Shown here: positions 1-64,000 of the stretch, piece by piece
Layout of the letters: each line of letters begins with the position of its first letter
Numbering within the stretch: position 1 is the stretch's first letter
Assembly: GCA_016186485.1 (NCBI GenBank)
Contig: JACPLN010000005.1
Location: 41,256-105,255 of the forward strand
Length of the DNA stretch: 64,000 bases
Direction: 5' to 3'
Source: Candidatus Nealsonbacteria bacterium
GTDB lineage: Bacteria > Patescibacteriota > Minisyncoccia > Minisyncoccales > UBA6532
Made by a program: the position numbers and the translations under genes
The notes under the pieces: generated by a model
The model's input: only the letters and a program-made list of their open reading frames with translations
Databases searched by the model: none
Told to the model about the DNA's origin: nothing

Positions 1-1
1 T

Positions 2-949
2 GGCGAGGGCGAAGTGGGCCAGGTAATCGCTGAAGCGCCTCTTCAAGGTGAAGACGAGGGCGAAGGCGAAGATCCGAATGCGGGGACGGAACCTGGCGAA
101 CACGGAATTGAAGAAGAGGCTTACAGGTTCGGGAAAGAGCTTTCAGAAAAATTTCAGCTGCCAAATCTTAAAGATAAAGGGAAGAAAATTCCTACCGATG
201 AATATATCTATGATTTAACCGATAGGCACCGGGGTTCGGGCCAATTCCTAGACAAACAAGAAACCCTGAAAAGCATAGTTGAAACCAATGTAATTCTGGG
301 CCGGGTTGACAAAGATAATATAGACACAACCCAAATGGTTGTTGGTCCTAATGACAAAGTTTACCGAGTTCTTTCAAGAGAAAAAGTTTGGAAATCCCAG
401 GCAGTAGTATTTTTCCTGAGAGATTACTCGGGTTCCATGTGGGGTGAACCTACCAAAGCCATATTAGCTCAACATATGATGATTTATGCTTGGCTGATAG
501 TTCAATATGAAAAAATGGTCATTCCAAGATTTATTGTTCACGATACCGAGGCCCAAGAAGTTTCGGTTGAGCATTATTTTAAGAGAACGGCCAACGGAGG
601 AACCTTGATTGCTTCCGGTTACGGGAAAATCAACGAAATCGTTGAAGGCGAAGGTTTAGCCAGAAATTATAATATCTATGTTTTCCAGGGCACTGATGGC
701 GACGATTGGGATGACGGTACTCAGTCTATTCCGGAACTTGAAAAAATGCTTAGTTATGTTAACCGTATTGGAGTTTGCGTTTTGAGACACCGTTTTTATG
801 GAAACAATGAAACGCCTTTTGAGAAATACGTGGGAGAGGGAAATATTCTGAATAGAAAGGATCTTTTCCGGATGCACGTTATGTCCTCAACGGATATTAC
901 CGAAGAAGAAAACATAGAAGCCTTTAAAAAACTTATCGCTCAAGATTAA
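2..949 (+). CDS. yeaH: YeaH/YhbH-family protein (DUF444, vWA-like part); 5' end outside window
   Basis: Frame open from window edge to TAA at 947-949; FFLRDYSGSM (DxSGS MIDAS-like) motif; first gene of a yeaH-spoVR-prkA triad. Confidence 0.7.
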   Translation, partial: GEGEVGQVIAEAPLQGEDEGEGEDPNAGTEPGEHGIEEEAYRFGKELSEKFQLPNLKDKGKKIPTDEYIYDLTDRHRGSGQFLDKQETLKSIVETNVILGRVDKDNIDTTQMVVGPNDKVYRVLSREKVWKSQAVVFFLRDYSGSMWGEPTKAILAQHMMIYAWLIVQYEKMVIPRFIVHDTEAQEVSVEHYFKRTANGGTLIASGYGKINEIVEGEGLARNYNIYVFQGTDGDDWDDGTQSIPELEKMLSYVNRIGVCVLRHRFYGNNETPFEKYVGEGNILNRKDLFRMHVMSSTDITEEENIEAFKKLIAQD

Positions 950-954
950 GGAAA

Positions 955-982
955 GAGCGTCGCTTGACGCTCCTTTTTATTT
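955..982 (+). terminator. Hairpin plus U-run between yeaH and spoVR (partial terminator/attenuator candidate)
   Basis: GAGCGTC-GCTT-GACGCTC stem-loop followed by CTTTTTATTT. Confidence 0.45.
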
Positions 983-1030
983 CTGTTAACTTAATCTAGG
1001 AAGAGTTCTTTAAAAAAGGAGATAGAAAAA

Positions 1031-2749
1031 ATGGAATTGATAGATCAGAGGACTAAAGGAATTATGGAAGAATGTAAAAGGAGAGCGAAAGCCGCGGGAT
1101 TAGAGGTTAATGGAGAAACGCTGGAATATATTATTACCAATCGTGAAGAGCTGGAACTTTCTGTCAAGGTTAATATTCCTACCCTGTATGACTATTGGGT
1201 TGATAACGTGGAAGTGGTTAAAAATAAATGGATTTACGATGCTTTTCCGCACAACCCATACGAGACAGTAGTCAACACCAGGCCCCCAATATCTTTCTAT
1301 AACGACAACAACCCGGATTGGCTCAATGTAATGATTTTCTATCATGTCTTGGGCCACATAGATTTTTTCCAGAACAATGTTTTTTTCAGAAAGACCTGGG
1401 ATGATGATTTCTGCGGGCAGGCTTTAGCAGATAAAAGGCTTCTAAATAAAATTCGCGAAGAGCTGGGAGAAGACAAAAGACAGGTTGATTATGTGATTGA
1501 GTTTGCCAGAGCCATAGATAATCTGGTGGGCTACTATCAAGAACTTGAGGAAGCCGAAGAAATTCAAGCCCAGAATATTTTTGGAACATTTTCTGAAAAA
1601 TCAAATTTCTATTTTGGCGAATTCTTAAGACGGCTTTATGACCAAAAACTGATTGAGTTAAAATTTTACTACGATGAAGTAGAGCGTTATAACCGCTGCA
1701 TAAAGCAATTTTCTGAAAAGCTGGGGGAAATCACTTTCTTTGACGACCATATTTTTAAAAGCAAGCTTCCCGAGTTCAACAGCGCTTTCAAAAAATATAA
1801 GGAGAAAAAGGAGAGTAAAACAAAGGCAAATGATATTCTTAAGTACCTTATGGAAAATTCCGAGTTCATAAACAGAGATAAGAACAAATGGATGAAAGAC
1901 GTTCTTGGGGTAGTAAGAAGGACCTCTCTCTATTTTCAACCTCAGTTTAGGGATAGAATTTGCAACGAAGGATGGGCAAGTTTTTGGCATCATAGGTTGT
2001 TCATAACCGACGAAAGAATCAAGGGCCATGAGGTAGATTTTGCCCTAGTTAATTCCAAAGTTTTAGTAGACCTAAGATTAGGGTTTAATCCATATATAGT
2101 TGGTATGCACCTTTTTGAGTTTATTGAAGAGCTGGCAAGAAAAGGAAAGCTTTCTTACGGTTTCCAGCTAATAAAAGACATTGAAGCAAGAAGACATTAC
2201 GACCAGAAATTAAAAGAAGACTTCGGGAAAAAGGTTTTGTTTGAAACGAGGAAAAATATTAATGATTTCATTCTGATTAACTTTCTTTCTGACGAAGACT
2301 TCCAAGACTTTGTAGACAAGTACAAATTGTTCGTGGCAGGGACGAGAATAAATCCTCAAAAGCCAGGCTTTGTCGATGTCTACATTAAGTCAAGGAATGG
2401 CAAGGAATACCGGGACTTTCTTAATAAATCCTTATATCATCCGCCCTATATCGTTATCAATCCCGAAAAGAAAACCAAAGAAGGCGAATTGTATCTCGAT
2501 CACGTTTACGAAGGCAGAACCCTGGTTACGAAATATATTCCGTCAGTTTTGTCCGGCCTGTCTTATTTTTGCGGCGGCGGAGTAGTGAAATTGGAGACAA
2601 CCGAGTTTGAGATGGAAAAAATTAATTATTGGGAAAGACTTCAAAATCCGGATCAAGAGACAGAATACGAAAAAGTCCGAGTGCTTTACACTTGTGAAGG
2701 GAAAAATATGAGTAGAAATACCTTGAGGAGAGAGAAGCGCAATGGATGA
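1031..2749 (+). CDS. spoVR: SpoVR/YcgB-family protein
   Basis: AAGGAG upstream of ATG; family-typical NEGWASFWH motif; 572 aa. Confidence 0.8.
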   Translation: MELIDQRTKGIMEECKRRAKAAGLEVNGETLEYIITNREELELSVKVNIPTLYDYWVDNVEVVKNKWIYDAFPHNPYETVVNTRPPISFYNDNNPDWLNVMIFYHVLGHIDFFQNNVFFRKTWDDDFCGQALADKRLLNKIREELGEDKRQVDYVIEFARAIDNLVGYYQELEEAEEIQAQNIFGTFSEKSNFYFGEFLRRLYDQKLIELKFYYDEVERYNRCIKQFSEKLGEITFFDDHIFKSKLPEFNSAFKKYKEKKESKTKANDILKYLMENSEFINRDKNKWMKDVLGVVRRTSLYFQPQFRDRICNEGWASFWHHRLFITDERIKGHEVDFALVNSKVLVDLRLGFNPYIVGMHLFEFIEELARKGKLSYGFQLIKDIEARRHYDQKLKEDFGKKVLFETRKNINDFILINFLSDEDFQDFVDKYKLFVAGTRINPQKPGFVDVYIKSRNGKEYRDFLNKSLYHPPYIVINPEKKTKEGELYLDHVYEGRTLVTKYIPSVLSGLSYFCGGGVVKLETTEFEMEKINYWERLQNPDQETEYEKVRVLYTCEGKNMSRNTLRREKRNG

Positions 2750-4904
2750 AACCCAAGAAGCCCTTGAGTTTTTGAAGATCGAGATTGAGGGTAAAGAGAA
2801 AAGGAAGATTTTGAGTTTTGAAGAATATCTTCAAATTGCCAGAACTGACCCACAAAGAGTTTTACGAAACATTTTTCAGCTGTTCCACGATATGGTGAAA
2901 ACCTATGTCGGCGAAGGAGAAAATGAACACCCTGACGATCCGGAATCCATAGGTTTTGTTAAGTACGATTGTTCAATGCTTTTTGCTGAAGGGAGGGAGA
3001 CTCCATTTTTTGCCGATAGGCTTTTTGCCAATAGATTCGTAAGGCAAGCCGAGAACTTGAGACGAGGATCGCAACAGAATAGGATTTATGTTTATGACGG
3101 TCCTCACGGTTGCGGCAAATCTACTTTTCTGAATAATTTTCTCCGAAAATTTGAGCAATATACTGCTACGAAAGAAGGACAGGTTTTTGAAATTTTCTGG
3201 CAGATTGAGATCGATGGCCAAAGGGTTGACGTTCCCTGCCCCAGCCATGATTACCCAATATTGATTATTCCGAAAAATTACCGGGCCGCTTTTCTGAAAA
3301 AAATTCTATCTGAAAGTCCTAAATTGAGGGATAAGTTTCTCCGCGAAAAAGAATACGAATGGATATTCAGAGAAGAAGTTTGCACCATCTGCAAATCTCT
3401 TTTCTGGGCCTTGCTTGATAAGCTTGGTTCGCCCGATAAGGTTTTAAGCATGGTTAAAGTCCGATCTTATGTATTTGACAGGCGCCTGGGGGAGGGCATC
3501 AGCATCTTTAATCCGGGCGATAAGCCCCTAAAAAAGACTTATTTTACCGATAAGCAGATTCAAGAAAAGCTGGACCAAGTTTTTGGAGGGAATTTAGTGA
3601 AGTACATATTTTCACAGCACGCTAAGACCAATAACGGATTTTATGTCCTAATGGACATCAAGTCTTATAACAAGGAAAGATTGTTGGAGCTTCACAACAT
3701 TATTTCAGAAGGCGTTCACAAAGTGGTTGGGCTGGAAGAGCGGATAAATTCACTCTTTATGGCTCTGATGAACCCCGAAGATAAGCAAGATATAGTGGGA
3801 GATGTGAAAGAAAATTCATTCCAGGGAAGAATTCAATACAACAAAATCCTATATGTGCTGGAGCCATCGACTGAAGTCAAAATTTACCGCAGTATTTTTG
3901 GAGGACAAATCGATTCGCGTTTCTTGCCCAGGGTTATGGAAAACTTCGCCAGGATAATAATTTCTTCCAGAATGAATATTGATTGCCCCCCGCTCAAAGA
4001 ATGGATTAAAGACGCGAAGAAATACAAAAAATACTGCGACGAAAACGGACTCTTGTTGAGGATGGAATTATATAGCGGAGTTATTCCGCCTTGGCTATCA
4101 GAAGAAGACAGAAAAAGTTTCATAGCGACAGTCAGGCGAAAACTGATTTCTTATGGGGAAGAGGAGGGGGGAAGAGGTTTTTCCGGCAGAGACTCAATCG
4201 GGTTATTCAGCGACTTTCTAAGTCGTTACGGATCAAAGCCAAAGCTGATCAATATGGGCAACGTCACCGATTTCTTTGAACAAAGAATAAGCAAGGGGCA
4301 GAAAAGCGAGGTGCCGTCAAACTTCATTAGTTCGCTTAACGACTGGTACGATTACGTGGTTTTGGGCGAAGTAAAAGAAGCTCTCTACTTCTACAACGAA
4401 AAGCAGGTTTCCGAAGATATCTTGAATTATCTTTGCGCCATTAATTATGACCTAGGGGCAAAAATGAAATGCAGATACACTGGTAAAGAGCTAGAGGTTA
4501 CAGTTGAATTTTTTAAACTGATATGCTCTTATGTTACCGGAACAGATATGGGTGAAGCTGGCGCATTAAAGTTCGCTCAGGAGATTCAGCAAAGATATGT
4601 AGAGATTGTTGCTCAAGACCCAGGCCAAAAGATCACCGAAACGGAATTATATCAAGAACTTTTCAAGTCTTATGTTAGGAATCTAAAGAAAAAAGTGCTT
4701 AACCCATTTCTTGCGAACAAGAATTTTAGGGAGGCGATTAAGCTTTTCGGGACTAAGGAATTTGAGACTTTCGACAGCAGGCTAAAAGAGCACGTAGCCT
4801 ACCTGATTAAGAATTTGATTAATAAATTCGGTTATACCGAACAGGGAGCCAAAGAAATTTGTCTCCACGTAATAGACAAGAAGCTAACGGAAAAATTTTC
4901 CTAG
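2742..4904 (+). CDS. prkA: PrkA/YeaG-family putative serine protein kinase (P-loop AAA-like N-domain)
   Basis: GPHGCGKST P-loop; 720 aa; ATG overlaps spoVR stop by 8 nt (coupling); triad context. Confidence 0.8.
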   Translation: MDETQEALEFLKIEIEGKEKRKILSFEEYLQIARTDPQRVLRNIFQLFHDMVKTYVGEGENEHPDDPESIGFVKYDCSMLFAEGRETPFFADRLFANRFVRQAENLRRGSQQNRIYVYDGPHGCGKSTFLNNFLRKFEQYTATKEGQVFEIFWQIEIDGQRVDVPCPSHDYPILIIPKNYRAAFLKKILSESPKLRDKFLREKEYEWIFREEVCTICKSLFWALLDKLGSPDKVLSMVKVRSYVFDRRLGEGISIFNPGDKPLKKTYFTDKQIQEKLDQVFGGNLVKYIFSQHAKTNNGFYVLMDIKSYNKERLLELHNIISEGVHKVVGLEERINSLFMALMNPEDKQDIVGDVKENSFQGRIQYNKILYVLEPSTEVKIYRSIFGGQIDSRFLPRVMENFARIIISSRMNIDCPPLKEWIKDAKKYKKYCDENGLLLRMELYSGVIPPWLSEEDRKSFIATVRRKLISYGEEEGGRGFSGRDSIGLFSDFLSRYGSKPKLINMGNVTDFFEQRISKGQKSEVPSNFISSLNDWYDYVVLGEVKEALYFYNEKQVSEDILNYLCAINYDLGAKMKCRYTGKELEVTVEFFKLICSYVTGTDMGEAGALKFAQEIQQRYVEIVAQDPGQKITETELYQELFKSYVRNLKKKVLNPFLANKNFREAIKLFGTKEFETFDSRLKEHVAYLIKNLINKFGYTEQGAKEICLHVIDKKLTEKFS

Positions 4905-4916
4905 AAGAAAGCAAAT

Positions 4917-4946
4917 GCGCGGAAAAAGACTTTTTCGCGCTTTTTT
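4917..4946 (+). terminator. Rho-independent terminator after prkA
   Basis: GCGCGGAAAAAG / CTTTTTCGCGC stem (one bulge) followed by TTTTTT. Confidence 0.7.
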
Positions 4947-4958
4947 GTTGGTGGGTTG

Positions 4959-4993
4959 GGGGTTTACAGATACCAATTTAGGGGTTTACAGAT
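4959..4993 (+). repeat. Two direct copies of GGGGTTTACAGAT spaced 22 bp
   Basis: Identical 13-mers at 4959-4971 and 4981-4993; second copy contains the -35 hexamer of the downstream promoter. Confidence 0.8.
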
Positions 4994-5013
4994 GATTTAT
5001 GGGGAGTTATAAT
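4985..5013 (+). promoter_or_regulatory. Sigma70-like promoter TTTACA-N17-TATAAT
   Basis: -35 4985-4990, -10 5008-5013; ATG at 5022 only 8 nt after -10, implying leaderless or about 3-nt leader mRNA. Confidence 0.55.
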
Positions 5014-5021
5014 TGTATTAT

Positions 5022-6044
5022 ATGAATAAAATTAGCAATGAAGTTAGAGAATTTATTCTCAACGAAATTAAGGGTCATCCAAGCGATATAGTCTCCCTGG
5101 TTGTTAAAAAATTTGGATTTTCTCGACAAAGAGCCCATGCATATATTGCTCGAGAAGTAGCATCTGGGAAAATAGTTAAAGTCGGCGATAATAGGTGGAC
5201 TCGTTATTTTCTTGCAGGGGGTAAGTTTATTGAATTCAAGGAAAAAGTAAAACCAACACTTTATGAAGATAGAATATGGTCTGCTTATGTTAAGCCAATG
5301 ATGTTAAATTATGCTGATAATATACAAAAAATTTGCTCATATGGCTTTACCGAGATATTTAATAACGCCATCCATCATTCTGAGGGCACAAGAATATATA
5401 CGAGTATCGAGATCAATAACAATAAGTTAACAATTACGATAATTGATAATGGGATAGGTATATTCCAAAAAATTCAAAAAGCATTAAACCTAGAATCGAC
5501 AAGAGAATCAATACTCCACTTATCTAAAGGAAAGTTTACAACCGATCCCGCCGGGCATACTGGCGAGGGGATATTTTTTACTTCGAGGGTTTTTGATAGC
5601 TTTTCTATCTCTTCTAATGACATGTATTACACATTTGCAAACTCAGAATGGTTTTTATCATCAGAAAAAAGGGAAGATTTCGGAAAGGGAACATATATTC
5701 GAATGCGTTTATCGCTTAATTCGACCAAAACATTAAAAGAAGTTATGGATCAGTATTCAAATCAAGAAATTGGGTTCGGAAAAACAATAGTTGCAGTAGT
5801 ATTAAGCGCTGACCCCGGAGATCCGCATATTTCTCGTTCTCAAGCAAAGAGACTTTTAATAGGACTCGAAAAATTTAAACAAATTGTTTTAGACTTCAAG
5901 GGAGTAGAATCTGTCGGGCAAGCCTTTGTTGATGAGGTGTTTCGTGTATTTAAAAACGAGCACCCTAATATATTAATCAAGTATTTTAATGCTAACAAAA
6001 ATGTTGAGGATATGATAAAAAGGGGGTTTAGCAATCTACAATAA
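5022..6044 (+). CDS. wHTH - GHKL (histidine-kinase-like) ATPase - STAS-like (DUF4325) fusion protein
   Basis: N-terminal HTH-like segment; N-box FNNAIHHS, G1 DNGIGIF, G2 GEGIFFTSR; C-terminal LDFKGVESVGQAFVDEVF typical of DUF4325; ORF-track start 5013 is TTG, ATG at 5022 preferred. Confidence 0.6.
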   Translation: MNKISNEVREFILNEIKGHPSDIVSLVVKKFGFSRQRAHAYIAREVASGKIVKVGDNRWTRYFLAGGKFIEFKEKVKPTLYEDRIWSAYVKPMMLNYADNIQKICSYGFTEIFNNAIHHSEGTRIYTSIEINNNKLTITIIDNGIGIFQKIQKALNLESTRESILHLSKGKFTTDPAGHTGEGIFFTSRVFDSFSISSNDMYYTFANSEWFLSSEKREDFGKGTYIRMRLSLNSTKTLKEVMDQYSNQEIGFGKTIVAVVLSADPGDPHISRSQAKRLLIGLEKFKQIVLDFKGVESVGQAFVDEVFRVFKNEHPNILIKYFNANKNVEDMIKRGFSNLQ

Positions 6045-6143
6045 TGACTACGAAGTATTTACCCCGCAAGCGTCATGTGTCATGTGTCAGGAACTCGGCC
6101 TTGAATTGTTTGCCTTGAGCTGGTTGAGAGGGTAGAACGATGC

Positions 6144-7640
6144 ATGAACAATAGAATGGACAAGAATAAATTTACGCATCGTATATTTGAGATTTTTCCG
6201 GGAGCCTTAACTTGGAGCACTTTTATATTGTCAGCGCTGCTTTCTTGGTTAAAGCCTAATTTCGTCGCCTTTTTTATAATTTCTTTCGCTGTTTTTTGGC
6301 TTTTAAGGACGATTTATTTATCTCTTTATTTAAGAAGCGGGTACCAAAAAATGAAGAAGCACGAAAAGATAGACTGGCTGGAAAAGGTGAAGAAAATTGA
6401 GGACTGGAAAGATATTTATCATTTGGTTATTCTCCCGACCTACAAAGAACCCTTGGAAATTGTTAGGGAAAGTTTTGCTTCTTTGGCAAATTCTGATTAT
6501 CCAAAAGAAAAAATGATTGTGGTTCTGGCAACGGAGGCTAGAGCCGGTCTTTTAGCGAGAGAAACAGCCGAGGAGATAGAAAAAGAATTTGGAAATAAGT
6601 TTTTTAAGTTTTTGGCGACTGAGCACGAAGACGGTCTAGCGGGAGAAATACAAGGAAAGGGCTCAAACGAGGCTTGGGCGACAAAAACGGTAAAAGATAA
6701 AATCATAGACAAACTGAAAATGCCCTATGATAATATTATAGTTTCATCATTTGACGCAGATACCGTAGTATTCCCAAAATATTTCAGCTGTTTAACCTAT
6801 CATTATTTAACCAATGATGACCCCACTAAAACAAGTTTTCAGCCAATCCCGTTGTTTATCAACAACATATGGCAGGCTCCGGTTTTTTCAAGGCTGTTTT
6901 CTTTTGCCACCACTTTTTGGCAGACGATGAACCAGGAAAGGCCGGAAAGCCTAATTACCTTTTCTTCCCATTCAATGAGCTTTAAAGCCCTGGTTGACTC
7001 GGGTTTTCGCCAGAGAGACGCGGTTTCCGACGACTCCAGGATTTTTTGGCAGTGTTTTTTCAGATACAACGGGAACTACAAGGTTCAGCCCCTTTTTTAT
7101 CCTGTTTCCATGGACGCAAACGTTTCCAAAAGTTTTTGGAGAACTACTATAAATATATACAAACAACAAAGGAGATGGGCATACGGAGTAGCCGATATTT
7201 CTTATTTTTTATCGTCAGCCCTGAAAAATAAAAAAGTTCCCTTAGCTAAAAAACTGGTGAAGGGACTGGAATTGATTGAGGGTCACTGGTCCTGGGCTAC
7301 GGCTCCCCTGATAATTTTTCTTTTGGGATGGCTGCCCTTAATTTTTGGCGGAGAGCAATTTTCCCAAAGCTTGTTTTCATATAATCTTCCAAAAATAACC
7401 AGTCTGATTTTAACTTTTGCAATGGTGGGTTTGGTTATCTCAGCGTATTTGAGCATAGTTCTTTTGCCCCCAAAGCCCCCGAAATACGGGAAATACAAAT
7501 ATTTTATTTTCGTTTTAGAATGGCTTTTTCTCCCAATAGTAATGGTTTTCTTTTCTGCTCTTCCTGCAATTGAAGCCCAGACTCGTCTTATGTTTGGGAA
7601 ATATTTGGGGTTTTGGCCAACCGAGAAATTCCGCCATTAG
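6144..7640 (+). CDS. Membrane-embedded family 2 glycosyltransferase (processive type, QxxRW)
   Basis: SFDADTVV and QQRRWAYG motifs; N- and C-terminal hydrophobic helices. Confidence 0.6.
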   Translation: MNNRMDKNKFTHRIFEIFPGALTWSTFILSALLSWLKPNFVAFFIISFAVFWLLRTIYLSLYLRSGYQKMKKHEKIDWLEKVKKIEDWKDIYHLVILPTYKEPLEIVRESFASLANSDYPKEKMIVVLATEARAGLLARETAEEIEKEFGNKFFKFLATEHEDGLAGEIQGKGSNEAWATKTVKDKIIDKLKMPYDNIIVSSFDADTVVFPKYFSCLTYHYLTNDDPTKTSFQPIPLFINNIWQAPVFSRLFSFATTFWQTMNQERPESLITFSSHSMSFKALVDSGFRQRDAVSDDSRIFWQCFFRYNGNYKVQPLFYPVSMDANVSKSFWRTTINIYKQQRRWAYGVADISYFLSSALKNKKVPLAKKLVKGLELIEGHWSWATAPLIIFLLGWLPLIFGGEQFSQSLFSYNLPKITSLILTFAMVGLVISAYLSIVLLPPKPPKYGKYKYFIFVLEWLFLPIVMVFFSALPAIEAQTRLMFGKYLGFWPTEKFRH

Positions 7641-9800
7641 TTATTCCAGGTGCACAATTTTTTCCAATTCTTCCACCCTTTTCAAAAGCGAGGGATAATT
7701 TTTGAGCCCCGGGTCTTTTTCCAAAATTTCCTTTGCCACCTCTTTTGTTTTTTGGACCAAAGGCATATTCGTTAAAGAATCCATTATAAGGTCCGGGATT
7801 CCCCATTGCCTTGCGCCGGTAAAGTCTCCAGGACCCCTGATTTTTAAATCTTTTTCCGCCAGCTCAAAGCTATTTTCTGATTTAATCAGGGCTTGCAGCC
7901 TCTGAATTGTTTTCTTGTTTTTAGAATCGGTAAACAAGAAACAGTAAGATTGATATTTGGACCTGCCGACCCTTCCTCTTAGTTGATGGAGCTGGGCAAG
8001 GCCGAATCTTTCGGCTCCTTCAATTATCATTACCGCGGCATTTGGAATATCAATGCCAACTTCAATTACCGAAGTAGATACCAAGATATCAATCTTTTTA
8101 TTCTTGAAATTTCTCATTATTTTTTCTTTTTCCTTAGGCTTCATTTTTCCGTGGAGCATATCTATTTTTAAATCAGGAAAAATCTTCTTAGACAGCTTTT
8201 CATGCTCGTCTTTAACCGATTTTGCTTCGGCCCAGCCAAAAACGTCTTTTTTAGAGTCTTGCCCGCCTAAGTTTTCTTCAGGGGTTTTTGCGGGTTCTAT
8301 CCTGGGGCATATCACGAATACCTGCCTGCCTTCGTTCACCTTTTCTTTTATAAACCGATAAGCGTCATTCCTTTTTTTCGGTTCTACGACTTTGGTCATG
8401 ATTTTTTTTCTCCCCTTTGGCAGGCTATCAATTAAAGAAAGGTCCAGGTCTCCATAAAGAGTCAGGGCGAGAGTTCGGGGTATTGGGGTGGCTGTCATAG
8501 ATAGCAAGTGAGGAAGTAATTTAGTTTGCCCGCCGTAGCCTTGGCAAAGGCGGGCGCGCTGTTCAACGCCAAAGCGGTGCTGTTCGTCTAGAATAACCAA
8601 AGCCAATTTTCCAAACTTCACCTTGCTTTGTATTAAGGTATGCGTGCCTATTAGCAGGGGAAGTTCTCCGGATTTTGCTTTTTCCAGCAGTCTTTCCCTG
8701 GATATTTCTACAACATCATTTTTGAGCTTTTTTGAAATAAGCTTGTCTTCTTTGCCGGTCAACAGCCCCATATCCGTTTTGAAATCTGAAAAGAGTTCAG
8801 AAAACGTTTTGAAGTGCTGTTTCGCCAAAATTTCCGTGGGAGCCATTATGGCTGTCTGGTACCCCGCTTTTATGGCATTAATGGCGGCCATGGCGGCAAC
8901 AACTGTTTTTCCAGATCCCACATCTCCTTCAAGGAGCCTGTTCATCGGCCTCGGCTTTTCCATGTCTTTTAAGATATTCCAAGCGGATTTTCTTTGGGCG
9001 TCGGTTAGTTTGTAAGACAGCGAACCGACAAACTCTTGTATTAATCCTAAGTTCAAAGGGATTGCGGGCGCTTTATGGCCGGCAATCCTAAAACGCATTC
9101 TTAAAGTCAAGACGGCGATATTAAAGAGTTCCTCAAAAGAAAATCTTTCTTTCGCCTTTTTTGCCAATTCCAGGCTGTCCGGGAAATGCGCCTGCCACAA
9201 AGACTCGGAAAGGGTCAGCAGTTTTTCTTTTTCAATTAAGCGCTTCGGTAAAGGATCTGAAATGCTGTTTTTTAAATTAATAAGTGCCGGTTTTATGATA
9301 AACCTAAGCCATCTTGAAGATAAGCCTTCGGTTTCTGGATACACGGGTACAATCCGCCCCATATGGGTCATTGTGTCTTGACCAGATCCTGCCAGCCCCA
9401 GCTTTTCATAGGCAGGGTTTGATATGTAGACGCTTTTTTTACCCAGAGTCATTCTTCCTGCCAGCGCCAATAAATCCCCCTTTTTGATAGTTTTAGCCAG
9501 GTATGGTTGGTTGAACCAGATAATTTCTGCGGCTCCGGTTTGGTCTTGCACTATTGCTTTAGTTAGAATCATTCTTTTTTTCCACGTTCTGGCATTGCTT
9601 ATTTCTTTAATTGTCCCTTTTATACAGCAATCTTCATTGATTTTCAGGCTGGAAATATCTTTTATATTAGAAAAATCCTCATAGCGATGAGGAAAATGGA
9701 AGAGAAGGTCTCTAACAGTTTTAATTCCCAATCTCTTTAATTTTCTTTGATAAACGGGGCCGATTCGGGGAATTTCGGAAACGGAGGTAGATAGGTTCAT
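7641..9800 (-). CDS. recG: ATP-dependent DNA helicase RecG
   Basis: GDVGSGKT (Walker A), DEQHRFGV, QLRGRVGR motifs; N-terminal wedge-like region; 719 aa. Confidence 0.9.
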   Translation of the reverse strand: MNLSTSVSEIPRIGPVYQRKLKRLGIKTVRDLLFHFPHRYEDFSNIKDISSLKINEDCCIKGTIKEISNARTWKKRMILTKAIVQDQTGAAEIIWFNQPYLAKTIKKGDLLALAGRMTLGKKSVYISNPAYEKLGLAGSGQDTMTHMGRIVPVYPETEGLSSRWLRFIIKPALINLKNSISDPLPKRLIEKEKLLTLSESLWQAHFPDSLELAKKAKERFSFEELFNIAVLTLRMRFRIAGHKAPAIPLNLGLIQEFVGSLSYKLTDAQRKSAWNILKDMEKPRPMNRLLEGDVGSGKTVVAAMAAINAIKAGYQTAIMAPTEILAKQHFKTFSELFSDFKTDMGLLTGKEDKLISKKLKNDVVEISRERLLEKAKSGELPLLIGTHTLIQSKVKFGKLALVILDEQHRFGVEQRARLCQGYGGQTKLLPHLLSMTATPIPRTLALTLYGDLDLSLIDSLPKGRKKIMTKVVEPKKRNDAYRFIKEKVNEGRQVFVICPRIEPAKTPEENLGGQDSKKDVFGWAEAKSVKDEHEKLSKKIFPDLKIDMLHGKMKPKEKEKIMRNFKNKKIDILVSTSVIEVGIDIPNAAVMIIEGAERFGLAQLHQLRGRVGRSKYQSYCFLFTDSKNKKTIQRLQALIKSENSFELAEKDLKIRGPGDFTGARQWGIPDLIMDSLTNMPLVQKTKEVAKEILEKDPGLKNYPSLLKRVEELEKIVHLE

Positions 9801-9876
9801 GGTGTCCCCGGACCGATTTGAACGGTCAAGCTCCTCCTTCGCAGGGAGGCGTTCTATCCAATTGAACTACGGGGAC
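9800..9876 (-). tRNA. tRNA-Arg (anticodon GCG), CCA encoded
   Basis: Hand-folded cloverleaf: acceptor GTCCCCG/CGGGGAC, D stem GTTC/GAAC, anticodon arm CCTCC-CTGCGAA-GGAGG, T arm GACCG-TTCAAAT-CGGTC, ACCA end. Confidence 0.85.
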
Positions 9877-9888
9877 TTTAACGTTTAT

Positions 9889-9917
9889 AAATTACCATAA
9901 AATCGCCCTATTGACAA
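9889..9917 (-). promoter_or_regulatory. Candidate promoter for tRNA-Arg/recG (TTGTCA-N17-TAATTT on minus strand)
   Basis: -35 is complement of 9912-9917, -10 complement of 9889-9894; -10 ends 12 nt upstream of the tRNA 5' end. Confidence 0.4.
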
Positions 9918-9938
9918 TAAAAAGAAAACTATTAATAT
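9911..9938 (+). promoter_or_regulatory. Sigma70-like promoter TTGACA-N16-TAATAT driving the candidate sRNA
   Basis: Consensus -35 at 9911-9916, -10 at 9933-9938; -35 overlaps the minus-strand -35. Confidence 0.5.
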
Positions 9939-9945
9939 TAAAGCC

Positions 9946-10054
9946 AGTGAAAGGATTTGGTCGAGACGTCATCAAGATGTCGTGACCGCTGAGAGAAGCA
10001 GACTCAAGGGGGCAGCAAAGGGTGTCGAATCCGCTTCGGCACCATTTTATTTTT
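9946..10054 (+). ncRNA. Candidate small structured RNA (~105 nt), class unknown
   Basis: No ORF; bounded by a consensus promoter and a GGTGTC...GGCACC hairpin plus TTTTATTTTT; internal hairpin GACGTC-ATCAA-GATGTC; weak SRP-RNA domain IV-like string GAAGCAG..CAAGG..GCAG that I could not fold convincingly. Confidence 0.35.
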
Positions 10055-10060
10055 ATAGAA

Positions 10061-10128
10061 AAGCTGAATTAATATAAAAGTTGAATTGACAGGAAAGTTG
10101 AATTAATAGGTAGATTGACTATTATAGT
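10061..10128 (+). repeat. 17-bp tandem repeat, 3 good plus 1 degenerate unit
   Basis: AAGCTGAATTAATATAA / AAGTTGAATTGACAGGA / AAGTTGAATTAATAGGT / AGATTGACTATTATAGT at 10061, 10078, 10095, 10112. Confidence 0.7.
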
Positions 10129-10192
10129 GTAGTAATATTGCCATGGCATAATTATCACACTATAGAATCCATTAGATAATATACATAATATT

Positions 10193-11038
10193 ATGATAAT
10201 CGTTGACACCCACGCTCATTTGCAGTTCAGGGCTTATGACAAAGACAGGAACGAAGTTATAAAAAGGTGCCTAGATAAAGGCGTCTGGACAATTAATGTT
10301 GGCACGAATTACGAAACCTCAAAGGCCGCGGTTGAGCTGGCTAGAAAATGCAAAGAAGGGATTTTCGCCAGCGTCGGCCTCCACCCAATTAATTTGGATA
10401 CGGGATTGGTGAAAATACGCGTTGATCCTAACGAAGATAGCCATCCCGAAAAATATTTTGATTATGAAAAATACAGAGAACTTGCAAAAAATCCCAAGGT
10501 GGTGGCAATAGGGGAAGTGGGGCTGGATTACTATTGGAAGCCTAAAACGAAAGGAAGGCTGGAAGAATTTAAAAAAATGCAAAAAGAGTTGCTGGCCTTG
10601 CAGCTTAAACTAGCAAAAGAGCTTGACCTCCCCGTTATTTTCCACTGCCGAGTAGCCCACAGCGATCTCTTAGAGATCTTAAACTCAAATCCCAAATCCC
10701 AAACCCCAAAATTAAGGGGCGTAATCCATTCTTTTACCGGGAGCTGGGATGATGCGCAAAGGTTTTTAGCTCTGGGGTTTTACCTTGGGTTTAACGGCAT
10801 AATCTTTAAAAAAATAGAAGGATTAGATTTTGAAATTAACATCAAAAATACTCCGTTAAACAGGATGCTTATTGAAACAGATTGCCCTTATTTAACCCCG
10901 TCTAAAGAGAGCGGCCGCAACGAGCCAATTTTTATAAAACACATTATCCAAAAAATTGCTGATACAAAGGGCGTTAGTTGTGAGGAGGTTGGGGAGATTA
11001 CGGCCAAAAACGCCCATAAACTTTTCGGGGTACAATAA
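10193..11038 (+). CDS. tatD: TatD-family metal-dependent hydrolase/DNase
   Basis: N-terminal DTHAHL motif, GEVGLDYY, IHSF, ETDCPYL motifs. Confidence 0.85.
   Translation: MIIVDTHAHLQFRAYDKDRNEVIKRCLDKGVWTINVGTNYETSKAAVELARKCKEGIFASVGLHPINLDTGLVKIRVDPNEDSHPEKYFDYEKYRELAKNPKVVAIGEVGLDYYWKPKTKGRLEEFKKMQKELLALQLKLAKELDLPVIFHCRVAHSDLLEILNSNPKSQTPKLRGVIHSFTGSWDDAQRFLALGFYLGFNGIIFKKIEGLDFEINIKNTPLNRMLIETDCPYLTPSKESGRNEPIFIKHIIQKIADTKGVSCEEVGEITAKNAHKLFGVQ
10681..10713 (+). repeat. In-frame heptamer-like micro-repeat (CTCAAAT CCCAAAT CCCAAAC CCCAAAA) in tatD
   Basis: Period-7 G-free string encoding NSNPKSQTPKL. Confidence 0.6.
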
Positions 11039-11044
11039 AAAAAC

Positions 11045-11078
11045 GCCCAGGCTTTATATCTTTATCCGGGGCATTTTT
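11045..11078. terminator. Hairpin between convergent tatD and 11077-11793 gene
   Basis: GCCCAGG...CCGGGGC stem (one mismatch) followed by ATTTTTAT. Confidence 0.35.
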
Positions 11079-11793
11079 ATTGTTGTTTCGCATCCTTTTG
11101 TTTTTTGCGAAGAGATAGAAGGAGCTTGCTGATTTTGTCTCTGTAATTCAGCGGAGAGAAATTGAAAAGTGTCTTTAGGTCCAGTTCGTCAGGATTGTGG
11201 GCCAAGATGTAGTCTGCGATCTCGGCCTTGTAGGGAAGCACCGCTATCAGATTCCTTAAAATCTCATTCTCGGGGTTTCTAGCCAGGAATTCCAGAAATG
11301 CTTTCTTTTTAACCGGTTCTTCGGCCCCAATGGCAACCTTCTTTAAGGTGTTGATATCGGGATTCCTTGCTTTAAATTCTTCCCAGATATTTTCTTCCAG
11401 TTCTTCCCATGTCTCTTTTGTCAGGTTTCTTTGGGCGGCCACGATTAAGGATCCTAACTCATCTGCGTTTTTGCTCCTTTCTAAGAATACCTTTATGATT
11501 TCTTTTCTTAGATCGTTTAGCGTGTTTTTGTCTGAAATAAGTCTTAGGAATTCTTTGGTAGGATAGTTCCTGTCTTGAAACTCTTTCCAGGACTTTTGCC
11601 TGTATTCTTCCATGGTTTTGGGGTCGGTAATGAGCGTTATGAGCGTATTGAGTATATCTGCATTTGTTCTTTGGACCAGTTTTTGGAAAGCAGACGCTTT
11701 CTTCGGTTCCGGAGCAAGCGTTATGGCTTCCCTTAGAATTTGGTTTTCCGGATTTCCTGCCAGTATTTTTTCCCAGTCTTTTTGTTCGTCCAA
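11077..11793 (-). CDS. Hypothetical alpha-helical repeat protein
   Basis: 238-aa ORF with internally repeated NPEN(Q/E)ILR..I..LP and W(K/E)EF(Q/K)(D/A)RN segments; no family recognised. Confidence 0.5.
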   Translation of the reverse strand: MDEQKDWEKILAGNPENQILREAITLAPEPKKASAFQKLVQRTNADILNTLITLITDPKTMEEYRQKSWKEFQDRNYPTKEFLRLISDKNTLNDLRKEIIKVFLERSKNADELGSLIVAAQRNLTKETWEELEENIWEEFKARNPDINTLKKVAIGAEEPVKKKAFLEFLARNPENEILRNLIAVLPYKAEIADYILAHNPDELDLKTLFNFSPLNYRDKISKLLLSLRKKQKDAKQQ

Positions 11794-11843
11794 TTCCTAT
11801 CCCCCCTATTTTATAACAAAAATTTAAAAATGTCAATGCCGCG

Positions 11844-11872
11844 TTTACAAGAAGCGATTTGAAATATAGAAT
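11844..11872 (+). promoter_or_regulatory. Candidate leuS promoter TTTACA-N17-TAGAAT
   Basis: -35 11844-11849, -10 11867-11872, ATG at 11888. Confidence 0.45.
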
Positions 11873-11887
11873 GAAGCATAGAAAAAT

Positions 11888-14359
11888 ATGAGATATAATC
11901 CTCAGCTAATTGAGAAAAAATGGCAAAGAATTTGGGAAAAGACCGGGATTTATAAAACCAAGGATAGGGTCAAGGGCAAAAAGAATTTTTTTTGCTTGGA
12001 TATGTTTCCTTATCCTTCAGGGCATGGATTGCACGTTGGGCATTTGCATGGCTATGTCGGCTCGGATGTCGTTTCTCGTTATTACAGGATGCGGGGGTTC
12101 AACGTTTTGCACCCAATGGGTTTTGACGCCTTCGGCCTGCCGGCGGAAAACGCAGCCATCAAATTCGGGATACACCCTAAAGTTTGGACGTATAAGAATA
12201 TAAAAGATATAACTAAACAGTTAAAATCATTGGGAGCAATGTATGATTGGAAAAGGCTGATAATAACTTCAGAGCCGGATTATTACAAATGGACCCAGTG
12301 GCTCTTTTTGCAGCTTTATAAATCAGGCTTGGCTTACAGGCAAAATGTGCCGGCAAACTGGTGCAAGAACTGCAAAACCATTTTGGCAAACGAGCAGGTT
12401 GTTGACGGCAAATGCGAAAGGTGCGATTCCCGGGTCTTTCAGAAAAATATTGAGCAGTGGATGTTTAAAATCACAAGTTACGGGGAAGATTTGTTATCGG
12501 GGCTGGGTAATTTGGATTGGCCGGAGAACACAAAAACAATGCAGAGAAATTGGATAGGGAGATCGGAAGGATGGGAAATAAGATTCAAAATTCAAAATTC
12601 AGATCTCAAAACCACATCTCAAAATTCAAAATTTATTGAAGTGTTTACAACGAGGGCAGATACATTGTTCGGGGCTACTTATTTGGTGTTATCTCCCGAG
12701 CATCCAATTATTAAAAATCTTAAGTCTCAAATCGCAAATTTAAAATTCGTAGAAGAATACATAGAGGAAACAAAGAAAAAGACAGAAAGAGAAAGAATTT
12801 CTGAAGCAAAAGAAAAGACAGGGGTTGAGCTTCAGGGAATTAAAGCGGTAAATCCCGCCAACGGCAGAGAAATTCCTGTTTTCGTTGCAGATTACGTGTT
12901 AGGCGGTTACGGAAAGGGCGCCATTATGGCGGTTCCGGCACACGATCAAAGAGACTCCGATTTTTCTAAGAGACATAACCTGCCAATCATTAAGGTAATA
13001 AAAGCTGGCAGAGAGCGGTTCTCTGCTGAAAGGGCTTATGAAGGAGAGGGAATTTTGGTTAATTCCGGAGAGTTTGACGGCATGGATTCTATTAAGGCGA
13101 GAGATAGAATCGGAAAATGGCTTTCAGAGAAAGGTTTGGCGAAAAAATCGGTCTATTACAAACTTAGAGATTGGACGATTTCCCGCCAGAGGTACTGGGG
13201 GGCTCCGATACCGATGATTTATTGTAAAAAGTGCGGCTGGCAAACGGTGCCAGAGGAAGATTTGCCGGTTTTGCTGCCTCCTTTAAAGGATTTTAAGCCG
13301 ACCGAAGACGGCAAATCTCCTTTGGCTAGAGTTAATAAGTTTGTTGAAACCGCTTGTCCTAAGTGCAGGGGAAGAGCCAAGAGGGAAACCGATACTATGG
13401 ACACTTTTGTTTGCTCTTCGTGGTATTATTTTAGGTTTACCGACCCAAAAAATAAAAAGCAATTTGCTTCAAAAGAAAAAATAAAGATTTGGCTGCCCGT
13501 TGACATCTATATCGGAGGAGCCGAGCATACCGTTGGCCATCTTTTGTACTCAAGATTCTTTACCAGATTCCTGAAAAATAAAAAATATTTGAGTTTTTCA
13601 GAGCCATTTTTGAGGCTTTCGCATCCCGGAATCATTTTAGGTCCGGATAACCAAAAAATGTCAAAATCAAAGGGAAACGTTATTACGCCGGAAAGCGTTA
13701 CTAAAAAGTACGGCATGGATACTTTAAGGGTTTACGAAATGTTTATGGGCCCGTTTGGAGATTCCATGCCTTGGTCAACAGAAGGAATAGAAGGCAGTTA
13801 TAGGTTTTTGAAGAAACTGCAGAGATTAAACTCAAAACTCAAGTCTCAAAATTCAAAACCACCCGCTTCGCCAAAGCTTCAGCGAGGCGAGCAATTCAAA
13901 AGTCAAAAATTAGAGAAATTATTACACCAGACAATAAAAAAAGTAAGCGATGATATTAAGAATTTTAGATTCAATACCGCTATCTCGGCTTTGATGATTT
14001 TGGTTAATGAATTGCAGAAAGAGAAACAGTTAACAGTTAACAATTATCAATTATTGCTTAAACTTTTGGCGCCTTTCGCTCCTCATCTGGCAGAAGAATT
14101 ATGGTTGCCTTACGGCAAGTCGGTCCATCTTCAGCCTTGGCCGAAATACGATCCAAAATTGGTCAGAGAAAAAGAAACCACCCTAGTTTTGCAGGTTAAT
14201 GGCAAGGTAAGAGACAAGATTGGGGTTGAAATTGGCATTTCTGAGGAAAAAGCTAAAAAGCTTGCAATTTCCAGCCAAAAAATTAGAAAATGGATAGAGG
14301 GGAAAAAGGTGATAAAAATAGTATTCGTACCGAATAAATTAATAAATATAGTAATTTAA
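11888..14359 (+). CDS. leuS: Leucyl-tRNA synthetase
   Basis: PYPSGHGLHVGH (HIGH), KMSKSKGN (KMSKS), editing-domain TTRADT motif; 823 aa. Confidence 0.95.
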   Translation: MRYNPQLIEKKWQRIWEKTGIYKTKDRVKGKKNFFCLDMFPYPSGHGLHVGHLHGYVGSDVVSRYYRMRGFNVLHPMGFDAFGLPAENAAIKFGIHPKVWTYKNIKDITKQLKSLGAMYDWKRLIITSEPDYYKWTQWLFLQLYKSGLAYRQNVPANWCKNCKTILANEQVVDGKCERCDSRVFQKNIEQWMFKITSYGEDLLSGLGNLDWPENTKTMQRNWIGRSEGWEIRFKIQNSDLKTTSQNSKFIEVFTTRADTLFGATYLVLSPEHPIIKNLKSQIANLKFVEEYIEETKKKTERERISEAKEKTGVELQGIKAVNPANGREIPVFVADYVLGGYGKGAIMAVPAHDQRDSDFSKRHNLPIIKVIKAGRERFSAERAYEGEGILVNSGEFDGMDSIKARDRIGKWLSEKGLAKKSVYYKLRDWTISRQRYWGAPIPMIYCKKCGWQTVPEEDLPVLLPPLKDFKPTEDGKSPLARVNKFVETACPKCRGRAKRETDTMDTFVCSSWYYFRFTDPKNKKQFASKEKIKIWLPVDIYIGGAEHTVGHLLYSRFFTRFLKNKKYLSFSEPFLRLSHPGIILGPDNQKMSKSKGNVITPESVTKKYGMDTLRVYEMFMGPFGDSMPWSTEGIEGSYRFLKKLQRLNSKLKSQNSKPPASPKLQRGEQFKSQKLEKLLHQTIKKVSDDIKNFRFNTAISALMILVNELQKEKQLTVNNYQLLLKLLAPFAPHLAEELWLPYGKSVHLQPWPKYDPKLVREKETTLVLQVNGKVRDKIGVEIGISEEKAKKLAISSQKIRKWIEGKKVIKIVFVPNKLINIVI
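12584..12633 (+). repeat. In-frame heptamer micro-repeat block 1 in leuS
   Basis: TTCAAAA/CTCAAAA units encoding KIQNSDLKTTSQNSKF. Confidence 0.7.
12713..12747 (+). repeat. In-frame heptamer micro-repeat block 2 in leuS
   Basis: AAAATCTTAAGTCTCAAATCGCAAATTTAAAATTC encoding KNLKSQIANLKF. Confidence 0.65.
13827..13910 (+). repeat. Composite in-frame insertion in leuS: heptamer repeats flanking a GC-rich palindrome
   Basis: Heptamer-like strings 13827-13859 and 13893-13910 flank GCTTCGCC...GGCGAGC (13864-13891); encodes LNSKLKSQNSKPPASPKLQRGEQFKSQKL. Confidence 0.65.
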
Positions 14360-16191
14360 TGTGCGGCATTGTCGGCTACATCGGAAACAGGAACGGAATC
14401 CCCATTGCTTTAGCGGGATTAAAACGCCTGGAATATAGGGGTTATGATTCTGCCGGCATGGCCGCTTTTGATTTTAAAAAGAGCGGCGTATTTTCAATAA
14501 AAAGAGTCGGCAGGATTTCAAATCTAGAGATGGCTTTAGGCAAAAGAAATTTTGAAGGCAACCCCGTTGTTTTTCACAGCCGCTGGGCAACACACGGGCA
14601 GCCATGCGATAAGAATGCTCATCCGCATCATGACTGCAATAAGAAAATTTGGCTGGTTCACAACGGAATCATTGAAAATTTCAAATTCCTTAAAGACAAG
14701 CTTGAGAAAGAAGGGCATAAGTTTTATTCAGACACGGACAGCGAAGTTATTTCCCATTTAATTGAAAAATATTTTCAGGGGAATCTTGAGAAAGCGGTAG
14801 CTAGGGCAATAAAACTAGTCAGAGGAACTTACGCTTTAGCGGTAATTTCCGAAGACGATCCTCAAAAATTGGTGGCTGCCAGATTTTCTGCCCCATTGCT
14901 TGTCGGAGTGGGAGAAGGGGAGTTTATGGTGGCCTCCGATCCCTCAGCCGTAATTGGAAACACAAAACGAGTCGCCTATTTAGACGACGGAGAGATAGCC
15001 ACCCTTACTCCCGAAGGATTTTCCGTTACAGATTTGAACCAGGTCCAGAAAGAAAAGACCGTAGAAGAAATAGAATGGTCGCTTGAAGAAGCGCAGAAAG
15101 GAGGATTTGAGCATTTTATGCTAAAGGAGATTTTTGAGCAGCCAGATTCAATCAAAGATACCATAAGAGGGAGAATTCTGCTAAAAGAAGGAATGGCAAA
15201 GTTAGGAGGAGTGGAGGGTGTAAAGGATAAATTGAAAGAAATTAAAAGGCTTCATATTGTAGCTTGCGGGACCGCCTACTTAGCTGGCTTGGTGGGGGAG
15301 TATATGCTTGAAGAATACGCCGGTATTCCGGTGGAGGTTGATTTGGGGTCAGAATTCAGGTATAGATCGCCGATTTTAGACAAAGAAAGCGCCGCTTTGT
15401 TTATTTCCCAATCCGGCGAGACAGCGGATACATTGGCTTCTCTCAAGGAAGTCAAAGAAAACGGAGTTTTGAGCCTGGGAGTGGTTAACGCGGTAGGTTC
15501 TTCTGTTGCCAGGGAAACCGAGGCCGGAGTTTACAACCATGCGGGGCCCGAAATTGCAGTGGCCTCAACAAAAGCATTTACTTCTCAGGTGTCGGTTCTT
15601 GCCCTTTTGACTTTGCTTTTAGGCAGGCAGAGAGGAATGTCTAAATCTGCGGGCCAAAATATCGCTAAAGAACTTTTTCAAATGCCGAAGTTAGCCAGTT
15701 TGGTTTTGAAAGAAAACGAAAAAATAAAATCAATCGCCAAAAAATACAAAGATTGCCGAAACTTCTTATACCTTGGAAGAAAGTATAATTTCCCGATTGC
15801 TCTTGAGGGGGCCCTAAAACTAAAAGAAATTTCTTATATCCATGCAGAGGGCTACGGAGCCGGAGAAATGAAGCACGGCCCGATTGCTTTGATTGACGGA
15901 AACTTTCCGACCATTGCCATAGCTCCTTCAGACAGCGTTTATGAGAAAATGATTTCCAATATTATGGAAGTGAAAGCAAGAAGCGGAAAAGTAATTGCAA
16001 TTGCCACCAAAGGAAACAAAAAAATAAAAGAAATAGTTGACGACGTGATATATATCCCTGAAACTATTGAGATGCTGACCCCGATTTTAAGCGTCATACC
16101 TCTTCAGCTTTTTGCCTACCATATGGCCGTTCTTCGGGGCTGCGACGTAGACAAACCCCGCAACCTCGCAAAATCGGTAACGGTTGAATAA
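14359..16191 (+). CDS. glmS: Glutamine--fructose-6-phosphate aminotransferase
   Basis: MCGIVGY N-terminal nucleophile, two SIS-domain regions, C-terminal KSVTVE; TAATG overlap with leuS. Confidence 0.95.
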   Translation: MCGIVGYIGNRNGIPIALAGLKRLEYRGYDSAGMAAFDFKKSGVFSIKRVGRISNLEMALGKRNFEGNPVVFHSRWATHGQPCDKNAHPHHDCNKKIWLVHNGIIENFKFLKDKLEKEGHKFYSDTDSEVISHLIEKYFQGNLEKAVARAIKLVRGTYALAVISEDDPQKLVAARFSAPLLVGVGEGEFMVASDPSAVIGNTKRVAYLDDGEIATLTPEGFSVTDLNQVQKEKTVEEIEWSLEEAQKGGFEHFMLKEIFEQPDSIKDTIRGRILLKEGMAKLGGVEGVKDKLKEIKRLHIVACGTAYLAGLVGEYMLEEYAGIPVEVDLGSEFRYRSPILDKESAALFISQSGETADTLASLKEVKENGVLSLGVVNAVGSSVARETEAGVYNHAGPEIAVASTKAFTSQVSVLALLTLLLGRQRGMSKSAGQNIAKELFQMPKLASLVLKENEKIKSIAKKYKDCRNFLYLGRKYNFPIALEGALKLKEISYIHAEGYGAGEMKHGPIALIDGNFPTIAIAPSDSVYEKMISNIMEVKARSGKVIAIATKGNKKIKEIVDDVIYIPETIEMLTPILSVIPLQLFAYHMAVLRGCDVDKPRNLAKSVTVE

Positions 16192-16230
16192 TGCTGGTAA
16201 AACGTGCTATACTGAAACAGGTTTTTGAAA

Positions 16231-16620
16231 ATGGGGAATAATGACGAGCTATTAACAGAGAAAGAGAAGAAATTAATTGAAGAAACCCTAAAAAGGATAA
16301 AAGAGGCGGAAGGAAACAAAGATAAAATTGAAGAAGCCTTTATTGATTTTGAAAGCGAGCTGCCGCCAGGCAAGATAAGGTCTTTTATACAAAAAACCGG
16401 CAAAAGGATTGATCTTGTAGAAGAGATTAACGAATCTTGCGGTCTAGATGAAATAGATAATTTAATAGGGGTCATAGAGATAGTGAAAAACGGACTAAAA
16501 GACGGTTTAGAAATCGGCATACCGCAAGAAATAATTGATCAGTATGAGCATGTATTAAATACGATTCTTAGCTACTGCAATTTTGTGAGAATGAAAATTA
16601 ACTTCACGGGTCTGAAATAA
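16231..16620 (+). CDS. Hypothetical acidic protein
   Basis: ORF with TGcTATACT extended -10-like element at 16205-16213; no family recognised; track start 16225 is TTG. Confidence 0.45.
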   Translation: MGNNDELLTEKEKKLIEETLKRIKEAEGNKDKIEEAFIDFESELPPGKIRSFIQKTGKRIDLVEEINESCGLDEIDNLIGVIEIVKNGLKDGLEIGIPQEIIDQYEHVLNTILSYCNFVRMKINFTGLK

Positions 16621-16637
16621 GACCCCTTTTATTTTTT
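16608..16637 (+). terminator. Rho-independent terminator
   Basis: GGGTC-TGAAATAA-GACCC followed by CTTTTATTTTTT; stop codon lies in the loop. Confidence 0.6.
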
Positions 16638-16661
16638 GTGGAATATGTTAAGAAAATATAT

Positions 16662-17657
16662 ATGGCAAGAACGCCAAAAATTGTTTGTATAGGAGGGGGG
16701 ACAGGCACTTTTACGGTGCTGTCCGGGTTAAAAAAATACAATGCCGATCTCTCTGCCATAGTGACAATGGCAGACGACGGGGGATCATCCGGCATTCTTA
16801 GAGACGAACTCGGTGTTTTGCCCCCGGGAGATGTCCGCCAATGCCTAATAGCGCTGTCCGAAGAAGACCTTCTGTTAAGGAAGCTTTTTAATTACCGTTT
16901 TGGCTTAGGGCCGTTTTTGGGCCACAGCTTTGGCAATATTTTTATGGCTGCGATGGAAAAATCAACAGGCAGTTTTGACAAAGCGATAGAAAAAGCGGCA
17001 AAGGTCTTAAATGTCAAAGGCGAAGTGATACCCGTAACTTTGGATAAAGTAAGGCTGGTGGCAAAACTTGAATCGGGAAAAGAAATCGTTGGCGAAAAAA
17101 ATATTACAAAATCGCATCTTCTCTCAAGGCAGAAAATAAAGAAACTTTATTTGAAACCAAAGGCAGATCCAAACCAAAAAGCAATTAAAGCAATTAAAGA
17201 AGCCGATGTTATTGCGATAGGGCCGGGCAACCTTTATTCAAGTATTATTCCAAATCTTTTAGTTGAGGGAATACCGGAAGCCATTAGAAAATCTAAAGCA
17301 GTTAAAATTTACAATTGCAACCTAATGACAAAATTCGGCCACACCGACGGTCTAAACGTTAAAGATTTCGCTCTCGTCATTGAAAGATATCTTGGCGAAA
17401 GAGTTTTAAACTACGTAACTTATAATACAAAAAAACCACCCGCCGCATTTTTAAAGAAATACGCAAAAGAGGGCGGATTTGTTGAATGTCAAGACTTCAA
17501 AAATCAAGAAAATAAGTTTGTCGGCGCGGACTTAATATCAGACAAAATTTATGAGCAGGATAAGGCTGACACTTTTTTGCAAAGAACTCTTATTAGGCAT
17601 GATCCGGATAAATTAGCAAAGCTGTTAATGAAGCTATGTCCCGTAGTGAAAATTTGA
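16662..17657 (+). CDS. yvcK: YvcK/CofD-like (UPF0052) gluconeogenesis-factor family protein
   Basis: IVCIGGGTG...TMADDGGSSG motifs; last 5 codons and the TGA stop lie inside the MITE-like element. Confidence 0.8.
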   Translation: MARTPKIVCIGGGTGTFTVLSGLKKYNADLSAIVTMADDGGSSGILRDELGVLPPGDVRQCLIALSEEDLLLRKLFNYRFGLGPFLGHSFGNIFMAAMEKSTGSFDKAIEKAAKVLNVKGEVIPVTLDKVRLVAKLESGKEIVGEKNITKSHLLSRQKIKKLYLKPKADPNQKAIKAIKEADVIAIGPGNLYSSIIPNLLVEGIPEAIRKSKAVKIYNCNLMTKFGHTDGLNVKDFALVIERYLGERVLNYVTYNTKKPPAAFLKKYAKEGGFVECQDFKNQENKFVGADLISDKIYEQDKADTFLQRTLIRHDPDKLAKLLMKLCPVVKI

Positions 17658-17778
17658 CATTTCTTGACGAGTTATGAAAAAACAAACTACGAGGGTATAT
17701 CGCTAATTATTAATTTATAATAAGGAATTACAGCGAGTTTTGGCGAAATTAACTCGTTGTCAAATTTCTACTACGGGG
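17639..17778. mobile_element. MITE-like hairpin element, copy 1 (140 bp)
   Basis: Shares near-identical ends with 34140-34314; imperfect terminal inverted repeats; flanked by TATG on both sides. Confidence 0.7.
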
Positions 17779-17779
17779 T

Positions 17780-19045
17780 ATGCAGGCAGTAATTTTGGCA
17801 GCTGGCCAATCATCAAGGTTTTGGCCGCTCAATTACCAGAGAAAATCCTTAATACGAGTTTTGGGAAAACCTCTAATTTTTTATACGGCAGAAGCTCTAA
17901 AAAAACTTGGAATCAAAGAAATTATTATAGTTCAGGGCCAAGAAAGAGACGCAGAGAAATCCCTTTCGGGGCTTGGAATCAAAAATATACGTTACGTTGT
18001 TCAGTCAAAATCCTTGGGAACCGGAGACGCGCTTTTGAGCGCTGGAAAGCTGATAAAAAACGATTTTGTGCTTTTGGGTCCAGCCAAGGCAGACCTATCT
18101 CTTTATTTGCCGAGCATGCTTAAGAGATTTCAGAAGACAAAGGGGAAGATTGTTTTTTTGGGGGCAAAAACTAAAAGGCCGGAAGATTTTGGAATGGCAA
18201 GATTGAAAGCAGGCAAGATTATTGAGATTGTTGAAAATCCAAGGTCCAAAGACAGGCATTCTGACATAAAGACAAGCGAGCTTTATTTTATTCCAAAAGA
18301 TTTCGTATCCTGCCTAAAGAAGATTAAAAAATCGGAAGACAGTTTGATCGGGGCCTTTAATCTTTTTATCAAAGACAGGGGGGGAGAATTGGTAATAGCA
18401 AAACAGAATCCGCTTTCTCTCAAATACCCTTGGGAGGCATTAAGAACAATGAATTTTTTACTTAATAGCAAGAATCTGGAAAACAAAATTTCTTTAAATG
18501 CCAAAATATGCAAAAATACGGTAATAAAAGGCAATGTTTTTATAGATAGCGGCGCGGAAATCGGCGACAACACCGTTATTTTTGGCCCTTGTTACGTCGG
18601 CAAAAACTGCAAAATCGGCGCAAACAACGTAATCCGGGGGCCGGTAAATCTGGAAGAAGAAACAATCACCGGAGCTTTTTCAGAAATTAAAAACTCTCTT
18701 TTTCAGGAGGGCAGCCATATCCACTCGGGATATTTTGGAGATATGGTTATTGGCAGAAACTGCCGTTTTGGAGCAGGATTTGTTTCTGGAAATAGAAGGC
18801 TAGACAGAGGAGAAATCTTTTCTATGGTAAAGGGCAAAAAAATAGGGACGGGATTGACGTACTTCGGAGGAGCAATAGGCGACAGTTCCCGTTTTGGAAT
18901 ACACGTTTCAATGATGCCGGGAGCCCTTATCGGATCTGACTCCAACATTGGACCGCATTCTTTGATATTGGAAAATATTCCCGATAACGCTGTTTTTTAT
19001 AATAAATTTAACTCCGTAATTAAGAAAAATGACAGAAAAATCTAG
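17780..19045 (+). CDS. Sugar-1-phosphate nucleotidyltransferase with C-terminal left-handed beta-helix domain (GlmU/ST0452-like)
   Basis: MQAVILAAGQSSRFWPL NTP-transferase signature; hexapeptide-repeat-rich C-terminus. Confidence 0.65.
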   Translation: MQAVILAAGQSSRFWPLNYQRKSLIRVLGKPLIFYTAEALKKLGIKEIIIVQGQERDAEKSLSGLGIKNIRYVVQSKSLGTGDALLSAGKLIKNDFVLLGPAKADLSLYLPSMLKRFQKTKGKIVFLGAKTKRPEDFGMARLKAGKIIEIVENPRSKDRHSDIKTSELYFIPKDFVSCLKKIKKSEDSLIGAFNLFIKDRGGELVIAKQNPLSLKYPWEALRTMNFLLNSKNLENKISLNAKICKNTVIKGNVFIDSGAEIGDNTVIFGPCYVGKNCKIGANNVIRGPVNLEEETITGAFSEIKNSLFQEGSHIHSGYFGDMVIGRNCRFGAGFVSGNRRLDRGEIFSMVKGKKIGTGLTYFGGAIGDSSRFGIHVSMMPGALIGSDSNIGPHSLILENIPDNAVFYNKFNSVIKKNDRKI

Positions 19046-20195
19046 ATTACAATCGTTTCTCCCGCCTTTTAACCGAGATTTCCTCTCCATTTTTTCGGCT
19101 GATTTTATTTGGGGATTCGGAGCCGGAATGGTGGGGCTTTTCTTGCCGATTTTTTTGTTTAAAGGCCTCGGGTCCTCTATTTTCAACGTGATTTATTTTT
19201 ACCTTGCTTCTTTCGTATTGTTTGCCTTTTTAGTTCCTCTCGGCGCAGAAGTAATGGAAAGAATAAACCTAAAGAGATCAATGATTTTTTCTCTTCCCGC
19301 TCTGGCTATTTATTATTTGGCTTTTTATTTCTTCAACATTTCGGATAAAATTTTAATTTTGGTCCCCGGCCTTTTGGCAATTACCCTTTTCAGAATTTTA
19401 TATTGGGTTCCTTACCATATAGATATCGCTAAATTCGGAGATAAAACAAGGAGAGCCACCCAAATTGCCTATTTTTCTTCAATAAGTTTTACCGCCGAAG
19501 CCTCGGCTCCTCTTTTGGCCGGATTTATCATTGAGAAATTCGGGTTTTCTATCATTTTCTTTGGAGCGGCTGTTTTGGCTGGTTTGGCAATGGTTCCCCT
19601 TTTCTTTTTGGCCCCGATTAAGGAAGAATATACCTTTTCATATTTCCAGACTTTTAGAGAACTTTTCTCAAGAAAAAACTGGAGAATTTTGATAGGTTAC
19701 GGTTCTTGGGGCGCAGAGGAGATGACGGGTTTGGTTATTTGGCCGGTTTTTATTTTCGGCATTTTGAAAGAAAGCTATTCCGCAGTAGGGATTGTTACAG
19801 CTGCTATTTTGTTTTCGGGGACAATACTAAGAATTATAATTGGCAGGTTGGCAGACGGGGAGGGCAAAAGAAAATTATTTATAAACGGAACCCTGCTCTA
19901 CAGCATCGGCTGGATTTTTAGAATGCTGGTGGCCAGCGGTTTTGAAGTATTTTTGGCTGGCGCCTACCATTCTTTTGCCGGCATTATCAGGGGAGTCCCG
20001 CTTGCCGCTTTCCAGTACGAGCAAATGCACGGCAAGGGTCATTTTATTGACGAATATACCGTTTTGAGAGAGGTGGCGATAAATATTGGCAGGATAATAA
20101 TGCTTTTGGGATTTTTGGTTTTGCTTTCGTTTGTCGGCGTAATGTGGACCTTTGTCCTGGCGGCTATCGCCTCTTTCTTGATAAGATTTTTGTAA
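19029..20195 (+). CDS. MFS-type membrane transporter (putative)
   Basis: 388 aa, about 10-12 hydrophobic helices, loop motif GRLADGEGKRK resembling the MFS loop motif. Confidence 0.5.
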   Translation: MTEKSRLQSFLPPFNRDFLSIFSADFIWGFGAGMVGLFLPIFLFKGLGSSIFNVIYFYLASFVLFAFLVPLGAEVMERINLKRSMIFSLPALAIYYLAFYFFNISDKILILVPGLLAITLFRILYWVPYHIDIAKFGDKTRRATQIAYFSSISFTAEASAPLLAGFIIEKFGFSIIFFGAAVLAGLAMVPLFFLAPIKEEYTFSYFQTFRELFSRKNWRILIGYGSWGAEEMTGLVIWPVFIFGILKESYSAVGIVTAAILFSGTILRIIIGRLADGEGKRKLFINGTLLYSIGWIFRMLVASGFEVFLAGAYHSFAGIIRGVPLAAFQYEQMHGKGHFIDEYTVLREVAINIGRIIMLLGFLVLLSFVGVMWTFVLAAIASFLIRFL

Positions 20196-20204
20196 ATTAA
20201 AAAT

Positions 20205-20735
20205 ATGATAAATCCAGATTTTATTTTTTTCGGGGCAATAAATCAGTTTGCGGGCAAATTTACGCCATTGGATTACTTTTCGGTTTTTATCTCAGAATAT
20301 TTCGGTTATATTATTTTAGCGATATTTATTTTTCTGTTTCTTTTTAATATTGAAAAGTATCTTTCAATGTTTATCGTCGGCGTTTTATCCAGCTTCATTG
20401 CCCGTTTTGGCGCAGTGGAACTGATTCGTTTTTTCCTTCCAAAGACAAGGCCTTTTATTGAAAACAATGTTAATTTATTAGTGGACAGGGTAAATCAATC
20501 GTCTTTTCCGTCTGGGCATGCCGCTTTCTTTTTTGCTTTAGCCGCCTCTGTTTATTTTTACAACAAAAAAACCGGCCTATTGTTTTTCGCCGGCGGTCTC
20601 CTTGTTTCCCTAGCTCGTGTTTTTGTCGGCCTTCACTGGCCTTCCGACGTCCTCGCCGGCGCCATTCTCGGCATCGCCACCGCCCTTATCCTTAGGCCAT
20701 TGTTTGGTTTAACTAAGCAAAAAGACCACTTTTGA
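20205..20735 (+). CDS. PAP2-family phosphatase (undecaprenyl-diphosphatase-like)
   Basis: PSGHA and SRVFVGLHWPSDV PAP2 motifs; membrane helices. Confidence 0.75.
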   Translation: MINPDFIFFGAINQFAGKFTPLDYFSVFISEYFGYIILAIFIFLFLFNIEKYLSMFIVGVLSSFIARFGAVELIRFFLPKTRPFIENNVNLLVDRVNQSSFPSGHAAFFFALAASVYFYNKKTGLLFFAGGLLVSLARVFVGLHWPSDVLAGAILGIATALILRPLFGLTKQKDHF

Positions 20736-20759
20736 TCAATATTGTATTTTATCTTTTTG

Positions 20760-20843
20760 TGCCCAGGGAGAGACTTGAACTCTCATGAGATTGCTCTCGC
20801 AGGATTTTGAGTCCTGTGCGTCTGCCAATTCCGCCACCCGGGC
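20760..20843 (-). tRNA. tRNA-Leu (anticodon CAA), long variable arm, no encoded CCA
   Basis: Hand fold: acceptor GCCCGGG/CCTGGGC, anticodon arm CAGGA-CTCAAAA-TCCTG, T arm GAGAG-TTCAAGT-CTCTC. Confidence 0.85.
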
Positions 20844-20871
20844 GAACACTTTTCAATCTTAGCAAAAATAA

Positions 20872-20900
20872 TTGAAAATTTCAAGTATTTTTGCTAGGGT
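20872..20900 (+). promoter_or_regulatory. Candidate parA promoter TTGAAA-N17-TAGGGT (leaderless geometry)
   Basis: -10 ends 6 nt before the ATG at 20907. Confidence 0.4.
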
Positions 20901-20906
20901 TAATTT

Positions 20907-21680
20907 ATGGCGAGGGTGATAGCTATATGCAACAATAAGGGCGGGGTGGGAAAAACCAATGTTGCCGTGAACCTGCCGGTATTTCTGGCTGCTTTCGGTA
21001 AAAAGGTTTTGCTTATTGATTTTGACCATCAGGCAAACGCCACCTATTCTTTGGGGATCAATCCAAATAACCTGCCCCTTTCAATTTACCACGCTTTAAC
21101 CGGCCAAATCACCCCGACATCCATTATCAGGAAAAGCCCGTTTTTTAACTACGAGCTGATGCCCTCGTCCCAGGATCTGGCGGGGGCCGCGGTAGAACTG
21201 GTAAACCTAAAAGACAGAGAATTAAAATTAAGAGAAGTCATTGATAAAATAAGGCAAGATTACGACTTTATCATTATTGACTCTCCGCCGAGCCTCGGCC
21301 TTTTGACTCTTAACGCTTTGGTGGCCGCAGACGAAGTGTTGATTCCGGTGCAGTGCGAATACCTGGCCCTGGAAGGGTTGGGACAATTGATGGCAACAAT
21401 TGAATTGGTCAGAAATAATTTAGGTCACGACTTGAAAGTTACCGGAGCCTTGCTGACCATGTATAACCGTTCCAGCAGGCTTTCAAGGGAGGTGGCTAAA
21501 GAATTGAGAAGGAATTTCCCGGGCTACGTTTTTGAGGCCCAGATCCCAAGAACGGTGGCTTTGGCAGAAGCCCCCAAGTTCGGGAGAACGATTTTGCAAT
21601 ACGCTCCAGTGTCAAGGGGAGCAATGGCATACAGAGAATTGGCAGAAGAATTATTAAATAAAACAACAGAAAAAATATGA
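20907..21680 (+). CDS. parA: Chromosome partitioning ATPase ParA/Soj
   Basis: NNKGGVGKT deviant Walker A; IIDSPPSLG. Confidence 0.9.
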   Translation: MARVIAICNNKGGVGKTNVAVNLPVFLAAFGKKVLLIDFDHQANATYSLGINPNNLPLSIYHALTGQITPTSIIRKSPFFNYELMPSSQDLAGAAVELVNLKDRELKLREVIDKIRQDYDFIIIDSPPSLGLLTLNALVAADEVLIPVQCEYLALEGLGQLMATIELVRNNLGHDLKVTGALLTMYNRSSRLSREVAKELRRNFPGYVFEAQIPRTVALAEAPKFGRTILQYAPVSRGAMAYRELAEELLNKTTEKI

Positions 21681-22543
21681 ATAAATCTTTCGGCAAGGGC
21701 TTGGAATCCTTAATTCCAAAAAAGAAAGCAAAAGAAGAACCGGCTCAAGAAGCCAAAAAGGAGGCGATTTTCTCAATTGAGGTAGAAAAGATAAAGCCCA
21801 ATCCATATCAGCCGAGAAAAGAATTTGATTCAGATGGATTAAAAGCTCTGGCAGAATCAATAAGGGAACACGGCATTTTACAGCCGATTCTTGTTGCCAG
21901 AACGGGGGACGGTTCTTTTCCCGAATACCAGATTATAGCCGGAGAAAGAAGATTGCTGGCTGCAAGATTAGCCGGATTAGTTCAGGTTCCGGTAATAATA
22001 AAGGATCCTTCAGACAAAGATAAACTAGTGGTTTCTTTGGTAGAAAACGTCCAGAGGATTGATTTAAATCCAATGGAAAAAGCCGAAGCCTTTAAACGCC
22101 TTCAGGAAGAATTCGGTTTCACCCAAAAAGAGGTTGCCGATATTTGCGGCAAAAGCCGCGAGGCGGTCGCAAACACGGTAAGGCTTCTGGAGCTGCCGGA
22201 AGAAGTGAAAGACGGGGTCAGGGGCGGGAAGATCAGCGAGGGACATGCCAGGGTGATTTTAATGGCAAAGGAGCCCCAAATACAAAAAGCGGTTTTCGCA
22301 AACATTATAAAAGACGGTTTGAGCGTTCACGGCGCCGAAACCCTAGTCCATAAGTTTTCGGTTTGGCAGCCGAAGAAAAGAACGATTCAATTCATTGAAG
22401 AGTTTAAAGAATTTGAGGATAAATTAAAAGAGGCCATTGGAATTAATACTCTGAAGTTTGGCACAGAAGCCGGCCAGCCAAAACTAACCATTTTCTTTAA
22501 AACCAAAAAGGAAATAGAAAGTCTTATTAAGAGATTTTCTTAA
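21677..22543 (+). CDS. parB: Chromosome partitioning protein ParB/Spo0J
   Basis: ATGA overlap with parA; GERRLLAA and ENVQR ParB-box motifs, HTH region. Confidence 0.9.
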   Translation: MNKSFGKGLESLIPKKKAKEEPAQEAKKEAIFSIEVEKIKPNPYQPRKEFDSDGLKALAESIREHGILQPILVARTGDGSFPEYQIIAGERRLLAARLAGLVQVPVIIKDPSDKDKLVVSLVENVQRIDLNPMEKAEAFKRLQEEFGFTQKEVADICGKSREAVANTVRLLELPEEVKDGVRGGKISEGHARVILMAKEPQIQKAVFANIIKDGLSVHGAETLVHKFSVWQPKKRTIQFIEEFKEFEDKLKEAIGINTLKFGTEAGQPKLTIFFKTKKEIESLIKRFS

Positions 22544-24698
22544 TATCGCTCACGTTTTTTATTTCCCTGACTTTATTGAAAAGTTTTTCCAATTCATCAA
22601 GGTTGAAAATTTCAACCTGCATTTTTATATTGACCGGTTCCCCCGGAAGCTGGAGGTCCGACCTGTAACCTAATATATTTATTCCAAGGTCCGAAATTAC
22701 AGCAGATACATCTTTTAGGAGGCCGATTCTGTCTTGAGCGGCGATTTGGAACCAAACCTGGAACGATTCTTTAAAATCTCTCGGCCAAAAAGCCTGAATT
22801 ATTTTTTTAGGCCATTTTTTTTCTACCAGTTTAAAGTTTTGGCACTCCGTTTTATGTATGGATGCTCCTCTGCTTTTTGTTATATACGCTCCAATCTCGT
22901 CTCCAAACTGGGGAAGGCAGCACTTGGAAATTTTGGTTAGAATTCCGGTAGTTCCCCCGGCCAGCATGACGCTAAATCCGCTTTTTTGCCGGACTATCGG
23001 TTTGTATTTTTGGGTCAGCGGTTTTAAAATCTCTTTTTCTTCAAATAAGCTTTTCAAAATCTGGTTGGTTGCAATTTCTCCTTCTCCGACCGCCACAACT
23101 AAGCTTTCCATGTCTTTACACGAAAATTTTTCCAAAAGCCCTTCTTTTTTTTGCATGGAAATATTTTCAAACGATTTCCCATAGAGTTTTTGCAGCTCTT
23201 TGTTCAGCAATTCAACGCCCTTGTTAAATTTTTCAGGCCTTGAACTTTTTTTGAGCCACTCCCTTATTCTGGCTTTTGCCACGCTGGTTTTTACAAACTC
23301 CAGCCAGTCCCTTGAAGGATTTTTCTTTTTATTGGTAATAATCTCAACCATATCCCCGTTTTTAAGAGCTTGGGAGAGAGGGGTTATTTTCCCGCTTACT
23401 TTGGCCCCCGTGCATCTATTTCCGATTTCGCTATGGACCAAATAAGCAAAGTCTACGGGGGTGGCTCCTTCTGGCAAATCAATGACGTCGCCCTTGGGCG
23501 TGAAAACAAAAATCCTGTTTTTGAAAAAATCAAGCCTAAGGCCTTCCAAGAATTCTTTGGTGCCCGAGATGTTTTTTTGCCAATCGCTCAATTGTGCGAC
23601 CCAGGCAAATTTCCTTTTCTGGGTCTTTAAGTCTATTCCTTCTTTCATTGCCCAGTGGGCGACAATGCCGTATTCGGCCTCCTGGTGCATTTGAGGGGTC
23701 TTTATTTGGATTTCGGTTATCTTTCCGTCAATAGAAAATACGGTCGTATGCAGACTTTGGTATCCCGAGGGTTTTGGCAGGGCAATATAGTCTTTGATGC
23801 GGCCGGGCAAAGGCCTCCAGTTTTTATGTATTACTCCCAGGGCTTTGTAGCATTTTTCAATGTCGTCAACGATAAAACGGAGGGCAACCAAATCATAAAT
23901 TTTTTCAAAATCCATTTCGTACCGCAAAATTTTCTGATAAAGACTCCAATAATGCTTTGCCCTAAAGTCAATGTAGATCGGCTTTATGTTTTCTTTGGCC
24001 AGTATTTTCAGCAAAATTGACCTTACCTTTTTAAGGTATCTTTTTCTCTCTTCGTATTTCTCCTTAACATTTTTTGTCAGCCATTCAAATTCTTTCGGAT
24101 AAAGATAGGGAAAAGATAAGTCTTCAAGCTGGCCCTTTATTTCCCCAATTCCCAGCCTGTTTGCCAGAGGAGCGAATATCTCTAGGGTTTCAAGAGCGAT
24201 CCTTTTTTGCTTTTCTTCCGGTAAAAACTTTAGAGTCTTCATATTGTCCAGCCTGTCCGCCAGCTTTATTAAGATAACCCTTAGATCTTCAGCCATTGCA
24301 AAAAACATCTTTCTCAGGTTTTCCGCCCTAAGATCAATCGGCTCTTTTATTCTTTCTTCTATTGGTTTTAACTCAAGACCGCTTTTGGGGTATCTTAATT
24401 GTCCAAGCTTGCTTACGCCTTCAACCAAAAAAGAAATTTCTTTTCCGAAATTTCTTTCAATATCCGACATGGTGTATTTGGTGTCGTCCGCGACATCATG
24501 CAAGAGGCCGGCAGCAACGGTGTTGGGATCAAGATTTAAATCGGTCAATATCTGGGCCACTCTTATTGGGTGCCAGACATAGTCTTCGCCAGAAAGCCTT
24601 TTTTGCCCCTTGTGGGCTTCTTTGGCGAATTCAAAGGCTTTCTTGATTAGTTCCGGATCCCTGCTTTTTTTAATAATTTGAGGAAGCGGGTTTGACAT
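22527..24698 (-). CDS. rel: Bifunctional (p)ppGpp synthetase/hydrolase (RelA/SpoT homolog)
   Basis: HD domain (HDVADD), synthetase region (YQSLHTTV), TGS and ACT-like C-terminus; 723 aa. Confidence 0.9.
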   Translation of the reverse strand: MSNPLPQIIKKSRDPELIKKAFEFAKEAHKGQKRLSGEDYVWHPIRVAQILTDLNLDPNTVAAGLLHDVADDTKYTMSDIERNFGKEISFLVEGVSKLGQLRYPKSGLELKPIEERIKEPIDLRAENLRKMFFAMAEDLRVILIKLADRLDNMKTLKFLPEEKQKRIALETLEIFAPLANRLGIGEIKGQLEDLSFPYLYPKEFEWLTKNVKEKYEERKRYLKKVRSILLKILAKENIKPIYIDFRAKHYWSLYQKILRYEMDFEKIYDLVALRFIVDDIEKCYKALGVIHKNWRPLPGRIKDYIALPKPSGYQSLHTTVFSIDGKITEIQIKTPQMHQEAEYGIVAHWAMKEGIDLKTQKRKFAWVAQLSDWQKNISGTKEFLEGLRLDFFKNRIFVFTPKGDVIDLPEGATPVDFAYLVHSEIGNRCTGAKVSGKITPLSQALKNGDMVEIITNKKKNPSRDWLEFVKTSVAKARIREWLKKSSRPEKFNKGVELLNKELQKLYGKSFENISMQKKEGLLEKFSCKDMESLVVAVGEGEIATNQILKSLFEEKEILKPLTQKYKPIVRQKSGFSVMLAGGTTGILTKISKCCLPQFGDEIGAYITKSRGASIHKTECQNFKLVEKKWPKKIIQAFWPRDFKESFQVWFQIAAQDRIGLLKDVSAVISDLGINILGYRSDLQLPGEPVNIKMQVEIFNLDELEKLFNKVREIKNVSDIKKIS

Positions 24699-24751
24699 AA
24701 GTTACTTTATATTATATCTTATTTTTAGCTCTTTGACAAGGGGAGAATTGA

Positions 24752-25450
24752 ATGGGAAAATTTCAAATAAATGATACAGAGGCATTAAAGAAAGTAGAGC
24801 ATCCTTTGATTAAAAACAGGGAATTTTACATCCCTGAAAGCTATCGGTTTTACAATAACTTGGCCGAAAAGGATAAGTGGCAAAGAACTAGAGTATGGTT
24901 GGGGCGCGTTATAGACACAATTTATATCAGGTTGCACCGCGATATTGTTTTGGACGCCTTTGCCGGCGCCGGAGTTCTAAGCGCTTTTTATCTTCTTCAT
25001 GGCTACCAGGTTATTGCTATTGAGAAAAATCCCGCTCTGGCTTTGGCGCTAAAAGAAAACGTTAAGAGTTTTATTGCGCCGGCAGCGATTTTTGAAGAAG
25101 ACAATATGGGGGTCTTGACTCTTTTTGAGAATAACGATCCGAGGATAAAAATTATTGACTTAGACCCGTATGGTTCTTGTCTTCCTCAAATTAAAGAGGC
25201 AGCCAGGATTATAAAATCCGGTTTTCTGTTTATTACCTGCGGCGATATTTATGCCGGGAGCCGCTTCAAAAACTGGAGTTTTACTAAAAATCGTTATGGA
25301 ATTGAGTTTTCTGGTCCCGCAAAAGATTATCCCGTAAAAGTTATCTATCCTTTTATTCAAAAAGAATTCCAAAAACGGGATAAATCAACCCAGCTTTTAG
25401 ACTATTTTTCCTTCCCCACCATCTGCCGGTTATTTATTGCGGTATCCTAG
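24752..25450 (+). CDS. Short class I SAM-dependent methyltransferase, Trm1-like (N2-guanine type) motifs
   Basis: LDAFAGAGVLS (motif I) and IDLDPYGS (Trm1-like D-x-DP-[FY]-GS); only 232 aa. Confidence 0.45.
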   Translation: MGKFQINDTEALKKVEHPLIKNREFYIPESYRFYNNLAEKDKWQRTRVWLGRVIDTIYIRLHRDIVLDAFAGAGVLSAFYLLHGYQVIAIEKNPALALALKENVKSFIAPAAIFEEDNMGVLTLFENNDPRIKIIDLDPYGSCLPQIKEAARIIKSGFLFITCGDIYAGSRFKNWSFTKNRYGIEFSGPAKDYPVKVIYPFIQKEFQKRDKSTQLLDYFSFPTICRLFIAVS

Positions 25451-25452
25451 AA

Positions 25453-25481
25453 TTGACAAGATCCAAAAAAGACCCTAGGCT
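25453..25481 (+). promoter_or_regulatory. Candidate promoter TTGACA-N17-TAGGCT
   Basis: Consensus -35; -10 of the TAGGnT type also seen at 20895 and 47694. Confidence 0.4.
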
Positions 25482-25513
25482 AAAGCCGGCAATTTAAAAA
25501 GGTGGACATTGGA

Positions 25514-26500
25514 ATGGCAAACCCGTTTATTCCCAGCCACGAAGCGGTGTGGAAGAATGCGACATTAGTCAGTTTGAACAAAAATAGGTTAAGCTTTTTT
25601 GCAAAAGAGATTCTTGGTATAAATGCAAAAGAAGAAGATTGGCATTACCAGCTTTATCCGGGAGATGATGATCCGGATTTATTTATAGACTTTTTGGGTC
25701 TGGATATGGCTATTTGTTTTGCAACTACCGATTTTGACACCAAGCAGAGATTTGCCGTGAACTACAAGAATAAAGACGGAAGGCCGTGGGCAGGCACTTT
25801 GGCCAATACCGCTTGTATTGCCAGAGCTTTGGACGAAGGAATAGATATGCTTAATCCAAAATTTCTTCAAGAGATAACTCTGAAAGACATGCTTCATATT
25901 TTCAGGACGGATCTTTATCCTCTGCCGATGCTCAAAGAAAGAATGCAGATTTTCAGAGAGGTGGGGTTTGTTCTGGAGAAAAAGTATCAGGGCTCTTTCC
26001 ACAATCTGTTCAGGGAGACAAGTTGGCGGGCTTTTAACAAGGGAAAGGGCATAGTGGAAAGGCTGATGGCTGATTTCCCGTCCTTTTACGACGCCAGCCC
26101 CTATCGTTTGCCCTCGGGAGAATGGAGCACGGTCTATTTCCTCAAAAGGGCCCAGCTTTTTCCGATGATCTACCATGGAAGAGCCATGTCTGTTGCCGAC
26201 TGGCAGAAGATTGAAGACATTGATGAGGTAGGGCCTATCTGCGACTATGTTTTTCCGGGAGTGTTTGAGCATTACGGGATTCTGGAATACGCTCCTATCC
26301 TTCAAGACAAAATAAAAAAAGGGGAACTCATTCCCCGCCATTCAATAGCCGAGATCGAAATGCGGTCGTTCGGCATGCTCTGCCAGTTAAAGCTCTGCGA
26401 GATGACCGGTCTCAAATTTTTCCAGATTGATCCTAAAATATGGTACTGGGGAAGAGACAAACCCGCCCTTCGCTTTCTTTGCCCAACTACCGATTACTAA
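25514..26500 (+). CDS. Queuosine-salvage family (DUF2419/Qng1-like) protein
   Basis: Recalled family pattern: YFLKRAQL..., ERMQIFREVG..GSFHNL, DYVFPGVFEHYGILEY; AGGTGG upstream of the ATG at 25514. Confidence 0.55.
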   Translation: MANPFIPSHEAVWKNATLVSLNKNRLSFFAKEILGINAKEEDWHYQLYPGDDDPDLFIDFLGLDMAICFATTDFDTKQRFAVNYKNKDGRPWAGTLANTACIARALDEGIDMLNPKFLQEITLKDMLHIFRTDLYPLPMLKERMQIFREVGFVLEKKYQGSFHNLFRETSWRAFNKGKGIVERLMADFPSFYDASPYRLPSGEWSTVYFLKRAQLFPMIYHGRAMSVADWQKIEDIDEVGPICDYVFPGVFEHYGILEYAPILQDKIKKGELIPRHSIAEIEMRSFGMLCQLKLCEMTGLKFFQIDPKIWYWGRDKPALRFLCPTTDY

Positions 26501-26526
26501 TAGGGCGAGAATTATTCTCGCTCTTT

Positions 26527-28569
26527 TTATTTTTGCGGCAGACCGGGACTATCACAAGATTTACTGGAGCACTTTATTTTTTTGCTTCTAGTTTCAACCA
26601 ACAGAGAACCGCATTTTGAGCATTTTTCGCCGGTGGGTTTTTCCCACAGGGCAAAATCGCATTTCGGGAAGCGGTTGCAGCCATAGAAAAGTTTGCCTTT
26701 CTTGGTTCTTTTTTCAACAATTTCACCTTGCAGGCATTTCGGGCATTTTACCCCCAATTTATTCTGCGGCAAGGACTCCGTGTAGTTGCATTTTGGGAAA
26801 GTTGAGCAGGCGTAGAATTTGCCGAATTTACCAAGCCTTATAATAACTTCAGCTCCGCATTTCGGGCATTTTTTTCCAGTTTTTTCCTGGGCCATCTCTT
26901 TTTTTGAAACCTCTTTATATTTTTTCTCAAGATTTTCTGCGAAGGGACCGTAAAAGTCTTTTAAAACCCTTACCCATTCTTCTTTTCCTTCGGAAACGTT
27001 ATCAAGGTTTTCTTCCATCTTTGCGGTAAACTGAATATCAACAATTTTTGGGAAGTGCTCAACCAGAAGATCGTTTACCGCAAGACCAATTTCAGTAGGC
27101 TTGAACTTTTTATTTTCGTCTTTTTCTATATAGTTTCTTTCTTGGATGGTTGAAATAATCGGAGCATAAGTAGAAGGCCTGCCAATGCCATTTTGTTCAA
27201 GGGCCTTAATAAGAGTCGCTTCGGTGTATCTGGCCGGCGGTTGGGTAAAGTGCTGGGAAGGCGTTAATTTTACAAGATCTAATATTTCATTGGCTTTAAG
27301 GAACGGCAGTTCTGTTTCTTCAAATTTTATCGGATAAACTTTAAGAAAACCGTCAAACCTCAAAACAGAACCATTGGCTTGAAAGACATGGTTTTTGGCT
27401 TCAATTTCTATTTTGGTTGAATCAAATCCGGCCCGGCTCATTTGAGAGGCGATAAATCTCCGCCAGATTAGATCGTAGAGCTTGAGCTGAGTTTCGTTCA
27501 GCTTGCAAGAGGACGGAGTTTTATCCGGATAGCTTGGCCTTATTGCTTCGTGGGCTTCTTGGGCTCCCCTGGCTTTGGTTTTATATTTTCCAAAAAACCC
27601 CGGCCAATAATTGTTTCCGTAGTTTTCAATAATGAATTTTTTCGCGGCAGACAGCGATAGATCAGAAAGGTTAAGGGAGTCGGTTCGGTGGTAGGTGATA
27701 AGCCCTTTTTCATAAAGGTTTTGAGCGATGCTCATCGTCAATCTTGCCGGAAAGTGAAGCTTCTTCCAGGCTGCCTGCTGGAGGGTGCTTGTGGTAAACG
27801 GAGGAAAGGGATTCCTTTTTATTTCTTTTCTTTCAATGCCTATTATTTTGTATTCCGCTCCATCCAAGTCCTTTATTATATTTTCCGCCTCCTCTTTTGT
27901 TTTAATCCCTAGTTTAGGAATTAATTTCTCGTCTTTTCTAATTAAAGTTGCCTCAAACTCATCATTCTTGAGATTTGAGATTTGAGATTTGAGATTTGCG
28001 ATTATGCTCCAGTATTCTTGAGGTTTAAAGTTCTCTATTTCTCTTTCCTTTTCCACCACCAGCCTTACAGCTACCGATTGCACTCTGCCGGCAGACAAGT
28101 GTCTGGCAATCTTTTTCCACAGGAAAGGAGAAAGTTTGTATCCCACAATCCTGTCTAGGATTCTTCTCGCTTGCTGAGCATCAACCAGGTTTTGGTCTAT
28201 GCCGCGAGGGTTTTTTAAAGAATCTTTAATTGCCTGTTTGGTTATTTCATGGAATACGATTCTTTGGTAATTTTCCGGATTTAATATTTGCCATAAATGC
28301 CAGCTGATAGATTCTCCTTCGCGGTCTTCGTCGGTAGCGAAAATAAGAAGATCGGCTTTTTTCGCCTCTTTTTTAAGCGACTGGATAATTTTCTTTGATT
28401 TTGCAGGAATGACATATTTTGGTTCAAAGTTATTTTCAACCTCAACGCCTAATTTGTCTTTGGGCAAATCCCTAACATGGCCATAGGAAGACAAGACCTT
28501 GTATTTAGGCCCAAGAAATTTTCCAATAGTCTTTGATTTAGTTGGCGATTCAACTATTACTAAATTCAT
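26527..28569 (-). CDS. topA: DNA topoisomerase I
   Basis: TOPRIM start MNLVIVESPTK, active-site region ITYHRTDS, three C-terminal CxxC...CxxC zinc ribbons. Confidence 0.95.
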   Translation of the reverse strand: MNLVIVESPTKSKTIGKFLGPKYKVLSSYGHVRDLPKDKLGVEVENNFEPKYVIPAKSKKIIQSLKKEAKKADLLIFATDEDREGESISWHLWQILNPENYQRIVFHEITKQAIKDSLKNPRGIDQNLVDAQQARRILDRIVGYKLSPFLWKKIARHLSAGRVQSVAVRLVVEKEREIENFKPQEYWSIIANLKSQISNLKNDEFEATLIRKDEKLIPKLGIKTKEEAENIIKDLDGAEYKIIGIERKEIKRNPFPPFTTSTLQQAAWKKLHFPARLTMSIAQNLYEKGLITYHRTDSLNLSDLSLSAAKKFIIENYGNNYWPGFFGKYKTKARGAQEAHEAIRPSYPDKTPSSCKLNETQLKLYDLIWRRFIASQMSRAGFDSTKIEIEAKNHVFQANGSVLRFDGFLKVYPIKFEETELPFLKANEILDLVKLTPSQHFTQPPARYTEATLIKALEQNGIGRPSTYAPIISTIQERNYIEKDENKKFKPTEIGLAVNDLLVEHFPKIVDIQFTAKMEENLDNVSEGKEEWVRVLKDFYGPFAENLEKKYKEVSKKEMAQEKTGKKCPKCGAEVIIRLGKFGKFYACSTFPKCNYTESLPQNKLGVKCPKCLQGEIVEKRTKKGKLFYGCNRFPKCDFALWEKPTGEKCSKCGSLLVETRSKKIKCSSKSCDSPGLPQK
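27970..28004 (-). repeat. In-frame heptamer micro-repeat in topA: (AAATCTC)x4 perfect plus one degenerate unit on the sense strand
   Basis: GAGATTT x4 at 27970-27997 on the + strand; encodes ANLKSQISNLKN. Confidence 0.85.
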
Positions 28570-30508
28570 ATTGCGGCTTTAATTTCTCAATTGTATCAGA
28601 TAACATTTGACAATATAAGTTTAATCCGACCTGGTTAATGGATCCCGATTGCTCCTTGCCCAAGACGTTTCCAGCGCCTCTTATCTCAAGGTCCCTTAAA
28701 GCAATTTTGTATCCCGATCCGAGCTCCTGGGCTTGCTTTAACGCTTTTAACCTAAGCTTTGCCTTTTGAGAAAGGCTTTTTCCAAAAAAGAAATAAGCGA
28801 AAGCCTGCTTGGTTGACCTGCCGACCCTGCCCCTTATTTGGTGGGCTTGGGCCAAACCGAGATTTGCGGCCTCTGCCACAATTATTGTATTGACATTAGG
28901 CAGATCAATGCCGTTTTCAATGATGGTGGTTGCCACCAGAATATCAAATTTCCTTTTTTTAAAATCATTCATCATATTTATCAGTTCTTTTTCTTTCATC
29001 TTTCCATGGGCAACGCCTATGCGGCATTCGGGAGAGAGTTCTTCTAAAAGACTTTTTGCGGCTCCAATTGTTTCTATCCTGTTGTGCAAGTAATAAATTT
29101 GGCCCCCTCTGTTTATTTCTAATTCAATAGCTTTTTTGATTTCTTTTTCCTGCCAAGGCATAACCTTTGTATTTATAGATAAGCGTCCCGGGGGAGGAGT
29201 CTGGATTAAGCTTATTCCTTTTAAAGAGGAAAGGGCGAGGTACAAAGTTCTTGGTATCGGGGTGGCGGATAAGCTTAAAACATCAAGATCGGGCCTGATC
29301 TTTTTTAGTTTTTCTTTTTGCCTTACTCCGAATTTTTGTTCGTCGTCAATAATCAAAAGGCCGAGGTTTTTAAACTCAATATCGTTTGAAAGAATCCTGT
29401 GGGTGCCCAAAAGAAGGTCAATTTCACCGCTCCCCGTTTTCTTTATTATTTCTTTTTGTTCTTTCTTTGTCTGGATTCTGGATATCAAAGCTGCCTTTAC
29501 CGGGAAATTTTTCAATCTGTCTTTGACGGTTTGAAAATGCTGGTTTGCCAAAATTGTTGTCGGGCAGATCATCGCTGTTTGCCTGCCGGAAGTTATCGCC
29601 TTGAACGCGGCCCTTAGAGAAATTTCCGTTTTGCCAAATCCCACATCCCCGCAAACTATCCTATCCATGGGAAAATCTTTGTATAAATCATTTTTTATGT
29701 CTTCAATCGCCTGGAGCTGGTCTGGGGTTTCGTCCCTGCCAAAGGCAGCCTCAAAATTATTTTGCATCTCGTCATCCTTTAAATAGGGCGGCCGTCGGGA
29801 TACCTCTCTTTTGGCGTAAATTTCCAGAAGCTCTTTAGCCAGCTTTTCTGTTTCTTCCTTAACTTTCTTTTTTGTTTTTTCCCACAAAGACGAAGAAAGG
29901 CGGGAAATTACCGGCTCTCTGAAGCCTATATGCCTTGAAAGTTTTCTTTCTAATCCAAGAGGAACATAAAGCCTATCTCCCTTGTCGTATTCCAATACGT
30001 AGTATCCGTCTTTTAGAAAAGCGAATTTGCCTATTCCGTGGTCCAGGTGGACCAGATATTCTCCTGGCTTTATTGTTCCCTTTATAGAAAATTGCTCCCG
30101 ACGCTTTAATTTTCTTATTAACCTATCTTTTATCTCCTTTTCACTATTAATTTTTATCGGCAACTCTAAAATATTCTCAATTTTGTTTCCGTAGAATTCA
30201 ATCCTTGCGGCTTGCATCAAATTCACGGGGAACAGGTCAATAACCCCTCCTCTTTTTGAGAATTCGCCCGGTTCCGTTATTGTTAATACTTTTTCATAGC
30301 CCATTTCGTCAAGCTTTCTCAAGAAATTGGAGAAATGGCATTCCTTGTTTTCTTCCAGGAAAATTGCGTTTTCCTGAAAGAAAATCTGGGTTTTTTGCGC
30401 ATCCAGAATTTTATTTATATTCTTTTCAAACCAAATATTCCCCTTTTCCAAAAAGTAGGGGATGCAGCTGACTATAAGCAATCTGTCTGAACCGCTTGAC
30501 CGCTCCAT
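28550..30508 (-). CDS. mfd: Short Mfd-like transcription-repair coupling factor (CarD-like plus SF2 helicase core)
   Basis: GEYLVHLDHGIGKF (CarD/RID), GDVGFGKTE, DDEQKFGV, QIRGRVGRS; only 652 aa. Confidence 0.75.
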   Translation of the reverse strand: MERSSGSDRLLIVSCIPYFLEKGNIWFEKNINKILDAQKTQIFFQENAIFLEENKECHFSNFLRKLDEMGYEKVLTITEPGEFSKRGGVIDLFPVNLMQAARIEFYGNKIENILELPIKINSEKEIKDRLIRKLKRREQFSIKGTIKPGEYLVHLDHGIGKFAFLKDGYYVLEYDKGDRLYVPLGLERKLSRHIGFREPVISRLSSSLWEKTKKKVKEETEKLAKELLEIYAKREVSRRPPYLKDDEMQNNFEAAFGRDETPDQLQAIEDIKNDLYKDFPMDRIVCGDVGFGKTEISLRAAFKAITSGRQTAMICPTTILANQHFQTVKDRLKNFPVKAALISRIQTKKEQKEIIKKTGSGEIDLLLGTHRILSNDIEFKNLGLLIIDDEQKFGVRQKEKLKKIRPDLDVLSLSATPIPRTLYLALSSLKGISLIQTPPPGRLSINTKVMPWQEKEIKKAIELEINRGGQIYYLHNRIETIGAAKSLLEELSPECRIGVAHGKMKEKELINMMNDFKKRKFDILVATTIIENGIDLPNVNTIIVAEAANLGLAQAHQIRGRVGRSTKQAFAYFFFGKSLSQKAKLRLKALKQAQELGSGYKIALRDLEIRGAGNVLGKEQSGSINQVGLNLYCQMLSDTIEKLKPQYEFSNS

Positions 30509-31116
30509 TCTTTTTTGTTAGTATATTATCTAGGCGCACCTTGTCAAATAAAAGTTCGGGAAGAAGAAAAAAAGAGGGTTGGTTTGCAGCAGCGGTTCTT
30601 TGCTGGTTTGTTTTAGGGATATCGTTATATGCATCTTGGGTTGAATTATCTTTCCCCCGCAAAATGCCCATCTCCTTCAGTAATGAAATAGAGAATAGCG
30701 GCGTTCTGACAGCAGAAGTTAAAAGCTGGGCGGAAATAATATCCAAAAGCCCACCAGGAGTAGTTATCGCTAATTATACGGCTAAGTCAAGCGAGGAGTT
30801 TTTGTCCTTAGCCAGGAAATCACAAGAACATTCGGCATATGTTTCGGCATATGTTTATATGGAGCAAGAAACGCTTTCCGATGGAAAAACGGTTGTTGCG
30901 CTAAAAAAGATTTACGTTTTGGTTGCATCACAAAGCAGTCTGGTCAACCTATATGTTAAATACGAGGATCGCTATTACAAACAGGGATTTTACATAGACC
31001 CGGTCTCTGGTCAATTTTTTAGCCACCCCTCTGTATTGTTGGTCTTCTTCGTCGTACTTAGTTTGCTCTTTGGTTATTGCGCTACAGTTTATTACCTAAG
31101 AAAGCCGACACAATAA
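30496..31116 (+). CDS. Hypothetical membrane protein (start uncertain; in-frame TTG at 30541 also possible)
   Basis: ORF with N-terminal and C-terminal hydrophobic helices; no ATG start. Confidence 0.4.
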   Translation: MTAPFFFVSILSRRTLSNKSSGRRKKEGWFAAAVLCWFVLGISLYASWVELSFPRKMPISFSNEIENSGVLTAEVKSWAEIISKSPPGVVIANYTAKSSEEFLSLARKSQEHSAYVSAYVYMEQETLSDGKTVVALKKIYVLVASQSSLVNLYVKYEDRYYKQGFYIDPVSGQFFSHPSVLLVFFVVLSLLFGYCATVYYLRKPTQ

Positions 31117-31176
31117 TTGTGCCGGTTATTTTATTCAATCGCGCCTTGACAGAAAATTGAATTATTTCCGGAAACG

Positions 31177-31422
31177 ATGGTTCGGGTTAACGGATGGAAG
31201 GGTAATTTTCTAAGAGTTGGAAGAGCGGGTTATAAAAATCCCGTAATAGGGGGCGAACTTGCTCCAAAACCTCAAGAAATAGTTAAGTGCGATTGGTATC
31301 CTATTGGGGTTATTGGCAGGAATACTTTGCCATTTTACAATTCTCATAGAAAAATTGCTCTCAAGTTATTGGAGCTAATTTCAGACCAGAGGCTTACTAC
31401 GCTTGAAATTCAAAAGCAGTAA
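31177..31422 (+). CDS. Hypothetical small protein (weak call)
   Basis: 81-aa ORF in otherwise empty space, 26-nt convergent overlap with pth; no motif or RBS support. Confidence 0.25.
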   Translation: MVRVNGWKGNFLRVGRAGYKNPVIGGELAPKPQEIVKCDWYPIGVIGRNTLPFYNSHRKIALKLLELISDQRLTTLEIQKQ

Positions 31423-31909
31423 GCCCCTTTTTTATTTCAAGACAGGCGTTCTTAATGCTATCTTTAATAATATTCTGTTCTTCCTTGCTGAATTTTTCCA
31501 AGACCGGTTCTTTTTCTATTCCTATTCTGAAACGGACAAAATCTTTTGTCTTCAATTCGCCAATTATGGATTGCACGCCTTTGTGGCCGGCAGACCCCCG
31601 GCCTTTGGAAATTTTAATTTTTCCCAAAGGCAGATCTAGGTCGTCATGAACAACAAACAAGTTAGTAGTTGGTAGCGAGTAGTAAGTAGTTAGGGGTTTG
31701 ACCGTTTTTCCGGAGTTATTCATAAATGTTCGGGGCTTAGCAAGAATTATTTCTCCTTTCTTAGATACGTCAGCATTAAATTTTTTAGAAAACTTAAAAT
31801 CGGGAAACTCATTTTCCTTTGCAAATTGGTCTAAAACTTCAAATCCCAAGTTGTGTCTTGTTCCAAAAAACTCTTTGCCCGGATTTCCCAGGCCGACAAT
31901 TAAAATCAT
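31397..31909 (-). CDS. pth: Peptidyl-tRNA hydrolase
   Basis: MILIVGLGNPG...TRHNLGF, HDDLDLP, GHKG motifs. Confidence 0.9.
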   Translation of the reverse strand: MILIVGLGNPGKEFFGTRHNLGFEVLDQFAKENEFPDFKFSKKFNADVSKKGEIILAKPRTFMNNSGKTVKPLTTYYSLPTTNLFVVHDDLDLPLGKIKISKGRGSAGHKGVQSIIGELKTKDFVRFRIGIEKEPVLEKFSKEEQNIIKDSIKNACLEIKKGLTAFEFQA

Positions 31910-31912
31910 ACC

Positions 31913-31940
31913 TTGTATTATTATATTACCATGTTATAAT
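31913..31940 (+). promoter_or_regulatory. Candidate lepB promoter TTGTAT-N16-TGtTATAAT (extended -10), leaderless geometry
   Basis: -10 at 31935-31940; ATG at 31949. Confidence 0.5.
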
Positions 31941-31948
31941 ATTTTAAC

Positions 31949-32494
31949 ATGTTGAAAAACACACTGTTTTTTATCTGGGAAGTGGCGAAAATTGTAATTA
32001 TCGCCCTGTTAATCGTAATACCAATCAGGTATTTTATTTTCCAGCCGTTTTTGGTTAGGGGCGAGTCAATGGTTCCCAATTTCCATAACGGGGATTACCT
32101 TATAGTTGACGAAATTTCTTACAGATTAAGAGAGCCCCAGAGGGGAGAGGTCATTGTTTTCAGATTTCCCGATAATCCGTCTTTAAGATACATAAAAAGA
32201 ATAATTGGCCTTCCGGGAGAAACCGTTAAAGTAGAAAACAGCAAAGTTTTTGTAGGCAGAAACGCTGTTTTGCAGCCGTTGGACGAGTCTTTGTATATAC
32301 CCGCCGACCTTACGCCGGGAGACATTAAAATCACCCTGGACGAAAACGAATATTTTGTATTGGGAGACAATAGGGACGCTTCTTCAGACTCAAGAAAATG
32401 GGGACCCCTAGACACCAGTTTTATTATTGGCAGGGTATTTCTAAGGGTTTTGCCATTGTCTGCCTTAGCCCAAATTGAAGTCCCGGCCTACTAA
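31949..32494 (+). CDS. lepB: Signal peptidase I
   Basis: GESMVPN (catalytic Ser), RIIGLPGE, GDNRDASSDSR motifs. Confidence 0.9.
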   Translation: MLKNTLFFIWEVAKIVIIALLIVIPIRYFIFQPFLVRGESMVPNFHNGDYLIVDEISYRLREPQRGEVIVFRFPDNPSLRYIKRIIGLPGETVKVENSKVFVGRNAVLQPLDESLYIPADLTPGDIKITLDENEYFVLGDNRDASSDSRKWGPLDTSFIIGRVFLRVLPLSALAQIEVPAY

Positions 32495-32514
32495 TCAAGT
32501 CCGACTTGACTTAA

Positions 32515-33792
32515 ATGAAAAAACAAAAATTTCAAGCCCCAACGGGCATGCACGATATTTTGCCCAGCGATCAAGTTTTCTACCGCAAGGTTGGCAGGAT
32601 AGCGGAAAATCTTGTTGATTTTTACGGCTTTGAAAAAATTGACACTCCGATTGTTGAAAACGCCGAGCTTTTTGAAAAAGGAACCGGTTTGAGCACGGAT
32701 GTTGTCCAAAAGCAGATGTATTCATTCAAAACCAAGGGAGGAGATTATTTAGCCCTAAGGCCGGAATTTACTCCGGGGGTGGTAAGGGCATATATTGAGC
32801 ACGGAATGATGAATTTACCTCAGCCCCTGAAACTTTGGTATCTGGGCCCGCTCTTCAGATATGAAAGGCCGCAAGCCGGGAGATTCCGCCAGTTTCATCA
32901 ATTTGGCGTTGAGGTTATAGGCGAGGGCAATCCGGCCATTGACGCCCAAGTAATCCAGATTTTTTACAATCTTCTTCAAGAGTTAAAATTCAGGCATCTG
33001 ATTGTTGAGGTAAACAGCATAGGGGATAACCAATGCAGACCTTACTATAAGAAATCAATTTCCAGTTATTTTAAATACAGAGAGCAGCAGCTTTGTTTGG
33101 ATTGCAAAAGACGGTTAAGGGAAAATCCATTAAGGATTTTAGACTGCAAAGAAGAAAAATGCCAAAGGATAATCAATCAGGCCCCCCAAATGGTTGATTA
33201 TTTATGCGATCAGTGCAAGACTCATTTTAAGAAGCTTCTGGAGGTGCTGGACGATCTTAATCTTCCATATCATTTGAATCCTCTTTTGGTCAGGGGTTTA
33301 GACTACTACACCAAAACTGTTTTTGAAATTTGGGATGATACTGAGGGCGGCAAGGCTTTAGGAGCTATGGTTGGCGGAGGAAGGTACGATTCTTTAGTAA
33401 AGATTTTGGGAGGGAAAGATACGTCAGCTTGCGGAGGAGCCGCAGGCCTTGAAAGAATTATATCCGAACTAAAAGCAAGGGGGGTGAAGCCGCTGGAGCC
33501 CCAGTCCAGGATTTTTGTGGCGCAATTGGGAGATTTGGCAAAAAGGAAAACCCTGGGATTGGTTGAAAATTTCAGAAAAGAAGGAATTTCAATAGCCGAA
33601 TCTTTGGGTAAGGATTCTCTAAAGACACAGCTGAACAGGGCCAACAAGATTGGGGCCGAATATTCATTAATTATCGGCCAAAAGGAAGCTCTGGACGGAA
33701 CGGTTATTGTTAGAGATATGCATTCCGGCAAGCAAGATATAGTAAGAATGGAAAAGGTTGCGAAAGAAATGCAAAGGCGTTTAAAGAAATAG
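32515..33792 (+). CDS. hisS: Histidyl-tRNA synthetase
   Basis: GMHDILP, LRPEFT, FRYERPQAGRFRQFHQ class II motifs, GGGRYD. Confidence 0.95.
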   Translation: MKKQKFQAPTGMHDILPSDQVFYRKVGRIAENLVDFYGFEKIDTPIVENAELFEKGTGLSTDVVQKQMYSFKTKGGDYLALRPEFTPGVVRAYIEHGMMNLPQPLKLWYLGPLFRYERPQAGRFRQFHQFGVEVIGEGNPAIDAQVIQIFYNLLQELKFRHLIVEVNSIGDNQCRPYYKKSISSYFKYREQQLCLDCKRRLRENPLRILDCKEEKCQRIINQAPQMVDYLCDQCKTHFKKLLEVLDDLNLPYHLNPLLVRGLDYYTKTVFEIWDDTEGGKALGAMVGGGRYDSLVKILGGKDTSACGGAAGLERIISELKARGVKPLEPQSRIFVAQLGDLAKRKTLGLVENFRKEGISIAESLGKDSLKTQLNRANKIGAEYSLIIGQKEALDGTVIVRDMHSGKQDIVRMEKVAKEMQRRLKK

Positions 33793-33794
33793 TT

Positions 33795-34133
33795 ATGACT
33801 TGCGTTTTTTGCGAAATTATCAAGAAAGAGGCGAAGGCCGAGATAGTTTATGAAGACGAGAAAATATTAGGTTTTAAAAATATTCATCCCGAAGCCCCAG
33901 TTCATTTGCTTTTTGTTCCAAAAAAACATATACAATGGAATGACGAATTCAATGAAAAAGATTTAGAGCTTTTATCCAAACTTATATCCGCCGCAAAAAA
34001 GGTTGCCGCTGAAATAAAGATTAATGATGCCTATAAAATGATTTTTAACGTGGGCAAAACCGGGCACATCCTTCATATCCATTTGCACCTTTTAGGCGGA
34101 TGGGAAAACGATGCGCCGCTTCATAATATTTAA
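33795..34133 (+). CDS. HIT-family nucleotide hydrolase (HinT-like)
   Basis: CVFCEI start and HIHLHLLGG histidine triad. Confidence 0.85.
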   Translation: MTCVFCEIIKKEAKAEIVYEDEKILGFKNIHPEAPVHLLFVPKKHIQWNDEFNEKDLELLSKLISAAKKVAAEIKINDAYKMIFNVGKTGHILHIHLHLLGGWENDAPLHNI

Positions 34134-34139
34134 AATATG

Positions 34140-34314
34140 CCCCGTAGTGAAAATTTGACATTTCTTGACGAGTTATGAGAAAAACAAACTACGAGACATA
34201 TGGTTCATTATTATATTATTAATGAGTAATTGCAGCGAGTTTTAGCGAAATTAACTCGTTGTCAAACTTCTACTACTAGCGAAATTAACTCGTTGTCAAA
34301 CTTCTACTACGGGG
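34140..34314. mobile_element. MITE-like hairpin element, copy 2 (175 bp, with internal 34-bp tandem duplication)
   Basis: Ends near-identical to copy 1; flanked by TATG at 34136-34139 and 34315-34318; duplication units 34244-34277 and 34278-34311. Confidence 0.7.
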
Positions 34315-34315
34315 T

Positions 34316-34537
34316 ATGCCGCTAGAAATTAAAAAAAGAGAAAGAGAAAATATCCAGGGCTTGCTTTACCGCTTTAAAAAAGCCATTCAAGGGAGCGGTA
34401 TTTTGCTGCGCGCCAGAGAAGGCTCTTTTAAGAGAAGGTCAAAGAGCAAAAGCGCCAAGAAAAAGTCAATTTTAAGAAGATTAGAGGCGAATAAAGAACA
34501 CGAAAGGAAAAGGAAATTTGAAAAACCAAATGCTTAA
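34316..34537 (+). CDS. rpsU: 30S ribosomal protein S21
   Basis: 73 aa, basic; LLYRFKKAIQGSGILLRAREGSFKRRS resembles the S21 core. Confidence 0.75.
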   Translation: MPLEIKKRERENIQGLLYRFKKAIQGSGILLRAREGSFKRRSKSKSAKKKSILRRLEANKEHERKRKFEKPNA

Positions 34538-35024
34538 AGAGGAAATTCAACAAGATTTAAAAGAAGCTTTGAAGGCCAAAAGAGAACTTGAGGTTTCTAC
34601 CTTAAGGCTTCTCAATTCCGCAATATTAAATAAAGAAAAAGAGAAGAGGTATCTTATCGCAAAAGCAAACCAGGGGCTAAAAGAGGAAGAATTAGCAGAA
34701 AAAAGCCAACTTTCCGAAGAAGAAACAACAGACGTGGTTTCTTCAGAAATTAAGAAAAGGAAAGAATCCGTGGCCGGGTTTGAGAAGGGCGGGAGAAAAG
34801 ATTTAGTTGAAAAGGAATCCAAGGAAATTGAGATTCTGAAAAAATACCAGCCAGAACAGCTTTCAGAAGAAGAAATCATAAAATTAGCAAAAGAGGCCGT
34901 AGAAAAATTAAAGGCTAAGGAAATAAAGGATATGGGTAAGGTAATGTCAGAATTAATGCCAAGGGTTAAGGGCAGGGCAGACGGCGGTCTGGTTTCAAAA
35001 GCCGTAAAAGAGCTGCTTTCATGA
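34530..35024 (+). CDS. yqeY: GatB/YqeY-domain protein
   Basis: LKEALKAKRELEVSTLRLLNSAI and C-terminal GKVMSELMPRVKGRADG pattern; rpsU-yqeY adjacency is common. Confidence 0.75.
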   Translation: MLKEEIQQDLKEALKAKRELEVSTLRLLNSAILNKEKEKRYLIAKANQGLKEEELAEKSQLSEEETTDVVSSEIKKRKESVAGFEKGGRKDLVEKESKEIEILKKYQPEQLSEEEIIKLAKEAVEKLKAKEIKDMGKVMSELMPRVKGRADGGLVSKAVKELLS

Positions 35025-35416
35025 TTGAAGTCAACAATCTAACCCGTATTCCGCTTGATAAAGGGTTTTTAAAGAGGGTTGCTGAAATTGTTTTGAGGGG
35101 GGAGAACAAGAAAGAATTAGACGTTTCTTTAGCTATAGTTGCGCAAAATAGAATAAGAGAATTGAACAAAAAATATCGGGGGAAAAACAAGGCGACAGAC
35201 GTTCTTTCTTTCCAAGAACCCTTGGAAATAGTAATATGTTTGAGGGAGGTTAAAAATAATGCCAAAAGATTCGGCCAGGGCGAAAAACAGGAGCTTGCAA
35301 AAGTTCTTATTCACGGAATTTTGCATATTCTCGGCTATAACCATAAAGAAAACAGAGGGAAAACCGATCCAATGTCAGAAAAAGAAAATTATTATTTATC
35401 TTTAATATTTTCTTAA
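35021..35416 (+). CDS. ybeY: rRNA maturation endoribonuclease YbeY
   Basis: HGILHILGYNH zinc-binding motif; ATGA overlap with yqeY. Confidence 0.85.
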   Translation: MIEVNNLTRIPLDKGFLKRVAEIVLRGENKKELDVSLAIVAQNRIRELNKKYRGKNKATDVLSFQEPLEIVICLREVKNNAKRFGQGEKQELAKVLIHGILHILGYNHKENRGKTDPMSEKENYYLSLIFS

Positions 35417-36637
35417 ATGCAAAAAGCTAATTTAATTACCGCTTTGGATATTGGTACTAGTTCAATTAAGGGAGTTTGCCTTTTGAAGAATGGCAAATCC
35501 AATAGTTTGGAATTGGCGGCTTCTGCCCAGCATCCTTCTTTTGGGGTAAGAAGGGGGGTTGTCGTCAGGGTAGAAGAGGTTTCAAAGATTATAAATAATA
35601 TTTTAGAGCAGCTGGAAAACCAGTCCGGCCAGAAAATTGAAAGCGTTTTTGTAAACATCGGCGGCAGCCATATTTTTACAATGAATTCTTCTGGTTCCGT
35701 TGTTGTTTCAAGAGCAGATCAAAGAATTTCCCAGGAAGATGTTGATAGGGTGGTGCAAGCCGCTCAAACATTTTCTTTGCCTTTCAATAAAGAAATATTG
35801 GATATTTATCCAAAAGAGTTCACCGTTGACGGAGAAAAGGGGATTAAGGGTTCTCCGTTGGGAATGCAGGGTTTGAAGCTTGAAGCCCAGGTTTTAGCCA
35901 TTGGCGCTTTTTCTCCATATTTTAAAAACTCAACCAGCGCGGTTTTAAATTCCGGCCTTCAAATTTTAGATATTATTCCTTCACCGGTAGCGACGGCCAG
36001 AGCGGTTTTAAGCCCACAGCAAAAAGAGTTGGGTACTTGCGTTATAGACATAGGGGCCGGCACGACAGATGTCGCCATCTACAAAGAAGGAGACTTGATG
36101 GGGGCAGCCGTTTTGCCAATAGGTTCGGATCATATTACCCACGATATTGCAGTATGGCTGAAGACGGACATAGAAGCGGCAGAAAGAATAAAAATAGAAT
36201 TCGGGACCTGCGACCAATCCTCCAGTAAAAAGGAAAAAATAAAGGTGTCAGGCGAAGATAACAATTTGGTGTTTTCCAGAAAAATGCTTTCAGGAATTAT
36301 CGTCGCAAGGATTACCGATATTTTTTCCGAGGTCCAGAAAGAGATTAAAAATAATTTCCAGGGCGAAATTTTGCCGGGAGGAATAGTTCTCACCGGCGGA
36401 GGATCAAAATTGCCGAAAATCGTTGAATTGTGCAAAAAAGAGTTGAAGCTTCCTTGCAGGCTTGGGTTCCAGCAGTACGTCAGAGAAGCAGAGAAAGATT
36501 CTTCTTTAAGCTGCGCCTACGGGTTAGCTTTGTGGGGATTTGATTCGCAGGATGGGTTAGATCGGTCAGACCTTACAACTTTCGGAAAAGAGGTATGGAA
36601 TAGGTCCAAAAATTTTTTCAGGAATTTTATTCCCTAA
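35417..36637 (+). CDS. ftsA: Cell division protein FtsA
   Basis: Actin-fold motifs ALDIGTSSIK, IDIGAGTTD, LTGGGSKL; adjacent to ftsZ. Confidence 0.9.
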   Translation: MQKANLITALDIGTSSIKGVCLLKNGKSNSLELAASAQHPSFGVRRGVVVRVEEVSKIINNILEQLENQSGQKIESVFVNIGGSHIFTMNSSGSVVVSRADQRISQEDVDRVVQAAQTFSLPFNKEILDIYPKEFTVDGEKGIKGSPLGMQGLKLEAQVLAIGAFSPYFKNSTSAVLNSGLQILDIIPSPVATARAVLSPQQKELGTCVIDIGAGTTDVAIYKEGDLMGAAVLPIGSDHITHDIAVWLKTDIEAAERIKIEFGTCDQSSSKKEKIKVSGEDNNLVFSRKMLSGIIVARITDIFSEVQKEIKNNFQGEILPGGIVLTGGGSKLPKIVELCKKELKLPCRLGFQQYVREAEKDSSLSCAYGLALWGFDSQDGLDRSDLTTFGKEVWNRSKNFFRNFIP

Positions 36638-36643
36638 AAAACA

Positions 36644-37579
36644 ATGTTAACAAAGATAAAAACAATTGGCGTCGGGGGAGCGGGCGGAAACGCATTAAGC
36701 AGGATGATGAGCCGAAAAATCCGCGGCGTTGAAATGATTGCGATAAATACCGATGAGCAGGATTTAAAAAAGGTCAGGGTCCACAAAACCTTGAGAATAG
36801 GCAGGAAGCTGACAGAAGGATTGGGGGCCGGAATGAATCCTGAAATCGGCAGATTGGCGGCAGAAGAAAACAAAGATGAAATATCCCAGATTATTCAGGG
36901 AACAGATATGCTTTTTATAACCTGCGGACTTGGCGGAGGAACGGGATCCGGGGCGGCTCCTGTTGTCGCCGAATTAGCCAAAAATCAGGGTATTCTGACC
37001 ATAGGAGTTGTTACAAAACCATTTTCTTTTGAAGGATTGCAAAGAATGAGGATTGCAAACGCCGCCTTAGAAAAATTAAGAGAGAAAGTTGACGCTCTTT
37101 TGGTAATCCCGAATGATAGAATCATTTCCTTGGTGGGCCAGGATACCACTTTAATGTCCGCTTTTTTAGCATGCGATGATATTTTACATCAAGCAGTGCA
37201 GGGGATTTCAGACCTAATTTTGGTTCCGGGAATAATCAACGTTGATTTTGCCGATGTCAAGTCAATAATGCAAAAGGCGGGGAGCGCCATATTGGGCGTT
37301 GGAAAATCAAAAGGGGAAAGGAAGGTGGAAAACGCAGTTTTGCAGGCAATTAACTCTCCTTTGCTGGAATTCTCTATAGATGGAGCAAGAAGAGTGCTTT
37401 TTAACGTATCCGGAGGCAGCGGTTTGAGCTTGGCTGATGTGGACCAGGCGGCAAAAATCATTACAAAAACCGCAGATAAAGAAGCAAAAATTATTTTTGG
37501 CGCAACAAAAGATTCAAAATTAAACGAAGACGAAATAAAGATAACGGTTATTGCCGCCTGCCTGCCTGAAAACCGCTGA
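36644..37579 (+). CDS. ftsZ: Cell division GTPase FtsZ (core domain only)
   Basis: GVGGAGGNA, GLGGGTGSGAAP tubulin signature; 311 aa, ends right after the globular core. Confidence 0.9.
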   Translation: MLTKIKTIGVGGAGGNALSRMMSRKIRGVEMIAINTDEQDLKKVRVHKTLRIGRKLTEGLGAGMNPEIGRLAAEENKDEISQIIQGTDMLFITCGLGGGTGSGAAPVVAELAKNQGILTIGVVTKPFSFEGLQRMRIANAALEKLREKVDALLVIPNDRIISLVGQDTTLMSAFLACDDILHQAVQGISDLILVPGIINVDFADVKSIMQKAGSAILGVGKSKGERKVENAVLQAINSPLLEFSIDGARRVLFNVSGGSGLSLADVDQAAKIITKTADKEAKIIFGATKDSKLNEDEIKITVIAACLPENR

Positions 37580-37584
37580 CTAGA

Positions 37585-39036
37585 ATGACTATCTCCAAAG
37601 TCTTTCTGTATTGCTGCCTGTCTTTCATTGGGGGTATTTTTGCGGCTTCAATAATAGCCATTCCCCGGATGTTCTGGCTGGGGTTTTTAATTTCCGGATT
37701 TTTTCTTTTGCCGTTTTTCTTTTTCCGGAAAAGGGCCTTGGCGTTGGGGCTATGCTTTATATTTTTTGCAATAGGGCTTTGGCGCTACGGAGAAACGGCA
37801 ATAAAACCAGCCAATGACGGTGGCAATCCTTCTGTTGTTTTCGGAACAGTTGTAAGGGAACCCATTCTTAAAGAAAACAGCAAACAGCTTGTTGTTCGCG
37901 CGAAAGAAGAAACGGTTTTGGTAATCAGCGATCGCTATTCTCAATACCAATATGGCGATAAATTGAAGATCAGCGGAGAATTGAAGCTTCCCCCGGAATT
38001 TGAAGGATTTAATTACCGAGGCTATTTTGCAAAAGAGGGAATTTACCATCTTGTGTCGTATCCCAAAATTGAGTTGTTGGAAAAGGGTAAGGGAAACGCC
38101 GTCGTGACTGCCCTGTTTTCCTTTAAAGACAGGTTTCGAGGGGTAATCCAAAAATATCTTTCTCCGCCCCAATCGGGTTTTGCCGAGGCCCTTACCCTTG
38201 GAGACGAAATTGATTTTTCTAACGTTTGGAAAGAAAAATTAAACATAACGGGGACTCGTCATATTGCCGCCGTATCCGGGATGAATATTACCATTATTGC
38301 TTTTCTAATCACCTCTTTTTTAATTTCCCTTGGTTTTTGGCGCAGTCATTCTTTTTATCTTTCTGTTTTTCTTCTCTCCCTTTACATATTAATGATTGGA
38401 GCCCCGAGCTCGGCGGTAAGGGCAGGGCTGATGGGGGTATTATTAATGGCTTCTCAGAATATGGGGAGGCTTAGCAGCGCCGGGGCCGCCATTGTTTTTG
38501 CCGCAGGTTTTATGCTTTTTTCCAACCCCTTATTGTTAAAATTTGATGTCGGATTCCAGCTTTCTTTTCTGGCAATTATAGGAATAATCTATCTTCAGCC
38601 TATTTTATTTGATTGTTTAAACAAAATTCCAAACCCAAAATTCTTTCCGGCAAGAACAACGCTGTCTGCAACTTTCGCTGCCCAGATTTTCGTTTTTCCG
38701 ATTTTGATTTACAACTTCGGAACAATTTCCCTAATTTCTCCCTTAGCCAATCTTTTAATCGTTCCATTTTTGGCGCCAATTACAATTTTGATTTTCCTTT
38801 TCAGCCTTTCGGGCATGATATTTTTCCCTCTGGCGTTTTTGCTTTTGCCGCCTGCCTGGCTTTCTGTCAGCTATATTGCCTTTGTGGTTGATTTATTTTC
38901 GCGCTTCCCTTTAGCTTCTCTATCTGTTGTTGGCGTACATTGGATTTGGATTTTGATCTCTTACTTGATGCTTGGTACAGCGGTTTTTAGCCTCAACGAA
39001 AGAAAAAAGAGAGCTAATTTTCTTCAGCCCTCCTAA
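37585..39036 (+). CDS. comEC: ComEC/Rec2-family DNA internalization channel protein (no beta-lactamase domain)
   Basis: N-terminal DUF4131-like OB region, TGTRHIAAVSGMNI competence motif, multiple TM helices. Confidence 0.8.
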   Translation: MTISKVFLYCCLSFIGGIFAASIIAIPRMFWLGFLISGFFLLPFFFFRKRALALGLCFIFFAIGLWRYGETAIKPANDGGNPSVVFGTVVREPILKENSKQLVVRAKEETVLVISDRYSQYQYGDKLKISGELKLPPEFEGFNYRGYFAKEGIYHLVSYPKIELLEKGKGNAVVTALFSFKDRFRGVIQKYLSPPQSGFAEALTLGDEIDFSNVWKEKLNITGTRHIAAVSGMNITIIAFLITSFLISLGFWRSHSFYLSVFLLSLYILMIGAPSSAVRAGLMGVLLMASQNMGRLSSAGAAIVFAAGFMLFSNPLLLKFDVGFQLSFLAIIGIIYLQPILFDCLNKIPNPKFFPARTTLSATFAAQIFVFPILIYNFGTISLISPLANLLIVPFLAPITILIFLFSLSGMIFFPLAFLLLPPAWLSVSYIAFVVDLFSRFPLASLSVVGVHWIWILISYLMLGTAVFSLNERKKRANFLQPS

Positions 39037-41507
39037 GATTGGTTGGACTCATCCTTTTTTCCGATCTCGCACCATTTTTTTAATTTCTTGTTGACCAATT
39101 TGTCAATTTCTTCAACTGGTTTTCCGGTCAGTATTTCAATCGCTTCTTCAAATTTTTCAACGGCGTATATGTGAAATTCGCCAACTCTTACCGCTTCCAC
39201 AACTTCTTCGTCAAGCATAAGATCTTTTGCGTTAGTATTAGGGATTATGACACCTTGGTTTCCTTCAAGCCGTTTGTTTTTGCATACTTCGTAAAACCCC
39301 TCTATTTTTTGGTTGACTCCGCCAATGGCTCCAATTTTTCCAATTTGGTCTATTGTTCCCGTAATCGCTAAATTCTGTTTTATGGGAATTTCTGCAAGGC
39401 TGGAAATTATGGCGCAGAGTTCTGCGGCGGAAGCGCTTGCTCCGTCAGTTTTTTCATATTCTTGTTCAAAAGTAATCCTGCCTCCGCAGCAAAGATTTTT
39501 ATCTTGTCCGTATCTTTGCTTCAAGAAACCCTTTAGGGTTTCAACGCCTTTGGTGTGAGTTTTTCCTGAAAGCTTGGATTCTCTGGATATGTCAACCAGC
39601 CCTTCTTGGTCAGCAATATATGTTGTTGCGGTAGCTCTTGAAGGAATGCCAAATTCATAGTCGCCCAGGGCATAAACGGTAAGGGCGTTAATCTGGCCAA
39701 TCCTTTCGCCTTTTGTCTCAATTAAGATTACGTCTTCCCTGATTAACTCCCGGACCTTTTCTTCAAAAAGACTTGAGCGATAAATCTTTTCAGAAATTGC
39801 TTTTAGGACATCGCTTTCTTTAATTATCTTTTGAGAATCTTCTTTGGCGTAAGATTGAGCCTCTTTTATTAAAGCCTTAACCTTTTCTACATTCCATAAA
39901 AGCCTATTTTGGCTTTCGGCCTCCCTCAGCAAAAACTCAATTATTTTTGCTTTTGCTTTAGGTTCTAAAGATAGAAAACCCTTGGTCTTGGCATATTTTT
40001 TCATCCAGCTAGCGTAACTTTTGATATTGTCAGGAGTTGATTCTACGGTGTCTCCAAATTCAGCCTTCATTTCAAACGATTTCACCAGGTTCTTGTTAAA
40101 GATATCCCGCCACAGATGGTAATAAATGGAAGGGTGCAGTATTGTTATAATTTTCAGTCCCAAAGGAAAGGGTTCCGGATACAGCGTTTTAATTCCGGAA
40201 GAAACGCCGTATTCGTCATTCGGGTCCCGGATTCGCGTCTGGTTTTCAGCCAAGATTCTTTTTAGCCCAAGATAGACAGGTTCTTTGGTAACCATTATGT
40301 CCGTTAGGTCTATTATAACCAATCCGCCGCTTGCCTTGTGGAAAGCGCCGGGTTTGATTAAGGTGTGGTCTGTCTTGATCTCAAAGTTTCCAAAAACGAT
40401 CTCCCTTTCAATTTTTCCAAAAAGTTCAGAATAAGTGGGGGATGCCTCTGCCAAAACCGGAGGAGAATCGGAAAGTTTATTGTTTACAAAAAGATTTATC
40501 TGGAAAGGCAAGAGTATTTCCGGGTCTTGCTGGCTGTTTTCAGATTCTTTAGCCGCTTCCTTCTTTCTTGTAGCAGACAAAATAAGGGCGTCTCTTTGTT
40601 CGTAGGCGTAATTTCTCAGCGGGGTAAGAAAGTTAATGATTTTCCGTTCCTTTATGTAATATAAGAATAATTTCTTGAAAACGATATGAAGAGCTTTTTC
40701 GCAAATTTCGTTTTCTAGCTTCTCGCTCTTTTTGGCCATGCCGGCTTTTGACTTTTGGGAAACGCAATCTGAAAGCTCGTTTACCGTTTTTGCTTCTGCC
40801 ATGATATCTTCTCTGTTTTTTTCGTATCCGCTCTTTTTTTCCGGAGGCAGTTGGGCGCAATATTGCTTTTCTTCTTCGGGATCGGTGATTATTGCGCCGT
40901 TTTCTTTTACCGGTCCCCAGGAAATTCCAACCATTTTCTCTTCTTCGTCTGCGTAAAGGCTGATTTTCCAGCCCCTAGCTTCCCATTTTTGGACTAAGCC
41001 GTCTCTTTTTAGTTTCTCAAAAACTTCCTCAAAATCCGCCTTTGTTTCTTTAAATACTTTTTGTTCAATCTTTTCTATTTTCTCGGAATACAGATTTTGC
41101 GCCAAAAGCTGGAGCCGCGAGGGGATTTCTTCCACCCTTTCTTTAAAAGTTTCTCCTTTTCCTGCGGCAAAATTCAGCAATAGAGGCGTCCCCGGATCTT
41201 CAAAATTGTAGACATAGCAGAAGTCTTTTAACGGAAAAGATTCCCCGGCCTCTTTTCGTTCTTTGAGTTTTCCAATGCAGAAATCCCGGATTACTTTCGC
41301 GGGAAAGTTTTCAGCGACAATAATCAGGTGGAAATTGTTTGCGCTTGACAAAACCAGTTCCAGGGCTCTTTTTGCTCTTTCCTGGCCCACCAATTCAATC
41401 GGGATCTTTAACGGCGCATCTCCTTTCAGATCTTTGGGAAAACAAACCCTTCTTACTTGTTCAGCCGATAATCTGTATTTGTCGGTTTTCAAGGTGCTCT
41501 TTTTCAC
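39033..41507 (-). CDS. Lon-like (LonC/AAA_32-type) protease with degenerate P-loop
   Basis: C-terminal S16 domain (DGASASAAE Ser, GGVNQKIEG Lys); LFGKIE...TDHTLIKPGAFHKASGG; P-loop position reads VAENFPAKV. ORF extends to a TTG at 41585 but that would overlap the divergent gene; GTG at 41507 preferred. Confidence 0.7.
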   Translation of the reverse strand: MKKSTLKTDKYRLSAEQVRRVCFPKDLKGDAPLKIPIELVGQERAKRALELVLSSANNFHLIIVAENFPAKVIRDFCIGKLKERKEAGESFPLKDFCYVYNFEDPGTPLLLNFAAGKGETFKERVEEIPSRLQLLAQNLYSEKIEKIEQKVFKETKADFEEVFEKLKRDGLVQKWEARGWKISLYADEEEKMVGISWGPVKENGAIITDPEEEKQYCAQLPPEKKSGYEKNREDIMAEAKTVNELSDCVSQKSKAGMAKKSEKLENEICEKALHIVFKKLFLYYIKERKIINFLTPLRNYAYEQRDALILSATRKKEAAKESENSQQDPEILLPFQINLFVNNKLSDSPPVLAEASPTYSELFGKIEREIVFGNFEIKTDHTLIKPGAFHKASGGLVIIDLTDIMVTKEPVYLGLKRILAENQTRIRDPNDEYGVSSGIKTLYPEPFPLGLKIITILHPSIYYHLWRDIFNKNLVKSFEMKAEFGDTVESTPDNIKSYASWMKKYAKTKGFLSLEPKAKAKIIEFLLREAESQNRLLWNVEKVKALIKEAQSYAKEDSQKIIKESDVLKAISEKIYRSSLFEEKVRELIREDVILIETKGERIGQINALTVYALGDYEFGIPSRATATTYIADQEGLVDISRESKLSGKTHTKGVETLKGFLKQRYGQDKNLCCGGRITFEQEYEKTDGASASAAELCAIISSLAEIPIKQNLAITGTIDQIGKIGAIGGVNQKIEGFYEVCKNKRLEGNQGVIIPNTNAKDLMLDEEVVEAVRVGEFHIYAVEKFEEAIEILTGKPVEEIDKLVNKKLKKWCEIGKKDESNQS

Positions 41508-41559
41508 TATAATCTTTTTGCATTCTTTGTAAACTCGGGTCTTGTGGTACAATAAGATA

Positions 41560-42861
41560 ATGAAACAGAGCGCTTCAAAATACAAAGCCTGGGTGGTGGG
41601 AGTGGATATGGGTTATGGGCATCAAAGGACCGCCTATCCTTTAAGGCAATTGGCGTCAGACGGCAACATTATTCACGCAAATCACTACCAGGGCATTCCA
41701 AGTTCTGATAGAACGATCTGGGAAAACAAAAGAAGAGGATACGAATTCATCTCTCGTTTTAAAAGAATTCCTTTGGTCGGACAACTGTTATTTCTGGTTT
41801 TTAACGAATACCAGAAAATAAAAGATTTTTATCCAAGACGGGATTTGTCGCGGCCCAATTTCGCCATAAAGCACGAATACTCTCTGATTAAAAAAGGCTG
41901 GGGGAAGCATTTGATTTCAGAATTGAACAAGAATCCTTTACCCCTTATTACAACCTTTTTCATCCCTGCCTTCATGGCAGACCATTTTAATTACAGGGGC
42001 CAGATTTTCTGCGTTATCTGCGATGCGGATGTTTCAAGAACATGGGTTTCTTTAAATCCCAAAAAAAGCAAAATCAATTATTTCGCTCCCACAACCTGGG
42101 TTGCCGACAGGTTAAAGCTCTATGGCGTTCCGGAAAAAAACATATGCCAAACCGGCTATCCTTTGCCCTTGGAAAACATTGGCACAAAGAATATGGAAAT
42201 TTTGAAGGATGATTTAAGGCGGCGCATTTTAAATCTAGATCCGAAACGCAAATATCTTTCAAAATACGGATCTTTGGTAAGAGATTATTTAGGCGAGCTG
42301 CCAAAAAGATCCGACCATCCTTTAACCATAATGTTTTCGGTCGGTGGAGCGGGGGCCCAGGGACAAATCGGAATCAGGGCCATAAGGTCTTTAATAAAAG
42401 AAGTAAAGAAGGGCGCGGTAAAAATAAATCTGGTGGCGGGAATAAGGAGCGGGGTCAGAGAATATTTTTATAAAGAAATTGCAAGGCTTGGTTTGGCGCA
42501 CCAAGTCGGCAAATCAATTGAAATAGTTTTTGGAGAAACCATGGAAAGCTACTTCCGGATTTTTAACGAGAAATTAAGGAAAACCGACATACTTTGGACC
42601 AAACCATCCGAACTTTCTTTTTACTGCGCTTTGGGCTTGCCGATATTAATAGCTCCCGCCATTGGTTACCAGGAGGAATTTAATAAAAGATGGCTTTTGA
42701 GCGTGGGTTCCGGAATACCTCAGGAAAATCCGGATTACATCTCAGAGTGGCTTTATGATTTTTTAAACGGCGGCAGGTTTGCCCAATCCGCCATGGAAGG
42801 ATTTATTAAAGCAGAGAAGTTCGGCACTTTTAATATAAAGAAACTGGCATGTTATGGTTAG
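41560..42861 (+). CDS. Putative GT-B fold glycosyltransferase (MGDG-synthase/MurG-like)
   Basis: N-terminal VGVDMGYGHQRTA and mid-protein MFSVGGAGAQG resemble GT28-type motifs; weak call. Confidence 0.4.
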   Translation: MKQSASKYKAWVVGVDMGYGHQRTAYPLRQLASDGNIIHANHYQGIPSSDRTIWENKRRGYEFISRFKRIPLVGQLLFLVFNEYQKIKDFYPRRDLSRPNFAIKHEYSLIKKGWGKHLISELNKNPLPLITTFFIPAFMADHFNYRGQIFCVICDADVSRTWVSLNPKKSKINYFAPTTWVADRLKLYGVPEKNICQTGYPLPLENIGTKNMEILKDDLRRRILNLDPKRKYLSKYGSLVRDYLGELPKRSDHPLTIMFSVGGAGAQGQIGIRAIRSLIKEVKKGAVKINLVAGIRSGVREYFYKEIARLGLAHQVGKSIEIVFGETMESYFRIFNEKLRKTDILWTKPSELSFYCALGLPILIAPAIGYQEEFNKRWLLSVGSGIPQENPDYISEWLYDFLNGGRFAQSAMEGFIKAEKFGTFNIKKLACYG

Positions 42862-43745
42862 TCGTTGCCATTCTCTCTTATTTGTTTTTTGCTTTAGTAT
42901 CAATAGTTGATCGCTCTCTTTTGAGGCGCTCAATTAAAGATCCCCGGGTTTACACGTTTTACGTCGGCGTTCTTGGGATTTTTTCTTTGTTTTTGATTCC
43001 CCTCGGTTTTTTTATTCCCGCCTTTCCACAAATTCTATTGGCCCTTTTTGCCGGAGCAGTCGTTCTTTTAACCCTTTTTGTTCTATTTTGCGGCCTAAAG
43101 CGATTTGAGGCTTCCAGGTTTGTTCCGGCCTGGGGAGGATTTTTGCCTTTCTTTATGCTTGGTTTGAGCTACGTATTTTCCGGCAAGCAATTATTTGGCC
43201 CAAAAGAGGCTATTGCCTTTTTGATCTTAGTTTTAGGAAGCGTTTTGATAACAATTGAAAGAGAAAAACCGTTCAGCTTTGCCGGTTTGGGGTTTGCCGC
43301 TCTTACCGCGTTTCTTTTCGCCCTATCTTTTTTACTGATGAAATTGGTCTATATGGAACTTCCATTTTGGCCCGGTTTTATCTGGATAAGGATAGGGTCT
43401 TTTTTGGCTGCCCTGGTTTTCTTGTTTTCTCCCGGCATACGAATGACAATAAAAAGGAGAAATCAAATGGAAAAGAAAACTGCGCTAGTTTTTTTTCTGA
43501 ATCAAGGCATGGGAGCTATTGCAATATCTCTCCAGAGTTTTTCTTTAGCCCTGGTGCCCCTGGCTTTTCTTGCCTTTATCGGCGCAGTTCAGGGAATTGA
43601 GTATGTGTTTATACTGTTTTTAGCCGTCTTATTTTCTCTAAAGTTCCCTCAAGTTATAAAGGAAGAGATTTCCGGGATAACCCTTGTCCAGAAGGCGTTT
43701 GCCATTGCATTAATAGGCATTGGTTTAATTGTTCTAGCCATTTAA
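42849..43745 (+). CDS. EamA/DMT-like 10-TM membrane protein
   Basis: 298 aa, about 10 hydrophobic helices in two halves. Confidence 0.4.
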   Translation: MLWLVVAILSYLFFALVSIVDRSLLRRSIKDPRVYTFYVGVLGIFSLFLIPLGFFIPAFPQILLALFAGAVVLLTLFVLFCGLKRFEASRFVPAWGGFLPFFMLGLSYVFSGKQLFGPKEAIAFLILVLGSVLITIEREKPFSFAGLGFAALTAFLFALSFLLMKLVYMELPFWPGFIWIRIGSFLAALVFLFSPGIRMTIKRRNQMEKKTALVFFLNQGMGAIAISLQSFSLALVPLAFLAFIGAVQGIEYVFILFLAVLFSLKFPQVIKEEISGITLVQKAFAIALIGIGLIVLAI

Positions 43746-43748
43746 GCA

Positions 43749-44699
43749 ATGAGATATTTTATTTTAGCCGTTTTAATTATTGGCATTTCCTTTTCCTATT
43801 TCTTTTTTGGTTCAGCTAAAAGGGCCGATAAAATAGTTTGGGGAGTTAATTTTTCCCAAAAACAAGCCGAAAATCTGGGGTTGGACTGGAAAGAGACGCT
43901 TTCTTTTTTATTGTCAGACCTCGGGGCGAGGAACTTTAAAATCGCAGTTTATTGGGATTTAATTGAACAAAAGGAAGGAGAATATCGTTTTGAAGATTTG
44001 GATTGGCAGATTCGGGAGTTGGGAAAATATGGAGCAAAAGCAATTTTGGTTGTTGGCAGGAAATCTCCCAGGTGGCCCGAATGCCACGAACCTAGTTGGG
44101 TTCGAAATCAAATCTCAAATCTCAAATCTCAAATATTACTAGAATACCTTAAAGAAGTTGTTAATAGATACAAAGATTCTGGAGCGGTTTGGGCATGGCA
44201 GGTGGAAAATGAACCATTCTTAAAATTTGGGCAGTGCCCTTGGCCGCCAAACGAAGAACTTTTGAAAGAAGAAGTCAGTCTAGTTAAATCTCTTGATAAT
44301 AGAAGACCGGTAATCGTTTCAGCAAGCGGAGAGTGGTCTTCTTGGTTCAAGGAAGCAAGAATCGGAGACATGGTCGGGATTACAATGTACAGAACCGCTT
44401 GGTTTGAAGATTATCAAAGACAGATAAAATATCCTTTCCCGCCAGTTTTTTACTGGTTGAAAGCCCAGTTGATAAAAACATTTTTTCAAAAAGATGTTTT
44501 GGTTATTGAATTGCAGGCAGAGCCGTGGAGGGAATCCATTGGCCTTAGAGAAATTCAAAAAAATATCGCCTTTGCCAAAAAAACCGGTTTTGACAGATTC
44601 TATTTTTGGGGAGCCGAATGGTGGTATTGGCTAAAGACAAAGAAAGGAGATCCGGGGATTTGGGAGGAGGCTAGAAATACGTTTAGAGAAAATATATAA
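43749..44699 (+). CDS. Membrane-anchored clan GH-A-like glycoside hydrolase (putative)
   Basis: N-terminal anchor; WQVENEP (NEP acid/base motif); (beta/alpha)8-like length. Confidence 0.45.
   Translation: MRYFILAVLIIGISFSYFFFGSAKRADKIVWGVNFSQKQAENLGLDWKETLSFLLSDLGARNFKIAVYWDLIEQKEGEYRFEDLDWQIRELGKYGAKAILVVGRKSPRWPECHEPSWVRNQISNLKSQILLEYLKEVVNRYKDSGAVWAWQVENEPFLKFGQCPWPPNEELLKEEVSLVKSLDNRRPVIVSASGEWSSWFKEARIGDMVGITMYRTAWFEDYQRQIKYPFPPVFYWLKAQLIKTFFQKDVLVIELQAEPWRESIGLREIQKNIAFAKKTGFDRFYFWGAEWWYWLKTKKGDPGIWEEARNTFRENI
44103..44137 (+). repeat. In-frame heptamer micro-repeat in GH gene: (AAATCTC)x3 perfect plus flanking degenerate units
   Basis: CGAAATC AAATCTC AAATCTC AAATCTC AAATATT; encodes RNQISNLKSQIL. 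Confidence 0.85.
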
Positions 44700-44706
44700 T
44701 TAGTGT

Positions 44707-45522
44707 ATGTTAAGTATCATTATTCCAACCCTCAACGAAGAAAAATACCTGGAGGAGCTTTTAAAGTCTATTGAAAAACAGGCCTTTAAGGACTATGAAA
44801 TAATCGTTGCCGATGCTGGCTCTCGCGACCGAACCCTTGAAATTGCCAAAAACCATGGATGTATAATAGTAAGGGGGGGGTTGCCAGCCAGAGGCAGGAA
44901 CGAAGGGGCAAAAGAGGCTTTGGGGGACCTATTGCTGTTTTTGGATGCGGATACAAAGTTTCCAACTAAGGATTTTTTAAAAAAAGCAATCCTGGAATTC
45001 AGAAAAAGGAATCTGGACGTTGCTTCCTGCGGTTTGGCCCCGTTAGAAAAAAGCAAATTCGTAAAACAAGAATTGCTGAAAATGTTTTTTGAGGTGTCAA
45101 ATTATTTGATGATAACATTTGAAAGGATAGCCCCTTTTGGAGTCGGATCAATGATTTTAATCAAGAAGGAATTTCATCTGAAAATGGGGGGATTTGACGA
45201 ACATATAAGGTTTGGAGAAGACACTGTTTACATAAGGAAAGCGGCAAAACTTGGAAAATTCGGCATTCTAAAGAGGGTTAAGATATTCTGGTCAATCAGG
45301 CGCTTTGAAAAAGAAAAGTGGCTAAAACCCGTATTTTTATACATCCTCGGCTGGTTTTTGATCGGTTTGGACAAAAAAAGGCTTGATATTTATAAAAAAG
45401 GTTTTTTTGAGTACCGCTTCGGGCATTATCAAGACCTTGAAACAAAAGCCAAAAATAATTTTGTTAACGATCTTCCCGGCTTGAAAATTTTTAAACAATT
45501 TTTTAAAAATAAATTACGATAA
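44707..45522 (+). CDS. Family 2 glycosyltransferase
   Basis: LSIIIPTLNEE and FLDADT motifs. Confidence 0.75.
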   Translation: MLSIIIPTLNEEKYLEELLKSIEKQAFKDYEIIVADAGSRDRTLEIAKNHGCIIVRGGLPARGRNEGAKEALGDLLLFLDADTKFPTKDFLKKAILEFRKRNLDVASCGLAPLEKSKFVKQELLKMFFEVSNYLMITFERIAPFGVGSMILIKKEFHLKMGGFDEHIRFGEDTVYIRKAAKLGKFGILKRVKIFWSIRRFEKEKWLKPVFLYILGWFLIGLDKKRLDIYKKGFFEYRFGHYQDLETKAKNNFVNDLPGLKIFKQFFKNKLR

Positions 45523-45525
45523 ACA

Positions 45526-46773
45526 ATGGATTTTAATTTAAGCAAAGATAAAAAAATAGCCATTTTGTTTATTATCTTGACCGCTTTGGTTTTTTCTGTT
45601 TTCGGTTTCTTTACAGGGCTTCGGGCCCCTTCCGTCGTTACCGAAAGAGAGGTTGTCAGAGAAGTGGTTAAAGAATATGTTCCTCAAACCACCCAAGAAG
45701 AAGCGGTAATTAAGGCGGTAAAGGAGGTTTCTCCCGCCGTTGTCTCAATTGTCATCACCAAAGATCTTCCGATATTTGAGCAATATTATGTCAGTCCCTT
45801 TGGCGACGACCCCTTTTTTAAAGGGTTTCAGGTTCCCCAATACCGCCAAAAAGGAACCGAAAAAAGAGAAGTTGGCGGAGGCACCGGCTTTATTGTTTCT
45901 GAAGACGGAATGATTTTGACAAATAAACACGTTGTTCTGGATGCCGCGGCTGACTATACTGTTTTTACGAACGACGGCAGGAAGTTCTCGGCTAAAGTTT
46001 TGGCTAAAGACCCTTTTCAGGATTTTGCCGTTTTAAAGATTGAGAAAGAAAAAATTGTTGACGAAACCGGCAGCCTTAAATCAAAGCCGTTTTCGGTAGC
46101 CAAGATTGGAGATTCAGAACTTTTGCAGATTGGCCAGAGCGTTATTGCCATAGGAAACGCCTTAGGAGAGTTTAGGAATACGATATCGGTCGGGGTTATT
46201 TCGGGTTTGGGCAGAACAATTACGGCTGCCGGGGGCAGCAGTTTTGTTGAAACCATTGAAGACGTTATTCAGACAGACGCGGCTATTAACCAGGGAAATT
46301 CCGGCGGGCCACTTTTGAATTTGCGGGGCGAGGTAATAGGCATTAATACCGCTACTGTTCTTGGGGCCCAGAATATTGGTTTTGCCATACCTGCCAATAA
46401 AGCAAAAAGAGCTATTGAACAGGTGAAGAAATCGGGCAAAATCACTTATCCATTTTTGGGCGTTTACTACACGATAGTTACCGATGAACTGAAAGAAAAA
46501 GTTGATTTGCCGGTTAACTACGGGGCTTGGGTTGGCAGGGAAAAAGACGGTGGAAAAACAGATAGCGCGGTTGTTCCGGATTCGCCGGCACAAAAAGCCG
46601 GAATTACGCAAGACGATATTATTTTGGAACTTAACGGCGAGAAAATAACCAGCGATAATTCTTTAGCTAAAATTATACAAAAATACAATTCTGGAGACGT
46701 CGCTACTCTTAAGATTTTGCGCAACAAAGAAGAAAAAATAATTTCTCTCATCCTCGGCGAACGCAGCGAGTAA
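45526..46773 (+). CDS. htrA: HtrA/DegP-family serine protease with PDZ domain
   Basis: TNKHVV (His), GNSGGPL (Ser), C-terminal PDZ-like region; N-terminal anchor. Confidence 0.9.
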   Translation: MDFNLSKDKKIAILFIILTALVFSVFGFFTGLRAPSVVTEREVVREVVKEYVPQTTQEEAVIKAVKEVSPAVVSIVITKDLPIFEQYYVSPFGDDPFFKGFQVPQYRQKGTEKREVGGGTGFIVSEDGMILTNKHVVLDAAADYTVFTNDGRKFSAKVLAKDPFQDFAVLKIEKEKIVDETGSLKSKPFSVAKIGDSELLQIGQSVIAIGNALGEFRNTISVGVISGLGRTITAAGGSSFVETIEDVIQTDAAINQGNSGGPLLNLRGEVIGINTATVLGAQNIGFAIPANKAKRAIEQVKKSGKITYPFLGVYYTIVTDELKEKVDLPVNYGAWVGREKDGGKTDSAVVPDSPAQKAGITQDDIILELNGEKITSDNSLAKIIQKYNSGDVATLKILRNKEEKIISLILGERSE

Positions 46774-46910
46774 AGAAATTATTTTGCACAATACTTCACG
46801 ATAACACAATACAAACGATCGTTGCTAATACAACCACAGCCATTACATTAATTTGCCATGGCGTTCTTAATGTAATAGGTGTTTATGGAAAACTAGAAAG
46901 GGGAGAATTG

Positions 46911-46997
46911 ATGTTTGTGCCAAGAAACGAACTTCCGAATATAGAAATCGTTTCCCCAAGGACACGATTTCTTATTGAACAAGCACTTGCCGTATAG
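46911..46997 (+). CDS. Candidate 28-codon small ORF (MFVPRNELPNIEIVSPRTRFLIEQALAV)
   Basis: GGGGAG 5 nt upstream of ATG; its 13-nt initiation region AAGGGGAGAATTG is identical to the one at 24738-24750. Confidence 0.3.
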   Translation: MFVPRNELPNIEIVSPRTRFLIEQALAV

Positions 46998-47018
46998 CAG
47001 GTGCCTTTTATATTTTTA

Positions 47019-47047
47019 TTGACAAAAATAAATGCTTCATGCATAAT
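47019..47047 (+). promoter_or_regulatory. Sigma70-like promoter TTGACA-N17-CATAAT
   Basis: -35 47019-47024, -10 47042-47047; AGAGG RBS at 47054-47058 before the ATG at 47070. Confidence 0.5.
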
Positions 47048-47069
47048 CCCTCCAGAGGTAAGAATACGA

Positions 47070-47567
47070 ATGGAAAAAGATGAGGTTGTTAGGAATCTAG
47101 AAGTTCTTATTAAAAAAGTCAAAGAGGGAGTAGTCGATCCAGGAAGGGTTTCTCTCGCCCTTAATGGTTTTCTTGGTGGTTTTCAGCACGATAAGACCAG
47201 AGACGGCTGGGAACTTGTTGAGGATGTTGGTGAAACAAAACTTCTTTCAGTCAATGAGCTTGAACTGGCTCCTTTTCTTCTCAAAAGAGAAAGAAGCGTC
47301 AATGGCGAAGAACTGGTTACAAGGTCAAAGAAAATGCAGGCTAACCTGGGACAACTGCAAGCAGAGTATCTCTTAGATCGTCAGGACGAAATACCAAAAG
47401 AATGGAGAAAGCATCATTTGCATTTCCCGGGAACTATATGGCGCGACCGTGATGGCGACCGCAACATTTTCTGCCTTTGCTGGGGTGGCAGGCGTTGGTA
47501 CCTGATGTTCCGTTGGCTCGACGACGACTTCGACTCCGGTAGCCGGTTGCTGTGCCCTCGCGAGTAG
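47070..47567 (+). CDS. Hypothetical protein A (165 aa), Trp/Arg/Asp-rich C-terminus
   Basis: Promoter plus RBS plus ATG; the track ORF from 47001 would begin upstream of this promoter; no family recognised. Confidence 0.55.
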   Translation: MEKDEVVRNLEVLIKKVKEGVVDPGRVSLALNGFLGGFQHDKTRDGWELVEDVGETKLLSVNELELAPFLLKRERSVNGEELVTRSKKMQANLGQLQAEYLLDRQDEIPKEWRKHHLHFPGTIWRDRDGDRNIFCLCWGGRRWYLMFRWLDDDFDSGSRLLCPRE

Positions 47568-47610
47568 TTCGATAAGCTTACTATAAATAAATTTAGCACC
47601 TTGAAACTAA

Positions 47611-47650
47611 GGCCTTGAGACTTTTTGCCTCTTGGCTTTTTTGTTTTTGA
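47611..47650 (+). terminator. Weak hairpin plus T-run after gene A
   Basis: GCCTTGAG...CCTCTTGGC imperfect stem followed by TTTTTTGTTTTT. Confidence 0.3.
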
Positions 47651-47670
47651 AAATACGACATTTCATGCCC

Positions 47671-47699
47671 TTGACGGGCATCTAACAATAGGATAGGGT
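47671..47699 (+). promoter_or_regulatory. Candidate promoter TTGACG-N17-TAGGGT
   Basis: Same -10 hexamer and spacing as the parA candidate promoter. Confidence 0.4.
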
Positions 47700-47735
47700 A
47701 AAAGAGATAGGTCTTTTAAAAAGAGAGTGGATGGA

Positions 47736-48446
47736 ATGAAAACCAAACAAGAAATTAAACTTTCCTGCAGGGAAACAAGGCTTGTCCTGAAAGCGAGGGA
47801 TAACATTGATAAGCCATTAGATTGGATGATTAACCCAGAACAAGTTTCTGCCATTAATCATTATTTGGTATGTAATGGTTGCAAGAGAGTGGGATTGGGT
47901 AAGATTCTTGAAAAACAGCTTACTTGCCAAGAGGCGTTGGAAATCTGGGCAACAAAGCCCGGCGCCCTGTATCTTTATTCTAGGGTAACTACCCTAAAGG
48001 AGCGCTTAGCTGTTGAGCATGTTTGGGGACGGAGCGTAAGGGGCGCGTTATGGATAGGGCGAAGCAAGGAGCCTATTATTGATAATCATTTTGGAGCCTG
48101 CCTCTACCGTTCCTGCAGATCTCTAATGGGCTATTGGGCTGCAGCGCCTTTGAGCTTGAGTTACGACGGATGGGAAGAAGCGGCAGAAGAAATCCCGTTC
48201 TTGATTGATGTTTTTACAATAGAAGATTGGCCGTTGGAAAACTTACTAAATATTCAGACGAAAAGGATGGCATACTTATTAGAGGCTCTAGGCAAGGGCA
48301 AAATACCACCCGATTGTGATGGAGTTTATCACGATAGCGCAGATATTGTCCGCGAGGTTACAGAAAATATCAAGTCTTTGAGGCTATTAATTGCAGATCA
48401 ATTGAATATCATCAATAGAGCGACTCAACCCCCTAAAAGCAGGTGA
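47736..48446 (+). CDS. Hypothetical protein B (236 aa; in-frame GTG at 47727 also possible)
   Basis: Long ORF with CNGC and several further Cys; no family recognised. Confidence 0.55.
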   Translation: MKTKQEIKLSCRETRLVLKARDNIDKPLDWMINPEQVSAINHYLVCNGCKRVGLGKILEKQLTCQEALEIWATKPGALYLYSRVTTLKERLAVEHVWGRSVRGALWIGRSKEPIIDNHFGACLYRSCRSLMGYWAAAPLSLSYDGWEEAAEEIPFLIDVFTIEDWPLENLLNIQTKRMAYLLEALGKGKIPPDCDGVYHDSADIVREVTENIKSLRLLIADQLNIINRATQPPKSR

Positions 48447-48452
48447 AAATAG

Positions 48453-48779
48453 TTGAACGATAAGATAAGGCTGAAGTCAATTGTAATCACGGTTTTATTT
48501 ATTTCCATTTTACCGATTGCAATTAGTGTTAATGCGGCCATGGGTATTCCAAAAATCTTGTTCCTTTTACTGGCAATATCCTATACGGCATGGACAGGTT
48601 TACTCGTCTTTGCTCTGTATGGTAACCATGTAAGGATATCCATGCTAGAAAACGCGTGGCCGACAGCCCTTCAAGATTATACGAAAAAGAAAATTCGACC
48701 CGTTCAAATAATTCTTCTGGTTACCATTCCCGTTTTTTTTATCGAAACACTGATCTCATGGTTTGTAGTGCTTTATTAA
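48453..48779 (+). CDS. Hypothetical small membrane protein C (3 predicted TM helices)
   Basis: TTG start 8 nt after AGGTGA; three hydrophobic segments. Confidence 0.5.
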   Translation: MNDKIRLKSIVITVLFISILPIAISVNAAMGIPKILFLLLAISYTAWTGLLVFALYGNHVRISMLENAWPTALQDYTKKKIRPVQIILLVTIPVFFIETLISWFVVLY

Positions 48780-48783
48780 AGAC

Positions 48784-48817
48784 AAGTTGCCAAACTAGGT
48801 TTAGCAACTTTTTTATT
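48784..48817 (+). terminator. Rho-independent terminator closing the A-B-C cassette
   Basis: AAGTTGC...GCAACTT 7-bp stem followed by TTTTATT. Confidence 0.55.
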
Positions 48818-48844
48818 GCCAAGATTGGAGTTTTAGTTTATGAT
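48816..48844 (+). promoter_or_regulatory. Candidate murA promoter TTGCCA-N17-TATGAT
   Basis: -10 ends 11 nt before the ATG at 48856 (very short leader). Confidence 0.45.
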
Positions 48845-48855
48845 GAATAAGATTC

Positions 48856-50127
48856 ATGGCAGAAAAGTTTCTCATCAACGGCGGTAAAAAACTTGAAGGA
48901 GAAATAGAGGTAAGAGGCGCGAAAAACGCTGCCTTTGGCATTCTGGCAGCTTCTTTATTAACCAAGGGAGAATGCGTTATTGATAACCTTCCCTTGATTG
49001 AAGACCTTTTTAGAATGGTGGAGATTTTGAAAGGAATGGGGGTAAAAATAGACTGGGTTGGAGAAAGGACTTTAAAGATTAATGCCGAGAGCTTCAATCC
49101 CTCAAAAATAAACCATGATTTGGTGACAATTTTCAGAGGTTCGGTTTTATTAGTGGGTCCCATTTTAGCAAGGTTCGGCAAGGTAAAAATAGCGCATCCC
49201 GGCGGATGCGTCATCGGAGCTCGTCCGATTACAACCCATCTTGACGCTTTTTCTCAAATGGGGGTGGAAATTAAATATGAAAATGGGGGCATTCTTAGCT
49301 TTGAATTGAAAGAGAAAGCAAGGGACAGAACGGTTGTTCTTAACGAGTTTAGCGTTACGGCAACCGAGAACGCGGTTTTGCTAGCCAGTTCTTTTCCCGC
49401 AAGAACCACAATTAAGATTGCCGACGCAGATTACCAAATCCAAGAGCTTTCAAAATTCTTGAACAAAATGGGAGCAAAAATTAATGGGGCGGGAACCCAT
49501 ACCATAGAGGTTGTCGGTTCGCCAAAGCTTTCGGGAGTGAAGCACAAATTAATTTATGACCCCATAGAGGCAGGCACTTTTATAATCGCTGCCGTGGCAA
49601 CGAAAGGGAATGTTTTGGTAAAAAACGTAGAAGTATCATTTCTAGACTTCTTTTTGAAGAAGTTGAAAGATTTCGGAGCCCAATACCAGGTGCTTGGCAA
49701 AGATTCAATAAAGGTTCTTCCATACAAGAATTTGTTTATTGATAAAATTCAGAGCTTGCCATATCCTGGTTTGCCGTCAGACTTGCAGTCCAGTTTTGGC
49801 GTTTTATCCACCCAGACTAAGGGTTCAACCTTAATTCATGACCCTCTTTACGAAGGAAGGCTGAAATATTTGGAAGAAGTTAATAAGATGGGGGCCGAAA
49901 TATATTTTGCCGATCCCCACAGAGCTATTGTTAACGGACCCACAGAGCTTCAGGGCAGAGAACTGGGAAACTATGATTTAAGAGGCGGCGCAGCCTTGAT
50001 TATTGCAGGGTTGATTGCCAGGGGCCAGACATCTATTAGTAATATCTACCAGATAGACAGAGGTTATGAGAAGATTGAAGAGAGGCTGCAAAAATTGGGA
50101 GCAGATATTAAAAGAGTAAAAAATTAA
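48856..50127 (+). CDS. murA: UDP-N-acetylglucosamine 1-carboxyvinyltransferase
   Basis: GAKNA, active-site region HPGGCVIGARP, C-terminal IDRGYE motifs. Confidence 0.95.
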   Translation: MAEKFLINGGKKLEGEIEVRGAKNAAFGILAASLLTKGECVIDNLPLIEDLFRMVEILKGMGVKIDWVGERTLKINAESFNPSKINHDLVTIFRGSVLLVGPILARFGKVKIAHPGGCVIGARPITTHLDAFSQMGVEIKYENGGILSFELKEKARDRTVVLNEFSVTATENAVLLASSFPARTTIKIADADYQIQELSKFLNKMGAKINGAGTHTIEVVGSPKLSGVKHKLIYDPIEAGTFIIAAVATKGNVLVKNVEVSFLDFFLKKLKDFGAQYQVLGKDSIKVLPYKNLFIDKIQSLPYPGLPSDLQSSFGVLSTQTKGSTLIHDPLYEGRLKYLEEVNKMGAEIYFADPHRAIVNGPTELQGRELGNYDLRGGAALIIAGLIARGQTSISNIYQIDRGYEKIEERLQKLGADIKRVKN

Positions 50128-50131
50128 GCAT

Positions 50132-51139
50132 ATGTTCGCAAGAAAAATAGGCATAGATTTGGGCACTTGCAATTCATTGGTTTTTATTCCCCAAAAGGGA
50201 ATAGTTTTGCAGGAACCTTCTGTTGTCGCCGTTGATTTAGACGGCAATAAAATTTTGGCTGTTGGAGAAGAGGCAAAAGCAATGATTGGCAGAACCCCGG
50301 ACACCATAAAGGTTTATAGGCCCCTGAAAGACGGCGTCATCGCCGATTTTAGGGTGACCCAGGCCATGATCAGCTATTTTATAGACAAGGTTTCCGGATT
50401 TTTTAGATTTTTAAAGCCGGAGCTTGTAATTTCGGTTCCGGCCGGCATTACTTCTACCGAAAAAAGAGCAGTGATTGAGGCAGCTCTGGGAGGGGGCGCC
50501 AAGGAAGCTTTTGTCGTAAAAGAGCCGATATTGGCCGCTATTGGGGCAGGCATACCGATTAATGCTTGTTCCGGCCATCTGATAGTAAACATCGGAGGAG
50601 GGACTTCGGAAATCGCGGTAATATCTTTGGGGGGAATAGTGACCGCGAATTCTGTAAGAATTGCCGGAGACAAAATAAATTTGGCAATAGCAAATTTCAT
50701 AAAAAAGAAATACAACCTGGCAATAGGCGAGCAAACTGCCGAAGAAGTCAAAATCAATATTGGAACCGCATTGCCCGAAAAAGAACCCCGTTACATGGAA
50801 ATTAAAGGAAGGGATTTGATTTTAGGGTTGCCCAGAGACATTAAGGTGTCTTCAAATGAGATATGCTTGGTGATTTCCGATGTTTTGCAAGATATTATCC
50901 AGGCGATAAAACACGTTTTAAGAGAAACACCCCCTGAACTTTCCGCCGACATAATGGATAAAGGCATGGTCCTTTCCGGCGGAGGAGCTTTGTTGAGGAA
51001 TATTGACGAGCTTATTACCCAGTCAACCGGCGTCCCTTGTTTTGTTGCCGAGGATCCCATGCTTTGCGTAGCAAAGGGGACAGGGGCGGTGTTGGACAAT
51101 TTGGAAGTGTATAAAAGGAGTCTAATGTCAAAGAAATAA
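50132..51139 (+). CDS. mreB: Rod-shape protein MreB (paralog 1)
   Basis: IGIDLGTCNS, VNIGGGTSE, VLSGGGALL actin-fold motifs. Confidence 0.9.
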   Translation: MFARKIGIDLGTCNSLVFIPQKGIVLQEPSVVAVDLDGNKILAVGEEAKAMIGRTPDTIKVYRPLKDGVIADFRVTQAMISYFIDKVSGFFRFLKPELVISVPAGITSTEKRAVIEAALGGGAKEAFVVKEPILAAIGAGIPINACSGHLIVNIGGGTSEIAVISLGGIVTANSVRIAGDKINLAIANFIKKKYNLAIGEQTAEEVKINIGTALPEKEPRYMEIKGRDLILGLPRDIKVSSNEICLVISDVLQDIIQAIKHVLRETPPELSADIMDKGMVLSGGGALLRNIDELITQSTGVPCFVAEDPMLCVAKGTGAVLDNLEVYKRSLMSKK

Positions 51140-51142
51140 ACC

Positions 51143-51946
51143 ATGGAAAACCAATGGCAGTACCTAAAAATGCTGGTTGAGACAGGCAAACTGCCTCACG
51201 CTTTTTTGTTTTCAGGAAGCAACGGTTCGGAAAATAAAGAGATAGCCCATGATTTTATAAAGTTGCTTCACTGCCAAGAGAAAGATTTTTCTAAAAAGCC
51301 ATGCGGAGCTTGCCGTAGCTGCGCCGATATTGAAAGACAAATGCATCCAGATTCCGTTTTGATTGACAGCCAAGAAGAAGAAATCCCGATTTCTAAAATC
51401 AGGGAGCTGAAAGATTGTTTTTCTTTAAAGCCATTTTTGGGCCAGATAAAAACAGCGGTTATAGCTAACGCCCATTTAATGAACAGGGAAGCCCAAAGCT
51501 CTTTTCTCAAGCTTTTGGAGGAACCGAAGGGAAACGCTCTTTTCATATTGGCCACCGAATATCCCGAGATGCTTTTGCCGACAATTCTTTCAAGGGTGGA
51601 AAAAGTAAGGTTATTCACTGTCTCAAAAACTAAAAAAGAAGACCAGCAAAATAAGTTCTGCAAGAAAACAACTCAGGATTTCACAAGGTTGGCAGAATCA
51701 GATCTTGGATACCGTTTTGAAGCGGCAAAGGAGCTGTCCGGATCGCCTCAACTTCAAGAAGTTTTGCAAATTTGGATGGGGCACCTTAGAGAAGTTTTGC
51801 TGCTAAAAGCAAAAAATCCTGAAAATAACATGAATTTGAATAAGTTGGCAGAAACGATAAAGCTCATCCAAAGGATTCATTTTTTGCTTGCAACCACCAA
51901 TGTTAATCCACGGCTGGCATTGGAAACTTTGATGCTTGGAATCTGA
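51143..51946 (+). CDS. holB: DNA polymerase III delta-prime subunit-like clamp-loader protein
   Basis: LPHAFLFSG, CxxCxxC zinc module, SRVEKVRL sensor-like motif; degenerate P-loop. Confidence 0.7.
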   Translation: MENQWQYLKMLVETGKLPHAFLFSGSNGSENKEIAHDFIKLLHCQEKDFSKKPCGACRSCADIERQMHPDSVLIDSQEEEIPISKIRELKDCFSLKPFLGQIKTAVIANAHLMNREAQSSFLKLLEEPKGNALFILATEYPEMLLPTILSRVEKVRLFTVSKTKKEDQQNKFCKKTTQDFTRLAESDLGYRFEAAKELSGSPQLQEVLQIWMGHLREVLLLKAKNPENNMNLNKLAETIKLIQRIHFLLATTNVNPRLALETLMLGI

Positions 51947-52023
51947 ACCAGCGCATAATCTTGACGTCTTTATTTATATTGATTAAGATCTAATCAGCAC
52001 ATTGAATTTTGGTGGTAAAGAGA

Positions 52024-52563
52024 ATGCATAAAGACAGGTTTGCCGTAGCAATATTGCTTTTCACAGCCGCTGTTTTCATATCTTTTGCCTATAAAGAAAT
52101 TAGGACCGAAACACCGGTTAGGTTAGAGGTTGAGTCGTTGGCCTCCCAAAGGATTAATGATAACATCAAAGTCATTGAGAGCGCGCCCGTTTTCAAAGCC
52201 AGACTTTCTAACGAAATAGTTTTCTATTCAGCGGAAGAATTTATCAAGCGTCTGCCAAAGAATTCAGAGATTTATTCTCAATGGATAAAGACTGGTTATT
52301 TTGCGAATGGCACGGTAGCTTCTTTGCATAGGCAATACAGAGTGTTTGATTTCCCCACGTCAACCAACTATATCTATCAAGATGAATATAAGATTGGAAA
52401 ATACATTGCGGTGAAAAACGATTTAAAGACCGTCTATTTTCTGTATGACAACCTTGAAATAGTTTCCACGGCATTTATTGTGTTTGTCCTAATGGGCTGT
52501 GTAATGGTAGCGTTATCGGCTGCCCCTTCTGTTGAGGATCAAAAAAAACAGCTAAGTTCATAA
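52024..52563 (+). CDS. Hypothetical protein with N- and C-terminal membrane helices
   Basis: ORF; candidate TTGACG-N17-TAAGAT promoter upstream (about 51973-52001); no family recognised. Confidence 0.45.
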   Translation: MHKDRFAVAILLFTAAVFISFAYKEIRTETPVRLEVESLASQRINDNIKVIESAPVFKARLSNEIVFYSAEEFIKRLPKNSEIYSQWIKTGYFANGTVASLHRQYRVFDFPTSTNYIYQDEYKIGKYIAVKNDLKTVYFLYDNLEIVSTAFIVFVLMGCVMVALSAAPSVEDQKKQLSS

Positions 52564-52640
52564 AAATACATTAAAAGAAAGAAGGCCCCAAGCCTTCTTT
52601 TTGATTGAGGTTATTTTTGTTTTCTGATATATTAAAGACG

Positions 52641-53198
52641 ATGGATTACAAGGAAATTGTTGATAAAATTAAACCGGAATTGGAAAAGACCTTTTCTTTT
52701 TTAGAGAGAGAGCTGGCGAAAATCCGCACAGGCCGGGCGTCTAGTTCTTTGGTTGAAGACGTAGTCGTTGATTTATTTGGCCAGAAACTCCCTTTAAAAC
52801 AATTGGGTTCAATAACCTCTCCAGAACCAAGGCAGATTGTCGTTCAGCCATGGGACAAATCTTATTTGGAGCCGATTGAAAAAGCCTTGTCCCAGTCTGG
52901 CATCGGGATTTCGCCGGCAGTTGATAAAGACTTAATCAGGGTTAATCTTCCTCCTCTTACCGAAGAGTTTAGGAAGAATCTTATAAAGATAATTTCGGAA
53001 AAACAGGAAGAGGCGAAGCGAACGATAAGGAAATGGAGGGAAGAAGCATGGAAAGAAACCCAAGAATTATCTAGGGGCGGGAAAATCAGGGAAGACGACA
53101 AGTTTAGGGCGAAAGACGAATTGCAGAAGCTGATAGATGAATACGGCAAGAAGATTGAGGAAGCGGGTGATAAAAAAAGAAAAGAAGTAGAATCTTAA
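52641..53198 (+). CDS. frr: Ribosome recycling factor
   Basis: LAKIRTGRASSSLVE, PLTEE(F)R motifs; ATG at 52641 preferred over the track TTG at 52605. Confidence 0.9.
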   Translation: MDYKEIVDKIKPELEKTFSFLERELAKIRTGRASSSLVEDVVVDLFGQKLPLKQLGSITSPEPRQIVVQPWDKSYLEPIEKALSQSGIGISPAVDKDLIRVNLPPLTEEFRKNLIKIISEKQEEAKRTIRKWREEAWKETQELSRGGKIREDDKFRAKDELQKLIDEYGKKIEEAGDKKRKEVES

Positions 53199-53205
53199 AT
53201 TTCAA

Positions 53206-54285
53206 ATGCCAATAATTGCTTTAATTGCCTTTTTTAGTCTTATTGCGCTGGTTATTCTTCATGAGCTTGGCCATTTTTTATTAGCCAAGCGTTTTGGCGT
53301 TAAGGTAGAAGAATTTGGGATTGGATTGCCGCCAAGGATTTTTGGAAAAAAAGCAGGAGAAACCGTTTATTCTTTGAATCTTTTGCCGTTCGGCGCTTTT
53401 GTCAGGATGTTCGGCGAAGAGGAAGAAAAACAAGACCCAAGAAGTTTCAGCTCAAAACCCATTTGGCAAAGGGCCCTGATTGTTTTTGGCGGGGTGGCTG
53501 TTTTTTGGATAGCGGCTGCCGTATTATTTTCCGTTATCATATGGTCGGGCGCTCCAACGGCGGTTGATGACAGCATGGGCGGCGTTCAAAATACAGCGGT
53601 TCAGGTCGCAGACGTGGCAAACGGATCGCCGGCCCAAAAATCAGGCCTGAAGATCGGGGACAAGATAACAGAGCTTAAAATCAATGGTTCAATCCTCAAA
53701 ACCGATAAGGTAAAAGAGGTCCAAGAATTCATAGACGAGAACAAGGGGAAGGAAGTCGTTTTGCTTGTTGAGAGAGGGGGAGAAGATCTTTTTGAGGTGG
53801 CATTGGTTCCAAGGGTTTCGCCTCCCGGAGGCGAAGGAGCTATGGGAGTTGCTCTAATAAGAACCGCCGTTATTAAATATCCTTGGTACGAGGTTCCTTT
53901 AAGAGGTGTTTTCACCGCTGCAAATTTGACGCTGGGCATAATAATGGGCTGGGCAGCTGTTTTGGGGAACATTACCCAAGGGAAAGGCGTTGGAGCGCAA
54001 TTAATGGGACCAGTTGGAATATTAAATCTTTTCGGCCAGGTGGGGCAATTAGGATGGTTTTATTTCCTGAATTTAGTGGCAGTTATTTCTGTGTATCTTG
54101 CCATATTTAACGTTTTGCCGATTCCGGCCCTAGACGGCGGGAAGCTGTTATTTTTAGCATTTGAAAAAATAAAAGGAATGCCGCTTTCTCAAAAAACAGA
54201 GCAGAAAATAACTCAATTTTTCTTTATTCTTCTTGTTGCTTTGCTGGCTTTTGTAACCGTAAAAGACATCATAAGAATTTTATGA
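53206..54285 (+). CDS. rseP: RseP/site-2 (M50) intramembrane metalloprotease with PDZ domain
   Basis: HELGHF zinc motif, PDZ-like segment, NVLPIPALDGG. Confidence 0.9.
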   Translation: MPIIALIAFFSLIALVILHELGHFLLAKRFGVKVEEFGIGLPPRIFGKKAGETVYSLNLLPFGAFVRMFGEEEEKQDPRSFSSKPIWQRALIVFGGVAVFWIAAAVLFSVIIWSGAPTAVDDSMGGVQNTAVQVADVANGSPAQKSGLKIGDKITELKINGSILKTDKVKEVQEFIDENKGKEVVLLVERGGEDLFEVALVPRVSPPGGEGAMGVALIRTAVIKYPWYEVPLRGVFTAANLTLGIIMGWAAVLGNITQGKGVGAQLMGPVGILNLFGQVGQLGWFYFLNLVAVISVYLAIFNVLPIPALDGGKLLFLAFEKIKGMPLSQKTEQKITQFFFILLVALLAFVTVKDIIRIL

Positions 54286-55529
54286 AACAATCCCAGCTTT
54301 TGTTTAAAGCCCAAAGAGAGGCGCCAAAAGACGAAAAAAGCGTTAATGCTAAGCTTTTGGTCAGAGCCGCTTTTGTTGACAAGCTGATGGCGGGGGTTTA
54401 TTCATATCTGCCCCTGGGATTTTTGGTATTAAAGAAAATTGAAAATATTATAAGGGAGGAAATGGTTAAAGTCGGAGGACAAGAGCTTTTGCTTCCCGCT
54501 CTTCACCCCAAAGAAAATTGGGCGAAAACCGGCAGGTGGCAGACAGAAGAAATGTTTAAGCTAAAGAGCAGGGGCGGCAAAGACTATGGTTTGGGCTGGA
54601 CCCACGAGGAGATTATTACCCCCTTAGTTAAAAAGTTCGTAAGTTCCCATAAAGATCTGCCCCTTTTCGTGTTTCAGATTCAGAATAAGTTCAGAGACGA
54701 ATTGAGGGCAAAGTCAGGGATTTTGAGGGGCATAGAGTTTATAATGAAAGACCTTTATTCGTTTCACAAAGACGAAAAAGACCTAAGTGATTATTACGAA
54801 AAAGTTAAAAGCGCTTATTTTAAGATTTTCGCCAGGTGCGGACTAAAAAAGGAAACTTTTTTGACCCTGGCCGGAGGCGGCACTTTCAGCAAGTATTCGC
54901 ACGAATTTCAGGCAGTAACGCCTTATGGAGAAGACTTGATTTACCTTTGCAGAAATTGTTCTCTGGCCATAAACAAAGAGATAATTGAGGGAGAGGGAAA
55001 CGCTTGTTTTAAGTGTAAGAGCAAGAATTTAGAGCAAAAAAAGGCGATTGAACTGGGCAATATTTTTAAGCTGAACGATAGATTTTCTAAGGCCTTTGAT
55101 TTTTATTTTAAAGATGTAAAAGGCCAGAAAAAAATAGTTTTTATGGGTTGTTACGGAATTGGACTAGGAAGACTGATGGGGGCGATAGCAGAGATTAATA
55201 ACGACAAAAACGGGATTATTTGGCCAAAAGAAGTCGCCCCATTTTTGGTGCATTTAATACCCATAGAGGCAAGCAAAAAAGTTATAAAAGCGGCAGATAA
55301 TCTTTACGACGATTTACAAAATCAAGGGATAGAAGTATTATATGATGATAGATACGGAAAGGGCGCTGGCGAAAAATTAGTGGAAGCGGATTTATTGGGA
55401 ATACCGTACCGCATGGTAGTCAGCGAAAAGACTCTTAAACAAAATTCCATTGAGTTTAAAGAACGCGGTACAGAAAAAATGAGATTAATTAAAATCTCAA
55501 ATGTCAAAGTTCAAATGTCAAAGCTATGA
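54282..55529 (+). CDS. proS: Prolyl-tRNA synthetase, minimal form without INS editing domain
   Basis: Class II motifs (FRDELRAKSGILRGIEF, GCYGIG), anticodon-binding C-terminus; CxxC...CxxC module in place of INS; 415 aa. Confidence 0.85.
   Translation: MKQSQLLFKAQREAPKDEKSVNAKLLVRAAFVDKLMAGVYSYLPLGFLVLKKIENIIREEMVKVGGQELLLPALHPKENWAKTGRWQTEEMFKLKSRGGKDYGLGWTHEEIITPLVKKFVSSHKDLPLFVFQIQNKFRDELRAKSGILRGIEFIMKDLYSFHKDEKDLSDYYEKVKSAYFKIFARCGLKKETFLTLAGGGTFSKYSHEFQAVTPYGEDLIYLCRNCSLAINKEIIEGEGNACFKCKSKNLEQKKAIELGNIFKLNDRFSKAFDFYFKDVKGQKKIVFMGCYGIGLGRLMGAIAEINNDKNGIIWPKEVAPFLVHLIPIEASKKVIKAADNLYDDLQNQGIEVLYDDRYGKGAGEKLVEADLLGIPYRMVVSEKTLKQNSIEFKERGTEKMRLIKISNVKVQMSKL
55491..55524 (+). repeat. Heptamer-like micro-repeat forming the proS C-terminal tail
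   Basis: AAAATCTCAAATGTCAAAGTTCAAATGTCAAAGC encoding KISNVKVQMSK; runs into the ATGA overlap with mreB2. Confidence 0.65.
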
Positions 55530-56575
55530 TTAATCCTTTTTCATACTTTTCAAAAGACGTTGCCATAGATTTAGGAACGGCCAGCACTTTGGTTTATGTC
55601 AGAGGGCAGGGGATTGTTATTGTTGAGCCGTCGGTTGTGGCCGTTAACCAAAAAACCGGCAAGATTTTAGCTATCGGCAATGAAGCAAAAAAGATGGTGG
55701 GCCGCACGCCCGTGCACATTGTTGCCACCCGCCCCTTGGTTAAGGGAGTAATTTCTGATTTTGAGGTGACAGAACAGATGTTAAAATATTTTATTGAAAG
55801 GGTCCACCAAAAGAGATTTTTTTTGACCCCGATGCCAAGAGTAATTATTGGCATTCCCATTGGGGTGACAGAAGTTGAAAAAAAAGCGGTTCAAGATGCC
55901 GCAAAATCAGCCGGAGCCAGAGAAGTGTATCTTATTGAACAACCAATGGCTGCCGCCATAGGGGCAAGACTTCCTGTCCAAGAGGCGGGAGGCAACTTTA
56001 TAGTTGATATTGGCGGAGGGACGGCTCAGGTAGCGGTTATTTCTCTAGGCGGCCTTGTTATTTCAAAAAGCTTGAGGATAGCCGGAGATCAGCTTAATCA
56101 GGATATAATCAATTTTGCGCAAGAAGAGTACAAGCTTTTGATAGGGGAAAGGACGGCAGAAGAAATAAAAATAGGGATAGGCTCTGCTTTTCCCTCAAAA
56201 GAGAAAAAAGAAATGCCTATGCGCGGCAGAAATATTGTTACGGGGCTGCCGGAAGAAATTATGGTAACCGATGAAGACATCAGGAGAGCTCTGGAAAAAT
56301 CAGTCAGGCAGATTGTCCAAACCATAAAGATTACGGTTGAGGAAACGCCGCCCGAACTATTGGCAGACGTAATGACTAAGGGTATCCATTTGACCGGCGG
56401 AGGAAGCCTTCTAAGAGGATTGAATGCCTTGATTGCCAAAGAAACCAAAGTTCCAACAAAGGTTATTGAAGACCCCTTGACGGCAGTAGCCAGGGGAGCC
56501 GGCATAGTATTGGAAAACATTGATGAATTAAATGAGGTGCTTGCGGAAACAGAAGAATTAGAGCCGCCGCATTAA
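55526..56575 (+). CDS. mreB: Rod-shape protein MreB (paralog 2)
   Basis: VAIDLGTAST, VDIGGGTAQ, HLTGGGSLL motifs. Confidence 0.9.
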   Translation: MINPFSYFSKDVAIDLGTASTLVYVRGQGIVIVEPSVVAVNQKTGKILAIGNEAKKMVGRTPVHIVATRPLVKGVISDFEVTEQMLKYFIERVHQKRFFLTPMPRVIIGIPIGVTEVEKKAVQDAAKSAGAREVYLIEQPMAAAIGARLPVQEAGGNFIVDIGGGTAQVAVISLGGLVISKSLRIAGDQLNQDIINFAQEEYKLLIGERTAEEIKIGIGSAFPSKEKKEMPMRGRNIVTGLPEEIMVTDEDIRRALEKSVRQIVQTIKITVEETPPELLADVMTKGIHLTGGGSLLRGLNALIAKETKVPTKVIEDPLTAVARGAGIVLENIDELNEVLAETEELEPPH

Positions 56576-56576
56576 G

Positions 56577-56864
56577 ATGATTTCCAAAAAAGAAATTGAA
56601 CACATTGCTAAATTAGCCAGGCTGGGTTTAAGTGACGCCGAAATCAAAAAATACAAGAATGATCTTTCTTCAATTTTGGGGTACATAGAAAAGTTAAAGG
56701 AGGTTGATATTTCGGGAATAGAGCCAACCAGCCATTCTGTGATTGTTGAAAGCGTAACGAGGGAAGATGAGGCGAAAGCCGAGGAATCGGAAGTGGTAAG
56801 AAAATTGGCGGAAATGGCTCCCGATAAGAAAAATGGATACGTAAAGGTAAAATCGGTTCTCTAA
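56577..56864 (+). CDS. gatC: Glu/Asp-tRNA amidotransferase subunit C
   Basis: 95 aa; HIAKLARLGLSD start typical of GatC; upstream of gatA. Confidence 0.85.
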   Translation: MISKKEIEHIAKLARLGLSDAEIKKYKNDLSSILGYIEKLKEVDISGIEPTSHSVIVESVTREDEAKAEESEVVRKLAEMAPDKKNGYVKVKSVL

Positions 56865-56866
56865 TT

Positions 56867-58285
56867 ATGGAACTCACCGAGCTTACTATTGCAGAGGCTA
56901 ACAGGGGTTTGGTAAATAAGGAATTCTCGGCCCAGGATTTAGCTAAGGCTTTTTTAGATAAAATTGAAAAGGAAGACAAAGATATTTTTTCCTTTTTAAC
57001 GGTAACCAAAGATCAAGCTCTTTTAAAGGCCAAACAAGTTGATGAATTAATAAATGGGAAAAATGATATCCCGCTGTTGGCCGGGGTGCCCTTGGGCGTT
57101 AAAGATAATATTCTGGTAAGGGGCACAAGGTGTACTGCGGGATCTAAAATCCTAGAAAATTATATTTCTCCCTATGACGCCGCCGTTGCGAGAAAGATTA
57201 AAAAACAGGGAGCCGTAATTTTGGGAAAGACTAATATGGATGAGTTTGCAATGGGGGCTTCTGGCGAGAATTCTGCTTTCGGTCCGACAAAGAACCCCCG
57301 TGATTTAACCAAAGTGCCCGGGGGGTCTTCTTCCGGATCGGCCGCAGCCGTGGCTGCCGATATGGCAGTTTACGCCTTAGGCTCTGACACGGCAGGCTCA
57401 ATAAGACAGCCCGCTTCATTTTGCGGGATTGTCGGTCTAAAGCCGACATACGGAGCTGTTTCAAGATATGGATTGATAGCAATGGCTTCTTCTTTGGATC
57501 AGATTGGTCCAATAGCTAAGACTGTGGAAGATGCCAGAATTGTTTTTGAGGCGATCCAGGGAAAAGACCCAGCCGATTCAACTTCAGTTGAATCGGAAAT
57601 CCGAAATCAGCAATTCGCAATTCAAAAATTAAGAATAGGGCTCCCCAAGGAATATTTTATTAAGGGTACTGATAACGAAGTGGAGAAAATAGTAAGAGGG
57701 GCGATTAAAAAATACGAAGAAATGGGAGCAAAAATTGAGGAAGTCAGCCTGCCTCACACGGAGTATTCCGTAGCCGCCTATTATATTATTACTCCTTCTG
57801 AGATTTCGGCGAATTTGGCGAGGTACGATGGAATAAAATACGGCTACAGCGATAACGCGGTAAATGATTTAATGAAGGTATATTTGAATTCGCGAGGGAG
57901 GGGTTTTGGCGATGAAGTTAGACGGAGAATTATGCTTGGCACGTATGCGCTTTCTGCCGGTTATTACGACGCCTATTATTTGAGAGCTCAAAAAGTCAGG
58001 ACTCTTATCAGAGAAGACTTCACCAATGTTTTTAAAAAAGTTGATGTCCTAATGACCCCAGTTGCGCCCACACCCGCCTTTTTACTAGGGGAAAAGATTA
58101 AAGACCCCCTTTCAATGTATCTTTGCGATGTCTTTACCGCGCCGGTTAATTTAGCCGGTCTCCCCGCCCTTTCTTTGCCCGCAGGAAAGGCTGGGAATTT
58201 GCCAGTAGGACTTCAAATTATAGGAAAACCATTCGAGGAAGACATTATTTTAAAAGCAGGAGAACTATTAGAAAAAACTATTTAA
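56867..58285 (+). CDS. gatA: Glu/Asp-tRNA amidotransferase subunit A
   Basis: Amidase signature GGSSSGSAAAVA, KDNI, GSDTAGSIRQPA. Confidence 0.95.
   Translation: MELTELTIAEANRGLVNKEFSAQDLAKAFLDKIEKEDKDIFSFLTVTKDQALLKAKQVDELINGKNDIPLLAGVPLGVKDNILVRGTRCTAGSKILENYISPYDAAVARKIKKQGAVILGKTNMDEFAMGASGENSAFGPTKNPRDLTKVPGGSSSGSAAAVAADMAVYALGSDTAGSIRQPASFCGIVGLKPTYGAVSRYGLIAMASSLDQIGPIAKTVEDARIVFEAIQGKDPADSTSVESEIRNQQFAIQKLRIGLPKEYFIKGTDNEVEKIVRGAIKKYEEMGAKIEEVSLPHTEYSVAAYYIITPSEISANLARYDGIKYGYSDNAVNDLMKVYLNSRGRGFGDEVRRRIMLGTYALSAGYYDAYYLRAQKVRTLIREDFTNVFKKVDVLMTPVAPTPAFLLGEKIKDPLSMYLCDVFTAPVNLAGLPALSLPAGKAGNLPVGLQIIGKPFEEDIILKAGELLEKTI
57593..57630 (+). repeat. In-frame heptamer-like micro-repeat in gatA
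   Basis: TCGGAAATCCGAAATCAGCAATTCGCAATTCAAAAATT encoding SEIRNQQFAIQKL. Confidence 0.55.
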
Positions 58286-58289
58286 TTCT

Positions 58290-58853
58290 ATGTTTCACGA
58301 AACAATTTTAAACCAAAACATATTTCAGTCTTCAAGAGATGTTTTTCTTTTTCTCCGTCTTTTTTTGGTCGGAAAGGAATTTCAGGCCGTTATTTTTCCC
58401 GTAAAGATTATTTTCATTGCGTCAGGAGTATTTTTCTTCGCAATAATTATTTTCAGCATTTTTGGGACAAGCTGGTTTAATAGGTTCTTTTTGGAGTATC
58501 TGGTAGAGTTTTTTACTTATAAGCCCTATGGCTTGAAACGGGCAACAAAAGAATGGCAATCGGTTTTGAAAAGGCTGGAAACGCCTTCCGAGGCAGAGTA
58601 CAAACTGTCTATTATTGAAGCAGATAATTTGCTTAACGATACCTTAGAACGATTAAAATATCCCGGAGAAACCCTGGAAAAAAGGCTGGAGAAAATTTCC
58701 GGCGCCGTTGTTTCCAACGTAAAAGACGCTATTGAGGCCCACAAAATCCGTAACAGCATTGTTCACGATCCCGATTACCGCTTAACTGTTGAGGGGGCCC
58801 GCAAGATTTTGGAAACTTACGAAAAGTCTTTAAGGGAGCTTGAAGTTATATAA
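58290..58853 (+). CDS. Membrane-anchored protein with C-terminal HEPN-like (DUF4145-like) domain
   Basis: N-terminal TM helix; C-terminal KIRNSIVHDP (Rx4H) within a helical region. Confidence 0.4.
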   Translation: MFHETILNQNIFQSSRDVFLFLRLFLVGKEFQAVIFPVKIIFIASGVFFFAIIIFSIFGTSWFNRFFLEYLVEFFTYKPYGLKRATKEWQSVLKRLETPSEAEYKLSIIEADNLLNDTLERLKYPGETLEKRLEKISGAVVSNVKDAIEAHKIRNSIVHDPDYRLTVEGARKILETYEKSLRELEVI

Positions 58854-58874
58854 GAATTATTGTAAAGTATTCGC

Positions 58875-58945
58875 AGCGGGGTTGAGTAGTAGTAGCTCGT
58901 GGGTCTCATAAGCCCAAGGCCTAGGTGCAATTCCTAGCCCCGCAA
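58875..58945 (+). tRNA. Initiator tRNA-fMet (CAU) with atypical D- and T-loops
   Basis: Position-by-position similarity to the E. coli initiator as recalled: AGCGGGG..GAGT-AGTAGTA-GCTC..TGGGT-CTCATAA-GCCCA..CTAGG-TGCAATT-CCTAG-CCCCGCA-A; 1:72 mismatch (A:A). Confidence 0.7.
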
Positions 58946-58955
58946 CAATTTTCAA

Positions 58956-59027
58956 GGCTGGGTAGCTCAGTGGCAGAGCAGACGTTTCATAAGCGTCGGG
59001 TCGTGAGTTCAATTCTCACCCCAGCCA
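58956..59027 (+). tRNA. tRNA with CAU anticodon (elongator Met or lysidine-dependent Ile2)
   Basis: GGCTGGG-TA-GCTC-AGTGGCA-GAGC..GACGT-TTCATAA-GCGTC..GTGAG-TTCAATT-CTCAC-CCCAGCC-A; no CCA. Confidence 0.8.
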
Positions 59028-59040
59028 TTGTATTATATAT

Positions 59041-59115
59041 GGACCCGTAGTGTAGCCCGGTTAACACGTCCCCCTGTCACGGGGAAGATCGTGGGTTCAA
59101 ATCCCATCGGGTCCG
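59041..59115 (+). tRNA. tRNA-Asp (GUC)
   Basis: GGACCCG..GTGT-AGCCCGGTTA-ACAC..TCCCC-CTGTCAC-GGGGA..GTGGG-TTCAAAT-CCCAT-CGGGTCC-G. Confidence 0.85.
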
Positions 59116-59182
59116 CCGCATACAAAATTTCAAAGAAATTTTTACGTTGCTGAAACGTAAGAACGTACAATTAGCAGGTTTA

Positions 59183-59210
59183 AAAACCGCCAGTTAGCTA
59201 GCGGTTTTTT
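59183..59210. terminator. Bidirectional terminator hairpin
   Basis: AAAACCGC-N10-GCGGTTTT with A-run and T-run on either side; between the tRNA cluster and a convergent membrane gene. Confidence 0.6.
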
Positions 59211-59959
59211 GATGGAGGTTTAAGAATGGTAATCGCGGCAAATAGTATTATTGGGACCAGGGCCACAATTGCCAGCTCTTTGTATCCGAGATACAAAGCT
59301 TCCAGCGCATTATTGGCAAACAGCAACGAAAAGATAAAAATCGGAATATTGTTTTGTTGGCGAGACTCGGTTGATTTTTTCGTTGATCTTCGGTAGACAG
59401 CGGTTATTAAAAATCCGACAAATAGCCATCCTAAGAAATTTAGGGCAGGTACGCCATAATAAGGACCATTATCAATCCATATCCAAGCTTTTAGCCCGGT
59501 GGCTGCAGGTTCAAGAAACAGGTCAAATATCATCAGCCATAATCCGTCAGCAAACGAAAGGAATATTACGGGTAATTTTTTGTTTCCCAAAATGAGGTTT
59601 GTTGTTGAGAAGGAGATATAGGCGAGAACTGCCCAAAATACAGGAATGGATATAGGAACCAAATATATGTATGGTTCTCTCATAACCTCTGGATTGTAGT
59701 AATATTTCCCAAAGGGGATTCCGTATATGGTTCCCAAGAGTTCCGCGAAAAGGCCAACCCAAAAAGCAACCAAAACAAACAATACAAACCTCTTTCTGAG
59801 AAAAATTGCCATATGCAGAATAATCCCAACAGAAACCAGCATTACCCCTATTCCGTGGAGTTGGAAGAAAATTTTATCCTCCCCGTTAATAAGGGCAGGG
59901 AATCTTAAGACGGTAGTTATAAGATAGGCAATCGGAAAAAATGCATATTTAGCTTTCAA
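59198..59959 (-). CDS. Polytopic membrane protein, possibly carotenoid-biosynthesis-protein (DUF422)-like
   Basis: About 8 TM helices; GIPFGKYYY and YYGVPALNFLGW resemble the recalled family pattern. Confidence 0.4.
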   Translation of the reverse strand: MKAKYAFFPIAYLITTVLRFPALINGEDKIFFQLHGIGVMLVSVGIILHMAIFLRKRFVLFVLVAFWVGLFAELLGTIYGIPFGKYYYNPEVMREPYIYLVPISIPVFWAVLAYISFSTTNLILGNKKLPVIFLSFADGLWLMIFDLFLEPAATGLKAWIWIDNGPYYGVPALNFLGWLFVGFLITAVYRRSTKKSTESRQQNNIPIFIFSLLFANNALEALYLGYKELAIVALVPIILFAAITILKPPSKNR

Positions 59960-60114
59960 CGTGCTCTAATTAAGATAAGCAGATTATTCCGTTGGGTCAA
60001 GATAGGTTATTTGACAAAAATAGATACCATTTGTCAGCCGAAAATTTTTACATGGGGGGCCGCATTGACGCGGCTCCTCTTTTCTTATAATCTGATTTTA
60101 GTTGGTTTAGCACA

Positions 60115-62169
60115 TTGAAAATAAAAATACCCATTACTGAAAAATTGGAAATCGTTGAGGATATAAATGGGCTAAGAGTCGCAGATCCTTACCGCTGGCT
60201 AGAAGACGAAAAGAGCAGGAAAGTAAAATCTTGGGTAAAATCACAGAACGCTTTTACGAAATCGGTGTTGGGCAACGTTGGTCATCAAAAAGACTTAACT
60301 GAGAAAAGGCTAAAAGAGCTTTTCTCTGTTGGCGGTTCCACGACCCCAATAATCAGGGGCAACAGATACTTTTTCTTTGAAAGAAAAGGCAGCGATGATT
60401 TGCATATTTTATACTTGCAGGAAGGACTTCAGGGCAAGCCCAGGGTTTTACTGGATCCAAATAAAATGTCAAAAGATAAGAGCGTTGACGTTGGAGAAGT
60501 GGTTCCATCCCGAGACGGAAAGCTATTGGCATACGCTGTAAATAAAAATGGGGCATCTATGAATGATCTTCGGATTCTAGACGTTGAAACAGGAATGGAC
60601 TTGCCTGGTTTTATTCCCGGCAAGCTGAATCCTTGTTCAATCGTTTGGAGCGTGGATTCAAAAGCGTTCTGGTACTCCCGCAGACTCCAAAAAGCGCCTA
60701 AAGGCGAAAAGCAATATCATTTGAAGGTATTCTTTCATAGATTGGGCGATGATTGGCGAGAAGATAAATTAGTCTTTGGCGAAAATCTTTCAAAGTATCA
60801 TTACCCCGGGGCGGAAATTTCTCTTGACGGGCGCTATCTTCTTATTGGAGTAATGGTAACCCGTTATCATACAGAACTATTTTTGAAAGATTTGCAAAAT
60901 CCTGCCAGTAACTTAATTCCAGTAGTACAAGGCGTAAAATCAGTTTTCAATGGCGCAATTCACCGAGACTCTATTTACATTTTGACCAATCATAACGCGC
61001 CTTTGTGGAAACTAATGAAGGTTAAGATTAGTGATGCAGACAAAGGGTTTGCCGCCTGGCAAACGGTTATTCCGGATAGCCGGCACAAAATTGAAAGAAG
61101 CATGTTTATTAAAGACAAGATCATCGTTGAAAAAACGGAGAATGTTTGTTCGGTTTTGACAATACATGACTTAGACGGGAAATTGCTTTCCAAGATTTCG
61201 TTGCCGCCATTGAGTTCTGTTGTAGAGATATCCGGCGAGGAAGAAGGCGATGAGTTTTTCTTCAGTTTTGAATCTTTCTTGCTGCCGCCAGCAATTTTCC
61301 ATTTTGATTTGGGAAAAGGAAGTTATAAACCTTTCAAAAATCGTGAAGTTCCTGGCTTTGATTCATCTGCCTTTAAGGCAGAACAGATTTGGTACACGTC
61401 AAAAGACGGTACGTTAATTCCAATGTTTCTAGTTCACAAAAAAAGCTTGGAATTTAATTCAAACAATCCAACCATTCTTTATGGTTACGGCGGATTCAAT
61501 GTTAATAAAAATCCTGAATTTAATAAAGGGCTGATTCCTTTTCTGGAAAATGGGGGAATCTACGCTGTAGCTAATATAAGAGGGGGCGGAGAATTCGGAG
61601 AAGAGTGGCATAAAGCCGGAATGCTGGAAAAGAAGCAGAATGTTTTTGACGATTTTATTGCTGCGGCTGAGTGGCTGATAAAAAACGGTTATACCAATCC
61701 AAAGCGTTTAGCTATTATGGGTGGCAGTAACGGAGGCTTGCTGGTCTGCGCAGTATTGGCGCAGCGGCCGGATTTAATGAAAGCGGTAGTAGCAGAAGTT
61801 CCGCTTTCTGATATGGTAAGGTATCACAAGTTTCACCATGGCATGGTTTGGACAAGCGAATATGGGAATCCAGACAAAGCAGAAGACCTTAGATACATTT
61901 TTGCTTATAGCCCATACCATAACGTGAAAGACGGAGAGAATTATCCGGCAACCATGATTATGGTTGGAACGGAAGACGACAACGTACATCCTTTTCACGG
62001 CTACAAAATGATAGCTAGACTTCAGGAAGCCAACAGATCCTCTGACCCGATTATTCTCAGGGCTGAGGATAAAGCTGGGCATGGCGGAGCCAACGCCGTG
62101 TCTAAATTAATAGAAGAAGAAGCCGATAAGTGGGGATTTCTTTTCTGGCAATTGGGAGTAAAACGATAA
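60115..62169 (+). CDS. Prolyl oligopeptidase (S9A family)
   Basis: N-terminal DPYRWLED, beta-propeller-length middle, GGSNGG catalytic Ser motif, C-terminal D and H region; TTG start. Confidence 0.85.
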   Translation: MKIKIPITEKLEIVEDINGLRVADPYRWLEDEKSRKVKSWVKSQNAFTKSVLGNVGHQKDLTEKRLKELFSVGGSTTPIIRGNRYFFFERKGSDDLHILYLQEGLQGKPRVLLDPNKMSKDKSVDVGEVVPSRDGKLLAYAVNKNGASMNDLRILDVETGMDLPGFIPGKLNPCSIVWSVDSKAFWYSRRLQKAPKGEKQYHLKVFFHRLGDDWREDKLVFGENLSKYHYPGAEISLDGRYLLIGVMVTRYHTELFLKDLQNPASNLIPVVQGVKSVFNGAIHRDSIYILTNHNAPLWKLMKVKISDADKGFAAWQTVIPDSRHKIERSMFIKDKIIVEKTENVCSVLTIHDLDGKLLSKISLPPLSSVVEISGEEEGDEFFFSFESFLLPPAIFHFDLGKGSYKPFKNREVPGFDSSAFKAEQIWYTSKDGTLIPMFLVHKKSLEFNSNNPTILYGYGGFNVNKNPEFNKGLIPFLENGGIYAVANIRGGGEFGEEWHKAGMLEKKQNVFDDFIAAAEWLIKNGYTNPKRLAIMGGSNGGLLVCAVLAQRPDLMKAVVAEVPLSDMVRYHKFHHGMVWTSEYGNPDKAEDLRYIFAYSPYHNVKDGENYPATMIMVGTEDDNVHPFHGYKMIARLQEANRSSDPIILRAEDKAGHGGANAVSKLIEEEADKWGFLFWQLGVKR

Positions 62170-62192
62170 TGGGAACTAGATTCCCATTTTTT
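62170..62192 (+). terminator. Rho-independent terminator
   Basis: TGGGAA-CTAGA-TTCCCA followed by TTTTTT. Confidence 0.6.
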
Positions 62193-62259
62193 ATTGACTT
62201 TTAAAAATAAATATGGTAAGGTATTTTTCAGTACCTTATAAAAAATAGGTGAAGAATTG

Positions 62260-63498
62260 ATGAAAGAAATTGTAGTTCAAAAGTACGGGGGAAGTTCAAT
62301 AGCTTCTCTTGTGAGAATAGAAAAAGTCGCCGGATATATTAAAAAGATTGCGGAATCAAAAAACGTCGTAGTGGTGGTTTCCGCGATGGGAGACGAAACC
62401 GACCGGTTAAAAACATTGGCAAAGGAAATATCAAGCAATCCAGATCCAGCTGAACTAGACAAGCTTATTTCCACCGGAGAAAACCAGAGCGCGGCTTTGC
62501 TGACAATGGCTCTTTTGAAACTGGGGCAGAAAGCGGTTTCTCTTTCCGGATTCCACATTGGCCTGACTACTGACTTTAATCATGGAAACGCCAGGGTGAA
62601 AGAAATTCAGAATATCGGGCGCATTCAAAAATTGCTTGAACAGAACAAGGTAGTGGTGATCGCCGGCTTCCAGGGAGTTGTTGATGGTTCAGACGAGCTG
62701 GTGACCCTGGGGAGAGGGGGATCGGATCTGACCGCCATTGCTCTTTCTGCCGCTTTGAAAACAGGAGAGTGCGAGATTTACACCGATGTTGACGGAGTCT
62801 ATGCCATTGATCCTAGAATTATTCCCCAAGCCAAGAGGTACGAACGAATTACCTACAGCCAAATGATACAGTTGGCGGGAGCCGGAAGCGGCGTTTTAAT
62901 GGCCAGATCTGTGATACTCGCCCAAAATTTAGGGGTAAGGATAAAAACTCTTTTGAGTCCCAGTATTGGAGAAAGCAGCGGAGGGACATTGGTATATTCC
63001 GGGAGCAGCCTTCAAGAGATGGAGAGAGGTTTTTCCGATCTGCCCGGCATAGCGGTTCAAAACAATCTTAGGCTGATAAAGATATCAAATATTCCGAATA
63101 AACCAGGCGCACTGGCTGAGATTTTGAAACCAATTTCAGGCATTAATATCCTTCAGAGCGTCCAAGGCGGCGGAGAAGAAAAAGCAGACGTTTCATTTCT
63201 TTACCAAAAAGAAGATTTAACCGAAGTTATCCCTAAATTGAATGAATTAAGAAAAAAAGGCATAAAGGTGGAGTCGGACAAGGAAGTGGTGGAGTTGACC
63301 TTGGTGGATCCAACCGCAAAAGACAGACCCGGTTACTTTTACCGAATTTCTAAAGCTTTGGCAAAAGCAGGAATTAATATTGAAATGTTTGCCGCGGCCG
63401 GAGTAGAAATGATGGTGGTAATAAGGCAAGAAGACCTTCATAACGCAGCCAAAACCCTGGCAGAAGAGTTCAAATCACTAGAAAGCTCTATTTGTTAG
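62260..63498 (+). CDS. lysC: Aspartate kinase with C-terminal ACT domains
   Basis: VQKYGGSS, VVVSAMG, GRGGSD motifs. Confidence 0.9.
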   Translation: MKEIVVQKYGGSSIASLVRIEKVAGYIKKIAESKNVVVVVSAMGDETDRLKTLAKEISSNPDPAELDKLISTGENQSAALLTMALLKLGQKAVSLSGFHIGLTTDFNHGNARVKEIQNIGRIQKLLEQNKVVVIAGFQGVVDGSDELVTLGRGGSDLTAIALSAALKTGECEIYTDVDGVYAIDPRIIPQAKRYERITYSQMIQLAGAGSGVLMARSVILAQNLGVRIKTLLSPSIGESSGGTLVYSGSSLQEMERGFSDLPGIAVQNNLRLIKISNIPNKPGALAEILKPISGINILQSVQGGGEEKADVSFLYQKEDLTEVIPKLNELRKKGIKVESDKEVVELTLVDPTAKDRPGYFYRISKALAKAGINIEMFAAAGVEMMVVIRQEDLHNAAKTLAEEFKSLESSIC

Positions 63499-63562
63499 GG
63501 CTTTTTTATTCACATGCCCTATTTGATTTTAGCGGTTTTTTGAGGTAAAATATAACAATATC

Positions 63563-64000
63563 ATGGAGTTGAAAACAATTAAAAATAAGGCTCAAAAAGA
63601 GATAGAAAAAGCAGGGGATTTGAAGAGTTTAGACCAAGTTTTTAAGAATTACCTTGGGAAAAAGGGAAAGCTTACTTTGGTTTTAAAATCTTTGGCTGGC
63701 TTGTCAAAACAAAAGCGAGCGAAAACCGGACAGAAAGCAAACGAAATCAAAAAGTTTTTGATGGCTAAGTTTGATCAAAAAGCCCAGCATCTAAAGAGGC
63801 TGGCTGAAGAAGCCCAAGGGCGAGAAAGGGCGATTGACGTTACCAGGCCGGGGAAAAAGCCCCAGTTCGGGCATTTGCATCCTTTGACGCAGGTCCAGAA
63901 AAGGGCAGAGGGTATTTTCCAAAATATGGGTTTTTCCGTGGTTGAGGGCCCGGAAATAGAAGACGAGTGGCATAATTTTGATGCCTTGAATATACCCAAA
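63563..64000 (+). CDS. pheS: Phenylalanyl-tRNA synthetase alpha subunit, 3' end outside window
   Basis: Not in the ORF track (no stop in window); ATG at 63563, frame open to 64000; N-terminal coiled-coil, FGHLHPLTQV and NFDALNIP motifs. Confidence 0.85.
   Translation, partial: MELKTIKNKAQKEIEKAGDLKSLDQVFKNYLGKKGKLTLVLKSLAGLSKQKRAKTGQKANEIKKFLMAKFDQKAQHLKRLAEEAQGRERAIDVTRPGKKPQFGHLHPLTQVQKRAEGIFQNMGFSVVEGPEIEDEWHNFDALNIPK

What the first reader, a model, noticed from the sequence alone, without database searches (positions are those of the whole stretch)
17639..17778. Two copies of a ~140-bp hairpin-forming MITE-like element, flush with TATG on both sides and ending at the downstream ATG
Seen: copy 1 is 17639-17778 and copy 2 is 34140-34314. 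The left ~38 nt are identical (CCCGTAGTGAAAATTTGACATTTCTTGACGAGTTATGA). The right ~45 nt are near-identical (...GCGAAATTAACTCGTTGTCAAAYTTCTACTACGGGG), and the centres have diverged. The ends are imperfect inverted repeats: CCCCGTAGTGAAAATTTGACA..ACGAGTTA versus the reverse complement of the right end, CCCCGTAGTAGAAGTTTGACAACGAGTTA. Both copies are bracketed by TATG (17635-17638 / 17779-17782 and 34136-34139 / 34315-34318). In both, the right-hand TATG supplies the start codon of the next gene (the nucleotidyltransferase and rpsU). No transposase is present in the window. Inference: a non-autonomous element with a 4-bp TATG target duplication, and possibly a preference for start-codon contexts. 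As RNA, its 3' arm (CUACGGGGU-AUG) would pair with the 5' arm and could occlude the initiation region.
Basis: partly seen in the sequence, partly recalled or inferred. Interest (0 to 1): 0.65.

Follow-up and report, generated by a model that had tools for sequence, protein, structure and literature searches.

The report
Tiny hairpin transposon family in Patescibacteria
The two ~140-175 bp hairpin repeats are real insertions of a very small non-coding mobile element. It belongs to a large family, not found described in the literature I could search, that is spread through ultra-small "candidate phyla radiation" bacteria and mostly survives exactly at promoter -35 boxes and start codons, where its 4-bp duplication rebuilds the signal it split.

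Summary
Copy 1 (17639-17778) and copy 2 (34140-34314) share 20-bp terminal inverted repeats. Each is flanked by a direct TATG, and the right-hand ATG starts the next gene. Syntenic relatives lack both inserts, and deleting the element plus one TATG restores the ancestral CofD C-terminus.

The element belongs to a large MITE family. I found 29 stretches in 24 Patescibacteria assemblies and at least 120 metagenome stretches. The core is about 76 bp, and the ends (CCCCGTAGTrrAAATTTGAC) are almost invariant. The target duplication is 4 bp with consensus Y-W-W-R, so TATG is only one target. Nested insertions occur.

Insertions are strongly enriched at the 5' edge of promoter -35 hexamers: 25 of 31 TTGA/CTTG-class sites against a 13.5% background. 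In 7 of 8 TATG sites the ATG opens a substantial reading frame. Two inner hairpins covary.

I found no transposase in the window or in about 1 Mb of flanks, no Rfam match and no paper. The mobilising enzyme (a piggyBac/IS1380-like lead) and the expression effects (start codon buried in a -45 kcal/mol hairpin; translational coupling) are inferred. Verdict: a new member of a known kind.

The parts
17635..17638 (.). Left copy of the 4-bp target-site duplication (TATG) of copy 1. It lies within the 3' end of the CofD gene.
17639..17778 (.). MITE copy 1 (140 bp). The left arm at 17639-17658 is arm type B (yCCCGTAGTGAAAATTTGAC). The right arm at 17759-17778 is the reverse complement of arm type A (CCCCGTAGTAGAAATTTGAC). 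An extended stem pairs ACGAGTTA with TAACTCGT. The interior is specific to this lineage.
17655..17657 (+). TGA stop codon of the CofD gene (16638-17657), supplied by the element. The insertion replaced the ancestral C-terminus ...KLCRQ* with ...KLCPVVKI*.
17779..17782 (.). Right copy of the TATG duplication of copy 1. ATG at 17780-17782 is the start codon of the NTP-transferase gene (17780-19045).
34136..34139 (.). Left copy of the TATG duplication of copy 2. It begins 3 nt (34136) after the TAA stop (34131-34133) of the HIT gene (33795-34133).
34140..34314 (.). MITE copy 2 (175 bp). It has the same arms and interior as copy 1, with 86% identity in the interior.
34243..34310 (.). Perfect 34-bp tandem duplication of the right arm region inside copy 2. 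This accounts for its extra length.
34315..34318 (.). Right copy of the TATG duplication of copy 2. ATG at 34316-34318 is the start codon of the 73-aa bS21-like gene (34316-34537).

Best explanation
Both repeats are copies of a miniature inverted-repeat transposable element (MITE).

Shown:
- The element is a non-coding DNA segment bounded by 20-bp terminal inverted repeats (yCCCGTAGT-GA/AG-AAATTTGAC).
- It was inserted into a Candidatus Nealsonbacteria genome at two tight gene junctions, CofD/NTP-transferase and HIT/bS21-like. Each insertion duplicated the 4-bp target TATG.
- It belongs to a large family in Patescibacteria whose core form is about 76 bp. The core has a terminal stem made by the two arms and two inner hairpins that covary.
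- The family target is Y-W-W-R with weakly palindromic flanks.

Inferred:
- Copies are moved in trans by a cut-and-paste (DDE-type) transposase that makes 4-bp staggered cuts. It is encoded elsewhere and has not been identified. CCC termini with a 4-bp duplication point to a piggyBac/IS1380-like enzyme as a lead only.
- These genomes are about 94% coding. The copies that persist are therefore those where the duplicated 4 bp rebuilds the signal that was split: TTGA or CTTG of a -35 hexamer, or the ATG of a start codon.
- In the window both copies are transcribed inside operons. The arms pair into a long RNA hairpin that buries the downstream AUG but also brings it next to the upstream stop codon. 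That stop lies 19 nt inside the element (copy 1) or 6 nt before it (copy 2). The terminating ribosome would melt the base of the stem, so translational coupling is kept. The genome hardly uses Shine-Dalgarno sequences, so no ribosome-binding site was lost.

Empty sites:
- In L151 and L152 the syntenic GlmS-CofD-NTP-transferase genes overlap by 10-13 nt and carry no element.
- Removing the element plus one TATG from the window gives CofD ...LAKLLMKLCRQ*. The orthologues end ...LAKLIIKLCNQ* and ...KLCK*.
- In L154, L156, L157 and L158 the HIT stop and the bS21-like ATG are 4-7 nt apart, with no element.

Family:
- 139 paired elements, with a modal length of 74-82 bp.
- A perfect 4-bp direct duplication in 67 of 112 unique copies. 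Every other duplication length over 2 bp, and every other boundary offset, gave at most 25 of 112.
- Elements nested in elements, each with its own duplication.

Target:
- The logo is Y-W-W/G-R. Position 0 is rarely A and position 5 rarely T.

Context:
- 25 of 31 TTGA/CTTG-class duplications lie on the 5' edge of a TTGnnn-N16-18-TAnnnT motif. The background is 13.5% of intergenic tetramers of the same kind (p = 6e-17).
- In 7 of 8 TATG sites the ATG opens a reading frame of at least 35 codons.
- In 6 of 8 an upstream same-strand ORF ends between 16 nt before and 19 nt after the element start.
- Genes in the window mostly lack Shine-Dalgarno motifs.
- No promoter or terminator reads out of the element on the + strand.

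Structure:
- All 12 pairs of the two inner helices show changes on both sides.
- 133 doubly changed cells were counted, against 36 +/- 5 in shuffles and 26-48 in slid controls.

Independent assembly:
- A Logan contig from a second assembly carries the identical copy 1 and breaks inside its left arm.
Against: - No autonomous partner was found. There is no Pfam transposase in any of the 55 window ORFs.
- No pair of family termini lies 0.4-4 kb apart with a duplication in about 1 Mb of flanking DNA.
- No protein family is enriched next to the elements, and there are no hits in viral contigs.
- The closest relatives of this genome are only 57-73% identical in the flanking proteins. The empty sites are therefore ancestral-state evidence, not recent polymorphisms.
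- Covariation of the inner hairpins is not expected for a purely selfish double-stranded-DNA transposon. It hints at a single-stranded or RNA-level constraint that I cannot explain.
- The enrichment at -35 boxes could reflect target choice, selection, or both. Some sites in the sample are orthologous rather than independent.
- All effects on expression are predictions.
Confidence: 0.85

Rival explanations
1. The family is a REPIN-like doublet of hairpin repeats, mobilised by a single-copy Y1 (RAYT / IS200-IS605-type) transposase acting on single-stranded DNA, rather than by a DDE enzyme.
For: - Each arm carries GTAG. From my own knowledge, GTAG is the conserved tetranucleotide of REP sequences.
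- The element is an inverted doublet with hairpins that covary, which suggests a single-stranded form matters.
- No transposase lies next to any copy. That fits a single unlinked housekeeping-type enzyme.
Against: - A variable-sequence 4-bp direct duplication flanks 67 of 112 copies. Y1 transposition makes no target duplication and inserts next to a fixed tetranucleotide, as established for IS608 and REP elements.
- The targets here vary.
- No HUH/Y1 domain occurs in the window.
Confidence: 0.06
2. The elements are mobile in origin but are now kept because they are useful. They could act as a portable module placed just upstream of -35 boxes (an A/T-rich, UP-element-like tract or a regulator site). 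In operons they could act as an RNA hairpin that sets the translation or processing of the downstream cistron.
For: - Placement at -35 hexamers is extremely precise and enriched.
- The arms are almost invariant while the interiors vary.
- The inner hairpins covary.
- Insertion at operon junctions recurs in unrelated genes.
Against: - Orthologous sites in relatives work without the element.
- No promoter-like or terminator-like signal reads out of the window copies.
- The same pattern follows from purifying selection in a genome that is 94% coding.
- There are no expression data.
Confidence: 0.15
3. The element is a conserved cis-regulatory RNA (a leader or attenuator) that is vertically inherited upstream of these genes, not an insertion.
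For: The RNA structure is strong, covaries in the family core, and sits immediately upstream of start codons.
Against: - It is absent from the same junctions in six syntenic relatives.
- It is flanked by direct duplications.
- It is found next to unrelated genes, in both orientations, and nested within itself.
- There is no Rfam match, even at E up to 10.
Confidence: 0.02

Closest known systems
Correia elements / NEMIS of Neisseria (MITEs of about 100-155 bp)
   Same: Both are short, non-coding, abundant TIR elements that are often co-transcribed with neighbouring genes. Both form long RNA hairpins through their arms, and both often sit close to promoters and gene starts. This comparison rests on my own knowledge of the family.
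   Different: Correia elements duplicate TA (2 bp), have unrelated 26-27-bp arms, carry an IHF site and outward promoter parts, and are confined to Neisseria. Here the duplication is 4 bp, the termini are CCCCGTAG, the core is only about 76 bp, and no outward promoter was seen.
piggyBac superfamily and its prokaryotic relative IS1380, with MITEs derived from them
   Same: Both show a 4-bp target duplication and inverted repeats that begin with CCC. PMC10813416 reports CCC at piggyBac termini and, besides TTAA, rare duplications TAAA, TCAA and TATG. All three also occur here. From memory of ISfinder, IS1380 elements end in CC and make 4-5-bp duplications.
   Different: TTAA was never seen among 65 perfect duplications, and TA-centred targets are almost absent. 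No transposase of this or any family was found with these termini. The resemblance is a lead, not evidence of membership.
IS5-group elements and their MITEs (4-bp duplication at YTAR)
   Same: Both have a 4-bp duplication with pyrimidine at position 1 and purine at position 4, and a roughly palindromic target.
   Different: The centre here is TT, AA, TG, CA or AT rather than TA. From memory, IS5-type ends begin with GG or GA, not CCCC.
REPINs / REP-BIME sequences mobilised by RAYT
   Same: Both are inverted doublets of hairpin-forming repeats containing GTAG. Both are very abundant, non-coding, lie in intergenic junctions, and have no transposase adjacent to most copies.
   Different: REPINs have no target-site duplication. 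These elements have one.
Rickettsia palindromic elements (RPE)
   Same: One reading frame of the arm is open (PRSENLT...), and some copies appear to be read through inside ORFs. In the window the element supplies the last five codons and the stop of CofD.
   Different: In-frame insertion inside a domain could not be verified. Shared half-flanks among some loci raise the possibility that those contigs are chimeric assemblies.

Membership tests
MITE (non-autonomous TIR DNA transposon) | Terminal inverted repeats at both ends | tested here: met
   20-bp arms are found in both window copies and in 139 paired copies elsewhere. 39 of the 40 arm columns are at least 90% conserved across 74 core elements.
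MITE (non-autonomous TIR DNA transposon) | Direct target-site duplication of fixed length and variable sequence | tested here: met
   A 4-bp duplication is perfect in 67 of 112 unique copies. Every other duplication length over 2 bp, and every other boundary offset, gave at most 25 of 112. 14 different tetramers were seen.
MITE (non-autonomous TIR DNA transposon) | Small size and no coding capacity | tested here: met
   Elements are 42-197 bp with a mode of 76-79 bp. The window copies are 140 and 175 bp.
MITE (non-autonomous TIR DNA transposon) | Many copies in unrelated genomic contexts, including nested copies | tested here: met
MITE (non-autonomous TIR DNA transposon) | Orthologous empty sites | tested here: met
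   Both window sites are empty in syntenic relatives, and the ancestral CofD C-terminus is restored by excising the element.
MITE (non-autonomous TIR DNA transposon) | A cognate autonomous element with the same termini that encodes a transposase | tested here: inconclusive
   None was found in the window, in about 1 Mb of flanks or in viral contigs. Whole genomes could not be scanned.
piggyBac / IS1380-type element | 4-bp duplication and CC(C) termini | tested here: met
   The family features are taken from PMC10813416 and from memory of ISfinder.
piggyBac / IS1380-type element | TTAA target (piggyBac proper) | tested here: not met
   TTAA occurs in 0 of 65 perfect duplications.
piggyBac / IS1380-type element | A transposase of that family acting on these ends | not testable with these tools
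   No candidate protein was found, and the collections cannot be searched by domain.
REPIN / REP-RAYT | No target duplication; insertion by a Y1 transposase next to a fixed tetranucleotide | tested here: not met
   Variable 4-bp duplications are present.
REPIN / REP-RAYT | A RAYT gene in the genome, usually flanked by the repeats | tested here: inconclusive
   No HUH/Y1 domain occurs in the window ORFs. The rest of the genome was not available.
Correia / IS630-type MITE | TA (2-bp) duplication | tested here: not met
   The boundary test favours 4 bp, and TA-centred targets are almost absent.
Curated RNA family (Rfam 15) | A match to a covariance model | tested here: not met
   Only tRNAs and an L10 leader reach the gathering score. 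Nothing credible covers the element at E up to 10.

The most novel reading that the evidence does not exclude
The family may not be an ordinary deletion derivative of an insertion sequence. On this reading it is a self-contained three-helix module whose shape is read as single-stranded DNA or RNA, and it is moved by an unlinked, still unrecognised enzyme. That enzyme could be a domesticated piggyBac/IS1380-like protein or something new. Its recognition of TTGAC, which is present in both arms, would steer insertion to sigma-70 -35 hexamers. The elements would then act as portable promoter-proximal and operon-junction regulators across Patescibacteria.
Probability: 0.15. Interest if true: 0.8.

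Novelty: new member of a known kind. Interest (0 to 1): 0.58.

Why it matters
Patescibacteria (the candidate phyla radiation) have tiny, streamlined genomes; the window here is 94% coding. From my own knowledge they are usually described as poor in mobile DNA. Four consequences follow from finding this family there.

- **Mobility in a compact genome.** The family shows how a transposon can flourish when almost no neutral DNA is available. It persists where its own target duplication repairs the signal it interrupts, at -35 boxes and start codons.
- **Assembly.** These repeats break contigs. The Logan contig L150 starts inside copy 1.
- **Annotation.** They can alter gene ends, as with the CofD C-terminus here. 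They may also create chimeric contigs.
- **Experimental handles.** The near-invariant 20-bp ends, together with covarying inner hairpins and the lack of a visible transposase, define a concrete search for a missing enzyme. The family also offers natural test cases for translation initiation without Shine-Dalgarno sequences downstream of very stable hairpins.

Tried and rejected
- **Rfam.** I ran the gathering threshold on the window and on 16 loci, and E up to 10 on the element. Nothing relevant matched.
- **Autonomous partner.** Fuzzy arm matches pair only at up to about 200 bp. Terminal 8-mers 0.4-4 kb apart with a 4-bp duplication gave 0 hits in about 1 Mb. Solo arms turned out to be diverged, truncated or nested copies. 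L011 has no long ORF behind its solo arm.
- **Pfam.** All 55 window ORFs were scanned and none has a transposase domain.
- **Proteins near the elements.** Clustering 794 ORFs from the loci gave only housekeeping families next to the elements.
- **All-against-all DNA comparison of the loci.** No repeated IS-sized segment appeared. It did reveal unrelated hairpin inserts.
- **Viral contigs.** 0 hits.
- **Literature.** Searches on MITE, Patescibacteria and CPR, and on the arm sequences themselves, found nothing relevant.
- **Built-in promoter or terminator.** Neither is seen reading towards the downstream genes.
- **Other copies of the window-specific interior.** None occurs in any fetched locus, and there are no further copies in the window.
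- **In-frame insertion inside a protein domain (L004).** The protein has no Pfam family, so this is unverified.
- **Alternative duplication lengths.** A 2-bp or 5-bp duplication, and termini shifted by one base, were rejected by the boundary test and the logo.
- **Closer relatives for recent presence/absence.** The nearest proteins are only 57-73% identical.

Full report
**1. Observation**

Copy 1 spans 17639-17778 and copy 2 spans 34140-34314. Each is bracketed by TATG, and the right-hand ATG (17780 and 34316) opens the next ORF.

The 20-nt arm patterns occur only at these four arm positions, plus one duplicated arm, in 64 kb. Shuffled sequence gives 0.00 matches. The left 38 nt are identical and the interiors are 86% identical with a 1-nt indel. 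The extra 34 bp of copy 2 is a perfect tandem duplication of the right arm.

As RNA the elements fold into long hairpins of -44.9 and -51.3 kcal/mol (z = -6.1 and -5.6). The flanking UAUGs are drawn into the base of the stem.

The stop codon of the upstream CofD gene (17655-17657) lies inside copy 1.

**2. They are insertions**

The window comes from a Candidatus Nealsonbacteria MAG, shown by a 100% protein match.

- *Copy 1.* Two relatives keep the order GlmS-CofD-NTP-transferase. In both, the CofD and NTP-transferase genes overlap by 10-13 nt and nothing lies between them. Deleting the element and one TATG from the window gives a CofD ending ...LAKLLMKLCRQ*. The orthologues end ...LAKLIIKLCNQ* and ...KLCK*. 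With the element the protein ends ...KLCPVVKI*.
- *Copy 2.* Four relatives keep HisRS-HIT-(bS21-like)-YqeY-YbeY, with 4-7 nt between the HIT stop and the next ATG. The window has 182 nt there.
- *Independent assembly.* A Logan contig from a second assembly carries copy 1 identically and begins inside its left arm, as assemblies do at repeats.

**3. The family**

The degenerate arm pattern found 29 stretches in 24 Patescibacteria assemblies. These carry labels such as Nealsonbacteria, Parcubacteria, Uhrbacteria, Buchananbacteria and Minisyncoccales.

Local pairing gave 139 elements. Most are 74-82 bp, with smaller classes near 100, 126-158 and 171-197 bp. Many of the longer ones are elements nested inside elements, each with its own duplication.

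A systematic test of boundaries and duplication length places the ends at yCCCGTAG...CTACGGGG. The direct duplication is 4 bp and is perfect in 67 of 112 unique copies. Every other duplication length over 2 bp, and every other boundary offset, gave at most 25 of 112.

The two arms differ consistently at two positions (GTAGT-AG-AAA against GTAGT-GA-AAA). This leaves an A.C mismatch and a G.U pair in the stem.

The interior of the window copies is found nowhere else in the fetched DNA. They therefore represent a lineage-specific subfamily that has inserted at least twice. The window holds no further copies.

**4. Target and context**

In 62 oriented sites with a perfect duplication the target is Y-W-W/G-R.

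- Position 1 is C or T in 61 of 62.
- Position 4 is A or G in 61 of 62.
- The base before the target is rarely A, and the base after it is rarely T.
- TTTA, CTTG, TTGA and their complements dominate, followed by CATA/TATG and CAAA.
- TTAA was never seen.

Two contexts stand out.

- *Promoter -35 hexamers.* 25 of 31 duplications of the TTGA/CTTG class lie on the 5' edge of a TTGnnn-N16-18-TAnnnT motif. The duplicated copy keeps the -35 hexamer intact next to its -10 box. Only 13.5% of the same tetramers in crude intergenic DNA of the same loci do so (p = 6e-17).
- *Start codons.* In 7 of 8 distinct TATG sites the ATG opens a reading frame of at least 35 codons. In 6 of 8 a long same-strand ORF ends between 16 nt before and 19 nt after the element start, so these are operon junctions.

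The window is 94% coding, so survivorship must contribute to this pattern. Whether the enzyme also prefers TTGAC, a motif present in both arms, remains open.

One observation is unexplained. All 16 oriented TTTA sites carry the element in the same orientation.

**5. Internal structure**

In 68 core elements aligned by sequence alone, the arms form a 19-pair stem. Two inner hairpins are kept through many compensatory changes, for example GTGTTTTG/CAAAACAC, GTGTCCCGAC/GTCGGGACAC and CCCCGCC/GGCGGGG.

All 12 inner pairs show changes on both sides. I counted 133 doubly changed cells, against 36 +/- 5 in shuffles and 26-48 when partners are slid.

This goes beyond what a plain double-stranded binding site requires. 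It suggests a constraint on a single-stranded form, either a transposition intermediate or the transcript.

**6. What moves it**

I could not identify the transposase.

- None of the 55 window ORFs has a transposase domain.
- No pair of family termini lies 0.4-4 kb apart in about 1 Mb of flanks.
- No protein family is enriched beside the elements.
- Viral contigs have no copy.

A fixed 4-bp duplication with inverted termini points, by established transposon mechanics, to a cut-and-paste enzyme making 4-nt staggered cuts.

CCC termini with 4-bp duplications are the signature of piggyBac, for which TAAA, TCAA and TATG variants are reported and IS1380 is the prokaryotic relative (PMC10813416). 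From memory, IS1380 elements end in CC with 4-5-bp duplications. This is a lead only, and the absence of TTAA argues against piggyBac proper. A REPIN/RAYT-type mechanism is disfavoured because it makes no duplication.

**7. Likely consequences in the window (inferred)**

- No promoter-like or terminator-like signal reads out of the elements towards the downstream genes. The elements should therefore be transcribed within the operons.
- Genes in this genome mostly have A/U-rich upstream regions without Shine-Dalgarno motifs. The insertions therefore did not remove a ribosome-binding site, but they do bury the AUG in a stable stem.
- The stem also places the AUG beside the upstream stop codon, which lies 19 nt inside copy 1 or 6 nt before copy 2. 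A terminating ribosome would open the base of the hairpin, which would preserve translational coupling.
- Cleavage of the long duplex by RNase III, as described for Correia elements (my own knowledge), is an alternative route to freeing the AUG.

**8. Comparison and novelty**

The element meets every testable defining feature of a MITE except a known autonomous partner.

- It differs from Correia and IS630-type MITEs, which make a TA duplication.
- It differs from IS5-type elements, which use a TA-centred YTAR target and other termini.
- It differs from REPINs, which make no duplication.

No Rfam family covers it. No paper in the searchable library mentions it or its arm sequences.

I rate it a new member of a known kind. 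It has unusual traits worth following: a very small size, near-invariant ends across distant lineages, covarying inner hairpins, precise association with -35 boxes and start codons, and a missing transposase.

**Caveats**

- Metagenome contigs may be chimeric at these repeats. L004, L050 and L076 share half-flanks.
- Some sites in the statistics are orthologous rather than independent.
- The intergenic background was defined crudely, from ORFs of at least 90 aa.

Noticed in passing
window 10682-10711, 12582-12631, 12710-12739, 13829-13858, 27968-28003 (minus strand), 44105-44134: Heptanucleotide-type repeats such as (AAATCTC)n lie inside unrelated housekeeping genes (TatD, LeuRS three times, topoisomerase I, and an unannotated ORF). 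They are read in frame as short K/S/Q/N-rich peptides such as NLKSQISNLK. They look like a second, coding-compatible repeat that has spread through the genome.
   Followed up: partly
L154 2587-2787; L158 2560-2752: In relatives, the junction between the bS21-like gene and yqeY holds about 200 nt of non-coding DNA with long inverted repeats unrelated to this family. The window has no gap at that junction. Other hairpin elements seem to colonise operon junctions in these bacteria.
   Followed up: no
L013 4884-4966 versus L094 1187-1191: An insert of about 85 bp containing inverted repeats lies directly upstream of an ATG. It is present in one contig and absent from another that is 94-97% identical. 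This is a presence/absence polymorphism of a different small element.
   Followed up: partly
window, upstream regions of all genes: Most genes have no Shine-Dalgarno-like motif within 25 nt of the start codon. Several have a TATAAT-like box only about 10-15 nt upstream, which suggests very short or absent leaders.
   Followed up: partly
L045, L019, L075, L101, L144 (nested copies): Sister subfamilies (arms CCCCGTAGAAGAATTT...) are repeatedly found inserted in or next to the small GAAG-loop hairpin of a host element. Their duplications are GAAG, CGAA or CTCC, which do not fit Y-W-W-R. This may reflect a structure-directed target choice.
   Followed up: no
family-wide (74 core elements in alignment A2; 75 re-oriented by interior): The inner segment is inverted relative to the two distinguishable arms in about 7 of 75 elements, as if recombination between the arms had flipped it.
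   Followed up: partly
L004 1264-1346 within ORF 987-2678 (minus); L092 748-1296: One frame of the element is open (PRSENLT...). In L004 an 83-bp copy plus its duplication (87 nt) is read through in frame inside a 563-aa ORF. In L092 the element supplies the C-terminus of a methyltransferase. The L004 case could not be verified because the protein has no Pfam family and the contig may be chimeric.
   Followed up: partly
window 14-4904: A DUF444 / SpoVR / PrkA gene trio, the yeaH-ycgB-yeaG type stress module, is present in this small Patescibacteria genome.
   Followed up: no
window 50132-51139 and 55526-56575: Two full-length MreB paralogues lie 4.4 kb apart, in addition to FtsA and FtsZ at 35417-37579.
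   Followed up: no

Follow-up and report, generated by a model that had tools for sequence, protein, structure and literature searches.

Heptanucleotide arrays lie in frame in housekeeping genes

The window, the whole stretch of 64,000 nucleotides that we analysed, comes from a genome of Candidatus Nealsonbacteria (CPR/Patescibacteria) that is about 93% coding, has 41% GC and carries A-rich sense strands. Within topA, the plus strand reads GAGATTT four times followed by GCGATTA, corresponding to TAATCGC(AAATCTC)x4 on the sense strand of the gene. TRF reported this array with a period of 7, 5.1 copies and 96% matches (four perfect units and an imperfect one). Period-7 rows of TRF in the window start at 10686, 12583, 13828, 14025, 27968, 31660, 44108 and 55492. 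The identities of the host genes are backed by NCBIfam, except that the gene initially annotated as GH has a weak Pfam match to GH42 and nothing stronger; it is denoted here GH42-like. The features are:

6066..6093, no strand: intergenic array (GTCATGT)x3, detected by TRF and by the array scan
10681..10713, plus strand: tatD array, AAACTC (AAATCCC)x2 AAACCCC AAAATT, encoding LNSNPKSQTPKL (TRF and translation)
12584..12633, plus strand: leuS-1 array of (AAAATTC)/(TCTCAAAA) units, in the hairpin opening the editing domain (TRF and translation)
12713..12747, plus strand: leuS-2, degenerate array, AAAAATCTT AAGTCTC AAATCGC AAATTTA, encoding IKNLKSQIANLKF (translation)
13827..13859, plus strand: leuS-3 array, TAAACTC AAAACTC AAGTCTC AAAATTC AAAAC, in a variable linker (TRF and translation)
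13893..13910, plus strand: leuS-4, AAAAGTC-like, about two units, very short and weak
14022..14055, plus strand: additional leuS array (AACAGTT)x3, outside the AAATCTC family (TRF)
27970..28004, minus strand: topA array, encoding (I)ANLKSQISNLK at the tip of a variable hairpin after the conserved EYW motif
31660..31698, minus strand: additional pth array, ACTAACT-like, in sense orientation of this minus-strand gene (TRF)
44103..44137, plus strand: array of the GH42-like ORF, C GAAATCA (AATCTCA)x3 AATATTA, which contains a perfect (AAATCTC)x3 and encodes RNQISNLKSQIL
55491..55524, plus strand: array at the proS C-terminus, AAAATCTC AAATGTC AAAGTTC AAATGTC AAAGC, encoding the last 11 aa
57593..57630, plus strand: gatA imperfect array, GGAAATC CGAAATC AGCAATTC GCAATTC

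The intergenic, pth and (AACAGTT)x3 arrays are additions to the initial annotation. Every site that it had listed is present, in frame and in the sense orientation of its host gene, and together the sites form a genuine period-7 family with an A-rich sense strand, located in poorly conserved segments of housekeeping proteins. Taken singly, leuS-2, leuS-4 and gatA are weak as repeats; leuS-4, missed by both TRF and the array scan, is not distinguishable from chance on its own. Six of the seven stringent arrays in the window are coding. The proS array, the only one in the window that abuts a start codon, stops 2 nt short of the mreB ATG, and the proS stop overlaps the mreB start. No RNA structure was predicted in the arrays, which fold no better than shuffles, and a search of the arrays against Rfam matched no family. 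The intergenic region 9930-10050 was considered separately as an SRP RNA, for which Rfam gave no support.

The excess over chance is specific to period 7

The frequency of the motif exceeds what composition predicts. Allowing at most 2 mismatches, AAATCTCAAATCTC has 13 matches in the window compared with 1.98 expected, a number reached in none of 100 shuffles. Period-7 arrays of at least three units number 7 in the window, against 0.56 expected from a second-order Markov null (maximum of 4 in 100), and a scan of periods 4 to 15 detected no enrichment except at 7. Using a codon-shuffle null, which keeps the amino-acid and codon content of the genes identical, we obtained 1.19 arrays (sd 0.44, maximum of 3 in 200), and the in-frame periods 6 and 9 were not enriched. 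As an unbiased background for period counts we used metagenome loci selected through topA, which among the matches listed are mostly distant homologs (45-68% identity); 1.05 Mb of these unrelated loci, again among the matches listed, contain 42 period-7 arrays versus 4.7 expected. In having at least three head-to-tail units and an excess found at period 7 only, the arrays match tandem heptanucleotide SSRs.

Most arrays are not net insertions

The initial annotation described the repeats as inserted. To compare lengths we used PDB homologs and CPR orthologs, and only three segments are net longer: the topA loop (+5 aa relative to S. mutans TopA), leuS-1 (+8 aa relative to T. thermophilus LeuRS, most orthologs reading FKIQNSKFKI there) and tatD (+3 aa relative to the T. 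maritima and YcfH TatD structures). At the other sites the description is not supported. The GH string aligns gap-free with 100 of 120 orthologs, the gatA segment lacks 4 aa relative to the Aquifex and P. aeruginosa GatA structures, and the proS tail replaces the longer C-terminus of E. faecalis ProRS. Compared with T. thermophilus, leuS-2 is longer by 1 aa, its segment measuring 19 aa in 78 of 82 orthologs, and leuS-3 and leuS-4 differ by about +1, the leuS-3 linker being highly variable among orthologs. The (AACAGTT)x3 segment of leuS is equal in length in orthologs. Hence, at most sites homologous residues occupy the same positions, the outcome that the initial annotation itself had named as contradicting insertion. 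At the leuS-2 site, the peptide ISNLKSQISNLK is found in P0296 and P0302, and exact (AAATCTC)x3 DNA is found in L058.

The topA loop, whose length differs among 120 orthologs, was placed by alignment to PDB TopA sequences; an AF2 model of topA that drew on 26 close orthologs has a pLDDT of 46.6, too low for loop placement. The AF2 model of GH (pLDDT 91) positions the array-coded residues 119-130 at the end of a short helix and in the N-terminal part of helix 123-141.

Orthologous arrays hold their length while their units change together

At the GH site, the arrays of the window, L206, L207 and L208 share the same register and are 35 nt long each, and their units differ: GAAATCA (AATCTCA)x3 in the window, a mix of AATCTCA and AAAATCA in L206, (AAATTCA)x4 in L207 and (AAAATCA)x4 in L208. 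The topA loop is built likewise of (AAATCTC)x4 in the window, about five units of AAAATCA in L201 and (AAGATWA)x5 in L202. Similarity between units within an array is 0.91 for GH and 0.88 for topA, whereas orthologous units of different species are similar at 0.78 and 0.68, respectively. The arrays thus evolve in concert: orthologous arrays keep their length while each lineage homogenises its own unit. Position, register and length are common to relatives whose proteins are only 55-70% identical, indicating that the arrays are orthologous and old rather than spreading, as had been proposed initially. The window leans to AAATCTC-like units. We rejected the possibility that a single unit is homogenised across the loci of a genome, as L201 has AAAAATC, GAAATCC, GAAATTA and AAATACC in one TsaD gene.

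Changes in length are rare and proceed by 7 aa (21 nt) at a time. Two GH orthologs are shorter by exactly 7 aa, loop lengths of topA orthologs peak at 15/22, 18/25 and 19/26 aa, and members of one 90%-identity topA cluster have either 690 or 683 aa, the difference sitting at the array loop. These steps come from orthologs and 90% clusters; a search for same-species relatives of the window genome found none. No frameshifted alleles were seen among the orthologs and cluster members examined; these are all intact, with lengths either equal or 7 aa apart.

Elsewhere, an unrelated in-frame element of about 45 nt is present in one and absent from the other of L204 and L205. With regard to diversity-generating retroelements, the substitutions that distinguish L204 from L205 in a 104-nt topA patch show no adenine specificity and are accompanied by indels, and the precomputed Pfam matches of genes flanking topA in relatives include no RT domain.

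Orientation of the arrays and editing of stop codons

The initial annotation attributed the sense orientation to stop codons, and its arithmetic is correct: within 21 nt of GAGATTT units a TGA turns up in every frame, whereas AAATCTC is stop-free. Stops alone, however, do not explain the bias. The antisense unit of tatD, GGGATTT, is stop-free, and the A-rich strand is nonetheless the sense strand in 18 of the 20 coding arrays with stop-free antisense, whose antisense peptides are rich in F, L, W and I. The sense strand of 59 coding arrays in 300 kb of CPR DNA consists of 50% A, 25% T, 16% C and 8% G. Units that would put a stop in frame are individually edited. The (GAAATTA)n array of the L201 POR gene has TAG three times out of frame, and its sole in-frame unit has TGG; similarly, the in-frame unit of the L202 topA array has TTA in place of TAA. 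Because antisense units yield stops or hydrophobic peptides, the orientation bias is best explained by survivorship, and selection may be its sole cause.

The heptamer is widespread among bacteria and viruses

The repeat had been considered genome-specific. We found the exact 21-mer (AAATCTC)x3 in at least 120 stretches from many phyla, which among the matches listed include Cyanobacteria, Planctomycetota, Bacteroidota, Verrucomicrobiota, Acidobacteriota and several CPR lineages; among the same matches, (AAATCTC)n is frequent in Microcoleus and other Oscillatoriales. It is also present in 33 viral contigs, compared with 5, 5 and 15 for three composition-matched stop-free permutations, making it 2-7 times commoner. 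Close CPR relatives have AAATCTC and sister units, and elsewhere in CPR AAATCTC lies in differing genes, TsaD in L125 and a glycosyltransferase-like ORF in L015. In other phyla, AAATCTC heptamers are mostly intergenic. Within 60 nt upstream of gene starts in those phyla, (AAATCTC)n is found 21 times in sense and 7 times in antisense orientation, a count obtained with, and sensitive to, a crude calling of ORFs from ATG starts only; no such bias is seen downstream of stop codons (16 versus 14).

Probable homogenisation in a 7-nt register and alternative explanations

It is likely that the arrays are tandem heptanucleotide SSRs that are homogenised at the DNA level in a 7-nt register and subsequently filtered by selection. 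A DNA-level process in this register would make adjacent 7-mers alike. Candidates are slippage during replication and, within the array, template switching or gene conversion that is out of register. Keeping the reading frame would allow only 21-nt (7-aa) steps or length-neutral conversions to survive, and in-frame stops would be lost. Selection for hydrophilic or amphipathic peptides would further require the A-rich strand to be the sense strand, because peptides of K/S/Q/N/I/L need it, and arrays would be confined to hairpin tips, helix ends, linkers and termini under weak constraint. The outcome would be long-lived orthologous arrays of constant length with units evolving in concert. That arrays lie inside genes rather than between them would follow from the high coding density of the genome. 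Against this explanation, slips of three units are not easy in arrays that have no more than 4-5 units, neither the recurrence of AAATCTC across genes and phyla nor its viral enrichment is obviously predicted by neutral slippage and filters, and leuS-2, leuS-4 and gatA are weak repeats when taken singly.

In an essential gene, slippage by one unit is barred by the frameshift that it causes. Since the units homogenise nevertheless, we infer a molecular mechanism that acts length-neutrally or in exact 21-nt steps. A more specific possibility, which we regard as tentative and rather improbable, is a length-neutral mutational process in a 7-nt register that writes heptamer periodicity into any weakly constrained DNA, perhaps favouring units such as AAATCTC. 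Polymerase or repair synthesis would mis-pair one 7-nt step off, copy a few bases and realign; alternatively, out-of-register conversion would take place within the array.

Mobility offers a different origin, in which transposition, retro-insertion or ectopic recombination would bring ready-made (AAATCTC)n cassettes to new sites; the cassettes would spread within and between genomes, with survival limited to in-frame sense copies. Within one genome, the identical unit does occur in two unrelated genes (topA and GH), and it recurs in different genes of other CPR genomes and across phyla; AAATCTC exceeds its composition-matched controls, and small in-frame presence/absence elements exist in these genomes, such as the ~45-nt element that distinguishes L204 from L205. 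We nevertheless consider such a templated micro-element unlikely. Most sites are not net insertions, orthologous arrays of relatives share register and length and differ in units, and the units form a continuous cloud rather than one element. Reading the flanks by eye, we found no evident terminal inverted repeat or target-site duplication, the edges running into conserved codons. No pair of empty and filled sites was found for any array, all relatives examined having an array at the same site. Neither the flank signature nor the filled/empty polymorphism of a miniature mobile element (MITE or small dispersed repeat) was seen in these comparisons.

Slightly less probable still is a function at the nucleic-acid level, with G-poor, unstructured A/C/U-rich repeats serving as protein-binding or translation-modulating tracts in mRNA or DNA, a role proposed for TAACTGA repeats upstream of start codons (PMC4679880). 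The conservation of array length and position over deep divergence would suit such tracts, as would the proximity of the proS array to the mreB start codon and the orientation bias upstream, but not downstream, of genes in other phyla, although that bias rests on the crude ORF calls noted above. A sequence-specific site is hard to reconcile with units that differ by lineage at the same site (AATCTCA, AAATTCA, AAAATCA, AAGATWA), and the host genes have no common theme beyond housekeeping. The least probable explanation, which we largely discount, is that what looks like DNA heptamers comes from low-complexity loops rich in K, N, S, Q and I in an AT-rich genome, or from selection for heptads of 7 residues. 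In its favour, I and L are spaced in an a/d-like manner within the encoded KSQISNL, the AF2 model places part of the GH array in a helix, the FKIQNSKFKI of leuS-1 fits a strand-turn-strand motif, and the genome combines 41% GC with A-rich sense strands. A 7-aa peptide repeat, however, needs just a 21-nt periodicity, and a 7-nt periodicity has no rationale at the protein level. The period-7 nulls (in particular the codon-shuffled genes and the lack of enrichment at periods 6 and 9), together with the in-register orthologous GH arrays, largely refute this explanation, and in other phyla these heptamers lie mostly between genes.

If DNA-level homogenisation followed by selection is correct, arrays in essential genes are a natural experiment, in which constraints of frame, stops and folding bar one-unit slippage and the units still homogenise. 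With changes required to be length-neutral or of 21 nt, fewer mechanisms come into question, and these can be tested. A consequence for annotating and aligning CPR proteins is that many 'CPR-specific' low-complexity loops (KSQISNL, KIKNQKS, KFKIQNS) are products of DNA repeats rather than conserved motifs or insertions. Should the process be length-neutral in 7-nt steps, the arrays in essential CPR genes would be its clearest footprint and a route to why period 7 is preferred in prokaryotes; at present neither the reason for this period nor the role of prokaryotic heptamer repeats is known (PMC6344855).

Comparison with known heptamer repeats

The initial annotation knew of no described class into which the repeats fit. 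Tandem heptamers, however, have been described: in the intergenic DNA of prokaryotes they are reported to be the most abundant class of short repeats, and no function is known for them (PMC6344855; PMC4692102); prokaryotic heptanucleotide SSRs were the subject of Mrazek et al. 2007, as represented in PMC4692102. A search of the literature on SSRs in the Candidate Phyla Radiation returned nothing. The arrays described here resemble this class in their short head-to-tail 7-nt units, their period-7-specific excess, their wide taxonomy and the lack of an agreed function or mechanism. In contrast to the mainly intergenic repeats of the surveys, 59 of the 80 arrays in CPR loci, or about three in four, lie in frame in conserved genes (open frames of at least 100 aa), and the units of orthologous arrays co-evolve with array length held constant.

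TAACTGA direct repeats of Beggiatoaceae, Cyanobacteria and Bacteroidetes (MacGregor 2015, PMC4679880) are likewise a specific heptamer with a patchy distribution across phyla, one orientation of which has stops in all three frames. The argument from orientation and stop codons was published for them: inside ORFs only the stop-free orientation occurs, at the protein periphery, and the encoded heptad was likened to a leucine zipper (PMC4679880). TAACTGA differs in its unit and in lying mostly just upstream of start codons, rarely in coding DNA and more commonly in the stop-bearing orientation, and orthologous in-gene arrays were not reported for it (PMC4679880). Neither TRF nor the array scans of the window detected arrays of TAACTGA units.

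Phase-variable contingency loci share a unit inside an ORF that is not a multiple of 3, such that a one-unit slip would shift the frame. Here, by contrast, the hosts are essential housekeeping genes, the arrays have 3-5 units, and the orthologs examined yielded no frameshifted alleles differing by a number of units not divisible by 3.

Cyanobacterial STRR sequences were reportedly described by Mazel and colleagues in 1990 (reference 39 of PMC4692102). Their canonical units, CCCCAGT, TTGGTCA and CAACAGT, differ from the AAATCTC, AAAATTC and AAATCCC found here, and the present host is a Nealsonbacteria MAG rather than a cyanobacterium. The Nostoc and Xanthomonas repeats GGGGAYT/GGGAATC also form heptamer arrays (PMC4692102). 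Like the arrays of the window, all of these are tandem heptamers with family-like variation of the unit, but they have other units or are G-rich and G4-forming, and they are intergenic, whereas the window arrays are G-poor and unstructured. Within the known heptamer class, what is unusual here is the occurrence, in essential genes, of arrays of constant length whose units change together.

Heptamer arrays in frame in housekeeping genes

On its sense strand the topA array reads TAATCGC(AAATCTC)x4 and encodes IANLKSQISNLK; TRF reported period 7, 5.1 copies and 96% matches. The other strings listed by the initial annotation, whose description of the arrays was right, are all present, in frame and sense-oriented, though leuS-4 is of insufficient length to count alone and the gatA and leuS-2 strings are imperfect repeats. 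The last three arrays below were missing from that list. NCBIfam identified the hosts topA, tatD, leuS, proS, gatA and pth; for the "GH gene" (43749-44699) Pfam offers no more than a weak GH42 match. The window is ~93% coding, with ordinary housekeeping content (RecG, GlmS, RelA/SpoT, Mfd, Lon-like protease, ComEC, MreB, tRNAs).

Heptamer strings of the window, with segment length relative to homologs (S. mutans TopA; T. thermophilus LeuRS)
27970-28004, minus strand (host gene 26527-28569): topA; plus strand (GAGATTT)x4 then GCGATTA; +5 aa
10681-10713: tatD; +3 aa
12584-12633: leuS-1; +8 aa
12713-12747: leuS-2; +1 aa
13827-13859 and 13893-13910: leuS-3/4; about +1 aa
44103-44137: GH; no gap, 17-aa W..Y segment equal in 100/120 orthologs
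55491-55524: proS; 11-aa tail replaces longer C-terminus
57593-57630: gatA; segment 4 aa shorter
14022-14055: leuS, (AACAGTT)x3
31660-31698: pth (minus-strand gene), ACTAACT-like, sense orientation
6066-6093: intergenic, (GTCATGT)x3

Repeats of other lengths were also seen. A perfect 34-nt tandem duplication (TAGCGAAATTAACTCGTTGTCAAACTTCTACTAC x2; 34243-34310) occupies intergenic DNA shortly upstream of a short, strongly basic ORF (start ~34318), which to judge from its sequence may encode ribosomal protein S21. Between tRNA-Arg and tatD lies a 17-nt repeat, ATAGAAAAGTTGAATTA (10055-10109, 3.2 copies); no Rfam family matches this region. ProRS (54282-55529) has only 415 aa and bacterial ProRS models match it in two separated stretches, so it is without the central insertion (editing) domain.

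Period 7 exceeds chance

Allowing up to 2 mismatches, AAATCTCAAATCTC matched the window 13 times against 1.98 expected. Scanning for arrays of at least 3 units with at least 85% self-match yielded 7 period-7 arrays, compared with 0.56 in second-order Markov simulations, under which the remaining periods between 4 and 15 were not enriched. When codons were permuted within each gene, preserving amino-acid and codon content, 1.19 arrays were obtained (sd 0.44, maximum 3 in 200), and the in-frame periods 6 and 9 showed no enrichment. Array frequency is thus higher than composition predicts, and these two nulls remove an explanation by AT-rich low-complexity loops; an artefact of protein sequence or composition is refuted by the codon shuffle. 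The heptamer periodicity belongs to the DNA itself. Loci picked solely for carrying a topA homolog (1.05 Mb) contained 42 period-7 arrays against 4.7 expected, which reproduces the general heptamer excess published for prokaryotes (Mrazek 2007, as cited by PMC4692102).

Overwritten segments with concerted change at constant length

The strings had been taken as insertions. Most sites have no net length gain over homologs, and only those of topA, leuS-1 and tatD are longer by at least 3 aa; at leuS-2, 78/82 orthologs have a 19-aa segment. By this comparison the arrays occupy hairpin tips, helix ends, linkers and termini of low conservation, which they have overwritten; they are not added cassettes. 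AF2 modelled the GH protein confidently (pLDDT 91), and there residues 119-130 close a short helix and supply the N-terminal part of helix 123-141.

At the GH site, position, register and length (35 nt) are kept in relatives' DNA, while the homogenised unit differs by lineage.

Units at orthologous sites (WIN, the window; L201-L208, loci of relatives)
GH, WIN: GAAATCA (AATCTCA)x3 AATATTA
GH, L206: AATCTCA AAAATCA AATCTCA AATCTCA AAATTTA
GH, L207: (AAATTCA)x4 AAATTTA
GH, L208: (AAAATCA)x4 AAAATTA
topA loop, WIN: (AAATCTC)x4
topA loop, L201: ~5 units of AAAATCA
topA loop, L202: (AAGATWA)x5

Units resemble each other more within an array than orthologous units do between species (0.91 versus 0.78 for GH, 0.88 versus 0.68 for topA). 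The pattern is widespread in protein alignments: the GH site varies among KIKNQKS, KFKIQNS, KSKVKSQ and KSQISNL, leuS-1 has FKIQNSKFKI-type hairpins and, in two LeuRS orthologs (P0296 and P0302), leuS-2 has ISNLKSQISNLK; relatives' TsaD and POR genes carry several arrays. The arrays are old, orthologous and under strict frame and length constraint, and a DNA-level homogenising process acts on them in 7-nt register.

Two GH orthologs are shorter by exactly 7 aa than the 17- and 18-aa forms, and the length distribution of the topA loop has its peaks at 15/22, 18/25 and 19/26 aa. Within 90%-identity TopA clusters, one with 690- and 683-aa forms, this loop is the sole internal indel site. Such 7-aa (21-nt) quanta fit a repeat confined to three-unit steps in an essential gene.

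The Nealsonbacteria strains L204 and L205 (~99.9% identity over 14 kb), whose topA loop is a 21-nt duplication and not a clean heptamer array, are entirely dissimilar across a 104-nt patch (L204 6254-6357, L205 ~10570-10650) that takes in the two strands of the TopA hairpin as well as its loop, and within which their lengths differ by 21 nt. This surface hairpin may have undergone short-tract recombination or localised diversification. A second patch (92 nt, substitutions alone) lies in an NTP-transferase gene. Also present or absent between these strains is a ~44-48-nt element with CCGAGCG(W)TAGCGAAGG(K)GGAA (L204 2044, 13240, 17034; L205 6318, 17537, 20990), one copy intergenic and 2 or 3 in frame (45 and 48 nt) in CofD-like and POR genes. 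Absent from the window, it seems to represent another family of mini-elements in CPR housekeeping genes, this one truly insertional. In an intergenic stretch of L206 (2741-2937) several heptamer arrays cluster in opposing directions: (CCAATAT)n comes first, then (AATTGGN)n and arrays of (AAAACTC) type on the other strand, and pairing between them might form a long, imperfect hairpin.

Distribution and orientation

The arrays had been proposed to be genome-specific, which they are not: the exact 21-mer (AAATCTC)x3 occurs in at least 120 stretches of a 596-Gb species-representative collection (~0.3 expected by chance, by our own estimate), in many phyla and several CPR lineages. Among the matches listed, many are Microcoleus and other Oscillatoriales, with Planctomycetota (Kuenenia, Pirellulaceae), Bacteroidota, Verrucomicrobiota, Acidobacteriota and, from CPR, Saccharibacteria, Levyibacteriota, Tagabacteria and Patescibacteria group. 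The listed non-CPR copies are mostly outside long ORFs; the CPR copies lie mid-way in long open frames (5/5), one of them (L058) in LeuRS exactly at the leuS-2 site. A separate topA-selected locus (L125) has an AAATCTC array in TsaD. In viral contigs AAATCTC was counted 33 times, against 5, 5 and 15 for the composition-matched stop-free permutations AAATTCC, AAACTTC and ACACATT, and the sister units AAAATTC and AAAAATC 64 and 72 times. Such a unit preference is also seen in the recurrence of AAATCTC across different genes and phyla.

Sense orientation had been attributed to stop codons. The antisense of AAATCTC, AAAATTC, AAAACTC, AAATGTC and AAAAATC indeed always contains TGA, but stops are not the whole cause, since 18/20 coding arrays with a stop-free antisense still have an A-rich sense strand, and their antisense would encode peptides rich in F, L, W and I. 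Selection on single units is directly visible: in the L201 POR array, (GAAATTA)n, TAG falls out of frame three times and the lone in-frame unit is TGG, and the L202 topA array has TTA instead of TAA at its in-frame unit. We conclude that the orientation bias is survivorship, with antisense stops and hydrophobicity as its drivers, and an orientation-specific insertion mechanism is unneeded. The stop-codon argument has also been published for TAACTGA repeats (PMC4679880).

Mechanism and relation to known repeats

Homogenisation probably proceeds by slippage or out-of-register conversion within an array. A one-unit slip in these genes is lethal, and with only 4-5 units an array gives little room for slips of three, which makes length-neutral conversion, by template switching and realignment, an attractive candidate. 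A mobile cassette is disfavoured, as the arrays are orthologous among relatives, bring no net insertion and pass at their edges straight into conserved codons. The initial annotation's reading of a genome-specific element that is inserted, spreads and fits no known class is largely not borne out. An RNA- or DNA-level function retains a small opening: by crude ATG-only ORF calls on the matches listed outside CPR, (AAATCTC)n within 60 nt upstream of gene starts is sense in 21 cases and antisense in 7, and is unbiased downstream of stop codons (16 versus 14). Against such a function, the unit varies at any one site, and the arrays lack structure and match no Rfam family.

We found no published description of orthologous arrays that keep a constant length, turn over their units in concert and, where length does change, do so in 21-nt quanta. 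The arrays are a real feature of a known, unexplained class, heptamer repeats; their location, in frame inside essential genes of CPR, is unusual. At one junction the proS array (55491-55529 region) stops 2 nt short of the mreB ATG, where the proS TGA overlaps the mreB start (ATGA) and no Shine-Dalgarno-like sequence is visible; this arrangement resembles the TAACTGA repeats, described as heptamers directly upstream of start codons (PMC4679880).
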